This document shows positions 1 to 64,000 of a stretch of DNA of 64,000 nt, in pieces (the stretch's first letter is position 1; each line of letters starts with the position of its first letter). The stretch is from Verrucomicrobiota bacterium (GTDB lineage Bacteria > Verrucomicrobiota > Verrucomicrobiia > Limisphaerales > UBA1319). The notes beneath the pieces were generated by a model that ran no database searches, was not told the DNA's origin, and saw only the letters and a program-made list of their open reading frames with translations. Position numbers and translations under genes: made by a program. Location: NCBI GenBank assembly GCA_022711435.1, contig JAKLFB010000019.1, positions 23,521-87,520 of the forward strand. Reading direction: 5' to 3'.

Positions 1-910
1 CGTCCACCACCCGGAATCGAAAGGGCGGATACACGAACAACGAGGTCTGTCCCGATCCGCTTCTTGGCTGGCCCCCGTGCTCCATCGCCGCACTCTCGAG
101 AACCCGCAGCGTCGTCGTGCCCACCGCCACCACCCGCCCGCCCGCCTCCCGCGTGCGCCACACCGCTTCCGCCGCCCCCTCGCTCAGCTCATATCGCTCC
201 GCATGCATCGGGTGCTGCTCCAATGTATCTGTCTTGACCGGCGCAAAGGTACCCCACCCCACGTGCAGGGTGACATGCCCGATCCCCACCCCTCGAGCAC
301 GCGCCTCGTCCAGCAGCGCCTGCGTAAAATGCAGGCCCGCCGTCGGCGCCGCCACCGACCCCGGCACCCGCGCATACACAGTCTGATACCGCTCCCCGTC
401 CTCCCGATCCAATACCCCGCCGCACCGCTCGATATACGGAGGCAGCGGCACTTCCCCCAGCTCCGAAAGCCGGTCCAGCACGTCCGCTTCCCCCAGAAAC
501 TCCAGACGATATCGACCCTCGGCGCTCTTCTCCCGCACAATGGCATCCAGAAAGCCCCCTCCAGGAAGCCGGCCGACCAGCCGAAGCCGTGTCCCCGCCT
601 TCACCCGCTTGCCCGGACGCACCATCGCCCACCAGTCGTTCCGCCGGTTCTCGTCCACAATGAGAACCTCGACCGCACCCCCAGTCCCCACTTTCATCCC
701 GCGCATCCGCGCCGGAATCACCCGCGAATCGTTCAACACCAGCAAGTCACCCGGCTCCAAATACCGCAGCAGATCGCGGAACTGCCCATGCCTCCATTCA
801 CGCTTGCCACGATCCAAAACCATGAGCCGCGATCCGTCCCGCTCGCGAGTCGGATGCTGAGCGATCAGTTCGGCAGGCAGCTCGTAATGAAAATCCACCG
901 TCCGCATCAT
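1..910 (-). CDS. queA: S-adenosylmethionine:tRNA ribosyltransferase-isomerase (QueA); 3' end runs off the window
   Basis: Own translation of the minus strand from ATG at 910..908 gives MMRTVDFHYELPAELIAQHPTRERDGSRLMVL, then LNDSRVIPAR, PLPPYI, YQTVYA and SVAAPTAGLHFT. The frame is open to position 1. It is missing from the ORF track because no stop lies inside the window. The plus-strand ORF 77..919 is its shadow. Confidence 0.85.
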   Translation of the reverse strand, partial: MMRTVDFHYELPAELIAQHPTRERDGSRLMVLDRGKREWRHGQFRDLLRYLEPGDLLVLNDSRVIPARMRGMKVGTGGAVEVLIVDENRRNDWWAMVRPGKRVKAGTRLRLVGRLPGGGFLDAIVREKSAEGRYRLEFLGEADVLDRLSELGEVPLPPYIERCGGVLDREDGERYQTVYARVPGSVAAPTAGLHFTQALLDEARARGVGIGHVTLHVGWGTFAPVKTDTLEQHPMHAERYELSEGAAEAVWRTREAGGRVVAVGTTTLRVLESAAMEHGGQPRSGSGQTSLFVYPPFRFRVVD

Positions 911-1084
911 TGGAGTTGATCTGGTGAAAACCGATGTGAATAGGAACCCGAGCGGGAGCGCAAGTGCCTCATCCAGAACCTGAATATCAACTGGAGGATC
1001 CCCGGGAAAAACCAGCGAGCAACCGGTGAATAGCCCGTGAACAATCCGGGGACAAATCGAGAGCCAGGACCACAGAGAAAGGGA

Positions 1085-1138
1085 TTGACCCAGGAAACGA
1101 TTAGTGTCTTAATGTGTTTCGATTTGCAGCATTGTGTC
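1085..1138 (+). promoter_or_regulatory. Candidate dcw promoter plus possible MraZ operator boxes
   Basis: TTGACC (1085..1090), an 18-nt spacer, then TTAATG (1109..1114). Three GTGT[CT] boxes sit at 1104, 1114 and 1134, spaced by 10 and 20 nt (helical periodicity). They lie in a lower-G+C spacer just upstream of mraZ. MraZ proteins are known to bind short direct repeats in their own promoter. Confidence 0.3.
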
Positions 1139-1158
1139 GTACTATGGGAAATTGCTGA

Positions 1159-1707
1159 ATGTCTGATTCCGCCACAAAAGAGTTGCTCCGTGAGCTCATT
1201 AAAGAGTCGATCATCGAGTCGGCGGATAAACCTCCTTTCTATTGCAGCGGTCGCTATTCACAAAAAGTCGATTCCAAACGCAGAATTCAGGTACCAGCAA
1301 AATGGCGTCTCCCAGGTGATAACGTCGAGCTCACCGCCGTCATCTGGCCGCTCTCCCCCAAGGAAGAATGCCGGTGCATCGGCGTGATCACTCCGGATAC
1401 TTTAAACCGGCTCCTCGGCGAATGGAAGCACGAACCTGTCTTCAACGACGCTGGCGCTGCCCGCCGCCGCTTCTACTCCGAATTCACCACTCAGGTCTGC
1501 GTCGACGGAGCCGGACGCATCTGCTTGCCAGAATGGATGACCATGGAAACTGGAATCGAAAAGGATGTCATCCTCATCGGAATGATGGACTGGGGCTTCC
1601 AGATCTGGAACCCGGAGCGTTTCGCAAAGCAAAAATCCAGGGACGCCCTGAGCATCGAAGCCAACCCGCCCCCAGCCACCAACTTCAATCCCATTTCACC
1701 ACCATGA
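1159..1707 (+). CDS. mraZ: Transcriptional regulator MraZ (with ~27-aa N-terminal extension if ATG 1159 is used)
   Basis: Two SpoVT/AbrB-type repeats, KVDSKRRIQVPAKWR and VDGAGRICLPEWM. It is the first gene of the dcw cluster. Confidence 0.8.
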   Translation: MSDSATKELLRELIKESIIESADKPPFYCSGRYSQKVDSKRRIQVPAKWRLPGDNVELTAVIWPLSPKEECRCIGVITPDTLNRLLGEWKHEPVFNDAGAARRRFYSEFTTQVCVDGAGRICLPEWMTMETGIEKDVILIGMMDWGFQIWNPERFAKQKSRDALSIEANPPPATNFNPISPP

Positions 1708-2324
1708 GCCTGGGCCGCCTCCTCGCCGTCAGCCACACGCTTACCAGCGTGCGCACCTCCCCCAGCCCTTATCGCCTGGCCGGCTCCCTCCACCTCCCGA
1801 AGTTCGGCCCCGCATGCTGTCCTCAGGCCGCTTCGCCGTCTCCTGAGACCGCCCATCCCAAACCCGCCGCGCCCGCCTGCCCCGAGACGGCCGCCTCCAT
1901 CCCGGCGCCCCCCCCGCCGCCACAGCCTGCCGCACCCGCTCCGATCCGCACCGATGCACCGGATCGCTCCAGCGCACGCCCCGCCATTCCCCGGGGCGCA
2001 TCCGCAAAGTTCGTCTCCTCGGCTGCCCGAGCCGCCTGGTCCCCCCTCCGCCGCCTGTTCAGCCGCCGCTGCCGCCGATCCTCCGGAGCCGCCTCGGTCC
2101 TTCGCCAGACCGAGCTGTCCCTGGACACGGTGCGGGTCGTGCGAAATGACCTGCTCGAGTCCGATGTCGACGTGGTTGTCCGACCCTCGGCTGCCGCGGT
2201 CCGAAAATCCAGGGTCTCGCCTGGCCCCGCCCTGTCGATCTCCGCCGCGCTGGTCTCCTTCTGGTCGTGGGCCCGGCGATCGCGGAAATTCAACCCCTTC
2301 ACCCATTCCTCGCATGCCTCGTGA
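1704..2324 (+). CDS. Hypothetical protein (206 aa) inserted between mraZ and rsmH
   Basis: Internal ATG of ORF 1368..2324 at 1704, overlapping the mraZ stop (ATGA). Its stop overlaps the GTG of rsmH (GTGA at 2321..2324). Third codon positions are strongly G/C-biased in this frame. The protein has a Pro/Ala-rich middle, then ELSLDTVRVVRNDLLESDVDVV and a hydrophobic ALSISAALVSFWSWA. No family recognised. Confidence 0.55.
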   Translation: MSLGRLLAVSHTLTSVRTSPSPYRLAGSLHLPKFGPACCPQAASPSPETAHPKPAAPACPETAASIPAPPPPPQPAAPAPIRTDAPDRSSARPAIPRGASAKFVSSAARAAWSPLRRLFSRRCRRSSGAASVLRQTELSLDTVRVVRNDLLESDVDVVVRPSAAAVRKSRVSPGPALSISAALVSFWSWARRSRKFNPFTHSSHAS

Positions 2325-3259
2325 ATCCGTTCCTTCACCAGTCAGTGCTGCTCAACGAGGTGGTGCATCACCTGGCCCCGAAGCCGGAGAAACGATATCT
2401 CGACGCCACCGTCGGTGGGGCTGGACACGCGGCTGCCATTTTGGAAGCCAGCGCACCGACGGGCTGGCTGTTTGCGTGCGATCGCGATGGCGCGGCGATT
2501 GACGCCGCCGCGCGGCGGCTCGCCCCATTTGCGGGCCGCTTCGAATTGCGCCACATGGCCTTTGATCAAGTGGACCAATGGATTGAACCGGAGTCTTGCG
2601 ATGGCGTCCTCGCCGACCTCGGCCTCAGCTCTCCCATGGTCGATCGGCCCGAGCGCGGCTTCAGCTTCCTGCTCGACGGCCCCCTGGACATGCGCATGGA
2701 TTGCCGCCAGACCCTCACCGCCGCCGACGTCATCCGCGATGCGCCCGTCGGCGAGCTGATCCGGATCTTCGGCCGGCTCGGTGGCGAGCCCCGCGCCCGG
2801 GCCATCGCGCGTGCCGTCGATTCCGAGCGCCGCCGCGCTCCCCTCGAGACCACCGGGCAGCTCGCCCGCCTGGTCGAGCGCATCCACCCCCGCCGCGGAA
2901 GCCGCGCCCATCCCGCCACCCGCGTCTTTCTCGGCCTTCGCCTCCACGTCAACGACGAGCTCGCCCAGCTCGATCGGGGCCTGCCCGCCCTCTGGAGTTG
3001 CGTCGCCCCCGGCGGCCGGCTCGCCATCATCACCTTCCACTCCCTCGAAGACCGACAGGTCAAGCAGTTCGGCAACGCTCGCGCCCGCAGCTACACATGC
3101 CCGGGCGCCCTCGATATCCCCGAGCTCCGCCAGCCCAGATCCCCCGACCTCCGCTGGGTCAGCCGCCGCCCAATCCGCCCTTCTCCCGAAGAGCTCGCCG
3201 CCAACCCGCGCTCCCGCAGCGCCCAACTCCGCGTCATGGAGAAATGCCATGCCTCGTAA
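2321..3259 (+). CDS. rsmH: 16S rRNA (cytosine1402-N4)-methyltransferase RsmH/MraW
   Basis: HQSVLLNEV near the N-terminus, DATVGGAGHAAAIL (SAM site), DLGLSSPMVD and FHSLEDR. The track ORF starts at 2267. The GTG at 2321 gives a canonical N-terminus and a 4-nt overlap with the upstream gene. Confidence 0.9.
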   Translation: MNPFLHQSVLLNEVVHHLAPKPEKRYLDATVGGAGHAAAILEASAPTGWLFACDRDGAAIDAAARRLAPFAGRFELRHMAFDQVDQWIEPESCDGVLADLGLSSPMVDRPERGFSFLLDGPLDMRMDCRQTLTAADVIRDAPVGELIRIFGRLGGEPRARAIARAVDSERRRAPLETTGQLARLVERIHPRRGSRAHPATRVFLGLRLHVNDELAQLDRGLPALWSCVAPGGRLAIITFHSLEDRQVKQFGNARARSYTCPGALDIPELRQPRSPDLRWVSRRPIRPSPEELAANPRSRSAQLRVMEKCHAS

Positions 3260-3623
3260 CCGCAAGAACCAATCGGCCGCCCTCCGATTCGGGCCCGCCC
3301 TCAAAGCCCTCCTGGTCTGCGCCCTCATCGGGGGCAGCGGCGTCGGCTACATCTCCCTGCAACAGCAGGTCTACCATCTCGCCCAAACCAAGATGAGCCG
3401 CGAGCAGCAGCTCGATCAGCTCCGCGAGCAAAACCGCCGGCTCGCCGCCGCCTACCGCGAGCTGACCGCCGACCCCACCCTCGAAGCCCGCATCCGCGAG
3501 CTCCATCTCGACCTGGTCCCCGCGCAGCCCGCCCAAGTCGTCCGCCTGCCGGAACCGCCAGAGCAGTCCGCCGCCCAACCGTCCCTCCGCCAATACGCCG
3601 GCGATCCTTCCGACCCCCGCTAG
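3249..3623 (+). CDS. FtsL-like cell division protein (single TM + coiled coil)
   Basis: ATG 3249 inside ORF 2781..3623. TM segment ALKALLVCALIGGSGVGYISL is followed by a heptad-like stretch QLDQLREQNRRLAAAYRELT. Canonical position between rsmH and ftsI. Confidence 0.6.
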   Translation: MPRNRKNQSAALRFGPALKALLVCALIGGSGVGYISLQQQVYHLAQTKMSREQQLDQLREQNRRLAAAYRELTADPTLEARIRELHLDLVPAQPAQVVRLPEPPEQSAAQPSLRQYAGDPSDPR

Positions 3624-3680
3624 CCGCCCGCCACCCGCCGCGGCAGGTGACTCGCCTCCAAACCCCCAGGTCACACCGCC

Positions 3681-5582
3681 ATGAAACGTTTCCAACACCG
3701 CCGGCAGTTGCACGTGCTGGTCCTGATGTTGCTGGCCGGCCTGGGCCTGGCCTTCCGCCTGGTCCACCTCCACGTCATCCGCCACGAGGAGCTCACCATC
3801 AAGGCCGCCCAAAGCACCCAGCGCCAGTTCCTCCGCGAGCCCATCCGCGGCGAGATCCGCGACATCAAAGGCAACCTCCTCGCCATCAGCCGCCGCACCC
3901 TCAAGATCTGCGCCGATCCCACCCTCCTCTCCAATACCAATGTCCAGGACCGACGCCCTGAAGTGTGCCGCGCCCTCAGCCCCCTCCTTCAAATCGATCC
4001 GGCAGAGCTCTATCGCCAGCTCGAGCTCCGGCCCGCCTATCCCCTCCGCACCAATGACCACGGCCAGATCGTTCCCTGCCAATACGTCGTCCTCAAACGC
4101 AACTTCGACCCTGACCTCTGGCCCGCCCTGACCAACGCCATGCACCACCTGGATTTCGGCTTCAACCTCCAGGAGCTGCCCCGCCGCCACCGCCGCCATT
4201 TTTATAACCTCCGCCGTTTCGCCATCTTCAGCGAGGACGACCAGCTGCGCGAATACCCCCACCACACCCTCGCCAGCCAGATTGTCGGATACGCCGGCCT
4301 CGACCTCGATCCCGCCCGCCCCGTCGAAACCATCCTCGGCAAAGAGGGCATCGAGCTCACTCTCGATCATCTCCTCCGAGGGTTCCCCGGCTGGATCATC
4401 ACCGAACGCGACGTCCGCGGGCGCGAGGTCGTCGTCCACCGCAAGGTCGATGTCGCACCCCAGCCCGGCCACAACGTCGTCCTCACCATCGACCTCGGGC
4501 TCCAGAACATCCTCGAATCCGAGCTCCGCCAGGCCATGACCGCCTATGCGCCCACCAGCGTCTGCGGCATCATCGTCCGGCCCCGGACCGGCGAAATCCT
4601 CGCCATGGCAACCCTCCCCAGCTTCGATCCCAACCAGCCCGGCGCCTCCCCGCCCGGCCACCGGCGCAACCGTGCCGTGACCGAGATCGCCGAGCCCGGA
4701 AGCACCTTCAAACCGTTCGCCCTCGCCGCCGCCATCGAGTCCCGCCTCGCCTACCTCAACGAGCGCATCTTCTGCGAGAACGGCAGCTGGTGGTTCGCCG
4801 GTAAAATCCTCCGCGACCACGAGTCCTACGGCATCCTCACCGTCGAGCGCATCATCGCCAAATCCTCCAACATCGGTGTCGCCAAGATCGGCATCCGCCT
4901 CGGCCCGCTCCTCCTCCATGAGTTCATCCGCCGCTTTGGCTTCGGCGACCGCACCGGCATCGAGCTCCCTGGCGAGGTCCGAGGCATCGTCCACCCCGCC
5001 GACAAGTGGTCCCGGCTCTCCCTCTCCCGCATCCCCATCGGCCAGGGCATCGCCGTCTCCCCCCTCCAGCTCGTCATGGCCATGAGCGCCATCGCCAGCG
5101 AAGGACAGCTCATGAAACCCCGCCTCCTGGATCGCGTCGAGGACGCCCAGGGCCGCGTCATCATGAAGACCAGCCCCGAGGTCGTCCGCCAGGTTGTCTC
5201 CCCGGAAACCGCGCGCCTCGTCGTCCAAGCCCTCAAAGCCGTCGTCTCCCCCGAAGGCACCGGCGCCAAGGCGCAGCTCTCCTATTACAAAATTGCGGGC
5301 AAGACCGGCACCGCTGAAAAAGCGGGGCGCGGCGGTTACCAGGAGGGGAAATACTTCGCATCGTTTGTCGGGTTCTTCCCGGCCGACCAGCCTGAGCTCT
5401 GCATCCTCGTCGCCCTGGATGAGCCCCGGAAAAAGGACTACTACGGCGGCCAGACGGCCGGACCCGTGTTCCACAATGTCGCCGAGCGGGCGGCCCGCTA
5501 CCTGAGCCTGCCCCCCGATCTCGAGCCGCCCCCCGAGATCGCCGCCACCTCCCGCCCCACCTCCACCTCCTCTCGCCACTGA
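3681..5582 (+). CDS. ftsI: Peptidoglycan D,D-transpeptidase FtsI (class B PBP)
   Basis: N-terminal TM, then SxxK (GSTFKPF), SxN (KSSNIG) and KTG (GKTGTA) motifs. dcw position. Confidence 0.92.
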   Translation: MKRFQHRRQLHVLVLMLLAGLGLAFRLVHLHVIRHEELTIKAAQSTQRQFLREPIRGEIRDIKGNLLAISRRTLKICADPTLLSNTNVQDRRPEVCRALSPLLQIDPAELYRQLELRPAYPLRTNDHGQIVPCQYVVLKRNFDPDLWPALTNAMHHLDFGFNLQELPRRHRRHFYNLRRFAIFSEDDQLREYPHHTLASQIVGYAGLDLDPARPVETILGKEGIELTLDHLLRGFPGWIITERDVRGREVVVHRKVDVAPQPGHNVVLTIDLGLQNILESELRQAMTAYAPTSVCGIIVRPRTGEILAMATLPSFDPNQPGASPPGHRRNRAVTEIAEPGSTFKPFALAAAIESRLAYLNERIFCENGSWWFAGKILRDHESYGILTVERIIAKSSNIGVAKIGIRLGPLLLHEFIRRFGFGDRTGIELPGEVRGIVHPADKWSRLSLSRIPIGQGIAVSPLQLVMAMSAIASEGQLMKPRLLDRVEDAQGRVIMKTSPEVVRQVVSPETARLVVQALKAVVSPEGTGAKAQLSYYKIAGKTGTAEKAGRGGYQEGKYFASFVGFFPADQPELCILVALDEPRKKDYYGGQTAGPVFHNVAERAARYLSLPPDLEPPPEIAATSRPTSTSSRH

Positions 5583-5587
5583 CGCTT

Positions 5588-7072
5588 ATGCTCCTCCGCC
5601 ATCTTGCCGCCAGCCTCAACATCGTCCGCACTCAGGGCTCGCTCGATCGCGAGGTCCGCAGCCTCGCGCTCGACTCCCAGCGCACCGCATCCGGATCGGT
5701 CTTCGTCGCCCTACCCAACCCCAGCCCCCATTCCGGCGAGTCCATCCAGGAGGCCGTCGACCGCGGCGCGGTCGCCGTCGTGTGCCAGTGCCGCGGCGTG
5801 TTCGCGCCCCGTGCCACGGTCATCCAGGTCCCCGATGCCCGCGAGGCGCTCCTGCGCCTGGCCGAGGCCTTCTTCCAGCACCCCGGCGCCAAGCTCCAGA
5901 CCATCCATGTCGCCGGCGCCTCCGCAGCCGCTCCCGTCGCTTTCATCCTCCGCGAAATCCTCGAAGCCGCCGGTGATCGCACCGGCCTCATCAGCAGCAT
6001 CCACCACCAGTTGGGCGATCGGGTCCTCCCCGCCTGGTTCACCCCGCCCACCCCGCTCGAAACCCAGGCGCTCCTGGCCCAGATGGTCCGGATCGGTTGC
6101 CGGTTCTGCGTCCTCGAACAGCCCGCCGCCGCTCCCCACCTCCAAGGCATCGACGTCCTTCTCCAGCACCAGAAACCGGGATGGTTCGTTCCCGGTGCCA
6201 TCCCTCCCGTCTCTCCTCCTCAGCTGGGCCCCTCGATCGACCGCTACCGGACGCGGCAGGCCTCGCTCACTGTCCACCAGGTCCCACCTGCCCCCGCCCT
6301 GCCCGGCGCCCGCATCGGCCCCATCGAGACTCTCGTCAGCTACGGAGCCCGCCCTTGGCTCCGCCTCGAGGCCAGCTCCCTCACGCTCTCCCCCGGCGGC
6401 GCCCGGTTCCAACTCCATACGCCCGCCGCCCGCATGACATGCCGGCTCCCATCGCCCGGCCAGTCCCACGTCCAATACGCCCTCGCCGCCGCCGGCATCG
6501 CCCTCGCCCTTGGCGTCGATCCATCCATCGTCCGCCGCGCCTTGTGCAGCCTGCCTCCCGTGCCCGGACGGCTCGAGCCGGTCGATGCCGGCCAGCCGTT
6601 CTCCGTTCTCGTCGATCGGGCCCGGCGGCCCGATGACCTCCGCGATGCCCTCCAGTCCGCCCGCGCTTTCACCGCCGGCCGCCTCCTGCTCGCCACCGGC
6701 AGCCCCGGCGGATCCCCCCTCGAGGAACGCATCGCCCTGGGCGAAGTCGCCGCGCGAATCGCCGACCTCACCGTGCTGACCAGCGACAATTCGTCCAAGG
6801 AATCCCCCGATCTCATCGCCTGCCAGATCCTCGCCGGCTACCACCGGATCCGCTCCAACGACGTCGCGATCGAACACGACCGGCAGCAGGCTATCCGCCA
6901 GCTTATCCGCCAGGCCCGCCCCGGCGATACCGTCCTCCTCGCCGGCAAAGGCAACGAAACCATTCAGATCGACCCCGACACGCTCCTGCCCTTCGACGAC
7001 CGCGTCTTCGCCCGCGAGATGATCGAGGAGTCGGGCTTCGCGGTCCCTGCCCGACGCCACCGGCTGCCATGA
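5588..7072 (+). CDS. murE: MurE-like Mur-ligase family protein with degenerate catalytic motifs (positional murE)
   Basis: Full-length (494 aa) co-linear similarity to MurE: LALDS..SVFVAL, AVDRGAVAVV, PVPGRLEP, TVLLAGKG. However, the P-loop is VAGASAAAP, the DNPR motif is DNSS, and GCGGDRD is GSPGGSP. See findings. Confidence 0.75.
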   Translation: MLLRHLAASLNIVRTQGSLDREVRSLALDSQRTASGSVFVALPNPSPHSGESIQEAVDRGAVAVVCQCRGVFAPRATVIQVPDAREALLRLAEAFFQHPGAKLQTIHVAGASAAAPVAFILREILEAAGDRTGLISSIHHQLGDRVLPAWFTPPTPLETQALLAQMVRIGCRFCVLEQPAAAPHLQGIDVLLQHQKPGWFVPGAIPPVSPPQLGPSIDRYRTRQASLTVHQVPPAPALPGARIGPIETLVSYGARPWLRLEASSLTLSPGGARFQLHTPAARMTCRLPSPGQSHVQYALAAAGIALALGVDPSIVRRALCSLPPVPGRLEPVDAGQPFSVLVDRARRPDDLRDALQSARAFTAGRLLLATGSPGGSPLEERIALGEVAARIADLTVLTSDNSSKESPDLIACQILAGYHRIRSNDVAIEHDRQQAIRQLIRQARPGDTVLLAGKGNETIQIDPDTLLPFDDRVFAREMIEESGFAVPARRHRLP

Positions 7073-8487
7073 TGGATAACCGCCCGCTATCGTTCATCGT
7101 CGAGGGCAGCCAGGGCCGGCTCCTCCAGGGCGACCCCAGCTGGATGATCTCCGGCGTCTGCCTCGATTCCCGCCAGGTCCAGCCCGGCGATCTCTTCGTC
7201 GCCATCCAGGGCCCGCGCTTCGATGGCCACGCTTTCGTCGGGGAAGCCGGCCGCCGCCAGGCCGCAGCCGCCCTCCTCCATCGCACCCCCGCCGAGCCCC
7301 CCCCCACGCTGCCCGCGATCGTCTCCGTCGATAACACGCGCCTCGCCCTCGGGCGGCTGGCCTCCCGCTACCGCCAGGATTTCCAGCTGCCCGCCATCGC
7401 CGTCTGCGGTTCCAACGGCAAGACCACCACAAAGGATATCCTCGCCTCCATCCTGTCCCAGCGCTTCCTCACCCTCCGCAGCCCCGCCAGCTTCAACAAC
7501 GATATCGGCGTCCCCCTCACCCTCCTCGACCTTCACGCGAGCCACCAGGCCGCCATCCTCGAGGCCGGCACCAACCACCCCGGCGAGCTCCTGCCCCTCT
7601 TGTCCATGATCCGTCCGCGCTTCGGCATCCTCACCAGCATCGGCCGCGAACACCTCGAGTTCTTCGGCAGCCTCGAGGGCGTCATCGCCGAAGAAGCCGC
7701 CCTGGCCGCAGCGCTTCCCCATCACGGCCGGCTCTTCCTCCCCGCCGACCTCGCCGGGCTCGACTTGATCGCCTCGCGCGCTGCCGCACCTCTGACCCGG
7801 GTCGGCTGGGGCCCAGCCGCCGACTGGCAGGCCGCCGATGTCTCCATCGACTGGGCCGGCACCCGCTTCCGCATCCTGCAGCCCGAGGGCCCGTGGGCGG
7901 GATCCTACCACCTCCCCATCCCGGGGCGCCACCAGGCCATCAACGCGCTCCTGGCCATCGCGCTGGCCGCCGAGCTGGGCCTCACGCCCGAGGAGGCCCG
8001 CGCCGGCCTGGCCGCCTTCACCGCCCCTGCCATGCGCCTCCAGACCCACGAGCGCCGCGGCGTCCGGTTCCTCAATGACGCCTATAATGCCAACCCGGAC
8101 TCCACTCGCGCCGCTCTCGAAACACTCCGCTGCTTGCCCGCCCCCGGCCGGCGCATCGCTGTTCTCGGCGATTTCGCCGAGTTGGGGGATGCTGCCGAAT
8201 CCGCCCACCGCGAGACCGGCCGCCTCGCTGCCGGCCTCCAGATCGATCTCCTCGTCGCCGTCGGCGCCCACGCCTCCGTTACCGCCCAGTCCGCCCGCCA
8301 GCACGGCCTCGACAACGTCCGCGAGTGCGCCACGCTCGAGGACGCACGCTCGTGCCTGGGCAGCCTGCTCCGACCCGGCGACCTCGTCCTGCTCAAGGCC
8401 TCCCGCTCTGCCGGCCTGGAGCGGTTGCTGGATCCGATCCCCCCGCTCTCGGCCCATGGCCTGCCAACGCCCCCCTCCCAGCCCTGA
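7069..8487 (+). CDS. murF: UDP-N-acetylmuramoyl-tripeptide--D-alanyl-D-alanine ligase MurF
   Basis: Intact P-loop CGSNGKTTTKD, plus LEAGTNHPGEL, DAYNANPDS and LLKASRSAGLE. ATGA overlap with the upstream gene. Confidence 0.92.
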   Translation: MMDNRPLSFIVEGSQGRLLQGDPSWMISGVCLDSRQVQPGDLFVAIQGPRFDGHAFVGEAGRRQAAAALLHRTPAEPPPTLPAIVSVDNTRLALGRLASRYRQDFQLPAIAVCGSNGKTTTKDILASILSQRFLTLRSPASFNNDIGVPLTLLDLHASHQAAILEAGTNHPGELLPLLSMIRPRFGILTSIGREHLEFFGSLEGVIAEEAALAAALPHHGRLFLPADLAGLDLIASRAAAPLTRVGWGPAADWQAADVSIDWAGTRFRILQPEGPWAGSYHLPIPGRHQAINALLAIALAAELGLTPEEARAGLAAFTAPAMRLQTHERRGVRFLNDAYNANPDSTRAALETLRCLPAPGRRIAVLGDFAELGDAAESAHRETGRLAAGLQIDLLVAVGAHASVTAQSARQHGLDNVRECATLEDARSCLGSLLRPGDLVLLKASRSAGLERLLDPIPPLSAHGLPTPPSQP

Positions 8488-8493
8488 TCCTCC

Positions 8494-9648
8494 ATGCTGT
8501 TCTACCTCACCCAATACTGGCTCGAGCAACTCGGCGATTCAGACTGGGGCGAACGCCTCTCGGGGCTGCGCGTCTTTCGCTACATCACGTTCCGCAGCGC
8601 CGGCGCCGCCGTCACCGCCCTGGCTCTCAGCTGGTGGTGGGGACCGCGATTCCTCCGCACGCTGATCCGGCTGGGGGCCGTCCAGAATTACAGCGATCGC
8701 GCCCATCTCGCAGCCGCCCAGGACGGCCAATCCGCACCCCCCGCCCGCCGCGGCGTCCCTACCATGGGCGGCGTCCTCATCATCGCCGCTCTCGATGCCG
8801 CCTGCCTTCTCTGGGCCCAGTGGAACGCCCTCGTCATCCTCACCCTCCTCTCCGTCGTCGTCCTCGCCGGCCTCGGATTCTATGACGATTTCCTCAAGAT
8901 CACTCGGCAGAATCCCGAGGGCGCATCCCCGCGCCTGAAGCTCTGGGTCCAGTTCTCCCTGGCCGCCTTCATCGCCATCTACCTGTGGCTCCGCCCCACC
9001 ACCTCGACGCTCGTCACCGATATCATCATCCCCTTCTATAAACACCCCATCCTCGGCGGCGCTCTGTTCCTCGGCCTGGTCATCACGATCCTGAGCATCG
9101 TCGGCAGCTCCAACGCCGTCAACCTGACCGACGGGATCGACGGCCTCGCCATCGGCTGCACGCTCATCGTCGCCTTCGTCTTCGTCATCCTCACCTACAT
9201 CGCCGGGCATGTCCGGTTCGCCGAGTACCTCTGGGTCCCCTATGTCCCCGGCGCCGGAGAACTGACGGTCGTCTGCGCCGCCCTCATCGGCGCCGGCCTC
9301 GGCTTCCTCTGGTTCAACTGCCAGCCCGCCAGCGTCTTCATGGGCGACACCGGCAGCCTGGCCCTGGGCGGCGCCCTCGGCATCATCGCCGTCCTCATCC
9401 ACCAGCCTTTCATCCTCGTCCTCGCCGGCGGCGTCTTCGTGGCCGAAGGCGCCTCGGCCCTCGTCCAGCGCACCTGGTTCAAATACACGCGGATCCGATT
9501 CGGCCAGGGCGTCCGCGTCTTCCGTCGCGCGCCGCTCCATCACCATTTCCAGGCGCTGGGGTGGACGAATTCCCAGGTCGTCACCCGGTTCTATATCCTC
9601 GGCATCCTCTGCGCCGTCGTCGCGCTCAGCACCCTCAAGCTGCGATGA
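8494..9648 (+). CDS. mraY: Phospho-N-acetylmuramoyl-pentapeptide-transferase MraY
   Basis: Polytopic membrane protein with NAVNLTDGIDGLA, MGDTGSLALGG and HHHF motifs. Confidence 0.93.
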   Translation: MLFYLTQYWLEQLGDSDWGERLSGLRVFRYITFRSAGAAVTALALSWWWGPRFLRTLIRLGAVQNYSDRAHLAAAQDGQSAPPARRGVPTMGGVLIIAALDAACLLWAQWNALVILTLLSVVVLAGLGFYDDFLKITRQNPEGASPRLKLWVQFSLAAFIAIYLWLRPTTSTLVTDIIIPFYKHPILGGALFLGLVITILSIVGSSNAVNLTDGIDGLAIGCTLIVAFVFVILTYIAGHVRFAEYLWVPYVPGAGELTVVCAALIGAGLGFLWFNCQPASVFMGDTGSLALGGALGIIAVLIHQPFILVLAGGVFVAEGASALVQRTWFKYTRIRFGQGVRVFRRAPLHHHFQALGWTNSQVVTRFYILGILCAVVALSTLKLR

Positions 9649-10084
9649 ATCCGCCCGCGCGCATCCTCCCCTTCCCACCGCCTGGCCACCGCCGGATCGC
9701 GAGCCTTCGATCCGATTTTGCGGATTCGCACTTTACTCCTTGCACCGTGCCCGGTTCGTTGTTAGAAGCAGGAGCCAAGGCAGCCATGAAGGCGCCGGCG
9801 GCGGCGGTGGTGCTTTCGCACATGCGTTTCGGCCTGGATCGGATTCCTTTCGAACCCTTGCAGGATGGGCTTCCTCTTGGAGGCAGCCCCTCCGCGGCAG
9901 CTCATTCCAGGCCGTCACGGCGAATCCCGTCCGCCGCACCAGTTGCTGTGATCGCTCGCTCGCGCAATATTGTTCGACAGCCGACGTGGCAGCCATGGGC
10001 CGGTCGGTCCCGACCCCTTCGCGCCCGTCTTTCGGATCCGATACGCCAATCCCAACCCACATCTCTACACCCCCACATCCAACC

Positions 10085-10801
10085 ATGAACACTCCCAATC
10101 CATTGGTCCCCCAGGGTTCGCTCCTAGAAGAACACATGTCCAAGGGCAAATCCAACCTCTTCGTCGCGGTCTTCACGATCCTGGCGATCCACGTGGTCCT
10201 CTTCGCCGGCCTTCTCATGCAGGGCTGCAAACGAGAGAAGGCCGACACCTCGGTCGCGCGCACCCCGACGAATCCGCCCCCGATCAGCGCCTCCTACTAC
10301 ACCCCCACCAGCCCCCCGCCCTCCACGCCCGCCACCTACACGCCCGCCGCCCTTCCGACCGTCGCCTCCAATGAGGTCGCCATTGCTTCCACCCCACCGC
10401 CCGCGACCGAACCCGCTTTCACCGAATACAAGGTCGTTCGCGGCGACTCGCTCTATAAAATCGCCAAGGACCATGGCATCACCCTCCCCGCCCTCCAGAA
10501 GGCCAATCCCGATCTCGATCCCCGCCGCCTGCAGCCCGGACAGGTCATCCAGATCCCCCCGCCCGAATCGGCCGCAGCCCCCTCAGCCCCCGAAGGCGCC
10601 CTCGCCGCCGACGGCTCCACTTCCTACACCGTCAAAGCCGGCGACAACCTGACCCGCATCGCTAAAAACCACGGCATCTCTGTCACGACATTGAAAGCCG
10701 CCAACAACCTGCGCACCGATCGCATCCAGGTCGGCCAAAAGCTCTCGATCCCAGCACCCACTCCCTCCGCCGCCCCGGCGCCCGGCGCTGCGCCGCGGTG
10801 A
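10085..10801 (+). CDS. Membrane-anchored protein with two LysM peptidoglycan-binding domains
   Basis: ATG 10085 inside ORF 9740..10801. TM segment LFVAVFTILAIHVVLFAGLLM and a Pro-rich linker. Two LysM repeats: YKVVRGDSLYKIAKDHGITLPALQKAN...GQVIQIP and YTVKAGDNLTRIAKNHGISVTTLKAAN...GQKLSIP. Confidence 0.8.
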   Translation: MNTPNPLVPQGSLLEEHMSKGKSNLFVAVFTILAIHVVLFAGLLMQGCKREKADTSVARTPTNPPPISASYYTPTSPPPSTPATYTPAALPTVASNEVAIASTPPPATEPAFTEYKVVRGDSLYKIAKDHGITLPALQKANPDLDPRRLQPGQVIQIPPPESAAAPSAPEGALAADGSTSYTVKAGDNLTRIAKNHGISVTTLKAANNLRTDRIQVGQKLSIPAPTPSAAPAPGAAPR

Positions 10802-10834
10802 TCTGGCCCCCTGCCCGGCAACCCCGGCTGCTCC

Positions 10835-11989
10835 ATGAAAACCTCCATCTGGCTGTTGATCGTGAGCGCCGGGGCTCTCCTGGCCTTGGGCTTGGTCATG
10901 CTCTACAGCGCCGAAATGGCCCAGGCCGGCCAGCCCCTCTTCCGCCAGCAGCTCATGTGGTGCGGCATCGGTCTCGCCGCTGCCGCCGCCGCGGCGGCCA
11001 TCGTCGATTATCGATGGCTCAAACACCCCGTGATCTGCGGCGCCGGCTTCCTTCTCGCTGCCCTCGCCCTCGCCCTGGTCCTCTGGTCGCCCCTCGGCGT
11101 TTCCAAGCTCGGCGCCACTCGATGGCTCCGCGTCGGCTTCGCCATGTTCCAGCCTTCCGAGCTGGCCAAGGTCGTCGCCATCGTGTGCCTCGCCGCTTAC
11201 GCCGAATACAATCGGCGCCGGATGCGCAATTGGCGGTGGGGCCTCCTCTACCCCGGCCTTGGCGTCTCCATCCTCCTGCTCCTCATTTTTCGTGAGCCGG
11301 ACTGGGGCGCAACCCTTCACCTGGCGGCCGCCGCCGCCGGCCTGCTCTATTTCGCAGGCGCCCGCGTCTCCTATATCCTCGTCCCTTCTCTGATCGGCCT
11401 GGTCGTCCTGGCGTTCCTTCTCCAAAAAGATCCGGTCCGGCGGGAGCGGGTCGAGGCGTGGCTCGATCCCGAAGCCCACCAGCAGACTGCCGGCCACCAG
11501 CAATGGCGCGGCATCCTCGCCTTCGGATCCGGCGGAGCCTACGGCCTGGGCTTGGGCCACAGCCGCCAGAAACTCGGCTTCCTGCCGGAGCACCAAACCG
11601 ATTTCCTCTACCCCATCGTGGGCGAAGAACTCGGGCTGATCGGATCCCTGGCCGTCCTGGGCCTCCAGTTGACTCTCATCGCCAGCGGCTTCCTCATCTC
11701 CCGCCGCGCAAGCGACTGGTTCGGCTTCTATCTCGGCAGCGGCCTCACGTTGTTGATCGGCATCCAGGCCCTGCTCAACATGGCCGTCGTCACCGCCGTC
11801 CTCCCCAACAAGGGCATCCCCCTGCCCCTCCTGAGCTACGGCGGCTCCAACCTCGTCATGGTCCTCGCCAGCCTCGGCCTGCTCCTCAGCATCGCCCGCC
11901 GCGGCACCAGCCAGCCGCTGCCCATCCCCGAAACCACCCGCGTCCTGGTCGATCAGGAGGAGCACCTCCCCAACCCCCAGCCCGCCTGA
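10835..11989 (+). CDS. ftsW: SEDS-family peptidoglycan glycosyltransferase FtsW
   Basis: Polytopic protein with FQPSELAKV, PEHQTDFLY and LPNKGIPLPLLSYGGSN. Confidence 0.9.
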   Translation: MKTSIWLLIVSAGALLALGLVMLYSAEMAQAGQPLFRQQLMWCGIGLAAAAAAAAIVDYRWLKHPVICGAGFLLAALALALVLWSPLGVSKLGATRWLRVGFAMFQPSELAKVVAIVCLAAYAEYNRRRMRNWRWGLLYPGLGVSILLLLIFREPDWGATLHLAAAAAGLLYFAGARVSYILVPSLIGLVVLAFLLQKDPVRRERVEAWLDPEAHQQTAGHQQWRGILAFGSGGAYGLGLGHSRQKLGFLPEHQTDFLYPIVGEELGLIGSLAVLGLQLTLIASGFLISRRASDWFGFYLGSGLTLLIGIQALLNMAVVTAVLPNKGIPLPLLSYGGSNLVMVLASLGLLLSIARRGTSQPLPIPETTRVLVDQEEHLPNPQPA

Positions 11990-13224
11990 TGGCCGACACC
12001 CCTCCCCATCCCAATGTCGCCATCGCCTGCGGCGGCACCGGAGGGCACCTCTTCCCCGGGATCGCCGTCGCCGATGCCCTCGATTCCATCGGCTGCCATA
12101 TCCGCCTGCTGGTCTCGCCCAAAGAGATCGACCAGGCCACTCTCCGCAGCCAGTCACCATGGCAGATCCTCACGCTCCCGGCCCGCGCCCAGTCCTCCCT
12201 GGGATCCCTCGGCTTCGTGGCCCAATTGGCTCGCAGCTTCTCCCTCGCCCGCCGCTGCTTCCTCGCCGAACCGCCCCACGCCGTCCTCGGCATGGGCGGC
12301 TTCTCCAGCTTCGCTCCCATGGCCGCCGGACGCACCCTCCGAGCCGCCCTCGTCCTCCACGAAGCCAATGCCATCCCCGGCCGCGCCAACCGCTGGATCG
12401 CCCGCTGGTCCGACCATGCCTACGTCCATTTCCCGTCCGCCGGACGGCGGCTCCGCTGCCGCCAAGTCACCTGCGCCGGCATGCCCCTCCGATCCCGCTT
12501 GCAGCCCCAGGATCCATCCGCCTGCCGCCTCATGCTCGGCCTGCACCCCGATCATCCCACCCTCCTCGTCGTCGGCGGCAGCCAGGGCGCCACACCCGTC
12601 AACCAGATCCTCATCCGCTCCATCCCCCTGCTCGCCCGCCACCTGCCCAGCCTCCAGTTCCTTCATCTCACCGGCCCGGCCGATGCCGAGGCCGTCCGCT
12701 CCGCCTACGCCGCCCACGGACGCCGAGCCATCGTCCGCCCTTTCCTGACGGAAATCGAGCTGGCTCTCAACGCTGCGTCCGTCGCCATCAGCCGCGCCGG
12801 AGCTTCCGCGCTCGCCGAATTCGCCGCCCTCCGCCTGCCCGCGATCCTGATCCCCTATCCGCATGCCGCGGATAACCACCAGCACTACAACGCGCTCGCT
12901 TTTGCCGACTGCGGCGCCGCCCGCCTTCTGGCCCAATCCTCCGCCTCCCCGGAGCAGGTCGCCCGTTGGGTTCTCGAGCTGGCGGTCGACTCGCCCGCTC
13001 GCCGCGCCACCCAGAGCGCCCTCGGCCGCTGGCATCGACCTCAGGCTGCGCTCGATATCGCCGCCGGCATCGTCCAGCTCATCCGCGACCGATTCCACAT
13101 CCAGATCCCTCGCGCCACGCCCGCTCTCGACGACGGCTCGAACGCTCCCTTCCAATCCGCGCTTGCCCCGTCTCGTCTCCCTGCAGCTCCGCGCGCCCCC
13201 AAGGAGGTGTCGCTGCCCCGATGA
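11989..13224 (+). CDS. murG: UDP-GlcNAc:lipid I N-acetylglucosamine transferase MurG (with ~50-aa Pro/Ala-rich C-terminal tail)
   Basis: ATG 11989 overlaps the ftsW stop (TGATG). Contains CGGTGGHLFPGIAVA and SRAGASALAEFAALRLPAILIPYPHAADNHQ. Confidence 0.9.
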   Translation: MADTPPHPNVAIACGGTGGHLFPGIAVADALDSIGCHIRLLVSPKEIDQATLRSQSPWQILTLPARAQSSLGSLGFVAQLARSFSLARRCFLAEPPHAVLGMGGFSSFAPMAAGRTLRAALVLHEANAIPGRANRWIARWSDHAYVHFPSAGRRLRCRQVTCAGMPLRSRLQPQDPSACRLMLGLHPDHPTLLVVGGSQGATPVNQILIRSIPLLARHLPSLQFLHLTGPADAEAVRSAYAAHGRRAIVRPFLTEIELALNAASVAISRAGASALAEFAALRLPAILIPYPHAADNHQHYNALAFADCGAARLLAQSSASPEQVARWVLELAVDSPARRATQSALGRWHRPQAALDIAAGIVQLIRDRFHIQIPRATPALDDGSNAPFQSALAPSRLPAAPRAPKEVSLPR

Positions 13225-14204
13225 CCTCTCCAGGCGCACCATCCCCCACCGCATCCCCGGCCCTGTCGATGGCCGCCCGCGCTGATCTCTACCGCCAGCT
13301 CGCCTCGCTTCTTTCCCCCGGCTCCACCGCGCGGTTCGATGAACCCTTGTCGCGCCATACCACCTGGGGCGTCGGCGGCCCGGCCGACCTCTATGTCGAG
13401 CCCGGCTCCGAATCCGATCTCCTGGCCGCCCTCCGCTTCGCTCGCCTCCACCAGATCCGCCTCCGCGTCATCGGCAGCGGATCGAACCTGCTCGTCCTCG
13501 ACCATGGATTCCGCGGGATCATCGTCTGCCTCCGCCATCCCTGCTTCCGCTCGATCGAGCCTGCCCGGGACCAGTTGCGCTGCGGGGCCGGCGCGCCCCT
13601 CGCCGCCATCGTCCGCGAGGCCGCCCGGGCCCGCCTGGGCGGGCTGGAGTTTCTCGAAGGCATCCCCGGCACCGTCGGCGGCGCCCTCCGCATGAACGCC
13701 GGCGCCATGAACCGGTCCTTCTTCGATGTCCTCCTTCGAGTCCGATTCATGAGCCTGGACGGGGCCGTGTCGGAGATCGCCGCCGCCGAGCTCCAGGCCG
13801 GCTATCGCTCCTGCCCGTTCTTCGAGACGCATATCGCCCTCTCCGCGACACTCCAGGCGGCCCCTTCCCCGCCCGAAACCATCCGCCGCCTCATCGCCCT
13901 ATACCGCCGGCGCCGCCAGGCCCAGCCCGCGGGCCGGAGCGCAGGCTGCACGTTCAAAAACCCCGGCGCCATCTCCGCCGGTCAGCTCATCGATGAGCTG
14001 GGCCTCAAAGGCGCCCGAGTCGGCCACGCCGTCGTCTCCACCGTCCACGCCAACTTCATCCTCAACGACGGCGGCGCCACCGCCCGCGACATCCTCGCCT
14101 TGCTCGATCGGATCCGCAGCGAGGTCCGGTCCCGTCGCGGCATCCAGCTCGAACCCGAAGTCCAGATCATCGGCGGCGAGCCCGCCCCTGCCCCCATGCC
14201 ATGA
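13221..14204 (+). CDS. murB: UDP-N-acetylenolpyruvoylglucosamine reductase MurB
   Basis: ATG 13221 overlaps the murG stop (ATGA). Contains HTTWGVGGPADLYVEP, IGSGSNLLV, GIPGTVGGALRMNAGA and SAGCTFKNP. Confidence 0.9.
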   Translation: MTSPGAPSPTASPALSMAARADLYRQLASLLSPGSTARFDEPLSRHTTWGVGGPADLYVEPGSESDLLAALRFARLHQIRLRVIGSGSNLLVLDHGFRGIIVCLRHPCFRSIEPARDQLRCGAGAPLAAIVREAARARLGGLEFLEGIPGTVGGALRMNAGAMNRSFFDVLLRVRFMSLDGAVSEIAAAELQAGYRSCPFFETHIALSATLQAAPSPPETIRRLIALYRRRRQAQPAGRSAGCTFKNPGAISAGQLIDELGLKGARVGHAVVSTVHANFILNDGGATARDILALLDRIRSEVRSRRGIQLEPEVQIIGGEPAPAPMP

Positions 14205-15133
14205 CCGCCCCCCTCCACATTGTCGTGATGCACGGCGGGCCTTCGGCCGAGCGCGATGTCTCGCGCCGCTCCGGCCAGGCGGTGGCTAGCGCCCTGCGAT
14301 CGCTCGGCCACACGGTCGACGAGCTCGATCCTGCGCCCGGCGCCTGGACCTTGCCCCCGTCCACCGACGCCGTCTTCCTCGCCTTGCATGGCGCCTACGG
14401 CGAAGACGGCGCCATCCAGCAGGAGCTCGAGCAACTCGGCGTCCCTTACACCGGGTCTGGACCCGACGCGAGCCGGATCGCGTTCGACAAGGCCCTTGCC
14501 AAGGAGAAGTTCCTTGCCGCCGGCGTCCCCACCGCGCGCTTCGTGCTCCTCCACGATCCCGGCGCCCCTTGGCCCCCTCGCTGGTCCCCCCCTGTCGTCG
14601 TCAAACCCGCCCGCCAGGGATCCAGCGTCGGGCTCCAGTTCGTTCGGCGCCCCGACGATTGGCCCCAGGCCCTCTCCCATGCCTTCGAGTTTGACTCGAA
14701 GGTCCTGATCGAGGAGTTCGTCGCCGGCCGCGAAACCACCGTCGGCATCCTCGGGGATCGGACCCTGCCCGTCGTCGAGGTCCGCCCCCGCCAGGGCCAC
14801 TACGATTTCCAAAACAAATACACCCCCGGCGCGACGGAATATTTCTGCCCCGCCCCTCTGGACCCGGACCTCGCCCTCCGCATCCGGCAGGCCGGTCTCG
14901 CCGCTCACCGCGCCGTCGGCGCCCGCGATTACAGCCGCGTCGATGTCCTACTTACCCCGGACGGCCAGCCTGTTGTTCTCGAAGTCAACACGCTGCCCGG
15001 GATGACGGAAACCAGCCTCCTGCCCAAGGCCGCCGCCGCCGCCGGCATCTCCTACCCAGCCCTCTGCCAAACCATGATCCAGCTCGCCATCGACCGCCCC
15101 AGCCGCCCTCGCATCCCTCAATCCCAATCCTGA
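14201..15133 (+). CDS. ddl: D-alanine--D-alanine ligase
   Basis: HGGPSAERDVS, LHGAYGEDGAIQ and RVDVLL...LEVNTLPGMT. ATGA overlap with murB. Confidence 0.92.
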   Translation: MTAPLHIVVMHGGPSAERDVSRRSGQAVASALRSLGHTVDELDPAPGAWTLPPSTDAVFLALHGAYGEDGAIQQELEQLGVPYTGSGPDASRIAFDKALAKEKFLAAGVPTARFVLLHDPGAPWPPRWSPPVVVKPARQGSSVGLQFVRRPDDWPQALSHAFEFDSKVLIEEFVAGRETTVGILGDRTLPVVEVRPRQGHYDFQNKYTPGATEYFCPAPLDPDLALRIRQAGLAAHRAVGARDYSRVDVLLTPDGQPVVLEVNTLPGMTETSLLPKAAAAAGISYPALCQTMIQLAIDRPSRPRIPQSQS

Positions 15134-15145
15134 TCCGCCCTCACC

Positions 15146-16108
15146 ATGCCCTGGTTCACGTTCCGAAACCGACGCCTGCGACGAGATAAAACCCTCGACG
15201 TGAAAGCGCGCCAGCGATCCCGCCACGCCCAGCGCCTCCGCTTTCTCCTCGCCGCCCTCACCGTCTGCTTCGTCACCTTCATCGCCCTGGTCGTCCTCTG
15301 GCGCGGCGGCGAGTGGATCGTTCAAAACGGCTTCATCCACCATCGCGCCTTCCGCATTCGCCAGGTCCAAACCCGCACCGACGGCCTCCTCTCGCCCGAC
15401 CAGATCCGCTCCTGGTCCGGCGCCCAAATCGGCGATCCCCTGTTCGTCGTCGACCTCAACCGCATCAAGCGCAACCTCGAGCTCGTCCCGCTCGTCCGCG
15501 AAGCCCGCGTCGAACGCGTCTTCCCTGACACGCTCCGCATCACCATCGCTGAGCGCCAGCCCTGCGCCCGCGCCCTCGTCATCGTCCCTCAGCCCGCCCC
15601 CAACACCTATTCCACCGATGTTTATCTCCTCGATTCGGACGGATACGTGATGGTCCCCCTGGAGCCGGGCGACCCGCATGCGATCCAGCCTCCCGCCGCC
15701 GACGCCCTCCCCAATCTCATCGGGCTCCAGCGCGGCGACCTCCGCCCCGGCTGGCCCGCCGTTTCACCCTCCGTCTACGCCGCCCTCCAGCTGATCCAAT
15801 CGTTCGAACGCTCCCCCATGTTCGGATTGGTCGAGCTGGAGGCCATCGACCTCTCGCACCCCGGCCTGCTCCACGTCACCACACGCCAGGGCACATCCAT
15901 CGCCTTCAGCCTCGACCGCCTCGAGCCCCAGCTCCGCCGCTGGCGATCCATCCACGATCTGGGCCGCCGCCTCGGCAAATCCATCGCCACGATCGACCTC
16001 TCCGTCACCAACAACGTCCCGGTCACCTGGATCGCACCCGAGCCCCATCCCCCATCCCACCCGACCGCGCCCCTCCGCACCACCTCATCCCGACGCCGGC
16101 ATGTTTAG
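15146..16108 (+). CDS. ftsQ: Cell division protein FtsQ (POTRA domain)
   Basis: N-terminal TM (LLAALTVCFVTFIALVVLW) and a POTRA-like segment IRQVQTRTDGLLSPDQI...VERVFPDTLRITIAERQP. Position before ftsA. Confidence 0.8.
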   Translation: MPWFTFRNRRLRRDKTLDVKARQRSRHAQRLRFLLAALTVCFVTFIALVVLWRGGEWIVQNGFIHHRAFRIRQVQTRTDGLLSPDQIRSWSGAQIGDPLFVVDLNRIKRNLELVPLVREARVERVFPDTLRITIAERQPCARALVIVPQPAPNTYSTDVYLLDSDGYVMVPLEPGDPHAIQPPAADALPNLIGLQRGDLRPGWPAVSPSVYAALQLIQSFERSPMFGLVELEAIDLSHPGLLHVTTRQGTSIAFSLDRLEPQLRRWRSIHDLGRRLGKSIATIDLSVTNNVPVTWIAPEPHPPSHPTAPLRTTSSRRRHV

Positions 16109-17300
16109 CTCGCCCACCATCGTCGTCGGCCTCGAAATCGGCACCTCCAAAATCTGTGCCATGGTCGGCGAAGTCGACAAGTCCGGCGCCCTCCGCCTCA
16201 TCGGCGTCGGCCAGGCCAAATCCCGCGGCGTCCGCAAAGGCGAGATCGTCGATGCCAGCCCCGTCGAGGAGGACGTCCGCAAGGCGATCGCCGATGCCGA
16301 GGAGATGGCCGACGTCGAGATCCGCAGCGTGTTCCTCGGCATCACCGGCGATCATATCCTCGGATCCAATAACCGCGGCGTCCACACCGTCCTCTCCCAG
16401 GACCGCGAAATCGATGCTGATGACGTCCAGAAGGTCACCCAGAACGCCCGCGCCGCCACCCTCCCACCCGGCCACCACATCATCCATGCCATCCGCCAAT
16501 ACTTCGTCGTCGATGGCCAGGAAGGTGTCGTCGATCCCGTCGGATTCGCCGGCCGCCGCCTCGAAGTCGATCTCCACCTCATCCACGGCAATCTCGATCG
16601 GCTCCGCAACTCCATCAACCTCGTCAACACGCTCCAGCTCGAGGTCGATAACATCGTCTTCAACGGCCTCGCCGCCAACCTCGCCCTCCTCTCGCCCGAG
16701 GAGAAGGACCTCGGCGCGCTCGTCATCGACCTCGGAGCCGGCACCACCGATTTCGTCCTCTGCCGGCAAGGTGTCATCCGACACTCCGGCGTCCTCGCCG
16801 TCGGCGGCGACCACGTCACCAACGACCTCGCCATCGGCCTGAAGATCCCCCTTCACCGCGCCGAATGGCTCAAGACCAACCACGGCTCCGCCCTCGCCGA
16901 TCCCCAGGCCCGCGGCCAATCCATCCCCGGCGCTCCCGATGCCGTCTCCCCCGAAAAACCGGTCAACCTCGAACACCTCCAGCGCATCATGTCCGTCCGG
17001 CTCGAGGAGGTGTTCACGCTCATCGCCCGCGAGCTCGGCGCCGCCGGCCTCCTCGACCACCTCCATGCCGGCGTGTTCCTCTGCGGCGGAGGCAGCCGAA
17101 CCCCCGGCCTCGCTGCCCTCGCCGAGCAGATCTTCCAGTCCCCCGCCGTTCTCGGCCATGCCCACGCCGCCAGCGGCCTCCAGTCCACGCTCGACCAACC
17201 TGAGTTCGCTGTCCCTATTGGCCTGGTCAAATTCGGCGCCATGAACATCAAACAGCAGCGCGATCGGCGCCGCCCCTGGTGGCGCCCCCCCTGGAGTTGA
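16101..17300 (+). CDS. ftsA: Cell division protein FtsA
   Basis: Actin-fold phosphate motifs VGLEIGTSKICAMVGE and VIDLGAGTTDF, plus CGGGSRTPGL. Basic C-terminal tail. Confidence 0.92.
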   Translation: MFSSPTIVVGLEIGTSKICAMVGEVDKSGALRLIGVGQAKSRGVRKGEIVDASPVEEDVRKAIADAEEMADVEIRSVFLGITGDHILGSNNRGVHTVLSQDREIDADDVQKVTQNARAATLPPGHHIIHAIRQYFVVDGQEGVVDPVGFAGRRLEVDLHLIHGNLDRLRNSINLVNTLQLEVDNIVFNGLAANLALLSPEEKDLGALVIDLGAGTTDFVLCRQGVIRHSGVLAVGGDHVTNDLAIGLKIPLHRAEWLKTNHGSALADPQARGQSIPGAPDAVSPEKPVNLEHLQRIMSVRLEEVFTLIARELGAAGLLDHLHAGVFLCGGGSRTPGLAALAEQIFQSPAVLGHAHAASGLQSTLDQPEFAVPIGLVKFGAMNIKQQRDRRRPWWRPPWS

Positions 17301-17306
17301 TCCCCT

Positions 17307-18653
17307 ATGGAAACACCCCCCTGCCCCGACACCGCCCCCCCGACCTGCGCCGATAGCCAACTCGCCCAACGCACCCCCGCCCTCACCTTCATCGGCCTCG
17401 GCGGCGCCGGCGTCAACATCGCCCAGTTCCTCGCCCGCGAGGCTCTCCCCGGCGTCCGGTTCGCCGCCGTCAACACCGACGCCCAAAGCCTCGCTCCCCT
17501 CCAGCAGATCGAGACCCACCTCCTCGCTGCCGAAATCACCCGCGGCCTCGGCGCCGGCGGCGACCCCGACCTCGGCCGCCAGGCCGCCGAAAAGGACGCC
17601 GCCGCTCTCGCCCGCCTCTGCGCCGGCGCCGACCTCGTCTTCGTCGCCGCCGGCCTCGGCGGCGGCACCGGCACCGGCGCTGCCCCCGTCCTCGCGCGCA
17701 TCGCCCGCGAATCCGGCGCCCTCGTCCTGGCCTTCGCCATCCTCCCCTTCGACTGCGAAGGCAAACGCCGCCAAAACCAGGCCCTCGCCGGCCTCCAGTC
17801 TCTCAAGTCCGCCGCCGACGGCGTCATCTGCCTCCCCAACCAGCGCCTCAACCGCATTGCCGACGAGCATACCCACCTCGCCGACACCTTCCGGATCAGC
17901 AACGAATTCCTCGCCCAAACCATCCGCGGCATCTGGCGCATGCTCCATCGCCCCGGCCTCATCCACACCGACTTCAGCCACCTCCGCGCCGCCCTCCAGG
18001 GCCGCCACACCGAAAGCGCCTTCGCCACCGCCCAGGCCGCCGGGCCCAACCGCGCTCGCGAAGCCACCGAACTGCTCCTCGCCAGCCCCCTCCTCGAAGA
18101 CCCCGCCCTCCTCGCCCACGCCGATACCGCCCTCGTCACCATCGCTGCCCATAACCTCACCCGCGGCGAAATCGACCGCGTCCTCGAACCCGTCAACCGC
18201 CAGTGCCAGAACGCCCACATCATGCTCGGCGCCGTCCTCGATGAATCCCTCGGCGACCGCATCGAAATCAACCTCATCGCCTCCCGCCGCGAGCCCGCCA
18301 GCGCCGACCCCAGCCGCCTCAACGCACCCCCCAGCTCCCCGCTGCCCCCCAGCCAGGAACACCTCCACCTCGATCTGGCCGGCTTCTCCGATGCACCCGA
18401 ATCCCGGCGCTCCCACCCCGAGTGCCTCCCCCCACCGCCCAGCCTCGCACCCGAAACCACCCGCCAGCTCTACCACCAAAAACACAGTGCCGGCTCCCGG
18501 CTCCGCAAGGTCATCCCCCCCCGCTTCCGCCAGCAGCAGCTCCCGCTCGAAATCATCTCCAAAGGCCGCTTCGAAAAAAGCGACCCCACCATCCGCCACG
18601 GCGAAGACCTCGATATCCCCACCTTCAAACGACGCGGGATCCCCCTCAATTGA
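17307..18653 (+). CDS. ftsZ: Cell division GTPase FtsZ (divergent T7 loop)
   Basis: Tubulin signature GLGGGTGTGAAPV, AVNTDAQ, and C-terminal peptide DLDIPTFKRRGIP. The T7 loop reads HTDFSH instead of NxDxxD. Confidence 0.92.
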   Translation: METPPCPDTAPPTCADSQLAQRTPALTFIGLGGAGVNIAQFLAREALPGVRFAAVNTDAQSLAPLQQIETHLLAAEITRGLGAGGDPDLGRQAAEKDAAALARLCAGADLVFVAAGLGGGTGTGAAPVLARIARESGALVLAFAILPFDCEGKRRQNQALAGLQSLKSAADGVICLPNQRLNRIADEHTHLADTFRISNEFLAQTIRGIWRMLHRPGLIHTDFSHLRAALQGRHTESAFATAQAAGPNRAREATELLLASPLLEDPALLAHADTALVTIAAHNLTRGEIDRVLEPVNRQCQNAHIMLGAVLDESLGDRIEINLIASRREPASADPSRLNAPPSSPLPPSQEHLHLDLAGFSDAPESRRSHPECLPPPPSLAPETTRQLYHQKHSAGSRLRKVIPPRFRQQQLPLEIISKGRFEKSDPTIRHGEDLDIPTFKRRGIPLN

Positions 18654-18682
18654 CCGAACCCAACCCCAACCCACGCACCCCC

Positions 18683-19915
18683 ATGAACCATCCCCACCCC
18701 ATCGACTCCATCAGCCGCCGCCAGTTCGTCCACCGCGCCTCTATCGGCGCCGCCATCCTCGCCTCGCCCAGCCAGCTCGCCCGCGCCGCCGCCGGCGCCA
18801 ATGAACGCATCCGCATCGGCATGATCGGTGTCGGCGGACGCGGCAGCGCACTGCTCGCCGATATCCTCGGCCAGCGCCAGAAAAAGAACGTCGAGATCGC
18901 TGCCCTCTGCGACGTCTACCGCAAGAACCTCGACGCCGCCGCCCAGCGCGTTCGCCAGAGCCAAGGAGGATCCGAGCCCGCCAGGTTCTCCCGCTACCAG
19001 GACCTGCTCGCCTTTCGCGATCTCGACGCCGTCACGATCGCCACCCCCGATTTCAGCCACGGCACCCTGCTGGTGGCCGCCCTCCAAGCCCGCAAGGATG
19101 TCTATGTCGAGAAACCCATGACCATCGACCTCGAGCACGCCAACCAGGCCTTCGACCTCGCCCGCGCTAACCAATGCGTCGTCCAGGCCGGTACCCAGCG
19201 CCGCAGCGAAGGCAAGTTCATCAGCGCTGCCAAAATGATCGCCCAAGGCGCCCTCGGAACGCTCAACCGCATCGCCGCCGCCTACTACGTCAACCAGGCC
19301 CGCTGGAAACGCCAGAACGACCCCTGCACCGCCGCCGACGTCGATTGGGATGCCTACCTGCTGCACCTCCCCAAACGGCCATTCAACGCCAGCCTTCTTC
19401 GCGAGTGGCAGCTCCATCGCGAGACCTCCAACGGCATGCCCGGCCTCTGGATGACCCATTACGCCGACGCCACCTCCATGCTCACCGGCGCGCGATACCC
19501 CTCAAGCGCCGTCGCCCACGGCGGCACTTACGTCTGGAAAGACGGACGCGAGCATGCCGACACGTTCTATGCCCTCGTCGATTATCCGGAAGGTTTCCTC
19601 TTCAACTGGGGCATGGGGCTCGGCAACGCCGCCGGCATTCATTGGACCCTTCACGGCACCCTCGGCACCATCGATATGGAGAAGGCAACCTTCACGCCCG
19701 AACGCCCCAAGGCCCAGCCCGCCCCCTTGCCCCCCGAACCCAGCCTCTCGCACATGGGCCAATGGCTCGATTGCATCCGCACCCGCCAGCGCCCCAATGC
19801 CGATATCCAGTTCGGCCACCAGCATGTCGTCGCCACCGTCATGTGCGCCCGCGCCCTCGAGACCGGCCAGCGCCAAACCTACAACCCCGCCAGCCGGCTG
19901 ATCCTCCCCGGCTGA
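18683..19915 (+). CDS. Tat-signal Gfo/Idh/MocA family oxidoreductase
   Basis: ATG 18683 inside ORF 18422..19915. Twin-arginine motif SRRQFVHRASIGAAILASP and Rossmann motif IRIGMIGVGGRGS. Confidence 0.8.
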   Translation: MNHPHPIDSISRRQFVHRASIGAAILASPSQLARAAAGANERIRIGMIGVGGRGSALLADILGQRQKKNVEIAALCDVYRKNLDAAAQRVRQSQGGSEPARFSRYQDLLAFRDLDAVTIATPDFSHGTLLVAALQARKDVYVEKPMTIDLEHANQAFDLARANQCVVQAGTQRRSEGKFISAAKMIAQGALGTLNRIAAAYYVNQARWKRQNDPCTAADVDWDAYLLHLPKRPFNASLLREWQLHRETSNGMPGLWMTHYADATSMLTGARYPSSAVAHGGTYVWKDGREHADTFYALVDYPEGFLFNWGMGLGNAAGIHWTLHGTLGTIDMEKATFTPERPKAQPAPLPPEPSLSHMGQWLDCIRTRQRPNADIQFGHQHVVATVMCARALETGQRQTYNPASRLILPG

Positions 19916-19924
19916 TCCCCTCCC

Positions 19925-21052
19925 GTGAACGCCCGCATCGCCAGGGTCGATGCCTTCCCGGTTTGCTACCCCGTGGCCGGGCGCTTCAAGTTCTTCGAGG
20001 GCCCCCATGGCCGCGCAGGCCGATATTCTGTCCTTGTCAAATTGACGGCCGACAGCGGCGCCGTCGGCTGGGGCCAATGCGTCCCCTCCCCCCGCTGGAG
20101 CTACGAGACGCTCGAATCGGTCTACTACACCATCACCCGCTACCTCGCACCGTTGCTCGTCGGCGCCAACCCGCACGATCACGAGGCCATCTTCCAGGCG
20201 ATGAACCGCGAGATCGCCCCCTCCTTCTCGACCGGCCAGCCCGTCTGCAAAGCCGGCATCGACCTCGCCCTCTTCGACCTCGCCGGCAGGCTCCTCGGGC
20301 AAAACGCCGCTCAAGGCTGGAGCCGCCGCGGACTAGGCCGGCTCTCCATCAGCTACACCCTCAATCCCAAATCGATCGACGACATCGATCCCATGGTCGC
20401 CGAGGGCCGCGCCAAAGGCTACCGCCATTTCAACGTCAAAATCGCTCCCGATCTCGCATTCGATCTCGAGCTCTGCCGGCGCGTCAAGAAGCTCGTCCCC
20501 GACGGATTCCTCTGGGCCGATGCCAACGGCGGCTACGACGAGGCCGCCGCCCTCGAGGCCGCCCCCAAGCTCGCCGATATCGGCGTCGCCGTCCTCGAAC
20601 AGCCCTTGCCCGCCAACCGCCTCGAAGGCTATCGCCGCCTCAAACAACAAGCCGCCCTCCCCATCCTCATGGACGAGGGCATCGTCTCCTCCGTCGAGCT
20701 CGAGGAGTTCATCAAGCTCCGGCTCCTCGACGGCGTCGCCATGAAACCCGCCCGCTGCGGCGGACTGGCCGAGTGCCGCCGCCAGATCGAAATCGTCCTC
20801 CGCGAAGGACTGATGTTCCTCGGCAGCGGCCTTTCCGATCCCGACCTCGCCCTCGCCGGATCCCTCATCCTCTATGGCGCCTACGGCCTCGCTTACCCCG
20901 CCGCTCTCAACGGATGCCAGTTCCTCCAGGGAAGCATCCTCGCCCAGCCCTTCGCCGTCCAAGACGGATTCCTGCCCGTCCCCACCGGCCCCGGCCTCGG
21001 CGCCCAAGTCGACGAGGCAAAGATCCCTCAGTACCTCGTGCGCGATATCTGA
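19925..21052 (+). CDS. Enolase-superfamily enzyme (mandelate racemase/muconate lactonizing family)
   Basis: GTG start. Metal-ligand pattern DANGGY / LEQP / MDEG, plus KPARCGG. Substrate not assignable. Confidence 0.75.
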   Translation: MNARIARVDAFPVCYPVAGRFKFFEGPHGRAGRYSVLVKLTADSGAVGWGQCVPSPRWSYETLESVYYTITRYLAPLLVGANPHDHEAIFQAMNREIAPSFSTGQPVCKAGIDLALFDLAGRLLGQNAAQGWSRRGLGRLSISYTLNPKSIDDIDPMVAEGRAKGYRHFNVKIAPDLAFDLELCRRVKKLVPDGFLWADANGGYDEAAALEAAPKLADIGVAVLEQPLPANRLEGYRRLKQQAALPILMDEGIVSSVELEEFIKLRLLDGVAMKPARCGGLAECRRQIEIVLREGLMFLGSGLSDPDLALAGSLILYGAYGLAYPAALNGCQFLQGSILAQPFAVQDGFLPVPTGPGLGAQVDEAKIPQYLVRDI

Positions 21053-21131
21053 CCCGGCCAGTCGCGCCGTTCAATTTTTGACACTGGTCCGGACCCGCTC
21101 CTGCGCCGGAACAAGAGACGCACGCCCCTCC

Positions 21132-22628
21132 TCAGCGCGCCGCCTCCGGCAGCAGTTCCCCGCCTGCCACCTTGAACGCATAGGCGTCCCGGCATGGCGC
21201 GCCTTCAACCCCCAGGGAAGGCGTCTCAATCACCAGGTTCCTCCCCTCCACCCGCGCCGAAAGCCTCCCCGGAACGCCCAGCATGGTCACTTCAACGTCT
21301 GGCCGGCATCGGATGTCTCGAATCACGAACCGCGGCCCCGGCCAGCCGGGTGTGATTGCATAGAGCACGCCCGGCTTGGAGGTGAAAAACGCCTGCTTCA
21401 CCGCACGGTCGCCCCGAGGCTCCTGCCCGATCGCCTCCATCAGCTTATACTCCTGCATGTACTCCTTGAACTCCTGCGTCGGACGCTTGCCCGCAGACCA
21501 TTGGCAATCGCGCAGCGCCGCCCGCGTCCCATAGATCGCCTCGCCGTTCACGCGCAGCCAATCCCCTATCTCGAGCAGCCGCTGCTGCATGATCACCGGG
21601 ATCCGCCCATCCCCCGTCGGCCCGATGTCCAGCAGCAGGTTGCCCCCCCGGCTCACCAGGTCCGCCAGCATCATGATCATCTCCCGCGCCGGCCGGTAAT
21701 CGTCGATCGTCTCCGCCCGGTTATACCCGTAGGAATACCCCATCCCCCGGTTCTCTTCCCACGCGTGCGCTGCGTCCTTCATCCCCGCGCCATACTCCGT
21801 CGTGTAGTAGGTGCCATGCCGATGCCGCGTCTCTTTCCCCCAACGATCGTTCACCACCACGTCCTCCCGGCACGGCGATTCGTTGAACAGCCAGGCCAGC
21901 AGTTCCTCGCTCTTCCACTCCGATGACGGCATGTCCCATTCCCCGTCGCTGAAGATGATCGAGGGACGATACCGTGTCACCACATCTTTGAACTGGGGGA
22001 TCATGTGCTCACGCACGTATCGCTGGCGGTCCGCTTTCCACAGCGGGTTGAACCACTCGTACAGCGAGTAATAAAATCCCATCTTCAGCCCCTGAGCCCT
22101 GACCGCCTGCGCCAGGTCGCCGAGCAGATCCCGCCGCGGCCCGATGTCCACGCTGTTCCAGGGACGGCCCCACGCCCGGTTCGCCTCCTGGCTCGGCCAC
22201 AGACAAAAACCCTCGTGATGCTTCGAGGTCAGGACCACATATCGCGCCCCGGACCGCCGGAAGATGTCCGCCCACTGCGCCGGGTCGAAGAGCTCCGCCC
22301 GGAACATCGGCGCAAAATCCTTGTAATCGAACGATTCCCCGTAGTTCTTCCGATGAAACTGCCACCAGACATTGTCCGGTTTCCGGTCCGCCATCCGCTG
22401 CCAATACCACTCCGCGTAAGACCGGGGCGCCCCCCACGCCGGCACTGAATACACCCCCCAGTGGATGAAAATCCCGAACTTCCCATCCAGAAACCACGAT
22501 GGCGTCGGCCGCCGATCCAGCGATTCCCAGCGCGCCTCGTACCGCTCTCCCGCGCCAGCCGCCGCCACCGACAGCGCCCCCAGCCAAGCCGCCACCCCCC
22601 CATAGATAGCCATCCGCTTCGTGTTCAT
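21132..22628 (-). CDS. Alpha-L-fucosidase (GH29), secreted
   Basis: FGIFIHWGVYSVPAW and KHHEGFCLWPS. Signal peptide from the internal ATG at 22628 (MNTKRMAIYGGVAAWLGALSVAAAGA). The track ORF extends to 22703. Confidence 0.88.
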   Translation of the reverse strand: MNTKRMAIYGGVAAWLGALSVAAAGAGERYEARWESLDRRPTPSWFLDGKFGIFIHWGVYSVPAWGAPRSYAEWYWQRMADRKPDNVWWQFHRKNYGESFDYKDFAPMFRAELFDPAQWADIFRRSGARYVVLTSKHHEGFCLWPSQEANRAWGRPWNSVDIGPRRDLLGDLAQAVRAQGLKMGFYYSLYEWFNPLWKADRQRYVREHMIPQFKDVVTRYRPSIIFSDGEWDMPSSEWKSEELLAWLFNESPCREDVVVNDRWGKETRHRHGTYYTTEYGAGMKDAAHAWEENRGMGYSYGYNRAETIDDYRPAREMIMMLADLVSRGGNLLLDIGPTGDGRIPVIMQQRLLEIGDWLRVNGEAIYGTRAALRDCQWSAGKRPTQEFKEYMQEYKLMEAIGQEPRGDRAVKQAFFTSKPGVLYAITPGWPGPRFVIRDIRCRPDVEVTMLGVPGRLSARVEGRNLVIETPSLGVEGAPCRDAYAFKVAGGELLPEAAR

Positions 22629-22722
22629 GTTCTCCGGATTCTGGGCCGGCCGCCACCTCCTGTCAATCGCACGACCTTCCAGGCTTGCCAAACCCGGGTC
22701 CAAAGCCTTACACCATGTCTCG

Positions 22723-23244
22723 ATGTCCTCGGTCGCCGAACAATTGCGCCGCGCGCGGGAGTCCCGTGGATGGACCGTCTACGAAGTCGCGGAGCTCACC
22801 AAAATCAAGACCGATCACATCCGCGCCCTCGAAAGCGGAGATTACCGGGCGTTCTCTGCCGCCGTCTATGTCCGCGGCTTCGTCCGGACCTACGCCAGCA
22901 TTCTCAAGCTCGAGCCTGCCCCGCTCGTCGCCGATCTCGAAGCCGAGCTCCGCCAGATCCCCGAGTTCCAGGACCCCGCCGCCGCCGGCCCACCGTCCCA
23001 TCGCTGGATCGATTTCCTCATGCTCCAGCTCTCCCGTCTCCACCTTCGCTCGGTTCTCTGGACGGCGGCAATCCTCCTGTTCCTGGCCATCGGCCTTTGG
23101 GGATTCCGGATCTGGCAGCGGCACGCCGCCCGCGACCCCCTCTCCAGCCTCGGCCCCGGCCTCTATCAATCCCCCGGCTACACCCCGTCCCCCGCTCTCC
23201 CTCTCCCCACCAACGCGGCATCCGCCCCCCGGCGCTCCAATTAA
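22723..23244 (+). CDS. RodZ-like helix-turn-helix membrane protein
   Basis: ATG 22723. N-terminal XRE-type HTH (VAEQLRRARESRGWTVYEVAELTKIKTDHIRALE) followed by FVRTYA and one TM (VLWTAAILLFLAIGLWGF). Confidence 0.65.
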   Translation: MSSVAEQLRRARESRGWTVYEVAELTKIKTDHIRALESGDYRAFSAAVYVRGFVRTYASILKLEPAPLVADLEAELRQIPEFQDPAAAGPPSHRWIDFLMLQLSRLHLRSVLWTAAILLFLAIGLWGFRIWQRHAARDPLSSLGPGLYQSPGYTPSPALPLPTNAASAPRRSN

Positions 23245-24437
23245 CGTGCTCCACCGCCCGCCCAGCTCCCCGCAGCCGCCCGCTCCGCCCATCGCGCCGG
23301 TGACCAGTCCCGCAGCTTCTCGACGATCCGCGGCAAATGCCGCATCAGATGCTCCACCTCCGCCTCGGTCGTCTCCACGCTCAAGCTCAATCGCAGGCTG
23401 CTCCGCGCCCGCTCGGCGCTGATCCCCATCGCCGTCAGCACATGAGACGGCGCCGTCGAGCCCGTCGTGCACGCCGATCCGCTCGAGACGCATATCCCCG
23501 CCTCGTCCAGCATCATCACCATCGCCTCCGAATCCACCCCCGCAAAGGACAGGTTCACCGTGTTCGGCAAGCGGGGCTCCCGAGCCCCGTTCCGCGCCAC
23601 TCCCGCCACCGACTCCCGAATCCGACGCTCGATCTCATCCCTCATCCCCCTGACTCGCGCCGCCATCGCGGGCAATCGCTCCAGCGCCAGTCGCGCGGCC
23701 CGCCCAAACCCAACGATCCCTGCCACGTTCTCCGTGCCTCCCCGGCGCCCGCGCTCCTGATGCCCCCCCACCACCCAAGGCTCGAACGGGATCCCGGACC
23801 GGATATACAGCGCCCCCGTGCCCTTCGGCCCATGAAGCTTGTGCCCGGACACCGATGCCATGTCCACCCCCCACCGCCCCAGCTCGATCGGCATCTTCCC
23901 GGCCGCCTGAACCGCATCCACGTGCAGCCATGCCTTTCGCCGGCGGCACACCGCCGCAATCTCTTCCACCGGAAAGATCACGCCCGTCTCGTTGTTCGCG
24001 TGCATCACGCTCACCAAAGCGGTCTCCTCGCCGATCGACTCCTCCACCTGCGCCGCCTCCAGCCGCCCCTCCCCGTCCACCGGCAGCCATGTCACCCGAT
24101 ACCCCCGCCGCTCCAGCTGCCGGCAGCAGTTCATCACCGCCGAGTGCTCCACAGCCGACGTCACAACATGACGCTTCCCCGGCTGCATCCGCACCGCGCT
24201 CGCGATGGCTGCATTGATGCTCTCCGTCCCCCCGCTCGTGAACACCACCTCCCGCGGGCTCACCCCCATCAGCTCCGCCACGCCGGATCGAGCCTCGTCC
24301 ATCAGCCGGCCCACCCGGCTCCCGAAACCATGCGGGCTGGACGGGTTGCCCCAATACTCCCGCAAACACTCGCCCACCGCGTCCGCCGCCTCGGGCGCCA
24401 CCCGCGTCGTCGCATTGTTGTCGAAATAGCTCAACAC
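23241..24437 (-). CDS. Cysteine desulfurase (NifS/IscS family, PLP-dependent)
   Basis: GTG 24437 gives the N-terminus VLSYFDNNATT. PLP lysine in SGHKLHGPKGTGALY and catalytic Cys loop SSGSACTTG. The track ORF extends to 24602. Confidence 0.88.
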   Translation of the reverse strand: MLSYFDNNATTRVAPEAADAVGECLREYWGNPSSPHGFGSRVGRLMDEARSGVAELMGVSPREVVFTSGGTESINAAIASAVRMQPGKRHVVTSAVEHSAVMNCCRQLERRGYRVTWLPVDGEGRLEAAQVEESIGEETALVSVMHANNETGVIFPVEEIAAVCRRRKAWLHVDAVQAAGKMPIELGRWGVDMASVSGHKLHGPKGTGALYIRSGIPFEPWVVGGHQERGRRGGTENVAGIVGFGRAARLALERLPAMAARVRGMRDEIERRIRESVAGVARNGAREPRLPNTVNLSFAGVDSEAMVMMLDEAGICVSSGSACTTGSTAPSHVLTAMGISAERARSSLRLSLSVETTEAEVEHLMRHLPRIVEKLRDWSPARWAERAAAGSWAGGGAR

Positions 24438-24621
24438 CGGATGCTCCTCTGAAATCGCTCGGCGGCCCGGCCCCGGCCGCCCGCCTGCAGCAAAATCCCG
24501 GATCGCACGCTTGTCAAGCACTCCTCGACTCCCGCCGCAACGCCCTGCGCCCCGGCGATCGCCCCCCCGGACCACCGGCGGGCTTGCCCCGGCTCCCCCC
24601 ACCCGCTAGATATTACCCCTG

Positions 24622-26499
24622 ATGCGCAGTCCGTTCCGCAACTGGCTCGAGTCGAAACTCGCCCAATGGAATATCGGCGGCAAGATCGGCACCCGCTTCG
24701 CCAACTCGTCTCTGGTCCAGCTCCTCCTCTATTCCATGGCCTTTCGGCTCGCCCTGATCGGCCTGGGACTGTTGAGCGTGTTGTTCCTGGCCATGATCCT
24801 CAAGGTGATCCCCACCTCGCCCGCCGGGGTCACCCCCGCCATCCGCGTCAGCGGCTTCGACCTTCTTCAGTCGTGGTCTCTCCGCCGCACCGCGGAAAAA
24901 GCCACCGCCGCCCGACGGTTCGAGGATGCCATCATGGCCTGGCGCTCCGCCGTCGCCAACAATCCCGGCAGCCCCGAGCTGAACCGGGGGTTGCTCCAGG
25001 CCATCCGATCCTCCGAAGACACTCGGTTTCACTTGCCGGCCGCCGTCGTCCAAAGCGAGCACCTGCTCCGCCTCACATCCACCAACAGCGCCGACCTCGA
25101 GCTGGTCTCCGGGATCTTCGCCCAGTACCGCCTTTTCGACCTGGTCCTCTCCTACCTCGAGCCCATCCAGGATTCACTCACGCCCGCCCTCGAGACGGTC
25201 TACCTCCAATCGCTCTTTTTTACCGGCGACATGCGCCGCTTCGCCGACCGCTGGGAAAAAAAGCGGCCTCTCCTCGGCGAGAATCCAAAGCTCGATCTCT
25301 ATGACGCCGCCTACACCCTCGGCTGGGGCTCCCCTTCCGGCGCCCTCCACGCCCGCCAGGTTCTCTACGAAGCCCTCGCCAGCCCCGCCCTCCACAATGA
25401 GGCCCTCCGCCTCCAGTTCCTCGTCGGCCTCAAACGCGCCAGCATCCAGGAATGCGACGCCGCCCTGCGCGAGCTCGGCGACCGCCGCCTCGACACCCCC
25501 CTCGAACATGCCAGCTACTGGCGGCTCCTCGCCAACTCCGGCCGCCATGACGAGGCAGTCCGCCTCGCCCAGCTCTACACTTTCCCCCCATCCTCCGCCC
25601 TCGAAACCGCCGAGCTCGCCGATGTCTACGCTTTCCTCGGCTTGCGGGATCATGCCCGGCTCATCTACCAGAGCTATGCGCCCCGATTCAGCTACTCCGA
25701 AAAGCTCTGGCTCAAGTTCGCCAGCCTCCTGATCGAGGATCAGCAGTGGGACGCCCTTGCCAAGCTCGCCCTCCAGCTCCGCGAAATCGGCGGCCTCACC
25801 GATTCCCTCACCGGCTTCTCCTATTTCCTCGACGGCCGAGCCACCATGGCCATGCAGCGCCACGTCGATGCCGATAACGCCATGCGCAAGCTCGCCGATT
25901 TCCAGTTCCGCAATCCCGAGCTCATCCTCTACATCGGCCAGCAGTTGATCCTGCTCGGCTACCAGGGCTATGCCCGCCAATTCCTCGTCCGCCAGCAGGC
26001 CGACCTCAGCCGCAATTCCCATTACTGGGCCCTGGTCTTCACCGCTGCCTACGCCGTCAAGGATCTCGAGCTCATGCTCCAGGCGGCTCAGCAGCAATAC
26101 CTCCTCGTCCCCGACGACCTCGTCGCCGTCAATAATTACGCCGCTGTCCTCCTCGTCCGGCGCACCCAGTCCGATGAGGCCGTCCGCCTCACCATGCAGC
26201 TCATGACCCAAAAACCCAACTCCGCCGCCTCCCGCATCAACCACTGCCTTGCCCTCGTCCAAAGCCAGCGCACCGATGAGGCCGAAACCCTCTTGCGCAC
26301 CGTTGTCCCCGGCGCGCTCTCCCCTCTCGAAGCCAACTCCTACCACATGGCCTGGCTCGAGATCCACCTCGCCCGATCCGACTGGCCCCAGGCCCTCGCC
26401 GAGCACCGCCGGATCAACCCCGATCTCCTCTTCCCCAACCAGGTCCAATGGCTGCAGGATGTCCACGGCAAGATCACCGCTTCCCTCCCCGCCACTTGA
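24622..26499 (+). CDS. Membrane-anchored TPR-repeat protein
   Basis: N-terminal TM (ALIGLGLLSVLFLAMIL) followed by a ~550-aa helical-repeat sequence with TPR-like A/L/Y periodicity. No catalytic motifs. Confidence 0.6.
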   Translation: MRSPFRNWLESKLAQWNIGGKIGTRFANSSLVQLLLYSMAFRLALIGLGLLSVLFLAMILKVIPTSPAGVTPAIRVSGFDLLQSWSLRRTAEKATAARRFEDAIMAWRSAVANNPGSPELNRGLLQAIRSSEDTRFHLPAAVVQSEHLLRLTSTNSADLELVSGIFAQYRLFDLVLSYLEPIQDSLTPALETVYLQSLFFTGDMRRFADRWEKKRPLLGENPKLDLYDAAYTLGWGSPSGALHARQVLYEALASPALHNEALRLQFLVGLKRASIQECDAALRELGDRRLDTPLEHASYWRLLANSGRHDEAVRLAQLYTFPPSSALETAELADVYAFLGLRDHARLIYQSYAPRFSYSEKLWLKFASLLIEDQQWDALAKLALQLREIGGLTDSLTGFSYFLDGRATMAMQRHVDADNAMRKLADFQFRNPELILYIGQQLILLGYQGYARQFLVRQQADLSRNSHYWALVFTAAYAVKDLELMLQAAQQQYLLVPDDLVAVNNYAAVLLVRRTQSDEAVRLTMQLMTQKPNSAASRINHCLALVQSQRTDEAETLLRTVVPGALSPLEANSYHMAWLEIHLARSDWPQALAEHRRINPDLLFPNQVQWLQDVHGKITASLPAT

Positions 26500-26505
26500 T
26501 CCATC

Positions 26506-26937
26506 ATGTCACCTTCTCTCCGCGCCTTCCTTCAACGCTGGATCGTCACCGCCCTCGGCGTCCTGGCCGCCACCCAGATCGTCCCCGGCATCGCCTTCGA
26601 CCATTGGGCTGGACTCCTCATCGCCTCTCTCCTCCTCGGCGCCCTCAACGCTTTCGTCCGCCCCGTGCTCCTGGTCGTCTCCCTCCCCCTCCTCCTGGCG
26701 TCGTTCGGCCTCCTGCTCCTCGTCATCAATGCCCTCCTCCTCTACCTCGTCGCCGCCCTCATCCACTCGTTCCATGTTCCCACGTTCGGCGCCGCTTTCT
26801 GGGGCGGGCTCGTCATCAGCATCACTTCATTCCTCGCCCATCGCCTGATCCGCCCCCTCGACACCCCCCGTCCGCCCTTCCCCCCCTCGCGCCCACCTCC
26901 TCACCAGGATCCCGACGGCCCCATCATCGACGTCTGA
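26506..26937 (+). CDS. Small 4-TM membrane protein (phage holin family IV / DUF360-like)
   Basis: WIVTALGVLAATQIVPGI..., LLGALNAFVRPVLLVVSLPL..., INALLLYLVAAL and FWGGLVISI. Pro-rich tail. Confidence 0.6.
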   Translation: MSPSLRAFLQRWIVTALGVLAATQIVPGIAFDHWAGLLIASLLLGALNAFVRPVLLVVSLPLLLASFGLLLLVINALLLYLVAALIHSFHVPTFGAAFWGGLVISITSFLAHRLIRPLDTPRPPFPPSRPPPHQDPDGPIIDV

Positions 26938-27551
26938 TCCCGGATGCACGGCGCCGCCATCCGCCGCTCATACGCCAGCGTGTGGATCTCCAGCCCTCTC
27001 GCTCGAAAATCCCGCTCGAAATCCGTCTCGACCGCCCGAAGCTCCGCCGGAGTCTCCACCGCCCGCAACAGCGCGCACTGCCCGCACACCTCCTGCGCCC
27101 ACGCCCAATAGCCCCGATCGTCCGTCCGAAAATACAGCCGCCCCCCTGCCCCCAGCGCATGCGCCGCCGCCGATATAAAGGATGGTTGGATCAATCGCCG
27201 ACGCCAGTGCCGCCGCTTGGGCCACGGGTCCGGAAAATAGATGTGCAATGCCTCCACCCCCCCCGCCGGCAACAGATACTCCACCAGATACGCCGCCTCA
27301 ATCCGCAGCAGACGCAGGTTCATCAACCCCATCCGCCGCCCCTTCCGGTCCAGCTTCCGCAACCGGCCCAGCAGGCGCTCCACCCCCAGAAAGCTCCGCT
27401 CCGGATGCCGCCCCGCATACTCCGCTAAAAAGCCCCCATCCCCGCTGCCCAGCTCGACCTCGATCCGCCCCTCCGCCTCGAACACCTCCGCCCAGCGCAG
27501 CCGATCCACGATCGAGCTCGGACGGTAAATCAACGTGGATCCAATGCTCAT
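26901..27551 (-). CDS. trmB: tRNA (guanine46-N7)-methyltransferase TrmB
   Basis: VELGSGDGGFLAEYA (SAM motif) and IYFPDPWPKRRHWRRRL. ATG 27551 is preferred over 27614. The 3' end overlaps the convergent gene by 37 nt. Confidence 0.85.
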   Translation of the reverse strand: MSIGSTLIYRPSSIVDRLRWAEVFEAEGRIEVELGSGDGGFLAEYAGRHPERSFLGVERLLGRLRKLDRKGRRMGLMNLRLLRIEAAYLVEYLLPAGGVEALHIYFPDPWPKRRHWRRRLIQPSFISAAAHALGAGGRLYFRTDDRGYWAWAQEVCGQCALLRAVETPAELRAVETDFERDFRARGLEIHTLAYERRMAAPCIRDQTSMMGPSGSW

Positions 27552-27588
27552 GAAATCCTGGTTTCTGGCGCCTCCCGGCCCCCCTCCA

Positions 27589-28788
27589 TCAAGCCCCCGT
27601 GCCGCGCCCATCAATCAGCGCCAGCGACGCCGTGTAGCCGTGCAGGTAGTTGCGCCCACCCACCGGCCCCACCTCGCCGTTGCCAAAAAATCCCACCAGC
27701 CCCGGCACACCCAGCCGCGTCTGGATCAGCAATGCATCGTGGTTCGGCTTGCGAAACAGGCCGGAGCCCCGCCCGCTGCAACTGCATAAACACCCTCCCC
27801 ACAGCTCCGCCCCCTCGAGTCTCTCCCCCGCCCGCGCCAGCACCGCCTCCAGATCCTCCGTCGCCGCCTCCGCATCCCGCCTCTGAAACTGCAGGGTCTG
27901 CCCCTGCCGCGGCCATGCACCCACCGCCACCACCCCCGACTTCGGATCCGCCCCCAGCACGTTCCGAATCAGAAAATCCCCCCGGCTGAACTCCTCCTGA
28001 TACTCATCCATCGCCAGCCCCAAAAACACCTGGCCCCGCGTCTTCTCCCGATCCTCCGGCGAGAGCCCGTTGAACGTCTCGACCAGAACCTCATACGCAC
28101 GCCGGTTCGCGATCTGGTGAATGAGGTTGCGCTCCGCCTTGGTGATCGTCCAGGTCTCGCCGATCGGAGTGCACCCTTGCGAGATCGCGCACTCGAGCCC
28201 GATCCCGCCCCCGAGCCCCACGGCAATCCCGCCCTCCTCCCGCACTTCCCCATCCAGATACACCTGCGTCCGCGCCTGCCGGGGATCCCCGCTGGCCAGG
28301 CCGCCAACCACTGCCCGGCCCGGAAATGACTCGTTCCACTGCTCCAGCCATGTCTCGCTGTCGAGGTGATAGGGATCCAGAAACACCAGCCATCCCCGGA
28401 TCGACTCCGGACCGATCCCCAGCTGCTCGCTCCATGCCGCCCCCTCTTCCGCCGATTCCACTTGCGACTGGCCAAAATGATAGGCTCGCACCTCCGCCCC
28501 CGGCCAGTGATACAGCCCCAACACCAGCCCAACTCCCTCTTCCCATTCCCGATCTCCCGCAATCAATCCCGCCCCCGAGCATCCCGCCAGCAGCGGGATC
28601 CGCCCGTGAAACCGCAAGATCTCCAGGATCGCCTCCGCCTTCTCGGCCAGCGCCGGCGCGATGAACACCAGCCCCAAGGTCACCCGAGGCGCCGCCAGTC
28701 GGCCCCGCAGCTCCGCAGCCCACGCCCCCAACGCGCCATCGTCCCATGGCCCCGCCCAATGCCCCGACACCGCATGCCTCTGCTCCAT
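27589..28788 (-). CDS. FIST-domain sensory protein
   Basis: Length and pattern fit FIST_N/FIST_C proteins: LGLVFIAP...LAGCSGAGLIAG, FLDPY, GGLASG, FGNGEVGPV. Confidence 0.65.
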   Translation of the reverse strand: MEQRHAVSGHWAGPWDDGALGAWAAELRGRLAAPRVTLGLVFIAPALAEKAEAILEILRFHGRIPLLAGCSGAGLIAGDREWEEGVGLVLGLYHWPGAEVRAYHFGQSQVESAEEGAAWSEQLGIGPESIRGWLVFLDPYHLDSETWLEQWNESFPGRAVVGGLASGDPRQARTQVYLDGEVREEGGIAVGLGGGIGLECAISQGCTPIGETWTITKAERNLIHQIANRRAYEVLVETFNGLSPEDREKTRGQVFLGLAMDEYQEEFSRGDFLIRNVLGADPKSGVVAVGAWPRQGQTLQFQRRDAEAATEDLEAVLARAGERLEGAELWGGCLCSCSGRGSGLFRKPNHDALLIQTRLGVPGLVGFFGNGEVGPVGGRNYLHGYTASLALIDGRGTGA

Positions 28789-28797
28789 GCCCCCAAA

Positions 28798-29568
28798 TTA
28801 CCGGGAATTCGTCCCCTGGCAAACCTGAAGCGGATGCGGATGCGCATGGAAAAGGCTGTGCGGCTTCTCCAGACCGTGCGCCAGCATCAAGGCTTCGTCG
28901 CCCAGTATCTCTCGCGTCTCCCCCTGCGCGATCACCTGCCCGCCGTCCATCACCAGGACCCGCTCGCACAGCGCCAGGATCATCTCCAGGTCATGGCTGG
29001 CCAGCAGCTTCGTCGCCGACAGCGAACGGCACAGATCGATGAACTCGCGCCGGCCCCGCGGATCGAAATTGGCCGTCGGCTCGTCAAACAACAACACCCC
29101 CGGCTGGCACGCCCATACCCCAGCCAGGCAGACCCGCTTCTTCTCCCCCAGGCTGAGATGATGCGGCGCCCGCCCCTCGAATCCGGGCAGCTTCACCGCC
29201 GCCATCGCCTCACTCACCCGCCGCCGCACTTCCTCCGCCCCCAGCCCAAGCTGCATCGGCCCAAATGCGACATCCTCTCCCACGCTCGCCGAAAACAGCT
29301 GGTCATCCGGATCCTGAAACAGCAGGCCCACCCGCCGCCGGATCTCATACAAATTCGCCCGGCTCAGCTCGAGGCCGCCCACGCGCACCCGCCCCCTCTG
29401 CGGCGGGCAGGCCAGCAGCCCGTTCAGATTCAGAAGCAGCGTCGATTTCCCCGCGCCGTTCGGGCCCACCAGCCCCACGGTCTCGCCCTCCATCACCCGA
29501 AACGTCACCCCCTCCAATGCCTGCCGGCCATCCGGGTAGCTGTACGATAGTTGCTCGACTTCAATCAC
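28798..29568 (-). CDS. ABC transporter ATP-binding protein, ECF/CbiO-like
   Basis: Walker A GPNGAGKSTLL, Q-loop FQDPDDQLF, signature LSLGEKKR, Walker B LLFDEPTANFD and H-loop ASHDL. No permease or S/T component is adjacent. Confidence 0.85.
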   Translation of the reverse strand: MIEVEQLSYSYPDGRQALEGVTFRVMEGETVGLVGPNGAGKSTLLLNLNGLLACPPQRGRVRVGGLELSRANLYEIRRRVGLLFQDPDDQLFSASVGEDVAFGPMQLGLGAEEVRRRVSEAMAAVKLPGFEGRAPHHLSLGEKKRVCLAGVWACQPGVLLFDEPTANFDPRGRREFIDLCRSLSATKLLASHDLEMILALCERVLVMDGGQVIAQGETREILGDEALMLAHGLEKPHSLFHAHPHPLQVCQGTNSR

Positions 29569-31940
29569 AGTTCGCCGGGAATCTTAAAGCTGCCCGGCGG
29601 CTCTCGCCAGCCCGAATTCGGACGCTGCCGCTTCAACCACTCGACCAGCTGGTCCGCCAGCGCAGGCGACCACCCCGCCCATTCGTTCACGCTCCACCAC
29701 TCCAGCCTCTCCGGCACGCCCTGCAGCCGATACACGGCCCGCGCCGCTTCCACATACTCCGCCGCGCGTCCGGTCTGGCCCGTCGGATCCCACCCGGGCT
29801 CCGCCACCAGCGCCGCCCGCGGCGCAATCAGCGCCAGCAACTCATGATAGTCGTACGGCACATGGCGCTCCTCTCCGATAAACGCCGCCAACCGCGGCTG
29901 CCATGGCACCCACTGCGACCAGCGCGCCAGACCGCCCCCAGCCTCATCCCCTCCCGACATCTGCATCGGCATCACGCCCCCCACGCTGATCATCCCCGCC
30001 ACCCGGTCGTCCAGCGCCGCCGCATGCATCCCCGCCATCGCGCCCGTCCCCGCTCCCAGCAGGTAGATCCGGCGCGGATCCACATATTCCAGGCCGCTCA
30101 GCAGCCCGATAGCCTCCCGAATGTCTTCCACGGTCCGGCCGAGCCACGACCAGCGCGGATATCGCTGGTAGAATCTCGCCCCTTCCTCCATCCGCCGCCC
30201 CTGCCCGATCTGATCGAACGCCAGCACCGCAAATCCCGACCGCGCCAGCTTCACGAACACGGGCTCCTCGCGCACGACGCCCATTGCATACCCGTTGGCG
30301 GGCGAATAACCGTGCAGCCAGATCACCGCCGGCATCCGATCGCTGCCCTCCGCCGCTGCCGAGGGCACATACAGGTCCCCCGCCACCCCCGATCCAAAGG
30401 TCCCGCCCCGCTTCACCACCTCCCGAGGACCGCTCCCCCGCCCCAGCAGCGCCGCCTCATGCTCCGCCTCGATCCCCAACACCCCCGCCTTCCCGTCCAA
30501 TATCGCCGGCGCCTCCCCCATCCCCCACAGAATCCGCCCCCGGATTTCTTCCCGTTTGGCATGCCATTGATCCGTGCTGAGGATCGCGTTGCCCCCCGCG
30601 CTCGTCAGGAGCCCCGCCAATCCACCCGGCGGAAACCGGTCCGCCGCGATCTCCTCGTTCGCCAAACGCCGCCAATCGAGATACGTCGGATACACCCGGC
30701 GGCGATCCTCCGGCCATGCCCGCCGCCCCTCGACCGTCTCCAGCCAGTCCAGCGCGCGCTCCATCTCCTCCCGCCGCAGCTCGCGCCCCCCCTCGCGCAC
30801 GCGCAGCGCCAGGCCCTCCCCCGCCCCCAGCATGCCGTAGACGCGCTGCGCCGCATCCACGCTCCGCTCGCCGGCCCAGACGCTCTCACAAGGATCGTGC
30901 CGGGCGATGCTCACCAGGCATGGCCGCGGCGCCACCAGCGCCAGCAACATGTGCTGGTCGAACGGCAGCCAGGACTCGCGTCCAGCAAAAAAACGCAGCC
31001 GCGGATGCAGCCACCCCGGGAGCAGCCGCGTCACCCGCTCGATCCCCTCCCCGGAATACCGCTCGCTTGTCAGCCGCCAACCGCAAATGCCTCCCGGCCC
31101 CGCGCTGCTCGCCACCACCGCCGACACCCGCATATCCCACGCCCCCGCCGCCAGCGCCACCGCCCCGTCCCGATCATGGCCCGCCACCACCACCCGCCGC
31201 CGATCCGCACTGCTCGATGTCCACAGATAATCGATCGCCCGCCCCACGCACCACACCCTCCATCCCAGCTCGCTCCAATCACCCCCAACCAGCGCCCCCC
31301 CGCTCCTCCCCGATCCCTCGCCCACCGCCCTCTCCGACCAGATGCAACCCATCCATCCGCGCGACAGTGCGACTGTCGCCCATGCCCGCTGCTCCGCCGA
31401 CACCACGAATACAGGAAACGGCCCCGTCCCCAGCGGCATCCGCAGCTCGATCTCCAGTTGCGCCGCGCGCTCCCCGCCCACCACCCAGCGAAGCGTCTCC
31501 GAACGCAGGCGGCCCTCCGCTCGCCGAACCAGATTCGTCGCCATCCCATTGGTCGGCGGCCCCGGCAGCGCGCCCAGCAGATACCGGCTCAGCATCGCCG
31601 CCAGCTCCCGCCGCCGCATCGGCCATTGGCTCGCCCCTCCCACCGGACGCCCGTCCTGGAATTGCAGCAGCTCCGGCAGATATGCGCTGCATGGCATCCG
31701 GCTGAAATCCGGAGGCAGCTCGCCCCGTTCATGCAGCCATTTCTCCCATGGCTCGCTGTGCGGCAGAACACGGCGCAGATCCTCGAGCGCGGCCTGCCGG
31801 CGAACGATCGCCCCCTCGACCTCCTCGACGCTCGCCCCCGCACATCCCGCCAGCCATGCCCACCCCACACCCATTGCCAATCCCACCATCCCCGCCAGCC
31901 GCATGCATTCCCGCCTCATGTCGCTCCGAATATTTGTCAT
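29565..31940 (-). CDS. Lipoprotein with two tandem alpha/beta-hydrolase (esterase-like) domains
   Basis: Lipobox WAWLAGC. The first half resembles glucuronoyl/acetyl-xylan esterase-type folds (GPFPVFVV, RAIDYL, VVVAGHDRDGAVALAAGAWDMR). The second half is a dienelactone-hydrolase-like fold (PAVIWLHGY, AFDQIGQG, IYLLGAGTGAMAG). Its stop overlaps the ABC ATPase start by 4 nt. Confidence 0.55.
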   Translation of the reverse strand: MTNIRSDMRRECMRLAGMVGLAMGVGWAWLAGCAGASVEEVEGAIVRRQAALEDLRRVLPHSEPWEKWLHERGELPPDFSRMPCSAYLPELLQFQDGRPVGGASQWPMRRRELAAMLSRYLLGALPGPPTNGMATNLVRRAEGRLRSETLRWVVGGERAAQLEIELRMPLGTGPFPVFVVSAEQRAWATVALSRGWMGCIWSERAVGEGSGRSGGALVGGDWSELGWRVWCVGRAIDYLWTSSSADRRRVVVAGHDRDGAVALAAGAWDMRVSAVVASSAGPGGICGWRLTSERYSGEGIERVTRLLPGWLHPRLRFFAGRESWLPFDQHMLLALVAPRPCLVSIARHDPCESVWAGERSVDAAQRVYGMLGAGEGLALRVREGGRELRREEMERALDWLETVEGRRAWPEDRRRVYPTYLDWRRLANEEIAADRFPPGGLAGLLTSAGGNAILSTDQWHAKREEIRGRILWGMGEAPAILDGKAGVLGIEAEHEAALLGRGSGPREVVKRGGTFGSGVAGDLYVPSAAAEGSDRMPAVIWLHGYSPANGYAMGVVREEPVFVKLARSGFAVLAFDQIGQGRRMEEGARFYQRYPRWSWLGRTVEDIREAIGLLSGLEYVDPRRIYLLGAGTGAMAGMHAAALDDRVAGMISVGGVMPMQMSGGDEAGGGLARWSQWVPWQPRLAAFIGEERHVPYDYHELLALIAPRAALVAEPGWDPTGQTGRAAEYVEAARAVYRLQGVPERLEWWSVNEWAGWSPALADQLVEWLKRQRPNSGWREPPGSFKIPGEL

Positions 31941-32104
31941 GACTCAGGCAAAAAGGTTGAGCCTGCCGCCTCCCCCAGGCAACCTCAAAGACCGTCCTCC
32001 TCCGGCTGGAACCGCCCCGCATGCCGCTCCCCGGAACCCCGTCAGCTCGGGAAAAAGGTTGCGCGCGCGCCATTCCAGGGGCATCCTATTTCCGTCATTC
32101 AGGC

Positions 32105-32193
32105 GGAGAGATGGCTGAGTGGTTTAAAGCACACGCCTGGAGAGCGTGCGTGCCTAAAAAGCACCGGGAGTTCGAATCTCCCTCTCTCCGCCA
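32105..32193 (+). tRNA. tRNA-Ser (anticodon GGA), class II with long variable arm, CCA encoded
   Basis: Acceptor GGAGAGA/TCTCTCC. Anticodon stem CACGC/GCGTG with loop CTGGAGA. Variable arm CGTGCCTAAAAAGCACC. T arm GGGAG-TTCGAAT-CTCCC. Discriminator G followed by CCA. Confidence 0.9.
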
Positions 32194-32421
32194 TTCCCAG
32201 ACCTGCCCCCCGTAGCTGCCGACGCACCAACTCACCGCCCTCCCTCCTCCGTCGTCCGCCACCTGCCACCTGAAACGTGACACCTGGCACCAACCAACAA
32301 CCACAAACCACCATCCCTCTCGCCACGAAGAAAAATGCCAAGAATTTTGCGTGGATTCACGGGGACACTACGTCGGAATAACGAGAATCGGGTTGACCGA
32401 TTGGCGGACGGCATTCATCGT

Positions 32422-32727
32422 ATGGATATGAGCGCGGAAACCGTTGTTGAGATCGGATCCTTGATTACGCGCACGCCGGGATTGAAGGGGGGGCGGCCGT
32501 GCGTCGCCGGCACGGGTGTGACGGTCAAGCGAATTGTCGGCTGGCATCGGATGGGCAAAGACCCCGAGGAAATCGCTGCCCAGTTTGGACATCTCAATCT
32601 TGCACAGGTTCATGCGGCCCTCGCCTGGTATTATGCCAACCGCGAGGAAATTGACTCCGATCTGAACATCGAGACGCGAGATTACGAGCGCTTGGCCCAG
32701 GAAGCGGAGGCAGAAAAACGGCCTTGA
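32422..32727 (+). CDS. DUF433-family protein (putative antitoxin)
   Basis: GGRPCVAGTGVTVKRIVGW...GKDPEEIAAQFGHLNLAQVHAALAWYYANREEID matches the DUF433 pattern. ATG 32422 inside ORF 32335..32727. Confidence 0.75.
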   Translation: MDMSAETVVEIGSLITRTPGLKGGRPCVAGTGVTVKRIVGWHRMGKDPEEIAAQFGHLNLAQVHAALAWYYANREEIDSDLNIETRDYERLAQEAEAEKRP

Positions 32728-33107
32728 GCGCTATCCACCTCTATTTCGACGAGGATGCCACCCAACACGGTCTGATTGCCGCACTTCGGTTGCGGGGCGT
32801 CGATGTTGTGTCTGCCCTGGAATGCGGCTTGGTTGCCGCTCCGGACGAAATCCAACTGCAGTGGTGCCATTCGCAATCGCGCGCCATTTACACTTTCAAT
32901 GTGGGTGACTTCATTTCGCTGCACGCGGACTACGTGAAGGCCGGGCATGCGCACTCTGGGATCATTTTAGCCCCGCAGCAAAGATACACAATTGGCGGCC
33001 AGATGCGACGCCTGCTTAAACTGCTGGCAACGTGGACCGCGGAAGATATCCGCTGGCAAACCATATTTCTAAGCAACATCAAACTCGAATCGACCGATCG
33101 AGATTAA
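32724..33107 (+). CDS. DUF5615-family PIN-like protein (putative toxin)
   Basis: The TTG start overlaps the upstream stop (TTGA). IHLYFDEDATQHGLIAALRLRGVDVVSALECGL..PDEIQLQWCHSQSRAIYTFNVGDF matches the Mut7-C/DUF5615 pattern. Confidence 0.7.
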   Translation: MSAIHLYFDEDATQHGLIAALRLRGVDVVSALECGLVAAPDEIQLQWCHSQSRAIYTFNVGDFISLHADYVKAGHAHSGIILAPQQRYTIGGQMRRLLKLLATWTAEDIRWQTIFLSNIKLESTDRD

Positions 33108-33150
33108 CTCTTCTCAACACGAAGTTCTGAAAGCACACGAAACACTCATT

Positions 33151-33222
33151 TTGAATCTGGAACGTAGGAAATCAGGAAACCCTTTTCCGGGAAGTTCCTG
33201 AGTTCGGGATTTCCAGATTCAA
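33151..33222. repeat. Perfect 12-bp inverted repeat TTGAATCTGGAA / TTCCAGATTCAA enclosing 48 nt with further internal pairing
   Basis: Read directly from the sequence: 33151..33162 is the reverse complement of 33211..33222. Inner GGAAATC/GATTTCC also pair. Lies in a low-G+C spacer. Confidence 0.6.
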
Positions 33223-33315
33223 GTTTCTTTCTCTCACAGACACAGAGAATTCCTGCGATAGCGAAAATCTGCGGGTACAACCCCTTCGTGCACTTCGCTC
33301 GGTGGTGAGAAAATA

Positions 33316-33440
33316 CCGCAGCTTGAAGGCTGCGGCTACGCCAGCAAGGGAATGCAAGTGTCGGCTGGCAAGCGGACGCGTCAGTGACGCGTCCCTACCT
33401 CCCTCCCCCCGCAAGGCACGAGCGGGGGGAGAGGGAGAGG
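33316..33440. terminator. Cluster of three GC-rich hairpins/palindromes between convergent gene ends
   Basis: CCGCAGC-ttgaag-GCTGCGG (33316..33335). GGACGCGTCA-g-TGACGCGTCC (33374..33394). CTCCCCCCGC...GCGGGGGGAG core (within 33399..33440). Located just downstream of the stop of the minus-strand gene ending at 33469. Confidence 0.4.
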
Positions 33441-33468
33441 GGCACGTGCGGCCTCGATCCGGCGCGCC

Positions 33469-34779
33469 TCAAACAAACGGCGTCTTCCCGGGCATTGCCA
33501 CCGGCGGCGTCGGCAGCTTCCCGTTCCAATCCAAAGCCGGAGCCAGATTCTCTTTCGAGTTCAGCGCCTGCTCCCAGGTAATCGTCTGGCCCGTGTAAGC
33601 TGCCATCCGGCCCATGATCGCCATCAGCGTCGTGTTGGTCATCCAGGTCCCGTCATTCATCGGACGCCCAGCCCGAATCGACGCGAACAGCTCGTTGTGC
33701 TCGACCTGGTACATGTCCGGACGCGGCCCCTCATACCGCCAGTTCTTCTCTCCCTTGATCTCGGGCGGACCCCGGAATCCCAGAACTCGAGCCACGCCCC
33801 GCGCCCCCAGGATCGTGTCGCTGTTGTCGTTCGAGCAGTTGTCCTGCTGGCGGCAGAACAGGAATCCCTTCGCGCCGCTCGCCCATTCGTAGACCACCGC
33901 GAAATGATCGTAGATGTGGCCGAAATCCGGCTCGACGCGCACCTGCCGCCCGCCGTGCGCCGTCGCTCGCGCCGGCGGCTCGTCCTTCATCGCCCAGATC
34001 ATCTTGTCGATGCTGTGCACCGCCTGCTCGACCAGGTGATCGCCTGACAGCCAGGTATAGTAATACCAGTTGCGCACTTGATACTCGAGATCGGTCCATC
34101 CCGGCTGCCGCGGCCGGCTCCACAGCGTCCCCGTGTTATACGTCGAATACACCGTCCGCACCTCGCCCACCGCCCCGTCGTGCACCTGCTGGAATCCCGC
34201 CCGCTCAGCCAGGTTGTATCGCCAGCAGAACCCTGACACCAGCGACAGCCGCCGGCGCCGGGCCTCCTCGGCCGCCGCTTGCACCGCCCGCACCCCGGGC
34301 GCGTCCGTCGCCATCGGTTTCTCGGTGAAGATGTGCTTGCCCGCCGCCACCGCCGCCTTTAGATGCTCCGGACGAAACCCCGGCGGCGACGCCAGCAATA
34401 CCACGTCCACCCCGCTGTCGATCACCTTCCGATACGCATCCAGCCCCACGAAACAGTGATCCGGCTGGACCCGCACCCGCGCGCCCACCTTCGCGTTCTT
34501 CCCCAGGTTCTTCAGACAGCCATCGATTCGGTCCTTGAACGCATCCCCCAAAGCGGTCAGCACCACGTTCTCGTCGGCCATCAGGGCGTTGAGCGCCGCC
34601 CCCGATCCGCGCCCGCCGCATCCGACCAATCCCACTTTCAACGTGTCGCTGTTCGCAGCCCATGTCGCGCTCGGACGGATCAGCGGCGCGGCCACGACTG
34701 CCCCCAATGCCGCCGCACCCGACGTGGCGACAAATTGGCGGCGCGATAACAAACCGGTGTTGGCTTTCGTTGTTTTCAT
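33469..34779 (-). CDS. Tat-signal Gfo/Idh/MocA family oxidoreductase
   Basis: ATG 34779 gives MKTTKANTGLLSRRQFVATSGAAALGAVVAAPL (twin-arginine signal). Rossmann motif LKVGLVGCGGRGSG. GH109-like architecture. Confidence 0.8.
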   Translation of the reverse strand: MKTTKANTGLLSRRQFVATSGAAALGAVVAAPLIRPSATWAANSDTLKVGLVGCGGRGSGAALNALMADENVVLTALGDAFKDRIDGCLKNLGKNAKVGARVRVQPDHCFVGLDAYRKVIDSGVDVVLLASPPGFRPEHLKAAVAAGKHIFTEKPMATDAPGVRAVQAAAEEARRRRLSLVSGFCWRYNLAERAGFQQVHDGAVGEVRTVYSTYNTGTLWSRPRQPGWTDLEYQVRNWYYYTWLSGDHLVEQAVHSIDKMIWAMKDEPPARATAHGGRQVRVEPDFGHIYDHFAVVYEWASGAKGFLFCRQQDNCSNDNSDTILGARGVARVLGFRGPPEIKGEKNWRYEGPRPDMYQVEHNELFASIRAGRPMNDGTWMTNTTLMAIMGRMAAYTGQTITWEQALNSKENLAPALDWNGKLPTPPVAMPGKTPFV

Positions 34780-35038
34780 GAATTCAATGGTTTTCCAGTG
34801 CCCCACCGTTACCCATCCCGCGCCCCAACGTCAAGAAATTGGCGCAGAGAATCCAGCTGCGTTCCCGATCAATGGCATCATTGACGTTTGACGAAAGGGC
34901 GGTTTGCAGCGTAGTTTGGACTCTGTAACACAGGGCGTGTGTGGAGCTTGTCTCGATCTTGCTGGAGGGGATTTTGGCTTGCTGACAGACCGCATGCGAC
35001 GAGCATGCTGATTGTAATCCGCAGTAGATGAGGCATTT

Positions 35039-38000
35039 ATGAAGAGACGGTTTCTCGGGCTCGGCCATATTGCCTTGCTGGGCTTCGGCGTTCTGGCGGC
35101 CCCCGCACCTGCAGCCGATGCCCTCGCCCCCCACCCACACCGTCCGATCATGATGCAGATCGCCGAACAACGGGCGAACAGCTTCGATGCAGGCGATTTT
35201 TACGCGACGCCAGAGGGTGTCCGGAGGCTCCTCCGGTTGGCGGGTGCCAAGGCAATCCGCTTCGCAAATGAATCCCAGAAAGCAGATGTTCTCGATCGGC
35301 TGGTTGCGCCCGGTCAGCCCCTGGACGGCTGCTCGGTGGAAATCGAGCTGGCCATGGGCGTCACAATCTTGAAATCCACTCCCCCGACGCGCGAACTCGA
35401 GTTGCTCCAGCCCGCTGCCCTCGAGCAAGCCCTCGCATCGGCCAGAAATGTCCCCGGCGTCCGCATGGCCAATCCCGTCTTCATCGATCCTGACACCGGA
35501 TTGCGCCTCATCCCCACGGAGGAGGTCATTATCCGCCTGAAGGAAGAGATCGATCCGCAAACCTTTTTTGGATCGGATTGGCCTCGCGCCAGGCGGCTTG
35601 CCGGAACAGCCGATCAGTTCATCCTCGCATTGTCCGGAGCCGCCGCGGAACAAATGCTCGCCGAGGTCAGCAATCGGGCTCGCGACAGCCGAGTGAAATG
35701 GATCGAGCCGGACTTCGTGGCCCAGTCCATTCATCATCTCATCCCTGACGACACTTACTTTCCCAGCCAATGGCACCTCAACAACACCGGCCAAGGCGGG
35801 GGAACAGCCGGCGCCGATGTGCATGGGCCCGAAGCATGGAACCTCGCCACGGGTACCGGCGCGATCGTGGCCATTCTCGATGTCGGTGTGCAAACCAGCC
35901 ACCCCGATCTCAGTCCGAACCTGGCGTACAACGCGATCGAGCTCGCGGGAAAACCGAATCGGGATGACGATGGCAACGGCTACAAGGACGATAAGAACGG
36001 GTGGGACTTTTATGGGGACGACAATTCGCCCGATCCGAAGACGGCGTATGACAACCACGGCACCCCCGTCGCTGGCGTCGCCGTCGCACGAGGCAACAAT
36101 GGCCTCGGAGTCGCCGGCGCCGGCTTGGCCGGAGGCTTGCTCCCCATTCGGATCGGCGAATCGCCCGATGACTCCGGCAGCTTCTACTCGAGCGCTTCCA
36201 TCATGGCTGCCGCAACCTATTACTCCGCGGGCCGAACCGCCGACGGATCCGGCGTCTGGCGAGGCGCGGACATCCTCAACCTGAGCTTCAGCAGCTCGCC
36301 GTCGCTGACTTTTTCCGACGCCTTAAGCTGGGCGGCTGCCAGTGGCCGAAACGGTCAAGGCTGCCCAATCTTTGCCGCCACTGGCAACGGCGCTTCCGGG
36401 TTCATCCAATTCACATTAAGCGGCTTCCCAGCAGGAACCTACACAATCAAATGGGAATATGCCAAAGACAGCAGCGGCTCGGATGGGGACGACACGGTCT
36501 GGCTGGATTCGATCGCGTTCCCGGGGGGGAGCGTCGAGCGATTCGAATCCGATGCCCTGCCAGCAGGTTGGACCACCGGCGGAAACGCGAGCTGGATCAG
36601 CATCCAGGACGGAGTCGGCGGCAACCACGCGCTCAGCGGCTGGGATGGATCCGGATCGCGCGCCGTCCGGGCAGGCGCGATCTCGGACGGTCAGGCCACC
36701 TATCTTCAGGTGACCAGAACCGTGGGGGCAGGCAACCTCGTTTTCTACGCCTGGGTCTCGAGCCAGCAGGACTCGGACTTTTTTAACTTATACGTCGATG
36801 GCACACGCTATTTCCATTTTTCCGGTGTGCCGGCGATCGCAACCGCTATCGCCTATCCCGCCAGCGAGGCCAGCACCATCGCCGTCGGCGCCAGCTCCGA
36901 TTTCGATTATCGATCGGATTATAGCCAGTATGGGATCGGCTTGGATTTGGTCGCCCCAAGCGGCGGCGGCAGATCCAATATCTACACGACCGACCGCACC
37001 GGATCCGGCGGATACAACGCCGGCGATTACGATCCCGACTTCAGCGGCACTTCATCGGCAACTCCGCTCGCAGCGGGCGTGGCCGCGCTGTTGCTTTCGG
37101 CCAAACCCGGCCTCACCGCCAATGAGGTGCGTTCGATCCTGCAGGCTACCGCCGAAAAAATTGGCGGGGTGACCTACATCGATGGCTATAACGAATACTA
37201 CGGCTACGGACGCATTAACGCCTATGCCGCCGTTCGCTACGCAGTCAACACGCCGCCGACTGTCTCGGACATTCTCGACCAATCAACCCCTGAAGATACA
37301 GCCACTCCGCCCATTCCGTTTGTTGTGGGGGATCTGGAAACGGGTCCTGACGCGTTGATCATTACAGCCAGCTCCTCCAACCCGACGCTGGCGCCAAATG
37401 AAAATATTCTATTGGGCGGCGCCGGCACCGACAGGACCGTAACCGTCATCCCGGCAGCCGATCTGTCTGGCGATACGACGATCGCGATCACCGTGACCGA
37501 CGGCGATGGCGGATCGGCAATCGAGAGCTTTGTCCTGCACGTGACCGAGGTGAATGATGCCCCCAGCTTCATCAAAGGGGCCGATCAAGCTGTCCTCCAG
37601 AACGCGCCACCGCAGAGCATTGCCGGCTGGGCGACCGCGATCAGCTCGGGGCCTGCCAGCGAGTCGGCGCAAACAGTCGCATTCCTTGTGACTGTAGACG
37701 ATCCACTGCTGTTCAGCGCGGGCCCGGCGATAATGCCCGATGGGACGCTGACCTACACGCCAGCCGTTGAGAAGGCTGGCGTGGCGAGGGTGACGGTCCG
37801 TTTGCAGGACAACGGGGGCACTGCCAACGGAGGCGTGGACACGAGCGCCCCCCAGGTCTTCACCATCACCGTTCAGCCCCGCATTCTGGGGCGCTACATT
37901 TTCTACAACCAGTCGGCCTGGGATGGCAACGAACCGTCCGCCAATCCCAGCGATGACTCGGCGATTGCGCCTGACAAGGTCGCGCTCCGGGCCGGGAGCA

Positions 38001-38896
38001 AGGCCACGTTCGCCAACTACACCAGCTACAGCCGCGGGATCAACGGCATTATGGTCGATATTGCGGAATTGCCCGGCGTTCCCACGGCACAGGATTTCTT
38101 GTTCAAGGCGGGCAACACCACCGATCCGACCGGTTGGCCGGCCGCTCCGGCCCCTTCCACCATCACCGTGCGCACCGGCGCGGGCGCCAGCGGATCGGAC
38201 CGGCTCACCCTGATCTGGCCGGACAACGCCATTCAGAAGCAGTGGCTCCAGGTGACGGTGCAGGCGACACCCAATACGGGGCTCGGCGCGTCCGATGTGT
38301 TCTATTTTGGCAATGCCGTGGGCGAGTGCGGCAACAGCACCACCGATGCCAAGGTCGATCTGCTCGATCAGCAGATGGCACGGGCCAATCCACACACCAT
38401 CTTCAATCCGGCGCCGATCGACGACCCGTGCGATTACAATCGAGACAAGAAAGTCGATCTGTTTGACCAGAACATCGCGCGGGCCAATCCGACGACGGTG
38501 TTCAGCGCGCTGAACCTGATCGACTTGAGCGGGATCGGAGGGTATTCGGCCATGGGCGAGGCACCGGAAGCGGCCGTGGCTGCCATGGGAATGGCGGACG
38601 GGGTGGCTTCAGCCGGAGCGACTGGATCGCGTGCGGCCGGGTCTGGCCAGTCCTCATCGAGCCTCATCGAGAAGGGCAGCCTGGGAATTGGGCGGGATGG
38701 AGCGGGCCGGATCGTGATCGATTTCGAGGGCGCGCAAGCCGGGAAACATGGGCTCGAGGTGTGCGAGGATCTGACGAGGCCGGAATGGCGCCCGGCCGGA
38801 TTTGCGCCTCAGGTCGAGAAGAACGGCTTGCGCAAGCGGTGGATGGCCGAGCCATCAGCGCAATCGCGGTTCTACCGGGTGGTGGAAAGGCCGTGA
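35039..38896 (+). CDS. Secreted S8 (subtilisin-family) serine peptidase with inserted jelly-roll-like domain, tandem Ig/cadherin-like domains and C-terminal dockerin-like module
   Basis: Signal peptide. Catalytic D281 (AILDVGV), H340 (DNHGTPVAGVA), oxyanion N450 (ATGNG) and S672 (GTSSATPLAAGVAALL). A ~155-aa insertion follows N450. Two repeats end in VNDAPSF-type sequence. EF-hand-like loops DAKVDLLDQ and DYNRDKKVDLFDQ. Confidence 0.88.
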   Translation: MKRRFLGLGHIALLGFGVLAAPAPAADALAPHPHRPIMMQIAEQRANSFDAGDFYATPEGVRRLLRLAGAKAIRFANESQKADVLDRLVAPGQPLDGCSVEIELAMGVTILKSTPPTRELELLQPAALEQALASARNVPGVRMANPVFIDPDTGLRLIPTEEVIIRLKEEIDPQTFFGSDWPRARRLAGTADQFILALSGAAAEQMLAEVSNRARDSRVKWIEPDFVAQSIHHLIPDDTYFPSQWHLNNTGQGGGTAGADVHGPEAWNLATGTGAIVAILDVGVQTSHPDLSPNLAYNAIELAGKPNRDDDGNGYKDDKNGWDFYGDDNSPDPKTAYDNHGTPVAGVAVARGNNGLGVAGAGLAGGLLPIRIGESPDDSGSFYSSASIMAAATYYSAGRTADGSGVWRGADILNLSFSSSPSLTFSDALSWAAASGRNGQGCPIFAATGNGASGFIQFTLSGFPAGTYTIKWEYAKDSSGSDGDDTVWLDSIAFPGGSVERFESDALPAGWTTGGNASWISIQDGVGGNHALSGWDGSGSRAVRAGAISDGQATYLQVTRTVGAGNLVFYAWVSSQQDSDFFNLYVDGTRYFHFSGVPAIATAIAYPASEASTIAVGASSDFDYRSDYSQYGIGLDLVAPSGGGRSNIYTTDRTGSGGYNAGDYDPDFSGTSSATPLAAGVAALLLSAKPGLTANEVRSILQATAEKIGGVTYIDGYNEYYGYGRINAYAAVRYAVNTPPTVSDILDQSTPEDTATPPIPFVVGDLETGPDALIITASSSNPTLAPNENILLGGAGTDRTVTVIPAADLSGDTTIAITVTDGDGGSAIESFVLHVTEVNDAPSFIKGADQAVLQNAPPQSIAGWATAISSGPASESAQTVAFLVTVDDPLLFSAGPAIMPDGTLTYTPAVEKAGVARVTVRLQDNGGTANGGVDTSAPQVFTITVQPRILGRYIFYNQSAWDGNEPSANPSDDSAIAPDKVALRAGSKATFANYTSYSRGINGIMVDIAELPGVPTAQDFLFKAGNTTDPTGWPAAPAPSTITVRTGAGASGSDRLTLIWPDNAIQKQWLQVTVQATPNTGLGASDVFYFGNAVGECGNSTTDAKVDLLDQQMARANPHTIFNPAPIDDPCDYNRDKKVDLFDQNIARANPTTVFSALNLIDLSGIGGYSAMGEAPEAAVAAMGMADGVASAGATGSRAAGSGQSSSSLIEKGSLGIGRDGAGRIVIDFEGAQAGKHGLEVCEDLTRPEWRPAGFAPQVEKNGLRKRWMAEPSAQSRFYRVVERP

Positions 38897-38915
38897 AAAC
38901 CCAATCCAATCTGAA

Positions 38916-39629
38916 TTACTTGCCAGCTTTTTGAGTTCCAAACCGCAGCCAACCGATGCGGCCCAGCAGCAGCAAAGAGGCCAGGACGAGGCCTGCCTGG
39001 GGTTCCGGCACTGCAATCGTGCCGTCCACTATATTCATTAAAACTAAATCTGTCTGTGCAGCTCCCGTAATGTACGTCGTCCACCCGTTTGCGGGACTAG
39101 GATCCTTAAGATACAAATCCCATGAGGCGGAGGACGTGAAACCGGTTGTGTCAATCGTGACTATTGCCAGAAGGACCGGCGGATTTTCTATGGTAGTAGG
39201 TTGAAAAGAAAAATAATAAGGACTTGCCGCTGCTGCTGTGTTTCCAAAAGCGAATTGGGGAGGGATCGGCACATTCTCTGGATCGGTATCAGAAAGCCAA
39301 ACATTGTTGCCTGTATTGGCAACCGCTCCAAAAAGCGTTCCCGTGATGATATCCAAGCCTGTAATGTTGGGCCCGTCGATGTAGCCCTCCCCGCCTTCGG
39401 AGGCTGGCCCTGAATCCGCCACCTGGATACTGATGTCCAGTCCTGAAATTGCGATCGGACTATCCGTCGGATTTTGAAGGTACAACGAGATCGTCTGATT
39501 GGCTGTATTGGGTAAAAGGCTGTGATCTCCCACCTCAAGGAAAAGCTGCGCTCGAGCCCCGGTAACGCCAACAAGCATCGCAATAGCAAGCATCCCGACG
39601 ATTGAGCCCATCACATTGTTCCTTTTCAT
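38916..39629 (-). CDS. PEP-CTERM-anchored surface protein (single beta-rich domain, possibly cohesin-like)
   Basis: Signal peptide MKRNNVMGSIVGMLAIAMLVGVTGARA. C-terminal VPEP followed by hydrophobic LVLASLLLLG and a basic tail (RIGWLRFGTQKAGK). The gene has visibly lower G+C than its neighbours. Confidence 0.8.
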   Translation of the reverse strand: MKRNNVMGSIVGMLAIAMLVGVTGARAQLFLEVGDHSLLPNTANQTISLYLQNPTDSPIAISGLDISIQVADSGPASEGGEGYIDGPNITGLDIITGTLFGAVANTGNNVWLSDTDPENVPIPPQFAFGNTAAAASPYYFSFQPTTIENPPVLLAIVTIDTTGFTSSASWDLYLKDPSPANGWTTYITGAAQTDLVLMNIVDGTIAVPEPQAGLVLASLLLLGRIGWLRFGTQKAGK

Positions 39630-40062
39630 GGTTCGATCCCTAAATCGAATCGCTTATTATTCACAAATCGTCTTTGCAGAGCAACTCCAGTTGGCAGCTG
39701 AGAGCCATCCTTCCGCCATGACGAAAACGATACGTCTCTACCCCTTAAATACCAATTAGACTAAAATCCTGAGTTCAATCCGCTGCTCCTGTCTGCTTTT
39801 TACCCATTCTTTTCTGACATCAGCATCCCGTCAATAGCTAAATGCGAGGTTGCGAGGGTCCGATGTTACGCGTTGAGCTCTATGGGGAGCTCTCCATGAC
39901 TTTTGGGCTTCGTATGTGCTCGCCTGCTCACCCCGAATCCCCTGCCTCACTGCTCATATCTCGGCGTCCGTAACGCCCCCCTTCTCCGGCACCGGCATCA
40001 GCAGATGGATGTGGTTCGCCACATCATTGCTTTCTGGTCCCCGGGCGGCTATCGTCACCCGC

Positions 40063-42060
40063 ATGAAATGGATCGGGTCGGCAACCTTCGTCGCCATCGG
40101 ATTCGCGCTCCTTCTGACAGCGGACCTGAGCGCGCGCCCCTTGCCCGACCCTCCATCCCCTCCAGCCTCTCCCCCGCCGGCGCCGCCCGTCATCCGCCGC
40201 GCTCCGGCCGAATCCGCCGCCCGGTCCCTCTCCGCCGCCGGCCTCGATCCATACTCGATCGGCGATGTCACCGATCCTGAGCAGCTCTTTATCGAGTTCA
40301 TCAACCGGGCCCGATCCGATCCCGTCGCCGAGGGACACTGGCTCCGCTACCTCGCCGACCCCGATGTCCGCAGCGATTGCGATTACTTCCAGGTCGACCT
40401 CGATCTCCTCGAAGCCCAGCTCGGCGCCTACCCACCCGCCCCGCCGCTCGCACCCAACGCCCGCCTCCGCCAGGCCGCCCGCCTCCACAGCCAGGACATG
40501 TTCGAACACATGTTTCAAAGCCACACCGGCAGCGACGGCCGCACCCTCACCGACCGGATCGTCGCTGCGCAATACCCTTACCAGGTCGTCGCCGAAAACG
40601 TGTTCGCCTATGCCGAATCCGTCCTGCACGGGCATGCCGGCTTCGTCATCGATTGGGGCCCCGGACCCGGCGGCGTCCAAAACCCTCCAGGCCATCGCCA
40701 CAACACTTTCGAGCCCGAGTTCCGCGAAATTGGCGTCGGGGCAATCCTGGGCACCAACGGCGCCGTTGGCCCCATCGTGGTCACTCAGAATTTCGGCCTC
40801 CAATCGACCGCGTTCCCCTTCCTCACCGGCGTTGCCTTTTACGATCTGAACGGCAACGGATTTTATGATCTGGGCGAAGGCATCGGTGGGATCGATGTCC
40901 GCGTCAGCGGCGCCTCGTTCTATGCAGTGACCGCCCCCTCCGGCGGCTATGCCATCCCCCTGCCCGGCAACGGATCATTCCTTGCCACGTTCAGCGCCCC
41001 GGGGCTCGCCCCATTTTCCCGGACATTCGCCGTCACCAACCTTGCCAATCGCAAGATCGATTTCCTGCCGCCTTACGAGCCCCCTGTCGTTTCCGGCCCC
41101 GCGCGCGCCGCGCTTTTCGCGCCGAACCTCTGCCAGCTCTCGATGGTGGGCGCCGCCACCGGCTACGATTGGCGCGCGACCCGATTGCTCCCCACCAATA
41201 TCGTCGAAACCGTCGAGGCCGGTCTCGATCGCTGGACGCTCCTCGCAACCCCAGGCTATGATGTCCGCCAATCCGACGCTGTCTCGCAGGGCACGTGGGC
41301 GATTCGCTTGGCTCATCCCCAGCCGGCCGATCAGATCCTCGAGCTCGATGGCGCCTTTCTCCTCTCGGCCTCGAGCGGCATTCAATTCGCCTCCCGCCTC
41401 AATTGGGCCACCCCCACCCAAATCGCCCGCCTCCAGATCTCCACCGACAACGGCCTCACATGGTCCGACCTCTGGTCTGAGCCCGGCATCGACGACGCCG
41501 GCGCCGATTCCTTCCAGACCGTTGTCGTCCCGCTCGCTCCGTACGCCGGACAGAGCGCTCAGTTCCGCTTCGTCTACGATTACACCGGCGGCAGCCGCTA
41601 CCCTCAGACCGATCCCGGCATCGGCCTCCACCTGGATGACATCCGCCTCAGTGCCGTCGAACAACTCGAGGAAACCCACAACGCACCCGTCCCCCAACCT
41701 CCATCGTTCGTCTTCGAGCCCACGCTGCCCGGCGATTATTCCCTCCAGGCCCGCGCCCGCATTGGCCAACGGGCCCTCCCTTGGGGGCCAATGCTCCGCA
41801 TCGCCGCCGGCAGGATCACCGATACCATCCTCCATCTCGAATCCATTCGCCACACGGCGGACAGCCAGCTCGAGCTGGTCGTCACCCTGACCAATGGCAC
41901 GGCGAACTCGATCGATCCGCTCTCGAGCCCCTCGCCCGCGGGCCCTTGGCAACCCGTCGCCAACTTCACCATCACAAACGGGCCCGGCTCCAATCAGTTC
42001 CGGATTCTGCTGCCCATCCCCTCGATCTCTCCGGTCTTCTATCGGGTGGCTGCACCATGA
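40063..42060 (+). CDS. Secreted CAP/SCP-domain protein with C-terminal beta-sandwich domains
   Basis: ATG 40063 gives the signal peptide MKWIGSATFVAIGFALLLTADLSA. CAP motifs FINRARSDP, LRQAARLHSQDM, HTGSDG, VAENV and HRHN...REIGVG. Then GVAFYDLNGNGFYDLGEG (CarboxypepD_reg-like) and MAM-like FRFVYDY...LHLDDIRL. Confidence 0.75.
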   Translation: MKWIGSATFVAIGFALLLTADLSARPLPDPPSPPASPPPAPPVIRRAPAESAARSLSAAGLDPYSIGDVTDPEQLFIEFINRARSDPVAEGHWLRYLADPDVRSDCDYFQVDLDLLEAQLGAYPPAPPLAPNARLRQAARLHSQDMFEHMFQSHTGSDGRTLTDRIVAAQYPYQVVAENVFAYAESVLHGHAGFVIDWGPGPGGVQNPPGHRHNTFEPEFREIGVGAILGTNGAVGPIVVTQNFGLQSTAFPFLTGVAFYDLNGNGFYDLGEGIGGIDVRVSGASFYAVTAPSGGYAIPLPGNGSFLATFSAPGLAPFSRTFAVTNLANRKIDFLPPYEPPVVSGPARAALFAPNLCQLSMVGAATGYDWRATRLLPTNIVETVEAGLDRWTLLATPGYDVRQSDAVSQGTWAIRLAHPQPADQILELDGAFLLSASSGIQFASRLNWATPTQIARLQISTDNGLTWSDLWSEPGIDDAGADSFQTVVVPLAPYAGQSAQFRFVYDYTGGSRYPQTDPGIGLHLDDIRLSAVEQLEETHNAPVPQPPSFVFEPTLPGDYSLQARARIGQRALPWGPMLRIAAGRITDTILHLESIRHTADSQLELVVTLTNGTANSIDPLSSPSPAGPWQPVANFTITNGPGSNQFRILLPIPSISPVFYRVAAP

Positions 42061-42066
42061 CGGATC

Positions 42067-43554
42067 CTACGATCCCAGCGCCGCCCTGAGCCAGCTCAGC
42101 ACCCCGCCCGGAAAACAGCCCAGCAGAACCACCGCGACCGCCAATCCCAGCAGCACAACCCGGGTCGCTGGCAACACCCGCCACGCTGCGCTCGATCCGC
42201 GCCCCGCTTCAGCCTCGCGCACATACGCCTGCTTCAGGACCTGCAGGTAGTAATAAAGCGATACCGCGCTCATCCCCAACGCCCACGCTATCAGCCAGAT
42301 CAATCCCAGCCCCCCCCCGCCCGCTCCTGCCGCCGCCGCGAATACGGCGAACTTGCCCACAAACCCGGCCAGCGGCGGGAGCCCGGCCAGCGAAAGAATA
42401 AAGACAAACAGACACGCGGCCAGCAGAGGCGATCGCTGCCATAAACCGGCAAAATTCTCGAGCCGATCCCCTCCGCTGTTCCGCTCGACGATCCCCGCCA
42501 CACCGAAAGCTCCGATGACCGCCAGCGCATACGTGCTCAGGTAATACACCACCGCTGCGGTCCCCTCCGCGTTGCCCGCCATGACCCCAAGCAGCGCGTA
42601 TCCCGCATGGGCGATCGCCGAGTAGGCCAGCAGACGCCGAACGCTCGATTGCACCAGCGCCACCAGGTTCCCCAAACCGATGGACAACGCCGCCGCCATC
42701 CCCAGCAACGGCATCCATCCCCCTTCCCACCCGCGCCAGTCCGCGCGCCCAGCCAGCTCCGGAAAACCCTCGAGCATGAATCGAATCAGCAGGTAAAAAC
42801 TCGCCATCTTCGATCCCGATGCCACCAATGCCGCCGTCGGCAATGGCGCCGCCTGATACACGTCTGGCGCCCACAAGTGAAATGGGACCACCGCCACTTT
42901 GAATCCCAGCCCCACCACCACCGATGCCAGCGCCACGATCAGCAGCGGATCCATCCCCAGCCGCGCCAGCTTCGGCGCCATCCGGCTTAGCTCGACCTCC
43001 CCGCTCAACCCATACAACGCGCTCATCCCGTAAAGCAGGAACGCCGACGACATCCCTCCCAGCAGAAAATACTTGAGCGCCGCCTCGAGGCCATGGCGGC
43101 TCTCCCGCTGAAACGCCGCCAGCGCGTACAGCGACAGGCTCGCCAGCTCCAGCGACGCATACACCAGCACCATGTTCTCCGCCCCGGCCATGAGCATCAG
43201 ACCCACCGTCGCCAGCAGCATCAGCGCGACATACTCACCTATATGCTCCGTGAGGGCCGTCTCGATCGATAGCACCAGGCTCGCCATGGTCAGGACCGCC
43301 AGCGCCTGGCACACGAACCGCGATGCGTCGTCCAGCACCAGCATCCCCCCCGCCAGCCGGCCCGGAGGATCCGCTGCCGCCATCCACACCAGCGCCCCCA
43401 GACACCCCGCCACCCCCGCCGCCACCGCCGCACGCCACCGCACCGGCACCGACCAGCGCCGCGCCAGCGCCGCGTCCATCCCCAGAACCGCCAGCGCCGT
43501 CAGCGCCAGGATGGCCTCGGGCGCCAGCGCCCATGCGATCGCGCCGTAATTCAC
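42067..43554 (-). CDS. nuoN: NADH-quinone oxidoreductase subunit N
   Basis: GTG 43554 overlaps the nuoM stop (GTGA). Polytopic antiporter-like sequence (LELASLSLYALAA, KYFLLGGMSSAFLLYG). The track ORF to 43908 would overlap nuoM by 350 nt. Confidence 0.85.
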   Translation of the reverse strand: MNYGAIAWALAPEAILALTALAVLGMDAALARRWSVPVRWRAAVAAGVAGCLGALVWMAAADPPGRLAGGMLVLDDASRFVCQALAVLTMASLVLSIETALTEHIGEYVALMLLATVGLMLMAGAENMVLVYASLELASLSLYALAAFQRESRHGLEAALKYFLLGGMSSAFLLYGMSALYGLSGEVELSRMAPKLARLGMDPLLIVALASVVVGLGFKVAVVPFHLWAPDVYQAAPLPTAALVASGSKMASFYLLIRFMLEGFPELAGRADWRGWEGGWMPLLGMAAALSIGLGNLVALVQSSVRRLLAYSAIAHAGYALLGVMAGNAEGTAAVVYYLSTYALAVIGAFGVAGIVERNSGGDRLENFAGLWQRSPLLAACLFVFILSLAGLPPLAGFVGKFAVFAAAAGAGGGGLGLIWLIAWALGMSAVSLYYYLQVLKQAYVREAEAGRGSSAAWRVLPATRVVLLGLAVAVVLLGCFPGGVLSWLRAALGS

Positions 43555-45041
43555 CCCTGACCTCCCTTCAGCATCGCCTGCATCCAGGACGCCTGCAGGC
43601 TGGGCATGATGATATCGAGCAACAGCGACGGATAGAGCCCCACGACCACCGTGGCCGCCATGAGCAAAACCGCCCCTGCCCGCTCCGGCCATGTCAGCCC
43701 TTGCCCGCGCCCCATCTCCTCGACCGGCGCGCGGGGGTGATCGCCAAAAAACGATTTCTGCAGCACTCGCAGCGTGTAGGCCGCCCCCGCCACGATCCCC
43801 ACCCCTGCCAGCACCGCCAGCGGCGGGAATGCCTTCCAAGCCCCAATCACCACCAGCAGCTCGGATATGAACCCGCTGAATCCCGGCACCCCCATCGACG
43901 CCGCGCACGCAACCGCGAATGTCAGCCCCGCAAACGGCAGCACCCGGTTCAAGGCCATCCCCTCCAGATCCGCCAGATCCCGCGTGTGCATCCGGTCATA
44001 CACCATCCGGCCCACCACCGCGAACAGCAGGCCCGCGATGATCCCGTGCGAGAACATCTGCATCACGGCCCCGCCCACGCCCGTCGCGTTTAATGTCATC
44101 AATCCCAGGAGCACAAAGCCCATGTGGCTCACGCTCGAATAGCCGATCACAAACTTGAAATCCCTCTGCACCAGGGCCACGCACGCCCCATACAGGATCC
44201 CGATCACCCCCAGCCCCGCAAACAGCGGCCGCCAGACCATCGCCCCCTGCGGAAACAGCATCATCCCCACCCGCAGCGCCCCGTAAGCGCCCAGCTTCAT
44301 CACCACCCCCGCCAGCAGCATCGACGCCGCCGTCGGCGCCGCCACGTGCCCCGTCGGCGCCCACGTGTGCAGCGGCCAGATCCCCGCCAGGACCGCAAAC
44401 CCCACAAATACAACCGGGAATGCCCAGGTCTGAAATCCCGACGAAAACCCGCCCCGCGCCAGCTCGATCAGGTTGAACGTCTGGCCCCCGCTCACCCCGT
44501 ACGCCGCCAGCATCCCGACCAGCACCAGCGCGCTCCCCACCAGCGAATAGAGCGCCAGCTTCATCGCCCCATACTCCCGGCGCGTCGACCCCCAGATCGC
44601 GATCAAGAAATACTTGGGTACGATCGCCACTTCGTAAAACACGAACAATAGAAACCAGTCGAAGCTCAGAAACACGCCGTAGACGCCGCCGATCAGCGCC
44701 AGATACAGCGCGAAATACTCCGCCGCCCTCCGCTCCACGTTCCACGAAAACAGCACCCCCGCCACCGACGCAATCCCGGTCAGCACCACCAGGGTCAGGC
44801 TGATGCCGTCCGCGGCCAGATAATACTCGATGCCCAGCGACGGAATCCATCGAGCCCGGGCCAGCACGATCAATGGCGCCGCCGGGTCGGCCGGATACCG
44901 CGCCGCCGCCGCGAGGCCCAAGACCAGCCCCGCCAGCGCCGTCCCCAGGGCCAGCCCCCGCACCCATCGCATGTCCCTTGGCCGCACCGCCAGCAGCAGC
45001 GCCGCCCCGATAAACGATAGATAGATGGTCCAGCTTGCCAT
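43551..45041 (-). CDS. nuoM: NADH-quinone oxidoreductase subunit M (downstream copy)
   Basis: WIPSLGIEYYLAADGISL, FYEVAIVPKYFLIAIWGS and KLALYSLVGSALVLVG. Confidence 0.88.
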   Translation of the reverse strand: MASWTIYLSFIGAALLLAVRPRDMRWVRGLALGTALAGLVLGLAAAARYPADPAAPLIVLARARWIPSLGIEYYLAADGISLTLVVLTGIASVAGVLFSWNVERRAAEYFALYLALIGGVYGVFLSFDWFLLFVFYEVAIVPKYFLIAIWGSTRREYGAMKLALYSLVGSALVLVGMLAAYGVSGGQTFNLIELARGGFSSGFQTWAFPVVFVGFAVLAGIWPLHTWAPTGHVAAPTAASMLLAGVVMKLGAYGALRVGMMLFPQGAMVWRPLFAGLGVIGILYGACVALVQRDFKFVIGYSSVSHMGFVLLGLMTLNATGVGGAVMQMFSHGIIAGLLFAVVGRMVYDRMHTRDLADLEGMALNRVLPFAGLTFAVACAASMGVPGFSGFISELLVVIGAWKAFPPLAVLAGVGIVAGAAYTLRVLQKSFFGDHPRAPVEEMGRGQGLTWPERAGAVLLMAATVVVGLYPSLLLDIIMPSLQASWMQAMLKGGQG

Positions 45042-45044
45042 GGT

Positions 45045-46580
45045 TCAGGGCGCCCAAACCGCCGCCAGTTCTACCACCGCCGCGTTCACGATCCCGAGCA
45101 GCGCCTGCGGATACACCCCCAGAACCAGCATCAATCCCAGCGACGGTATCATCATGGCCCACTCCCGCGGGCTCAGGTCCGTCCACCCTGACCATCGCCC
45201 CGGCAATGGACCGTGGAACATCCGCTGCATCAGCCCCAGCAGAAATACCGCCGTCAGCAGCAATCCCAACACCGACGCCACCGCCGCCCATGGCGCCGCC
45301 GCAAAGACGCCCGTGAAGATCAGGAACTCACCCGGAAACCCGTTCAAGCCCGGCAAGCCCAGCGACGCGAATACCGCCATGCCCATCACCCCGCAGAACA
45401 CCGGCGCCGCTTTCCGCAATCCCCCAAAGTCGTCCAGATCCCGCAGGCCGCCGCTCCGCCGCTCCACAAGCGCCACCAGCCCGAATAATGTCGCCGCGTT
45501 GATCCCGTGGTTGAACATCTGCAGAATCACGCCGCCCAGCGCCGCTTGCCGAGCGCTCTCGCTCCCGCACTGGAGAGCCGCGAAGATCCCCAGCAGACAA
45601 TAGCCCAGATGGTTGATCGAGGAATACGCCAGCAGCCGCTTGAGGTCCTTCTGCGCCCACGCCGCCGCGGCCGAGCCCACCACGGTCACCACCGCCAGCA
45701 CCATCAGCATGCCCCACGCCCCTCGCATCGCATCCGCAAATATCGGCCCCATGATCCGCAGGAATCCATACAGCCCCATCTTCGACATCACCCCCGTCAG
45801 CACCATCGTCACCGCCGTCGGCGCCTCCGCATACGCCCCCGGCAGCCACCCGTGCAGCGGCATCAACGGGACCTTCACCGCCAGCCCCAGAAACACCCCC
45901 GCGCCCACCCAGCCCAAAACCCGCCGCGACACGCCTTCCGGCCAGCCGAAATACTCGGACAACCGCGCCGTCACCCCGCCCTCCTGGCTCAGCCGCGCCA
46001 GTCCCGGCAGATCGAACGTGCCCGTCGCCAAAAACAAAACCTGAAAAGCCAGCAGCATCGCCACGCTCCCCGCCAGGGTGTAAAGGAAGAATCCGGTCGA
46101 TACCGATCCGCGCATCGGACCGCCCCACAGCCGGATCAGGAAAAACGCCGGGATCAGACTCAGTTCCCAGCACAGGAACCAGTGGAAAAAGTTCAGCGCG
46201 GTGAACGTCCCCATCAATCCCGCCTCGAGCAGGAGGAACAATGCATAATAGAGCCGCGGCCGCTCGAGGCCGGTCCGCGACACCATCAAGGCCAGCAGCA
46301 TCACGAACCCCGTCAGCAATGCCATCGCCAATCCCAACCCATCCACCCCCAGGTGGTATTCCACCCCCAGATAGGGAATCCACGAGAGCCGCTCGACAAA
46401 CTGGTAGCCCGGCAGATCCTGAAACCGCAGCGCCAGCCCCAATGCCCACGCCAGCGCGATCCCTGCCGCCGACAAGCCGATCGGCCGCGCCCGGGCCTCC
46501 TGCGACCGCGGCAGGCAGGCCACCACCGCCGCCCCCAGCAGCGGCGCCATCGTCAGCCATGTCAGTTCGTGCCCCGCCAT
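45045..46580 (-). CDS. nuoM: NADH-quinone oxidoreductase subunit M (upstream copy)
   Basis: ATG 46580. WIPYLGVEYHLGVDGLGL, CWELSLIPAFFLIRLWGG and FFLYTLAGSVAMLLAF. Second M-type antiporter-like subunit in tandem. Confidence 0.85.
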   Translation of the reverse strand: MAGHELTWLTMAPLLGAAVVACLPRSQEARARPIGLSAAGIALAWALGLALRFQDLPGYQFVERLSWIPYLGVEYHLGVDGLGLAMALLTGFVMLLALMVSRTGLERPRLYYALFLLLEAGLMGTFTALNFFHWFLCWELSLIPAFFLIRLWGGPMRGSVSTGFFLYTLAGSVAMLLAFQVLFLATGTFDLPGLARLSQEGGVTARLSEYFGWPEGVSRRVLGWVGAGVFLGLAVKVPLMPLHGWLPGAYAEAPTAVTMVLTGVMSKMGLYGFLRIMGPIFADAMRGAWGMLMVLAVVTVVGSAAAAWAQKDLKRLLAYSSINHLGYCLLGIFAALQCGSESARQAALGGVILQMFNHGINAATLFGLVALVERRSGGLRDLDDFGGLRKAAPVFCGVMGMAVFASLGLPGLNGFPGEFLIFTGVFAAAPWAAVASVLGLLLTAVFLLGLMQRMFHGPLPGRWSGWTDLSPREWAMMIPSLGLMLVLGVYPQALLGIVNAAVVELAAVWAP

Positions 46581-46588
46581 CGTCACCC

Positions 46589-48625
46589 TCAGCCCCAGGT
46601 TAGCCACACCGCCATCGCCGCCATCCCCGCCGCCACCACCCGCAGATAGATCCGCAGCCTCCCGCCGTGCCAGCCGGACATCCCGCGCCCGCATCCGCGC
46701 ACCCCTTCACACCCGCCGTCAAACGCCGGATTCACCAGATACTCGTCGCTCAACCGGCTCAGCCAGCCGGCCGCCAGCGCCCCGTATCCCGCCCATTGCA
46801 TGAGCCCCTGCCACACCTCGCGCTCGAGCCAGTCCCACGCCTCCGCCGCCCATGCTGCCGATCGCACGACGGTCGCCTCATAGACCTCGTCAAACCGCAA
46901 CCGCTGTTCGAGCAGGCTGAAGACGGCCGGCTGCGCCATACGAAGCGGATCCGGCGCGTCGGCCCTTCTCTGCGGCCTCCTCCCGTACAGCCGCCACCCC
47001 GCCACGAGCCCTGCCCCCATCACCAATGCCGATGCGCCCATGATCCATAAGGTCTCATGCTCGAATAGATCTCCCGCGCGCACCGCCGCCTCCCGCCCCT
47101 CGAGAAATTCCTCGAGCCACGGCCATGCCGGCGTCCCCACCACGCTCAACAGAACCACCGCCACCGCCAAAATCACCATGGGCACTCTCATCACCGCCGG
47201 GCTCTCGTGGATCTCCTTTTTAAGCTGCCCTCCCCGGTATTCCCCCCCATACACCATCGCCATCTGTCGCATCATGTAGAATGCTGTCAACCCCACCCCC
47301 GCCAGCCCCAGCAGAAACGGCAGGCGCGACACCGGCCAGCCCCACGCCGCATGCAGTATTCCATCCTTGCTCCAAAACCCGCAGAAGAACAGCGGGACAC
47401 CCGCCAGCGCCATCATCCCCACCGCGTGCGCCGCAAAGGTCACCGGCATCCACCGGCGCAGCCCACCCATCCTTCGAATGTCCCTCTCATGATGGCATCC
47501 GTGAATCGCCGATCCCGCCCCTAAAAACAGCAGCGCCTTGAAAAAGGCGTGCGCAATCAGATGAAACATCCCCACGGCGTAACCGCCCACGCCCAGCGCC
47601 ATCATCATGTAGCCCAGCTGCGATACCGTCGAATAGGCGAGGATCCGCTTGAGGTCGAACTGAGCCGCCGCGATCGCAGCCGCCATCACCGCTGTCACCG
47701 CGCCCACCCACGCCACCCCTTGCAGCGCCGCCGATAATCCCGGCTCCCCCGCCACGTCCGCGTCCATCAGCGGATAGACGCGCGCCACCAGGAAGACGCC
47801 CGCCGCCACCATCGTCGCCGCATGAATCAAGGCGCTCACGGGCGTGGGGCCCTCCATCGCATCCGGCAGCCAAACATGCAGGGGCACCTGCCCTGACTTG
47901 CCGATCGCCCCGCAAAAGATCAGGAGGCTGATCGCCGTCGCCACCGTGATCCCCCCCACCGACACCCGCTCGACCAGGCCCGCCAGCGCTGCCGCCTCCA
48001 GACATCCGCGCCCCTCGTCGTAACACAACAGTGTCCCCGTCTCGGTGTAGAGATAGATCAATCCCAGCAGCAGCCCCAAATCCCCGATCCGCGTCACCAG
48101 AAAAGCCTTCTTCGCCGCCGCCGCCGCCGCCGGTTTCTCGAACCAGAATCCAATCAGCAGATACGACGCCAGCCCCACCAGCTCCCAGCACATGAACAGC
48201 CACAGCAGGCTGTTCGCCATCACCAGCCCCAGCATCGACCCCGCAAAAAACGATAGAAAACAGAAAAACCGCGTGAAGTTCGGATCCGCCCGCATGTCGC
48301 CCAGGCTGTAGACAAAGATCAGCAGCGCCACCGTGCTCACCATGGCCAGCATCGCGCCCGTCAGCGGATCCAGCACCCACCCCAGCTCGAGCGGCGTCCG
48401 CCCAAAAGTCAGCCATGTGAAGTTCACCTCGCGCCCCGCCCCGCCCGCGCCGGGCCAGGCGCCGAAAAAGGCTGCCCAGGAGAGCACCGTCGCCACGCTC
48501 AGAGACCCGATCCCCAGCCACGCCGCCCGGCGGCGCCCCGCCCGCGGCGTCAGCGCCAACAGCCCCGCCGCCGCCAGCGGCGCCAGCGGAATCAGCCACA
48601 GCCATTCCCGTATCCAGCTCATCAT
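46589..48625 (-). CDS. nuoL: NADH-quinone oxidoreductase subunit L (678 aa, extended C-terminal region)
   Basis: ATG 48625 overlaps the nuoK stop (ATGA). FMCWELVGLASYLLIGFW, LVTRIGDLG and HAATMVAAGVFL. Long C-terminal amphipathic region after FDEVYE. Confidence 0.88.
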   Translation of the reverse strand: MMSWIREWLWLIPLAPLAAAGLLALTPRAGRRRAAWLGIGSLSVATVLSWAAFFGAWPGAGGAGREVNFTWLTFGRTPLELGWVLDPLTGAMLAMVSTVALLIFVYSLGDMRADPNFTRFFCFLSFFAGSMLGLVMANSLLWLFMCWELVGLASYLLIGFWFEKPAAAAAAKKAFLVTRIGDLGLLLGLIYLYTETGTLLCYDEGRGCLEAAALAGLVERVSVGGITVATAISLLIFCGAIGKSGQVPLHVWLPDAMEGPTPVSALIHAATMVAAGVFLVARVYPLMDADVAGEPGLSAALQGVAWVGAVTAVMAAAIAAAQFDLKRILAYSTVSQLGYMMMALGVGGYAVGMFHLIAHAFFKALLFLGAGSAIHGCHHERDIRRMGGLRRWMPVTFAAHAVGMMALAGVPLFFCGFWSKDGILHAAWGWPVSRLPFLLGLAGVGLTAFYMMRQMAMVYGGEYRGGQLKKEIHESPAVMRVPMVILAVAVVLLSVVGTPAWPWLEEFLEGREAAVRAGDLFEHETLWIMGASALVMGAGLVAGWRLYGRRPQRRADAPDPLRMAQPAVFSLLEQRLRFDEVYEATVVRSAAWAAEAWDWLEREVWQGLMQWAGYGALAAGWLSRLSDEYLVNPAFDGGCEGVRGCGRGMSGWHGGRLRIYLRVVAAGMAAMAVWLTWG

Positions 48626-48933
48626 CCTTTCAGTGGGGGCGATTCGTCCAGATGAGCGCTTCGGCGATGCCGGTAGATCGCCAGGATCAGCGCCAGCCCC
48701 ACCCCCGATTCCGCCGCCGCAATCGCGATGGCGCACATGACCCATAGCGCCGCCTGCGATCCCTGCTCCCATCCGGCCTGCCGCCCAAAGGCCACCAGGT
48801 TCAGGTTCGCCGCATTCAGCATCAGCTCGATGCTCATCAGCACCAGAATGCTGTTCCGCCGCGTCAATGCCCCCGCAAGCCCAATCCCAAACAGCATCGC
48901 CGCCACCGCCAGATAATGATGCGCCGTGATCAT
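48622..48933 (-). CDS. nuoK: NADH-quinone oxidoreductase subunit K
   Basis: 103 aa with 3 TM segments. SIELMLNAANLNLVAF and AAAESGVGLALIL. Confidence 0.9.
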   Translation of the reverse strand: MITAHHYLAVAAMLFGIGLAGALTRRNSILVLMSIELMLNAANLNLVAFGRQAGWEQGSQAALWVMCAIAIAAAESGVGLALILAIYRHRRSAHLDESPPLKG

Positions 48934-49514
48934 GCCCCCTGCCCTCCCTGCCGCCGGGCATCCCAGCCCTCGCCGGCAGCCGGTCGATCCGCGCGTCTGC
49001 CGCTCGCCTCCCTCGGCTGCTCGAATGGCAGCGCCAAAATAACCGCTCCAATCAGCGCCACGGTCAGAACCAAACCCGCCACCTCGAACGCAACGACGTA
49101 TCTCCCCATGAGCAGCTCGCCCAGCTCACGCGTCTCGAGCGCGGGCCCGCCGCTCGCACCGCCGGCGCCGCCCAGGCCGCGCGTATACGCCAGCCCGATC
49201 CATAAACACCCGGCCACCAGGCCCGCCACCGCCACCCCTGTCACCCACGACCCGGCCGTCAGCCGCTCGATCGAAAGCAGCTCCCGACGCTGCGTCAGCA
49301 GGATCGCAAACACGATCAGGATCGCCACCGCGCCCACGTAAACGATCAGCTGTGCCAGCCCCAGAAACTCCGCCCCCGCCAGAATGTAGAGGCCTGCCAC
49401 ACCCGCCATGCTCAGGGTCCAGCAGAGCGCACAATGCACCAGCCTCCGCAGCATCACGCTCGCCAGAGCCGCCCCCAAGGTCACCGCCGCCAATATGATA
49501 AATCCTGTCGCCAC
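48930..49514 (-). CDS. nuoJ: NADH-quinone oxidoreductase subunit J
   Basis: AEFLGLAQLIVYVGAVAILIVFAIL. Position between nuoH and nuoK. Confidence 0.85.
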   Translation of the reverse strand: MATGFIILAAVTLGAALASVMLRRLVHCALCWTLSMAGVAGLYILAGAEFLGLAQLIVYVGAVAILIVFAILLTQRRELLSIERLTAGSWVTGVAVAGLVAGCLWIGLAYTRGLGGAGGASGGPALETRELGELLMGRYVVAFEVAGLVLTVALIGAVILALPFEQPREASGRRADRPAAGEGWDARRQGGQGA

Positions 49515-49560
49515 TTCGATCCTATCCGCCTCGAAACCGATTCATCCGCCATCGCCAGTC

Positions 49561-50814
49561 TCAGCTCGCATATCGATAAACCCGCGGGCCCCAGCCGCGG
49601 GACCGCATCAGCAGGCGCCCCCACAGGATGGCCGGCAGCCCGATCATCGCCAGACACGCCAGCCACCGGACCGCCCCGGCCCCCGGGAATGCCCACCCGC
49701 CCAGCCCCCGCCAGACCATCGCTACCAGCAGGTTCAACGCCCCCAAAGGCAAGAGGTATTTCCACCCGAAATTCAGGAGGTGATCCACCCGCAGCCTCGG
49801 CAGCGTCCCCCGCACCCAGATGAACCACGCGATCATCACACCGAGCTTCAGAAAAAACCATCCGTAGGACGGCGCCGCTTCCAGCACCGCCAGCGGCGCC
49901 TGCCAGCCCCCCAAAAACAGCGTCACCGCCAGCCCGCTGACGGCAAACATCCCAAAATACTCTCCCATGAAGAAGATCGCGTACTTGAACCCCGAGTACT
50001 CGGTCATGAAGCCCCCGATGATTTCGGACTCGCCCTCCGGCAGATCGAACGGCGCGCGGTTGCTCGCCGCTGCCGCCGCGGCCATGAACAGCAGCAGCCC
50101 CGCCAGCCCCCATGGCGTCATCACGTGCCACCGCGGAATCACCCCCCACCAGTATCCCGACTGCGCCTCCACGATCTCCACCAGCGACAGCGATCCCGCC
50201 ATCATCACCACCGTCAAGGCCGACAGCACCAGCGGCAGCTCGTAGCTGATCATCTGCGCGATCGCCCGCATCGCTCCCAGCAACGAGTACTTGTTCCGGC
50301 TCGACCAGCCCGCCATGAACGCCGCCACCTCCGCCGCCGATCCCACCGCGAAAAAAAACAGCAGCCCGCATCGCGGATCCGCCGCCACCAGATCCCGCCC
50401 ATACGGGATCACCGCCAGCGACAGCGCCACCGGCGCCAGCATCACGATCGGCGCCAGAAAATGCAGCACCCGATCCGCTGACCGCGGCACCACGTCCTCC
50501 TTGGTCAGCATCTTCACGCCGTCCGCCGCAAACTGCAGCCAGCCATACGGGCCCACCCGGTTCGGACCCGGCCGGTTCTGGATTCTCCCCAGCAGCTTCC
50601 GCTCCGCCACCGTCGCCAGCCCGAACAGCAGCCCAAACACCGCCAGGACCGCCACCGCCGGAATCAGCCCTTCCGCCCACACCTTCGCCCCCTCCGGCAG
50701 CCACCCGACCGCCCAGTCGCGCAGCCACACCGGACCCCGCTCGAACAGCTCCACCGGGCCCACCCAGCGCAGCCCCCCCCAACCCGTCAGTGCCAGGATC
50801 CCCTCCATGTTCAT
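49561..50814 (-). CDS. nuoH: NADH-quinone oxidoreductase subunit H
   Basis: ERKLLGRIQNRPGPNRVGPYGWLQ, FDLPEGESE, MGEYF and RGTLPRLRVDHL. Confidence 0.9.
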   Translation of the reverse strand: MNMEGILALTGWGGLRWVGPVELFERGPVWLRDWAVGWLPEGAKVWAEGLIPAVAVLAVFGLLFGLATVAERKLLGRIQNRPGPNRVGPYGWLQFAADGVKMLTKEDVVPRSADRVLHFLAPIVMLAPVALSLAVIPYGRDLVAADPRCGLLFFFAVGSAAEVAAFMAGWSSRNKYSLLGAMRAIAQMISYELPLVLSALTVVMMAGSLSLVEIVEAQSGYWWGVIPRWHVMTPWGLAGLLLFMAAAAAASNRAPFDLPEGESEIIGGFMTEYSGFKYAIFFMGEYFGMFAVSGLAVTLFLGGWQAPLAVLEAAPSYGWFFLKLGVMIAWFIWVRGTLPRLRVDHLLNFGWKYLLPLGALNLLVAMVWRGLGGWAFPGAGAVRWLACLAMIGLPAILWGRLLMRSRGWGPRVYRYAS

Positions 50815-51398
50815 GTGCCCCCTCCGGGCTCCCCGGACCCCGGCAGGCTCGCCCGCACCGCCGCCCGGACCCCGCTCTCCCGCAGCTCCCGCTCCCTCGC
50901 CAGATGCTCGTCCACCACCCGCGCCTCCGCCGGATGCAGCTCACGGTAATACCGGTTGGGCCGCGCCAGGTCGGCCTTGTGCAGCAGCAGGCCCCCAAAC
51001 CGATCCTCCCGGTCCCACGCATACGCCTGGTCCATCTTGATCGAGTCGAACGGGCAGACCTCGACACAGATCTGACAGCTCATGCAAACCGATATGTCAA
51101 TATCGAATATCGCTGGATGCTTCCGCGGCCTGCCCCGCTCGTCCTGCGCGGGCACGATGTAGATGCACTGCGGCGGACATTCCTTTTCGCAGATCTTGCA
51201 CGACACGCACCGAAGGCCCTCCTCGGGGTCCGCCCCGTCGTAGACCAGAAACGGATAGACCCGGCTGTTCTCCGGCGTCGCCCGCCGCTCCTCCGGATAC
51301 TGGACCGTCACCCAGCGGCGGGGATCCACGTAGCTGCCCACCAGGTTCCGACCCGTCTCGATGAACCCCCGGATGAGCCCTGCCCCCTCGACGCTCAT
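50811..51398 (-). CDS. nuoI: NADH-quinone oxidoreductase subunit I (2x[4Fe-4S]) with charged C-terminal extension
   Basis: ATG 51398 overlaps the nuoD stop (ATGA). Two ferredoxin motifs, [12 protein letters not shown] and [12 protein letters not shown]. Confidence 0.88.
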
Positions 51399-52546
51399 CG
51401 GTCCACCTCCCCCAGCACGATGTCGATGCTCCCCAGGATCACCACCACGTCCGCCACCTTCTGACCCAAACACATCTCCTCGAGCGCCGTCAGGTTGATC
51501 AGGCTCGGCGGCCTCACCCGATACCGGTACGGGCTCGCCGAGCCGTCGCTGATCAGATAGAAACCGATCTCCCCTTTCGGCCCTTCGATCCGCCCGTAGG
51601 CCTCGCCCGCTCTCGGCTTGAAGTTCCGCAGCTTCACTTTCCCATCGATCACCGGCCCCGCCGGGATCTGCTCCAGCGCCGCCTCGAGGATCTTCACCGA
51701 CTCCCGCATCTCGAGCAGCCGCAGCATGAATCGATCGTAGCAATCCCCGTGATCCCCCACCGGCACCCGGAAATCGAACCGGTCATACACCCCATACCGG
51801 TCGGTCTTCCGGATGTCGTACCCCACACCGCTCGCCCTGAGGACCGGCCCCGAAGCGCTCGCGTTGATCGCCAGGTCCCTCGGCAGCACCCCCACACCCT
51901 GCGTCCGCGCCATCACGATCTCGTTCGTCGCCAGCAGCGCCTCGTATTCGTCCAGAAACCGCGGGAAATCACCCACCACCCCGCGCGCCGCCTCGATCCA
52001 GCCCGCCGGCGCATCCGCGCGGCACCCCCCAAACCGCATGTAGTTGCACATCATCCGCGAACCCGTCAGCGATTCGAACAGATCCAATATCTTCTCCCGC
52101 TCGCGAAATGCATACATCATGGGCGTCCCCATCGCCCCCAGGTCCTGCAGCATGAAACCCATCTGGCACGCATGATTCTGCAGCCGCGTCAGCTCCGCCG
52201 TGATCACTCGCAGATACTCCGCCCGCTCCGGCACCGCCAGCCCCGCCAGCTTCTCCACCGCCAGCGCATACGCCCAGTTGCTCGTCAGGGAACAAAAATA
52301 GTCCAGCCGGTCCGTGTACGGCATCGACCCCAAATAGGTCGTCTGCTCCGCGATCTTCTCGTGGTTGCGATGCAGATAGCCGAACACCGGCTTCAGCCGC
52401 ACCACGGTCTCCCCCTCGAGAACGACATCCATCCGAAACACGCCGTGGGTCGATGGATGCTGCGGGCCCATCGACACCTCCAGCCGCCCGGCATCCTCCC
52501 CCCCGGCCTCGCACTCATCCCGCCTGGATCCTCCCCGGTCGATCAT
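51395..52546 (-). CDS. nuoD: NADH-quinone oxidoreductase subunit D
   Basis: [14 protein letters not shown] and [12 protein letters not shown], ending in DIVLGEVDR. Confidence 0.9.
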
Positions 52547-53178
52547 GGCTGCCCTCGCTTGGCGTAACGACGGCTCGCCTTGGCCGCAACCTCGCCGTGC
52601 GGCGTCGGCTCATACTCGTAATCGTCCGGCTCAACGTAGTCCTTCCGCATGGGATGGCCGGAAAATCCCTCCCACATCAGCAGCCGCCGCAGATCCGGAT
52701 GCCCGGTGAACACGACGCCAAACAGGTCGTAAACCTCTCGCTCCTGCAGCTCCGCCCCCCGAAACACATTCGCCAGCGACGGCACATCCACCCGGTCGGT
52801 CCGGTTCCCCGTCCGAACCCGCAGGACCAGCGGCCCCGTCCCGCGCGCCACCGAGTAGAGATGATACACCACCTCCAGATACCCTGGCACTCTCCTCTCG
52901 ACGCTCTCCTCGACCTCGATCTCCTCCCCTTGATACTCCCGCTTCACTCGCACTTTGTCGGTCTCGACACGGTCCAGCCAGTCCACCCCCGTCACGTTGG
53001 ACAGGTAGTCGAACTGAAGCTCCGGATCGTCTCGCAGCCGCCGCGCCACCGCCTCCAGATGCGCCGCCTCCACCACCAACGAGTGCTGCCCCGATGCGCC
53101 CGGATTCGCCGCCAAAGCCAGCTTCGCCTCCGGCAGCGCCGCCTCGATCCGGGCCTGGATGGATGCGAGCCGCTCCAT
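52543..53178 (-). CDS. nuoC: NADH-quinone oxidoreductase subunit C
   Basis: [38 protein letters not shown]. Position between nuoB and nuoD. Confidence 0.88.
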
Positions 53179-53181
53179 GGA

Positions 53182-53796
53182 TCAACTCGCGCGCGCCACC
53201 CGCGGCGGCCGCCACACCGCCGCATGATAGGGCGGCTCGATGTCGCGCGCGCCCAGCGTCGGCACTGGAAGCTCGCTGGCCTCGCCCGCCTGCAAGTGCC
53301 GCGGCCGCTCCGGCCCCGTCAGCCGCTGCCGCATAATCCGCCGCTGCAAGGCCATCAACCCCTCGATCAGCGCTTCCGGCCGCGGCGGACAGCCCGGGAC
53401 GTGTACGTCGACCGGCAGGTACCGGTCGATCCCCTTCAGCACGTTGTAGCCCTGCTTGAACGGCCCGCCCGATATCGCGCACGCCCCCATCGCCATCACA
53501 TACTTTGGCTCCGGCATCTGGTTGTAGAGACGGACCACCTGCGGCGCCATCTTCTTCGTCACGGTCCCCGCCACAATCATGAGGTCCGCCTGCCGCGGCG
53601 ATGGCCGGAACACCTCCGCCCCAAACCGCGCCAGATCGAATCTCGCCATCGACGCCGCCATCATCTCGATCGCGCAGCACGCCAGGCCGAATCCAAGGGG
53701 CCACAGGGAGTTGCTCCGCCCCCAGTTATACAGCGCCTCAAGGCTGACGATCATCACCCCCTGCCGGCTCAACTCGCTGCGCAAATCGGATTCCAT
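53182..53796 (-). CDS. nuoB: NADH-quinone oxidoreductase subunit B (N2 cluster)
   Basis: [20 protein letters not shown] and VPGCPPRPE. Confidence 0.92.
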
Positions 53797-53802
53797 CGTC
53801 GA

Positions 53803-54174
53803 TCACTTCCACGTCAGGACACCCTTGAGCCACGCCCATGCCAATCCCTCGGCCAGCAGCAGAAGAAAGATCAGCATCGCCGCCACCGCACCCCACGGCA
53901 GCCGAAGGAATGCCACCGCAAACGGCACCAGAAACACCACCTCAACCTCGAAGATCAAAAACAGGAGCCCGTACAGATAATAGCCGGAACGATAGGATAT
54001 CCAGGCGTCCCCCGATGATTCCAATCCGCATTCGTAGGTCGCGTTCTTCGAATCTCCCGGCTTCCACGGGGCAAACCAGCGCGACCATGCCCATGCCAGC
54101 CCCAGCATCGCCAGCGCAAACAGAATCGCCACCCCCAGCAGCCAGACAATCGCCGTGTACGGATGCGGTTCCAT
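53803..54174 (-). CDS. nuoA: NADH-quinone oxidoreductase subunit A
   Basis: 123 aa with 3 TM segments. YECGL and FLIFEVEVVFLVPFA. Confidence 0.88.
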   Translation of the reverse strand: MEPHPYTAIVWLLGVAILFALAMLGLAWAWSRWFAPWKPGDSKNATYECGLESSGDAWISYRSGYYLYGLLFLIFEVEVVFLVPFAVAFLRLPWGAVAAMLIFLLLLAEGLAWAWLKGVLTWK

Positions 54175-54246
54175 GGCTCGATCGACGGTCAGCGCGCTAC
54201 CGCCGCCTCCGGCGATCCTGCCCCCGCCAGAAGCCGCGCCGGCGCT

Positions 54247-54525
54247 TTATTCCGGATTCTTCTCATGCTGGCGCTTCAGCCCCACCGATTCCGCGATCTC
54301 CTCGAACTCGGATCGGGTGACGGTCTCGAGGGTCTTGCCCCGGCGCTGGAGGCCCTCGTTGATCTTGATCGCCTTCTCCGTCATCACTTCATGGGTCTCC
54401 TGGCTCCCCCCCACCAGCAGAAAATTCACCCCGGTCGTGATGCGTTTGTGACCGTCGCTGTCCAGTCCCAAACCCAGCATCACCCCCCGCCTTTTGGATT
54501 TTCCGCTGTGCGGCGTTTTTGCCAT
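54247..54525 (-). CDS. Hypothetical small basic protein (92 aa) immediately upstream of nuoA
   Basis: ATG ORF with non-repetitive, balanced composition (MAKTPHSGKSKRRGVMLGLGLDSDGHKRITTG...). Same strand as nuoA, 72 nt upstream. No family recognised. Confidence 0.5.
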   Translation of the reverse strand: MAKTPHSGKSKRRGVMLGLGLDSDGHKRITTGVNFLLVGGSQETHEVMTEKAIKINEGLQRRGKTLETVTRSEFEEIAESVGLKRQHEKNPE

Positions 54526-54568
54526 GAGCCAAAACTAGAAGGTCCCCCGTTGATGTCAAGTTCCACGG

Positions 54569-54637
54569 AAAAAGCGGCCCCCCGAAGCGGGCCCCGCCGA
54601 AAGCACGGCGCCACTGGCCTCCGCCGCCAGTGGCGCC
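54569..54637 (-). terminator. Two consecutive hairpins, the second followed by a T-run on the minus strand
   Basis: Perfect 11-bp inverted repeat GGCGCCACTGG (54607..54617) / CCAGTGGCGCC (54627..54637) with a 9-nt loop. Then GGCCC/GGGCC stem (54576..54593), followed on the minus strand by TTTTT (54569..54573). Located downstream of the gene ending at 54706. Confidence 0.45.
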
Positions 54638-54705
54638 CAAGCCGCAGCGCAAACACCCGGACCCGATCCTTCAGCCCGCGCGCGCCATCCCCAACCTCGC
54701 TCTCC

Positions 54706-55122
54706 TCAGCGCCGCCCTCGATGGTGGTAATGCGAATGCCCGAAACCCAATCCCACGTGGAACGACACCACAGGCCGCGGCGCCACATACACCGGCACCG
54801 CGTACGGCAGCACCGGCGGCGGCGGCGTATACACGACCGGGACCGGCTGAACCGCCACGGGCACAGGCTGCACAATCACCGGGGCCGGCTGCGCCGGCAC
54901 GTACACCACCGCAGGAGGAGGAGGCGGGGCATAAACCATCGCAGGGGCCTCGTAGACCGGCGGACAGAAGGCTCGCGCCAGAGCTGTCCCCGCTACCACG
55001 CCTGTCAATATCTTGCCCGCGGTCGCCCATTCCGAGTTGCCCGCCTCCACCCGGACCAGGTTCATCCCCGCCAAGCCCATGACCGCCCACGCCAACACCC
55101 GGCTGCTCATTGTCGTTTTCAT
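54706..55122 (-). CDS. Secreted Pro/Val-rich low-complexity protein (138 aa)
   Basis: Signal peptide MKTTMSSRVLAWAVMGLAGMNLVRVEA. Core of PVxV/PPPP repeats (VQPVPVAVQPVPVVYTPPPP). His-rich C-terminus (GHSHYHHRGRR). Confidence 0.5.
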   Translation of the reverse strand: MKTTMSSRVLAWAVMGLAGMNLVRVEAGNSEWATAGKILTGVVAGTALARAFCPPVYEAPAMVYAPPPPPAVVYVPAQPAPVIVQPVPVAVQPVPVVYTPPPPVLPYAVPVYVAPRPVVSFHVGLGFGHSHYHHRGRR

Positions 55123-55215
55123 AGCCCAATCTCTTTTCCCATCATCCGATTCGACGCCACCGCTTGTCTTTTATTCGATGCGGCCTTATGGATATGGATA
55201 CCCGGATGACTTGAC

Positions 55216-56154
55216 ATGAAAGGGAATCCAGAAGCCTCCGACACCGGGCGGGTCCGCCGCCGCCGGCAGCTTCCGCGTTCCTTCAAGGACTTGACGCCCA
55301 CCCGGTCGTTCAGCCCGCGCGCCTTCTTCCGCGAGATGATCTGGAAAGCGTGGCGGACCAAACGCACGGGCGGCCATCGCATCCCGATCTTCCCCCGCCT
55401 CAAGGGCGACCAGGTCGCCATCACCTGGATCGGCCACGCGTCTTTTCTGATCCAGTTCGCCGACCTCAACGTCCTCATCGACCCGATCTTCACCAACTGG
55501 CTTTTCCTGCTCAAACGCCTCAAGCGCGCCGGATTTTCCATTCGCGATCTGCCTCCCATCGATCTGGTCCTGCTGACCCATGCCCACTTCGACCATTTCC
55601 ATAAACGCACCCTGCGGCGCATCCCCTCCCCCAAGCTCGGCCTCATGCCCTGGGGCATGGGCGAGCTCGCTCGCGGCCTCGGCTTCGGCCGCATCATCGA
55701 GCTCCAATGGTGGGAGACCCTTAGCCGCGACCGATGGAAGGTCACCCTCACCCCCTGCCGCCATTGGGGCGCACGCGTCCTCCACGATGAGGATCGCGGG
55801 TTCGGCGGCTTCGTCCTCGAAAACCACGGACGTCGAATCTACCACGCCGGCGACAGCGCCTATTGGCATGGATTCAAGGAGATCGGCCGCCGATGCCAGC
55901 CCGAGATTGCCCTCCTGCCCATCGGCGCCTACCAGCCCGAAGCCTTCCTGCGCGTCCATATGGGCCCTCACCAGGCCATCCGCGCCTTCAAAGACCTCCA
56001 GGCCCAATGGCTCGTCCCGATGCACTTCGGCGCCTTCAAGCTCTCCTTCGAAGCCCTCGATGAACCCCCCCGCTGGCTCCGCCAACTGGCCGATCAAAAC
56101 GGCATGAGCTCCCGCCTCCGCATCCTCGAAGAGGGAGTCCCAACCGTTTTCTGA
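55216..56154 (+). CDS. MBL-fold metallo-hydrolase
   Basis: ITWIGHASFLIQ, LLTHAHFDHF (HxHxDH motif), YHAGDS and VPMHFG. The start may lie further downstream. Confidence 0.8.
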   Translation: MKGNPEASDTGRVRRRRQLPRSFKDLTPTRSFSPRAFFREMIWKAWRTKRTGGHRIPIFPRLKGDQVAITWIGHASFLIQFADLNVLIDPIFTNWLFLLKRLKRAGFSIRDLPPIDLVLLTHAHFDHFHKRTLRRIPSPKLGLMPWGMGELARGLGFGRIIELQWWETLSRDRWKVTLTPCRHWGARVLHDEDRGFGGFVLENHGRRIYHAGDSAYWHGFKEIGRRCQPEIALLPIGAYQPEAFLRVHMGPHQAIRAFKDLQAQWLVPMHFGAFKLSFEALDEPPRWLRQLADQNGMSSRLRILEEGVPTVF

Positions 56155-56292
56155 TCCGCCCACCCCCCCGCCGCCCGTCGAGCCCCATCGGCATGATCCG
56201 TTCCGGGGACTCGCCCCCCTCGGGCTAGGGTGTGCGTCGAGAATCCCCTTTCCATCATAAGGGGATCTGCTTTATTAGCTCTGGATTGCTGG

Positions 56293-57123
56293 ATGAGCAG
56301 CTGGGTCAAAATCATCTTGTTCGCTGTGCTGGCCGCGGGGACCTGCGTGTTCGGTTTCTTTTTTCTCCGCAACTATGGCCAGCTGATGCGGGAGCGGGTC
56401 GATCTGGGCGCCGCCGATCCGACCGTCGAGCGCCAAGTCGATCACCAGCAGGCCAACCGCGCCACCCACCGGTTCTCCGAAGTGATGATCTTCGGCGGCC
56501 TTTTTTTCGTGTCGGTCGTCGGCCTCGGCATCCTGGTTGCCCACGAGGCCTCTCACCTGGTCGCCAACCGGTTCGGCCGCCTCCTCTATGGCGGCGAAGG
56601 CGAAAGCATCCGCAAAAGCGAATACGAGGAGGCCGAGGAGCTCTGGGCCAACGGCCAGCCCCTCGAGGCCGTTCAGCTCCTACGCGAATACCTCAAGAAA
56701 CATCCCCGCGAGCAGCACGTCGCCCTCCGGATCGCCGAAATCTACGAGAAGGATCTCCACAATCCGCTGGCTGCCGCCCTCGAGTTCGAGGAGGTCCTCC
56801 GCCAAAAACTCGCCCCCGAACAGTGGGGCTGGACCGCCATCCACCTCTGCAACCTCTATACCCAGCACCTCGGCCAGCCCGACAAAGCCACCACACTCCT
56901 CCAGCGCATCGTCGCCGAATACGGCGATACCACCGCCGCCGCCAAAGCCCGCAAACGGCTCGGCATCCAAGACGAATCCACCCCCTCAACGCCATCCACG
57001 GATGACCCGGAGGATTCCTTTTTCGGCAAGGCTCGCAAAGCCAACCTCCAGCGATCCGGCGACCTCCAGGCTCACTTCGACCGCTTCCACCAAAACAACC
57101 CCCGCGGCCCCGCCCACGATTAA
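56293..57123 (+). CDS. Two-TM membrane protein with TPR-like cytoplasmic domain
   Basis: ATG 56293 inside ORF 56230..57123. TM segments IILFAVLAAGTCVFGFFFL and VMIFGGLFFVSVVGLGILV. Helical repeat region EAEELWANGQPLEAVQLLREYLKKHP. Confidence 0.5.
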   Translation: MSSWVKIILFAVLAAGTCVFGFFFLRNYGQLMRERVDLGAADPTVERQVDHQQANRATHRFSEVMIFGGLFFVSVVGLGILVAHEASHLVANRFGRLLYGGEGESIRKSEYEEAEELWANGQPLEAVQLLREYLKKHPREQHVALRIAEIYEKDLHNPLAAALEFEEVLRQKLAPEQWGWTAIHLCNLYTQHLGQPDKATTLLQRIVAEYGDTTAAAKARKRLGIQDESTPSTPSTDDPEDSFFGKARKANLQRSGDLQAHFDRFHQNNPRGPAHD

Positions 57124-57222
57124 CTCCCGCCCGCCCCTCGGCGCACCCGCGCCCCGCCCTCCCGCCCAAATGCCCGGCAAACTCCCCTTGGCACCACGCC
57201 GCACCTCTGGCAATATTGGATC

Positions 57223-60200
57223 ATGATGGGTTATTCCACCTGCAATGTTGTCCGCGCTCGCCGCCCCTCGAGCTGCCAGCCCCCTGCCGCACCCCGTCTT
57301 CTGCCAATCCTCATTGCCGCCGCCCTCGCGTCCTTATCCCCATCCGGCCGCGCCCAGCTCGTCATCAACGAGGTCTGCTACGACAACTCCACCCTCGCCG
57401 ACGAGACCGGCAACACCAGTTCGGATTGGATCGAGCTCTACAACGCCGGCTCCAGCGGCGTCAACGTCCTCAACTACGCCGTCGGCGACGCCAATCCCTA
57501 CGAGGAATCCAAAGGCGTTCGGCTCCCCAGCTACACCATCCCGCCCGGCGGGTTCCTCGTCGTGTTCGCCAGCCCTGACCTCCCCGAGTATACCGCCTGG
57601 ACCAGCGCGCCCAACACCGGCCTCATTCCTCCCAATTCCACATGGAGGCACCTGACGCCCTCCAGCGCTCCCCCCGCCACCTGGCGCGACCGCGTCTTTG
57701 ACGATTCGGCCTGGCCGTCCGGCATCGCCCCCCTCGGCTACAACGATCGCACGCTCCACATGGATTGCGCCACCATTCTCGGCTACGGCGGCGATCCCAC
57801 CAACCGTTACCCCGCCGCCTATTTCCGCAAAACATTCAAAGCCATCAACCCGTCCGTCATCACCGGCCTCGAGCTCAAAGCCCGGGCCAACGATGGCATG
57901 ATCGTCTATCTCAATGGCAACGAGTGGTTCCGCCACAACATGCCGTCCGGCCCCGTCAGCCACGCCACCCCCGCCTCCATGAGCGTCCCCTCCACGTTGT
58001 GGACCACCAACCTGCTCCCCACCACCTGGCTCCTCCAAGGCGCCAACGTCCTCGCCGTCGAAGTCCATCAGGCCTCCCCATCCAGCGTCGACTTGATCCT
58101 CGATCTCATCCTCACCGCGCACATCCAGGAATCCGTTCCGGTCGTCCACGGCCAGTTCGGGCTCGGCAAGGACGGCGAGAATGTGCACCTCTTCCAAGGC
58201 AATCTCCAGCGCATCCACCGGTTCCTCGCTCCCGGATACGAGATCGGCGAAAACAAGTCCTACGGCCTTGCCGTCGACGGCGCCACCGCCTCCTCCAAGG
58301 TGTTCGAGAAGCCATCCCCCGGACTATCCAACGCCACCTATGACCAGAAATACTCGCCCACGCTGACCGCCCAGAAACCCGTCTTCTCGGTCCCGCCCGG
58401 GATCTACGCCGCCAGCCAAAATGTCGTCCTCACCACCCCCACCGCCGGCTACAAGATCTACTACACGCTCGATGGCAGCAGCCCCTGGGATTCAACCACC
58501 TTCGTCTACAGCGGCAGCCCGGTCGCTATCCAGGCCGCGAGCCCCGCCACCTCCGGCCTCGCGTGGATCCGCAACAACCCCGTCGAGATCGTTCAGTCCG
58601 TCCCCGACGCCAACTGGCAAGCCCCCATCGGCAGCATCCCCAAAGCCGTCGTCCTCCGCGCCATCGCCGTCTCCGCCGATAATCGTTTCTGCTCGCCCGA
58701 AACCCGCGGCACGTATTTCATCGGCCCCCAGTTCGCCAGCCGCCCCCTGCCCATCTTCTCGCTCATCACCGACATGACCAACCTCTTCGGCTTCACCTCC
58801 GGCATCTATGTCCCCGGCAAATGCTACGCCGATTCCGCCGAAGGCTACGGCTCCAACCGATGGGGCAAGCCCTATGCCAACTACCACCAGGACGATGGCC
58901 AGGTCTGGGAACGCCCCGTCCAGCTCGAGCTGTTCGAGACTTCGCAGACAACCGCCGCCTTCTCCCAGCTCCTCGGCCTCACCATGCACGGCGGAGGCAC
59001 GCGCGCCATCCCCCAAAAAGCCCTCTACCTCCTCGCCCGCCTCGGCGAATACGGCGCCGATCAGGTCAGCTACCCCCTCTTCCCCGATGAGCCCCCCGCC
59101 AGCTATAAGCGATTCCTCCTCCGCAGCAGCGGCAACGACTGGTACGGCCCCGACTACGCCGGCATCGCCACCATGTTGAAAGACGCCGTCTTCCACCGCA
59201 TGGTCCAAGGGCTCGATATCTCCGTCATGGCCTATCGCCCCGCCGTCGCCTACATCAACGGCGAATACTGGGGCATCCATAACGTGCGCGAAAGCTTCGA
59301 CAAACACTACCTCGCCACCCGCTACGGGCTCAATTCCGATAACTGCGACCTTCTCATGCACGAGGAGGACCCCCTCGACAACGACAAGGTCCGAATCCAC
59401 CGCATCGACGGCGACACCAACGCCGATGAGGAATACGAGGAGCTGATGGACTGGATCCAGGTCAACCCCCTCAGCATCCCCGCCCATTACCTCCAGCTCC
59501 AGGCCTCGATCGACGTCACCAATTACGCCGATTACATCGTCGCCGAGACTTTCTTTGCCAATACCGATTGGCCCATTAATAATTGCGATTTCTGGCGCGC
59601 CCACACCAACCAGACCGCCGCCTCCGGCAAATACGGCGACACGCGCTGGCGCTGGATGCTCTACGACCTCGATGTCGCCGGCGCCGAAGGCCCGAGCTTT
59701 GACATGTTCGAGTACCTTTCATCGAGCAAGATGACCGGCGGCCGCGAGCCCGGCTTCCTCATCAACCAGCTCTGGGCCAACATGGATTTCCGCAACCACT
59801 TCGTCACCCGCTACATGAACCTCCTCAACACGACCTTCCGGCCTGACCGCCTCGCCAGCATTGTCGCCCAGGCCGCAGATCTCATCGCGCCCGAAATCGA
59901 AAATCACTTCCGCCGCTGGGGCCGCCCGCACTCTCAGACCCAATGGCGCCAAGCCATCCAAAATGTCCTCGTCCAATACACCGCCACCCGCCACCAGGTC
60001 TCCTGGCAGCACCTCGATCAATTCTTCGCCCTCGGCGGCACCGGCACCCTCACCGTCCGTAATGACGATCCTGCCGGCACAGGCGGCCACTTCGCCGTCA
60101 ACGCCATCTCGATCGACACCCCGACCGAAGGCGTCACCAACCGCGCCCTCTGGACCGGCACGTTCTTCCGCAGCCTGCCCATCCCGGTCCAGGCCATCCC

Positions 60201-60774
60201 TGACGCCGGCTATCGCTTCGATGGATGGGCGGGCACCGCCGTCACCAATCCAATGCCCAGCCTGTTCGTGGGAGAGGCTCCGATCACCCTTACCGCCCGA
60301 TTCCGCCCCTCCTCCGCACCGGCCTATACCCCCACCGGCTATGAGCAATGGCAGGTCGCCAATTACAGCGATCTCGAGATCCTGGGCGGCGTTGCCGCTT
60401 CACCCAACGCCCCCTCCGGCTGCGCGGGCCTGAGCAACTTCCAGCTCTATGCCTTCGGCATGCACCGCAACGACGGCCTTACCGATCCCCAGCGCATCGC
60501 CCGCGCCTCTCTCGCGATCGAACATCGCACCAATACGCTCTGGATCAGCTACACGCGCCTCAACAGCAGCTTCACCGACGTGCGCTACACCCTCAAAACC
60601 GCCTCCCATCTCAACGCCCCCATTCCCTGGACCGACGCCGTTGTCGGCCAGGATCTCGATAGCCTCTCGATCACCAACGTCCTCGATCCCTCCACATGGC
60701 GCTGCCAGGTCCAGCTCGCCCCCCCCTCCGACAGCCACCCGCGCTTCTTCCAGCTCGAGGCCGCCCCGCAATAA
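57223..60774 (+). CDS. Secreted CotH-kinase-family protein with N-terminal lamin-tail (LTD) domain
   Basis: Signal peptide. LTD motif LVINEVCYDN...SDWIELYNAG. Chitobiase/hexosaminidase-C-like segment YKIYYTLDGSSP. CotH core FLLRSSGNDW...AYINGEYWGIHNVRESFDKHYL. Confidence 0.75.
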   Translation: MMGYSTCNVVRARRPSSCQPPAAPRLLPILIAAALASLSPSGRAQLVINEVCYDNSTLADETGNTSSDWIELYNAGSSGVNVLNYAVGDANPYEESKGVRLPSYTIPPGGFLVVFASPDLPEYTAWTSAPNTGLIPPNSTWRHLTPSSAPPATWRDRVFDDSAWPSGIAPLGYNDRTLHMDCATILGYGGDPTNRYPAAYFRKTFKAINPSVITGLELKARANDGMIVYLNGNEWFRHNMPSGPVSHATPASMSVPSTLWTTNLLPTTWLLQGANVLAVEVHQASPSSVDLILDLILTAHIQESVPVVHGQFGLGKDGENVHLFQGNLQRIHRFLAPGYEIGENKSYGLAVDGATASSKVFEKPSPGLSNATYDQKYSPTLTAQKPVFSVPPGIYAASQNVVLTTPTAGYKIYYTLDGSSPWDSTTFVYSGSPVAIQAASPATSGLAWIRNNPVEIVQSVPDANWQAPIGSIPKAVVLRAIAVSADNRFCSPETRGTYFIGPQFASRPLPIFSLITDMTNLFGFTSGIYVPGKCYADSAEGYGSNRWGKPYANYHQDDGQVWERPVQLELFETSQTTAAFSQLLGLTMHGGGTRAIPQKALYLLARLGEYGADQVSYPLFPDEPPASYKRFLLRSSGNDWYGPDYAGIATMLKDAVFHRMVQGLDISVMAYRPAVAYINGEYWGIHNVRESFDKHYLATRYGLNSDNCDLLMHEEDPLDNDKVRIHRIDGDTNADEEYEELMDWIQVNPLSIPAHYLQLQASIDVTNYADYIVAETFFANTDWPINNCDFWRAHTNQTAASGKYGDTRWRWMLYDLDVAGAEGPSFDMFEYLSSSKMTGGREPGFLINQLWANMDFRNHFVTRYMNLLNTTFRPDRLASIVAQAADLIAPEIENHFRRWGRPHSQTQWRQAIQNVLVQYTATRHQVSWQHLDQFFALGGTGTLTVRNDDPAGTGGHFAVNAISIDTPTEGVTNRALWTGTFFRSLPIPVQAIPDAGYRFDGWAGTAVTNPMPSLFVGEAPITLTARFRPSSAPAYTPTGYEQWQVANYSDLEILGGVAASPNAPSGCAGLSNFQLYAFGMHRNDGLTDPQRIARASLAIEHRTNTLWISYTRLNSSFTDVRYTLKTASHLNAPIPWTDAVVGQDLDSLSITNVLDPSTWRCQVQLAPPSDSHPRFFQLEAAPQ

Positions 60775-60837
60775 TCCACCCGCGCCGTCCCCACGCCTGC
60801 TAAAATCCGAATCGAGCATCGCCGCCGCCCGGGACCA

Positions 60838-63249
60838 TCACCGGCCCCAGCCATATACATATACCTTGTCGCTCAAGTATAAAATCTCCGGCCGGCCGTC
60901 TACGTCCCAATCCGCCAGCATGACGTGGAATCCCGCAAATTCGTCGTTCACTCGAAATAGCTGGCGGCTCCCCTCGATCTTCAAGTCGCGCCCCAGCACC
61001 GTCAGACGGCCATCGTGATAGTTCCGCACCGATGGCGCCTCGTCCATCCGCCCGGGATTGTGACCGAATATCAGCTGCACCTGCTTCGAGCCGACGACCA
61101 ACTCGCTTCGGCCATCCCCGTCGATATCCCCCGCCCCCGCCAGCCACATGTCCACCCAGTCGAATCGAACGGGAATCACCGGCGCCGCCTTCCGCAGCTG
61201 CAGCTTGGAATCCAGCCAATGAATCCGCCCCCTGCGATCCGCCGTCAGGATGTCCAGCTCGCCGTCGTCATCGGCGTCCACGGTCACCAGATTGAAAAGC
61301 CGAGTGCCCCCCGAATCGTAGCGCGCCATCTCCTGGCCCGCCGCATCCAATCTCACCACCCAGCCCACCTCCGAATACCCCTCTGCCCGCCGGTTCTCGT
61401 GGTCGCAGCTCACCAGGATCAGCACGTCCTGCCTCCCGTCTCGATCCAGATCCTGCACCTGAACCGCCGGCGCCGTGTATCGGTCCCCCGCTGCGTAACG
61501 CCAAAGAAGATCCCCATCGGCTGAAAATGCGTATACATAGCTGTACGCATCCTCCGATCCGTCAGGCGCGCACGCCCCATTGTCCACCGCCAGCGAGCTG
61601 CAAACGACCTCCCGCCGCCCATCCCCATCCAGATCCACCGTAACAAACCCGTCCAGCGCTCCCGCCACATCGAATGCCCATCGCATCCCCCCATCCCCGA
61701 AATCGTAGGCCTGCAGTTGCCTCGGCCAAGGACCTCTCGGACTGAAGTAGAAACCAAACACCTCCCCTGATCCGTCTCCCTCCAAATCCGCCATCCCGAA
61801 CGGACACAAGTATCCCGAGCCCTCCCATCCCCCCGCGATCTCATCCAATCGCCCTCCGCATACAATCCGCCCGATCTCGGTCATGTAATCGTTGAGCACC
61901 GACAGATGCCAGCTCGAGGCGGTTCCCCAGCCCACCAGCGTCTCGCTCCGCCCATCCCCATTCACATCCGCCCTCATCCCCACACTGACCCACGTGGCCC
62001 CCTCCGGCGCCTTCCATCGCCGCAATAACTGCCCATCCACCGAATACACCCGCACCGTATCCTCCCCATACACGTAGAAATCAGGCTTGCCGTTATCCAA
62101 AAAATCGAGCGGCTTCGCTTTCGCCCAATCCTCGATCCCCGCCGCCTCCACCTCGTGCAGCAGCCTCAGCCGCGCCCCATCCAGCGCCAGCCAGGCCAGG
62201 GCTGCCGCCGCCCCCAGCGCCGCCGTCCCGATTCCCCACCAACGCAAGCCCGCCCTCCTCCCCGTCTGATCCGGCCTCCCTTGCCCTTGCGATGCCCACA
62301 AGGACTCAATTGGCTTTCCCTCGGCCAGCCGATCCAAATCCTCGACGACATACGACATGTGGGCGTAGCGGTCGCGCAGCTCCCGCGCCATCGCGCCCTC
62401 CACCACCCGGGCCAGCCCCTCCGCCACACCCGGATTCACCTCCCGAAGATTCGGCGGCGGCCCCGCCAGAATCCGCGCGATCACTTCTTCCGCTGCCTTT
62501 CCTTCATACGGCGGGCGCCCCGACAACAGCTCGTACAGAAGCGCCCCCATCGAGTAGATATCCGATCGGGTGTCCTCCTGGCGGCCTTGCGCCGCGAGCG
62601 GGGACAGGTACTGCGGCGTCCCCTCCCGCTGCAGTTGCCCCGCCTGCGTCAATGCGTCGTTCCATAACGTCCGAGCCAATCCAAAATCGCTCAGGAAAAC
62701 TTGCCCGCCCTCCCCCGCCAGCACGTTGCTCGGCTTGATGTCCCGATGGATGATCCCCCGCTGGTGCGCATAGAGCAGCGCGCCCGCCAGCTGCCGCGCA
62801 TAGCCCAACACTTCCTCCTGCCCCAGCGGCCCCCGGCGCCGGATCGCCTCCCCCAGATTGCCTCCCGCCACAAATGGCATCACCAAATACGCCCCATCAT
62901 TGCTCTCCTCATACCCCAGCACCGGCAAGATGTTCGGATGCCTCATCTCACCCATGTGCCGCGCCTCCTTGATGAAATAGGATCGAGCCCGCATGTTCCC
63001 CGCCAGCTCGGGCCGAAGCACTTTAATGGCCACTGTCTGGCCTGTCCCGATATCCCGCGCCAGGTACACCCGCCCCATGCCACCCTTGCCCAACAGCCGC
63101 CGCAGCTCATATCGACCCAACACGCCCGCTTGCCCCGGATGGAAGGGCGTGCCCAGATCGCCGCCCTCCTCCTTCCCTGCCGGCAAGGAGTCGCTCACCG
63201 AACACGGCAGTCGATCCGCCGCCTCCCCGCGGCCTGGGTCCGATTTCAT
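60838..63249 (-). CDS. Membrane Ser/Thr protein kinase with extracytoplasmic FG-GAP/VCBS beta-propeller repeats
   Basis: Hanks motifs LGKGGMGRVYLA, VAIKVL, HRDIKPSNVL, DFGLAR and GTPQYLSP. One TM (WWGIGTAALGAAAALAWLAL). Seven D-x-[DN]-x-DG-x-x-[ED] loops. ATG 63249 is preferred over 63306, which would overlap the HIT gene. Confidence 0.85.
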   Translation of the reverse strand: MKSDPGRGEAADRLPCSVSDSLPAGKEEGGDLGTPFHPGQAGVLGRYELRRLLGKGGMGRVYLARDIGTGQTVAIKVLRPELAGNMRARSYFIKEARHMGEMRHPNILPVLGYEESNDGAYLVMPFVAGGNLGEAIRRRGPLGQEEVLGYARQLAGALLYAHQRGIIHRDIKPSNVLAGEGGQVFLSDFGLARTLWNDALTQAGQLQREGTPQYLSPLAAQGRQEDTRSDIYSMGALLYELLSGRPPYEGKAAEEVIARILAGPPPNLREVNPGVAEGLARVVEGAMARELRDRYAHMSYVVEDLDRLAEGKPIESLWASQGQGRPDQTGRRAGLRWWGIGTAALGAAAALAWLALDGARLRLLHEVEAAGIEDWAKAKPLDFLDNGKPDFYVYGEDTVRVYSVDGQLLRRWKAPEGATWVSVGMRADVNGDGRSETLVGWGTASSWHLSVLNDYMTEIGRIVCGGRLDEIAGGWEGSGYLCPFGMADLEGDGSGEVFGFYFSPRGPWPRQLQAYDFGDGGMRWAFDVAGALDGFVTVDLDGDGRREVVCSSLAVDNGACAPDGSEDAYSYVYAFSADGDLLWRYAAGDRYTAPAVQVQDLDRDGRQDVLILVSCDHENRRAEGYSEVGWVVRLDAAGQEMARYDSGGTRLFNLVTVDADDDGELDILTADRRGRIHWLDSKLQLRKAAPVIPVRFDWVDMWLAGAGDIDGDGRSELVVGSKQVQLIFGHNPGRMDEAPSVRNYHDGRLTVLGRDLKIEGSRQLFRVNDEFAGFHVMLADWDVDGRPEILYLSDKVYVYGWGR

Positions 63250-63265
63250 GGATCGTCCGTCGCTG

Positions 63266-64000
<735 letters not shown>

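Follow-up and report, generated by a model that had tools for sequence, protein, structure and literature searches.

The Mur ligases MurC to MurF are regarded as universally essential and as antibiotic targets, and Verrucomicrobium spinosum requires each of murC, murD and murE. A PVC-wide survey found the dcw genes to be highly conserved in Verrucomicrobiota (PMC12283558). Canonical MurE (EC 6.3.2.13; E. coli 1E8C, M. tuberculosis 2WTZ, Fontisphaera persica) shares its dcw slot and its three-domain fold with the gene described here, which we call murE* (its protein and family, MurE*). Compared with the canonical enzyme, however, MurE* has lost the Lys/Thr of Walker-A, the His that binds Mg, Arg416, the carbamylated Lys, and the DYAH and GGxRD motifs.

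The closest precedent for MurE* is the plant MurE-like protein PAP11, a MurE homologue with a structural, non-ligation role that has been described as a structural subunit of PEP (plastid-encoded RNA polymerase; PDB 8R6S, 8XZV, 9EPC). PAP11 was also the top Foldseek match of the MurE* model (E 7.8e-39, TM 0.78). However, PAP11 is a eukaryotic protein that became part of a transcription complex, whereas MurE* is bacterial and encoded in a dcw operon beside murF. In addition, the PAP11 P-loop still reads GTNGKTT in our alignment, whereas that of MurE* is lost.

A precedent for MurE as a physical partner of MurF is the Bordetella pertussis MurE-MurF complex or chimera (PDB 8F5D). In this structure a hydrophobic patch on MurF is covered by the MurE C-terminus, and the MurE C domain and the first two MurF domains form a hub that binds MurC and MurD (PMC10214165). 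MurE* retains the C domain used by B. pertussis MurE for this contact, and its gene is translationally coupled to murF. The difference is that both halves of the B. pertussis chimera are active enzymes, whereas in the present case MurE would contribute structure alone. Our literature searches found no paper on a Mur-ligase pseudoenzyme, and those on Limisphaerales peptidoglycan and on Mpl with loss of murC, murD or murE turned up no description of such a case.

A degenerate MurE in the division cluster

The window analyzed here is a 64-kb stretch of verrucomicrobial DNA, and all features described below lie on its forward strand. murE* (5588..7072, ATG start, 494 aa) is flanked by ftsI and murF within the dcw cluster, a slot orthologous to that of canonical murE. 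Judged from its sequence, it is the murE orthologue in a clade of Limisphaerales-related Verrucomicrobiota: a full-length MurE homologue that appears catalytically dead and under purifying selection. Its third codon positions are G/C-rich like those of the neighboring genes (GC3 0.83). The upstream ftsI (3681..5582) encodes a class B PBP with Pfam PBP_dimer and Transpeptidase domains. Downstream, murE* overlaps murF (7069..8487) by an ATGA at 7069-7072. This murF is intact, with all three Pfam Mur domains, a TIGR01143 score of 370 bits (cut-off 288.6), and the motifs GSNGKTTTK, EAGTNHPGE and DAYNANP, which are also intact in all MurE* loci. The cluster continues with mraY (8494..9648, Pfam Glycos_transf_4), a LysM-domain protein gene (10136..10801) that canonical relatives also carry, after murD, ftsW (10835..11989, assigned by Pfam), murG (11989..13224), murB (13221..14204, Pfam and comparison of loci), ddl (14201..15133, Pfam), ftsQ (15146..16108), ftsA (16101-17300) and ftsZ (17307-18653). 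The order ftsI-murE*-murF-mraY-...-ftsW-murG-murB-ddl with an intact MurF was found in 10/10 sampled lineages whose contig extends past murF. An MR_MLE gene after ftsZ was considered as an L-Ala-D/L-Glu epimerase, a possible clue to recycling, but it scored below every NCBIfam cut-off and received no assignment.

Profile searches recognized MurE* only in part. Mur_ligase_C (71.9 bits) was the sole Pfam model above its cut-off; Mur_ligase_M reached 21.3 against a cut-off of 24, and the N-terminal Mur_ligase model gave no match. The score against NCBIfam TIGR01085 murE was 255.3, just below the cut-off of 257.3, and the NCBIfam equivalog models were all failed by a wide margin (249 against cut-offs of 373-476). 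The three-domain Mur-ligase fold is nevertheless predicted to be retained in an AF2 model with pLDDT 85 and pTM 0.85, for which the input MSA consisted mostly of canonical MurE; residues 196-224 had pLDDT < 50. Foldseek matched this model to MurE structures with E values of 1e-33 to 1e-39, the TM score being 0.75-0.80 for closed or ligand-bound MurE (M. tuberculosis, S. aureus, E. coli 1e8c) and falling to about 0.60 for apo or fragment-bound E. coli MurE.

MurE* is a family of at least 29 divergent representatives, with mutual identities by domain of 22-43%. Twenty-eight of the 29 measure 481-523 aa and the remaining one 452 aa, and those whose start is covered are all full-length. Sixteen contigs, which come from independent samples in NCBI, JGI, ENA and Logan, encode a protein identical to that of the window. 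A scan of GTDB genomes with a single MurE* protein matched one close orthologue (L015) and distant MurE; an alignment-based scan contributed one further MurE* genome (L106) among the matches listed, and the MurE*-specific pattern GQPFxVxVDRAR recovered two more loci (L298 and L301) in addition to planctomycete cases. The nearest canonical MurE relative is 44-45% identical to MurE*. In a neighbor-joining tree of MurE, the MurE* proteins were monophyletic in 200/200 bootstraps and placed inside Limisphaerales-type MurE, on branches about 2-3 times longer than those of canonical MurE. The MurE* lineages also formed a clade in a tree of FtsI, MurF, MraY, FtsW and MurG, with weak support (91/200).

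Motif columns were assigned in a MAFFT alignment to E. coli K-12 MurE and 20 canonical verrucomicrobial MurE. The P-loop (V/I)TGTNGKTT is replaced by VAGASAAAP (5909..5935, residues 108-116, also aligned to E. coli and M. tuberculosis MurE), the GTNGKTT columns corresponding to about residues 110-116, and GK[TS] is absent from all 494 aa. The MEVSSH block reads LEQPAA, DYAHTPD reads DRARRPD, GCGGDRDKGKR reads GSPGGSPLEER, DNPR reads DNSS, and GKGHE reads GKGNE. On the UDP side, DSR has become DSQ and the DGH motif is altered. The Mg ligands (Glu182 and His210 in E. coli numbering) and the carbamylated Lys224 were located on the K-12 sequence: the Glu is retained (E177), the His is replaced by Gln212, and the carbamylated-Lys column is a gap. 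DAP is bound by Arg389, Asp413, Asn414 and Arg416 (the latter within DNPR) and Glu468; R389 is replaced by S376 and R416 by S403. Of the 7 catalytic or DAP-binding residues checked, 6 are lost (P-loop Lys and Thr, Mg-binding His, carbamylated Lys, Arg389, Arg416). The original prediction, made by eye, had been right in every motif substitution that it listed, as it had been on the third codon positions and on the coupling to an intact murF, and neither the HMM nor the alignment placed a canonical P-loop, GGDRD or DNPR in the protein. Its claim that every catalytic motif had gone was too broad: MurE* keeps the Mg-binding Glu, D343, R381, D400, N401, E457 and the GKG of GKGHE.

The dead state is a property of the family. 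The P-loop Lys is found in 0/29 members and in 20/20 canonical relatives, its replacements being Arg (14), Ala (4), Gln (4) and others including His, Asn and Gly. Equally invariant in the 20 canonical proteins, the Mg-binding His is kept in 2/29, the carbamylated Lys in 2/29 (lost in 27) and Arg389 in 5/29. R416 is present in 12/29 and the Mg-binding Glu in 28/29; D400, N401, the following Pro and the GKG of the DAP pocket are mostly retained. A search for residues newly and specifically conserved in the family found only three conservative changes. Such a pattern in 29 divergent proteins and in 0/20 canonical relatives is more than chance. A frameshift or sequencing error masking the P-loop was excluded by the 16 independent contigs and the family-wide absence of the motif, and C-rich strand bias was rejected as a sufficient cause of the substitutions because neighboring genes on the same strand retain their motifs.

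Dead or missing murD and missing murC in the cluster

In the sampled MurE* lineages, the murD position is occupied by a dead MurD, by a non-Mur ORF of 162 aa, or by nothing. In the window, the 487-nt spacer between mraY and the LysM gene contains what is probably the remnant of a deleted murD, from its 3′ end (9726..9815). The tblastn support is weak (57-71% identity over 14-28 aa, corresponding to MurD or MurD* residues ~393-426; E 0.004-0.014 in a small database), and strand and MurD position of the match agree between the window and three other loci (L015, L011 and L012). The 162/163-aa ORFs in the mraY-LysM interval of L008 and L009 were considered as MurD remnants and rejected, since their similarity to MurD was undetectable; they resemble only each other and the spacers of L011 and L106.

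murC is absent from the cluster in all sampled MurE* lineages whose contig reaches the murG-murB junction. The end of murG overlaps the start of murB, which leaves no room for the murC carried here by canonical Limisphaerales. Two Opitutales with canonical MurE (L117 and L125) likewise have no murC in the cluster. Searches with phmmer, using intact MurE and MurF against six-frame ORFs, found no other Mur ligase in the 64-kb window beyond murE* and murF; that murC, murD and a further murE are missing thus refers to the cluster and this window. A DNA pattern for AGMHGKTT, the Limisphaerales MurC motif, matched mostly Acidobacteriota among the matches listed.

MurF, MraY, MurG, MurB, Ddl, FtsW and FtsI are intact in the MurE* clade while MurD is dead or deleted. 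A dead but selected MurE next to a dead or deleted MurD is at odds with the expected picture of the Mur ligases, and the clade points to a stem-tripeptide supply that has not been described: the stem peptide is probably built or acquired by such a route. One tentative scenario, in our view doubtful as a whole, is that this apparently free-living, polysaccharide-degrading clade has abandoned de novo assembly of the stem tripeptide and relies on an Mpl-type ligase acting on scavenged or otherwise made L-Ala-D-Glu-DAP, or on an undescribed ligase set, MurE* being a structural remnant needed by MurF or a Mur complex. The family-wide scope, the dead or deleted MurD and the murC missing from the cluster go beyond the original prediction, which dealt with a single gene.

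Selection and a possible role beside MurF

Substitution rates were compared in one orthologue pair, murE* and its 93%-identical orthologue in L015, between which there are no indels or stops. Overall dN/dS was 0.196 (binomial p = 4e-15 against neutrality), and it differed by domain: 0.00 in the N domain, 0.17 and 0.52 in the first and second halves of the central domain, and 0.09 in the C domain. The strongly constrained N-terminal domain (5588..5887, residues 1-100) carries 10 synonymous and 0 non-synonymous changes and is modeled with pLDDT mostly of 83-96 per 10-residue block, the block of residues 41-50 being at 65. Only the latter half of the central (ATPase) domain (6143..6562, residues 186-325) approaches relaxation; it is 14% proline and has lost the Mg-binding His and the carbamylated Lys. 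Mean pairwise identity in this region is 22% within the MurE* family vs 47.5% in canonical MurE. The C-terminal domain (6563..7069, residues 326-494; dN/dS 0.094) is again strongly constrained. There, DYAH has given way to DRAR and Arg389 and Arg416 are gone, while the blocks VPGRLE, GQPF.V.VD, TSDN, GDTVLLAGKG and PFDDR are retained. Dozens of residues, including VPGRLE, GQPF, GDTVLLAGKG and PFDDR, are invariant across the family.

No frameshift, stop or truncation was found in the window or in L001-L012, L014, L015, L106, L295, L296, L298 and L301. MurF identities between MurE* lineages are 46-66%, a divergence over which neutral sequence could not have remained an open frame of 500 codons. 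A unitary pseudogene would have a disrupted frame and a dN/dS near 1, and murE* has neither. The substitution pattern thus indicates purifying selection and hence no decaying pseudogene. What MurE* does combine is homology to an enzyme with lost catalytic residues, purifying selection, and a dead state shared across diverged species, which are the marks of a pseudo-enzyme. The HMM, orthologue and dN/dS outcomes therefore bear out the original prediction in preferring a retained pseudo-enzyme to a decaying pseudogene; the scaffold or regulatory role that it proposed is one we infer.

With a probability of about 0.55, murE* encodes a pseudo-enzyme retained by selection for a non-catalytic role next to MurF. 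Its ATP-dependent ligase chemistry would have been lost and the protein maintained by purifying selection, as a remnant from the time when the MurD and MurE steps were shut down across the clade. MurE* would then contribute to the assembly of cytoplasmic precursors without catalysis, most likely by using its conserved C-terminal domain to dock MurF or to support it structurally, and its N and C domains may still hold a ligand resembling a UDP-MurNAc-peptide. The former MurD and MurE steps, and probably also that of MurC, would be supplied by a product encoded elsewhere or by salvage. The MurE-MurF contact in B. pertussis and the ATGA coupling to an intact murF make a MurF-partner role plausible. 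However, murF has the highest dN/dS in the cluster (0.38), which runs counter to a tightly co-adapted murE*-murF pair. That murD decayed or vanished in the same lineages in which murE* stayed serves as an internal control for the retention of murE*. A MurE that is dead yet selected beside a dead or deleted MurD argues for a non-catalytic role of a Mur ligase in the bacterial precursor machinery, and would back the long-suspected idea of a Mur complex from an unexpected angle.

The conserved domains of MurE* are also the ligand-binding ones, the N domain for UDP-MurNAc-peptide and the C domain for the amino acid. The protein could thus be a sensor or regulator that binds UDP-MurNAc-peptide, DAP or a muropeptide without catalysis and tunes MurF, MraY or the divisome. 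The retained part of the DAP pocket would fit such a function, as would R416 where it persists. We consider it rather unlikely, as DSR, DGH and both DAP-binding arginines are altered in MurE* and the pocket residues differ between lineages, which argues against a single conserved ligand.

A structural MurF partner must also be weighed against the idea that the MurE* protein is irrelevant and its frame is kept open merely for downstream expression, by translational coupling to murF or avoidance of Rho polarity. The ATGA overlap, the position midway in a long co-directional operon and the spacer-like second half of the central domain agree with it. Such selection would act against stops and frameshifts and not against missense changes, yet dN/dS is 0 and 0.09 in the N and C domains and the family shares dozens of invariant residues; moreover, a large in-frame deletion would suffice, yet length is maintained in 28/29 members. 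This explanation is distinctly unlikely.

Even less probable is that MurE* remains a ligase or transferase that attaches the third residue, or some other moiety, with the help of a nucleotide site of non-canonical type or of a different energy source such as an aminoacyl donor or activated peptide. The cell still needs a third stem residue and has an intact MurF, the three-domain fold persists with the Mg-binding Glu, D343, R381, DNP and GKG, and constraint falls on the two substrate-binding domains. However, the P-loop Lys is lost from every member with varying replacements, the Mg-binding His, carbamylated Lys and Arg389 are lost without a consistent substitute, conserved residues specific to the family that might form a new site did not emerge, and MurD, the supplier of the MurE substrate, is dead or absent.

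That murE* is a plain decaying pseudogene, its function lost recently and its frame open by chance of time, is scarcely credible and already largely refuted: in its favor are the ruined catalytic motifs, a latter half of the central domain that is relaxed, rich in proline and modeled poorly, and the name of hypothetical protein that the NCBI pipeline gave to one variant, but the constraint on the N and C domains, the intact ORFs of about 500 aa that share the dead state in 12 loci sampled at this genomic position and in 29 database representatives of deep divergence, and the decay or loss of murD in clusters where murE* did not decay all speak against it.

Degenerate MurE in planctomycetes and annotation of MurE*

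Degenerate MurE homologues also occur in Pirellulales/Planctomycetaceae (L299, L304, L306, L307 and L308), where DYAH is changed to DRAR as in MurE*, and most of them have dead P-loops and dead C-domain motifs. For the PVC lineage of their hosts, the loss of many cytoplasmic peptidoglycan genes has been reported (PMC12283558). They differ from MurE* in origin, as they branch with canonical Pirellulales MurE and arose independently, and in gene contexts, which are often fragmentary. The convergent change from DYAH to DRAR suggests a repeatable stabilization of the fold after loss of the nucleotide site.

One variant of murE* carries the label "hypothetical protein" from the NCBI pipeline, and several proteins of the family have been auto-annotated as MurE. 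Where pipelines label MurE* as MurE, metabolic reconstructions from MAGs will wrongly score peptidoglycan synthesis as complete.

The murE-position gene of the dcw cluster

The gene that we call murE* (5588-7072, + strand; product MurE*, 494 aa) is part of a complete dcw cluster of cell-wall and division genes. There, mraZ, a hypothetical gene, rsmH and ftsL precede ftsI (3681-5582), and murE* is followed by murF (7069-8487), mraY (8494-9648), a LysM gene (10136-10801), ftsW (10835-11989), murG (11989-13224), murB (13221-14204) and ddl (14201-15133), all from ftsI to ddl on the + strand, with ftsQ, ftsA and ftsZ downstream. An ATGA overlap joins murE* to a murF that is fully canonical by Pfam and NCBIfam and whose motifs, as originally predicted, are intact, and no other Mur-family ligase was found within the 64-kb window. 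The window forms part of contig DAOOSY010000006.1 (MAG GCA_035390025.1). The nearest canonical relative of MurE* is MurE from Fontisphaera persica (44-45% identity), which places the source organism among Limisphaerales-like Verrucomicrobiota.

The original prediction held that MurE* has lost its catalytic motifs, and alignment to authentic E. coli K-12 MurE and 20 canonical verrucomicrobial MurE bears this out. The P-loop GTNGKTT is replaced by AGASAAP (residues 110-116), contained in VAGASAAAP (residues 108-116, nt 5909-5935); MEVSSH has become LEQPAA, DYAHTPD DRARRPD, GCGGDRDKGKR GSPGGSPLEER, DNPR DNSS and GKGHE GKGNE, and GK[TS] occurs nowhere in the 494 residues. In the literature numbering of E. 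coli MurE, checked against the real sequence (where numbers run one residue higher), MurE* lacks P-loop Lys119/Thr120, Mg-binding His210, carbamylated Lys224 and DAP-binding Arg389 and Arg416, and retains Glu182, Asp413/Asn414 and Glu468. Profile scores agree: in Pfam, Mur_ligase_C alone exceeds its threshold, Mur_ligase_M reaches 21.3 (cut-off 24) and the N-domain model has no match, while NCBIfam TIGR01085, at 255.3, stays below its cut-off of 257.3 and none of the equivalog models comes close to its own. With these residues missing and these scores, MurE* does not qualify as a MurE enzyme and is predicted to be incapable of canonical ATP-dependent ligation; its position, its fold and its phylogeny nevertheless make it clearly the orthologue of murE.

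Selection, structure and family of MurE*

Sixteen contigs from independent samples (NCBI, JGI, ENA and Logan) encode the identical 494-aa sequence, and the 93%-identical orthologue in the GTDB species representative CAYWIM010000030.1 (L015) carries no indel or stop. Between the two, 70.5 synonymous and 41.5 non-synonymous differences give a Nei-Gojobori dN/dS of 0.196 (binomial p against neutrality 4e-15), inside the range of neighbouring genes. A decaying pseudogene, which the original prediction had also disfavored, is largely refuted by the identical copies, the intact orthologue and this ratio. Constraint is uneven along the protein, with dN/dS of 0.00 in the N domain (residues 1-100), 0.17 and 0.52 in the first and second halves of the central ATPase domain (central-a, 101-185; central-b, 186-325) and 0.09 in the C domain (326-494). 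The N- and C-terminal domains are thus under strong purifying selection. Across the cluster, murF (0.38) and murB (0.33) evolve fastest, with ftsW (the lowest, 0.07), mraY and ftsI at 0.07-0.15, a possible sign that the cytoplasmic steps still in place are somewhat less constrained.

An AlphaFold2 model, which borrows from canonical homologues, has a mean pLDDT of 85 and a pTM of 0.85; confidence is high over most of the N domain, central-a and the C domain, and collapses at residues 196-224 (pLDDT <50). Foldseek matched it to MurE structures at E 1e-33 to 1e-39, the top match being the plant MurE-like PEP subunit PAP11. As a MurE retained for a structural purpose, PAP11 is the nearest precedent, although it is eukaryotic, works in transcription and, unlike MurE*, retains the P-loop sequence. 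We found no description of a bacterial dead MurE in the literature searched.

The same motifs are missing in six separate 90%-identity clusters among the best 120 database matches, and at least 22 further 50%-identity representatives emerged when 1.84 billion representatives were searched exhaustively with a profile and then scanned for the motifs. Among the 29 representatives, the P-loop lysine is missing in all (replaced by R in 14, A in 4, Q in 4, H in 2, N in 2, and others), the Mg-binding His in 27 and the carbamylated Lys in 27, and DYAH has given way to other motifs, of which D[GR]A[R..] is the commonest. Glu182 is retained in 28; Asp357, Arg395, GKG and the first three residues of DNPR likewise persist in the family. 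Mean pairwise identity in the N domain, central-a, central-b and C domain is 39, 39, 22 and 43%, against 50, 66, 48 and 65% in canonical MurE. Column comparison with canonical relatives revealed no newly conserved family-specific residue, and therefore nothing to suggest that an active site has been re-invented.

The 29 representatives fall, along with two further GTDB genomes, into a single clade nested inside Limisphaerales-type MurE, with branches 2-3 times longer than canonical ones. MurE* is monophyletic in the MurE tree (200/200 bootstraps); in the FtsI, MurF, MraY, FtsW and MurG tree, support for the clade is just 91/200. This monophyly, the long branches and MurF identities of 46-66% between lineages mean that the dead state is old. 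An unconstrained 1.5-kb sequence could not have stayed open over such divergence.

Database annotations conflict: JGI/IMG labels several members as active MurE ligases, whereas NCBI names others 'hypothetical protein' or 'Mur ligase family protein' (among proteins P0124, P0130, P0134, P0139 and P0284 versus P0121 and P0137), and pathway reconstructions from such MAGs will therefore disagree.

In Pirellulales, Planctomycetaceae and Thermoguttaceae MAGs (L299, L304, L306, L307, L308), MurE homologues share the DYAH to DRAR change; the P-loop is dead in L304, L306 and L307, and its Lys and Thr are kept in L299 and L308. Their place in the tree is with canonical Pirellulales MurE, so their degeneration was independent and convergent, a hint that PVC bacteria have taken this evolutionary path more than once.

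Dead or missing neighboring ligases and the possible role of MurE*

The canonical Limisphaerales order is ftsI-murE-murF-mraY-murD-LysM-ftsW-murG-murC-murB-ddl (L013, L095-L105, L107, L110, L114). No murC stands between murG and murB in any MurE* locus whose contig extends there, and in the window these two genes overlap. Such absence is suggestive of murC loss rather than proof, because other Verrucomicrobia (L117, L125) can carry murC away from the cluster. Among loci whose contigs reach the murD position, it is empty in the window, L015, L011/12, L106 and L296, and holds a 162-aa ORF without Mur similarity in L008 and L009. In the window, the mraY-LysM spacer bears a weak match of about 90 nt to the MurD C-terminus (9726-9815), with correct orientation and register.

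In three deep MurE* lineages, the position holds a full-length, catalytically dead MurD with an altered P-loop and loss of the Mg-binding Glu, His and NDSKATN: GTHGKRT in L010 (7885-9459), GTNGKGT in L295 (14133-15626; LEVSS to LQVTP, DHLDR to DDPAN) and GTNGRST in L298 (6049-7593; NDSKATN to DDHRAET). Judged by motifs, this MurD adds another candidate pseudo-enzyme to the operon, and the retained pseudo-enzyme reading of the original prediction is supported and extends to a family and to MurD. In the loci read, dead MurD is often deleted and MurE* never is.

Steps two and three of stem-peptide assembly would so appear to be switched off together, and step one probably as well. The flanking enzymes survive (MurB before; Ddl, MurF, MraY and MurG after), with MurF intact in all MurE* loci. 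UDP-MurNAc-tripeptide for MurF could come from an Mpl-type ligase attaching salvaged or otherwise-made tripeptide, an exact fit to the surviving gene set; unlinked replacement ligases and something undescribed are further options. A 2025 PVC survey reports dcw genes to be highly conserved in Verrucomicrobiota and murC, murD and murE to be essential in V. spinosum (PMC12283558).

We infer a non-catalytic role for MurE* in the precursor machinery, preferably one in which it serves MurF as a hub or structural partner. The MurE-MurF structure from Bordetella shows the MurE C-terminus covering a hydrophobic N-terminal MurF patch, and the MurE C domain with the first two MurF domains forms the element that binds other Mur ligases (PMC10214165). 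This packing and hub, together with the ATGA coupling, favor the MurF-partner version, although murF has the top dN/dS of the cluster and the structural model leans on canonical homologues. A ligand-sensing variant is possible, since substrate binding is the task of the two conserved domains. If murE* were kept solely for translational coupling or polarity, the dN/dS of 0-0.09 in the N and C domains and the invariant motifs would both go unexplained.

Other features of the window

Directly 3' of ftsZ, an enolase-superfamily gene (MR_MLE, MLE subgroup; 19925-21052, +) scores below all NCBIfam cut-offs, its best matches being muconate cycloisomerase, OSBS and dipeptide-epimerase models; these scores speak neither for nor against a murein-dipeptide epimerase role. 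Further on, a 629-aa ORF (24610-26499, +) has good coding statistics, no Pfam family and, in NCBIfam, sub-threshold TPR and AbrB-like hints only.

The whole window shows extreme strand asymmetry. Genes on the + strand have a GC3 skew near -0.5 and those on the - strand one near +0.45, so that the + DNA strand is rich in C regardless of gene direction, and the dcw operon is carried on this strand. Overall GC skew is -0.2 to -0.36 over most of the window, far beyond usual replication skew. In the segment 32000-42000, GC drops to 0.57-0.62 and the skew nearly disappears. No integrase was seen in it; a tRNA-Ser(GGA) lies at its start (32105-32193), and it encodes a 1292-aa S8 subtilase with Ig/cadherin-like domains (35018-38896) and a CAP-domain protein (39877-42060). 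The segment may be an island gained so recently that it does not yet show the strand bias.
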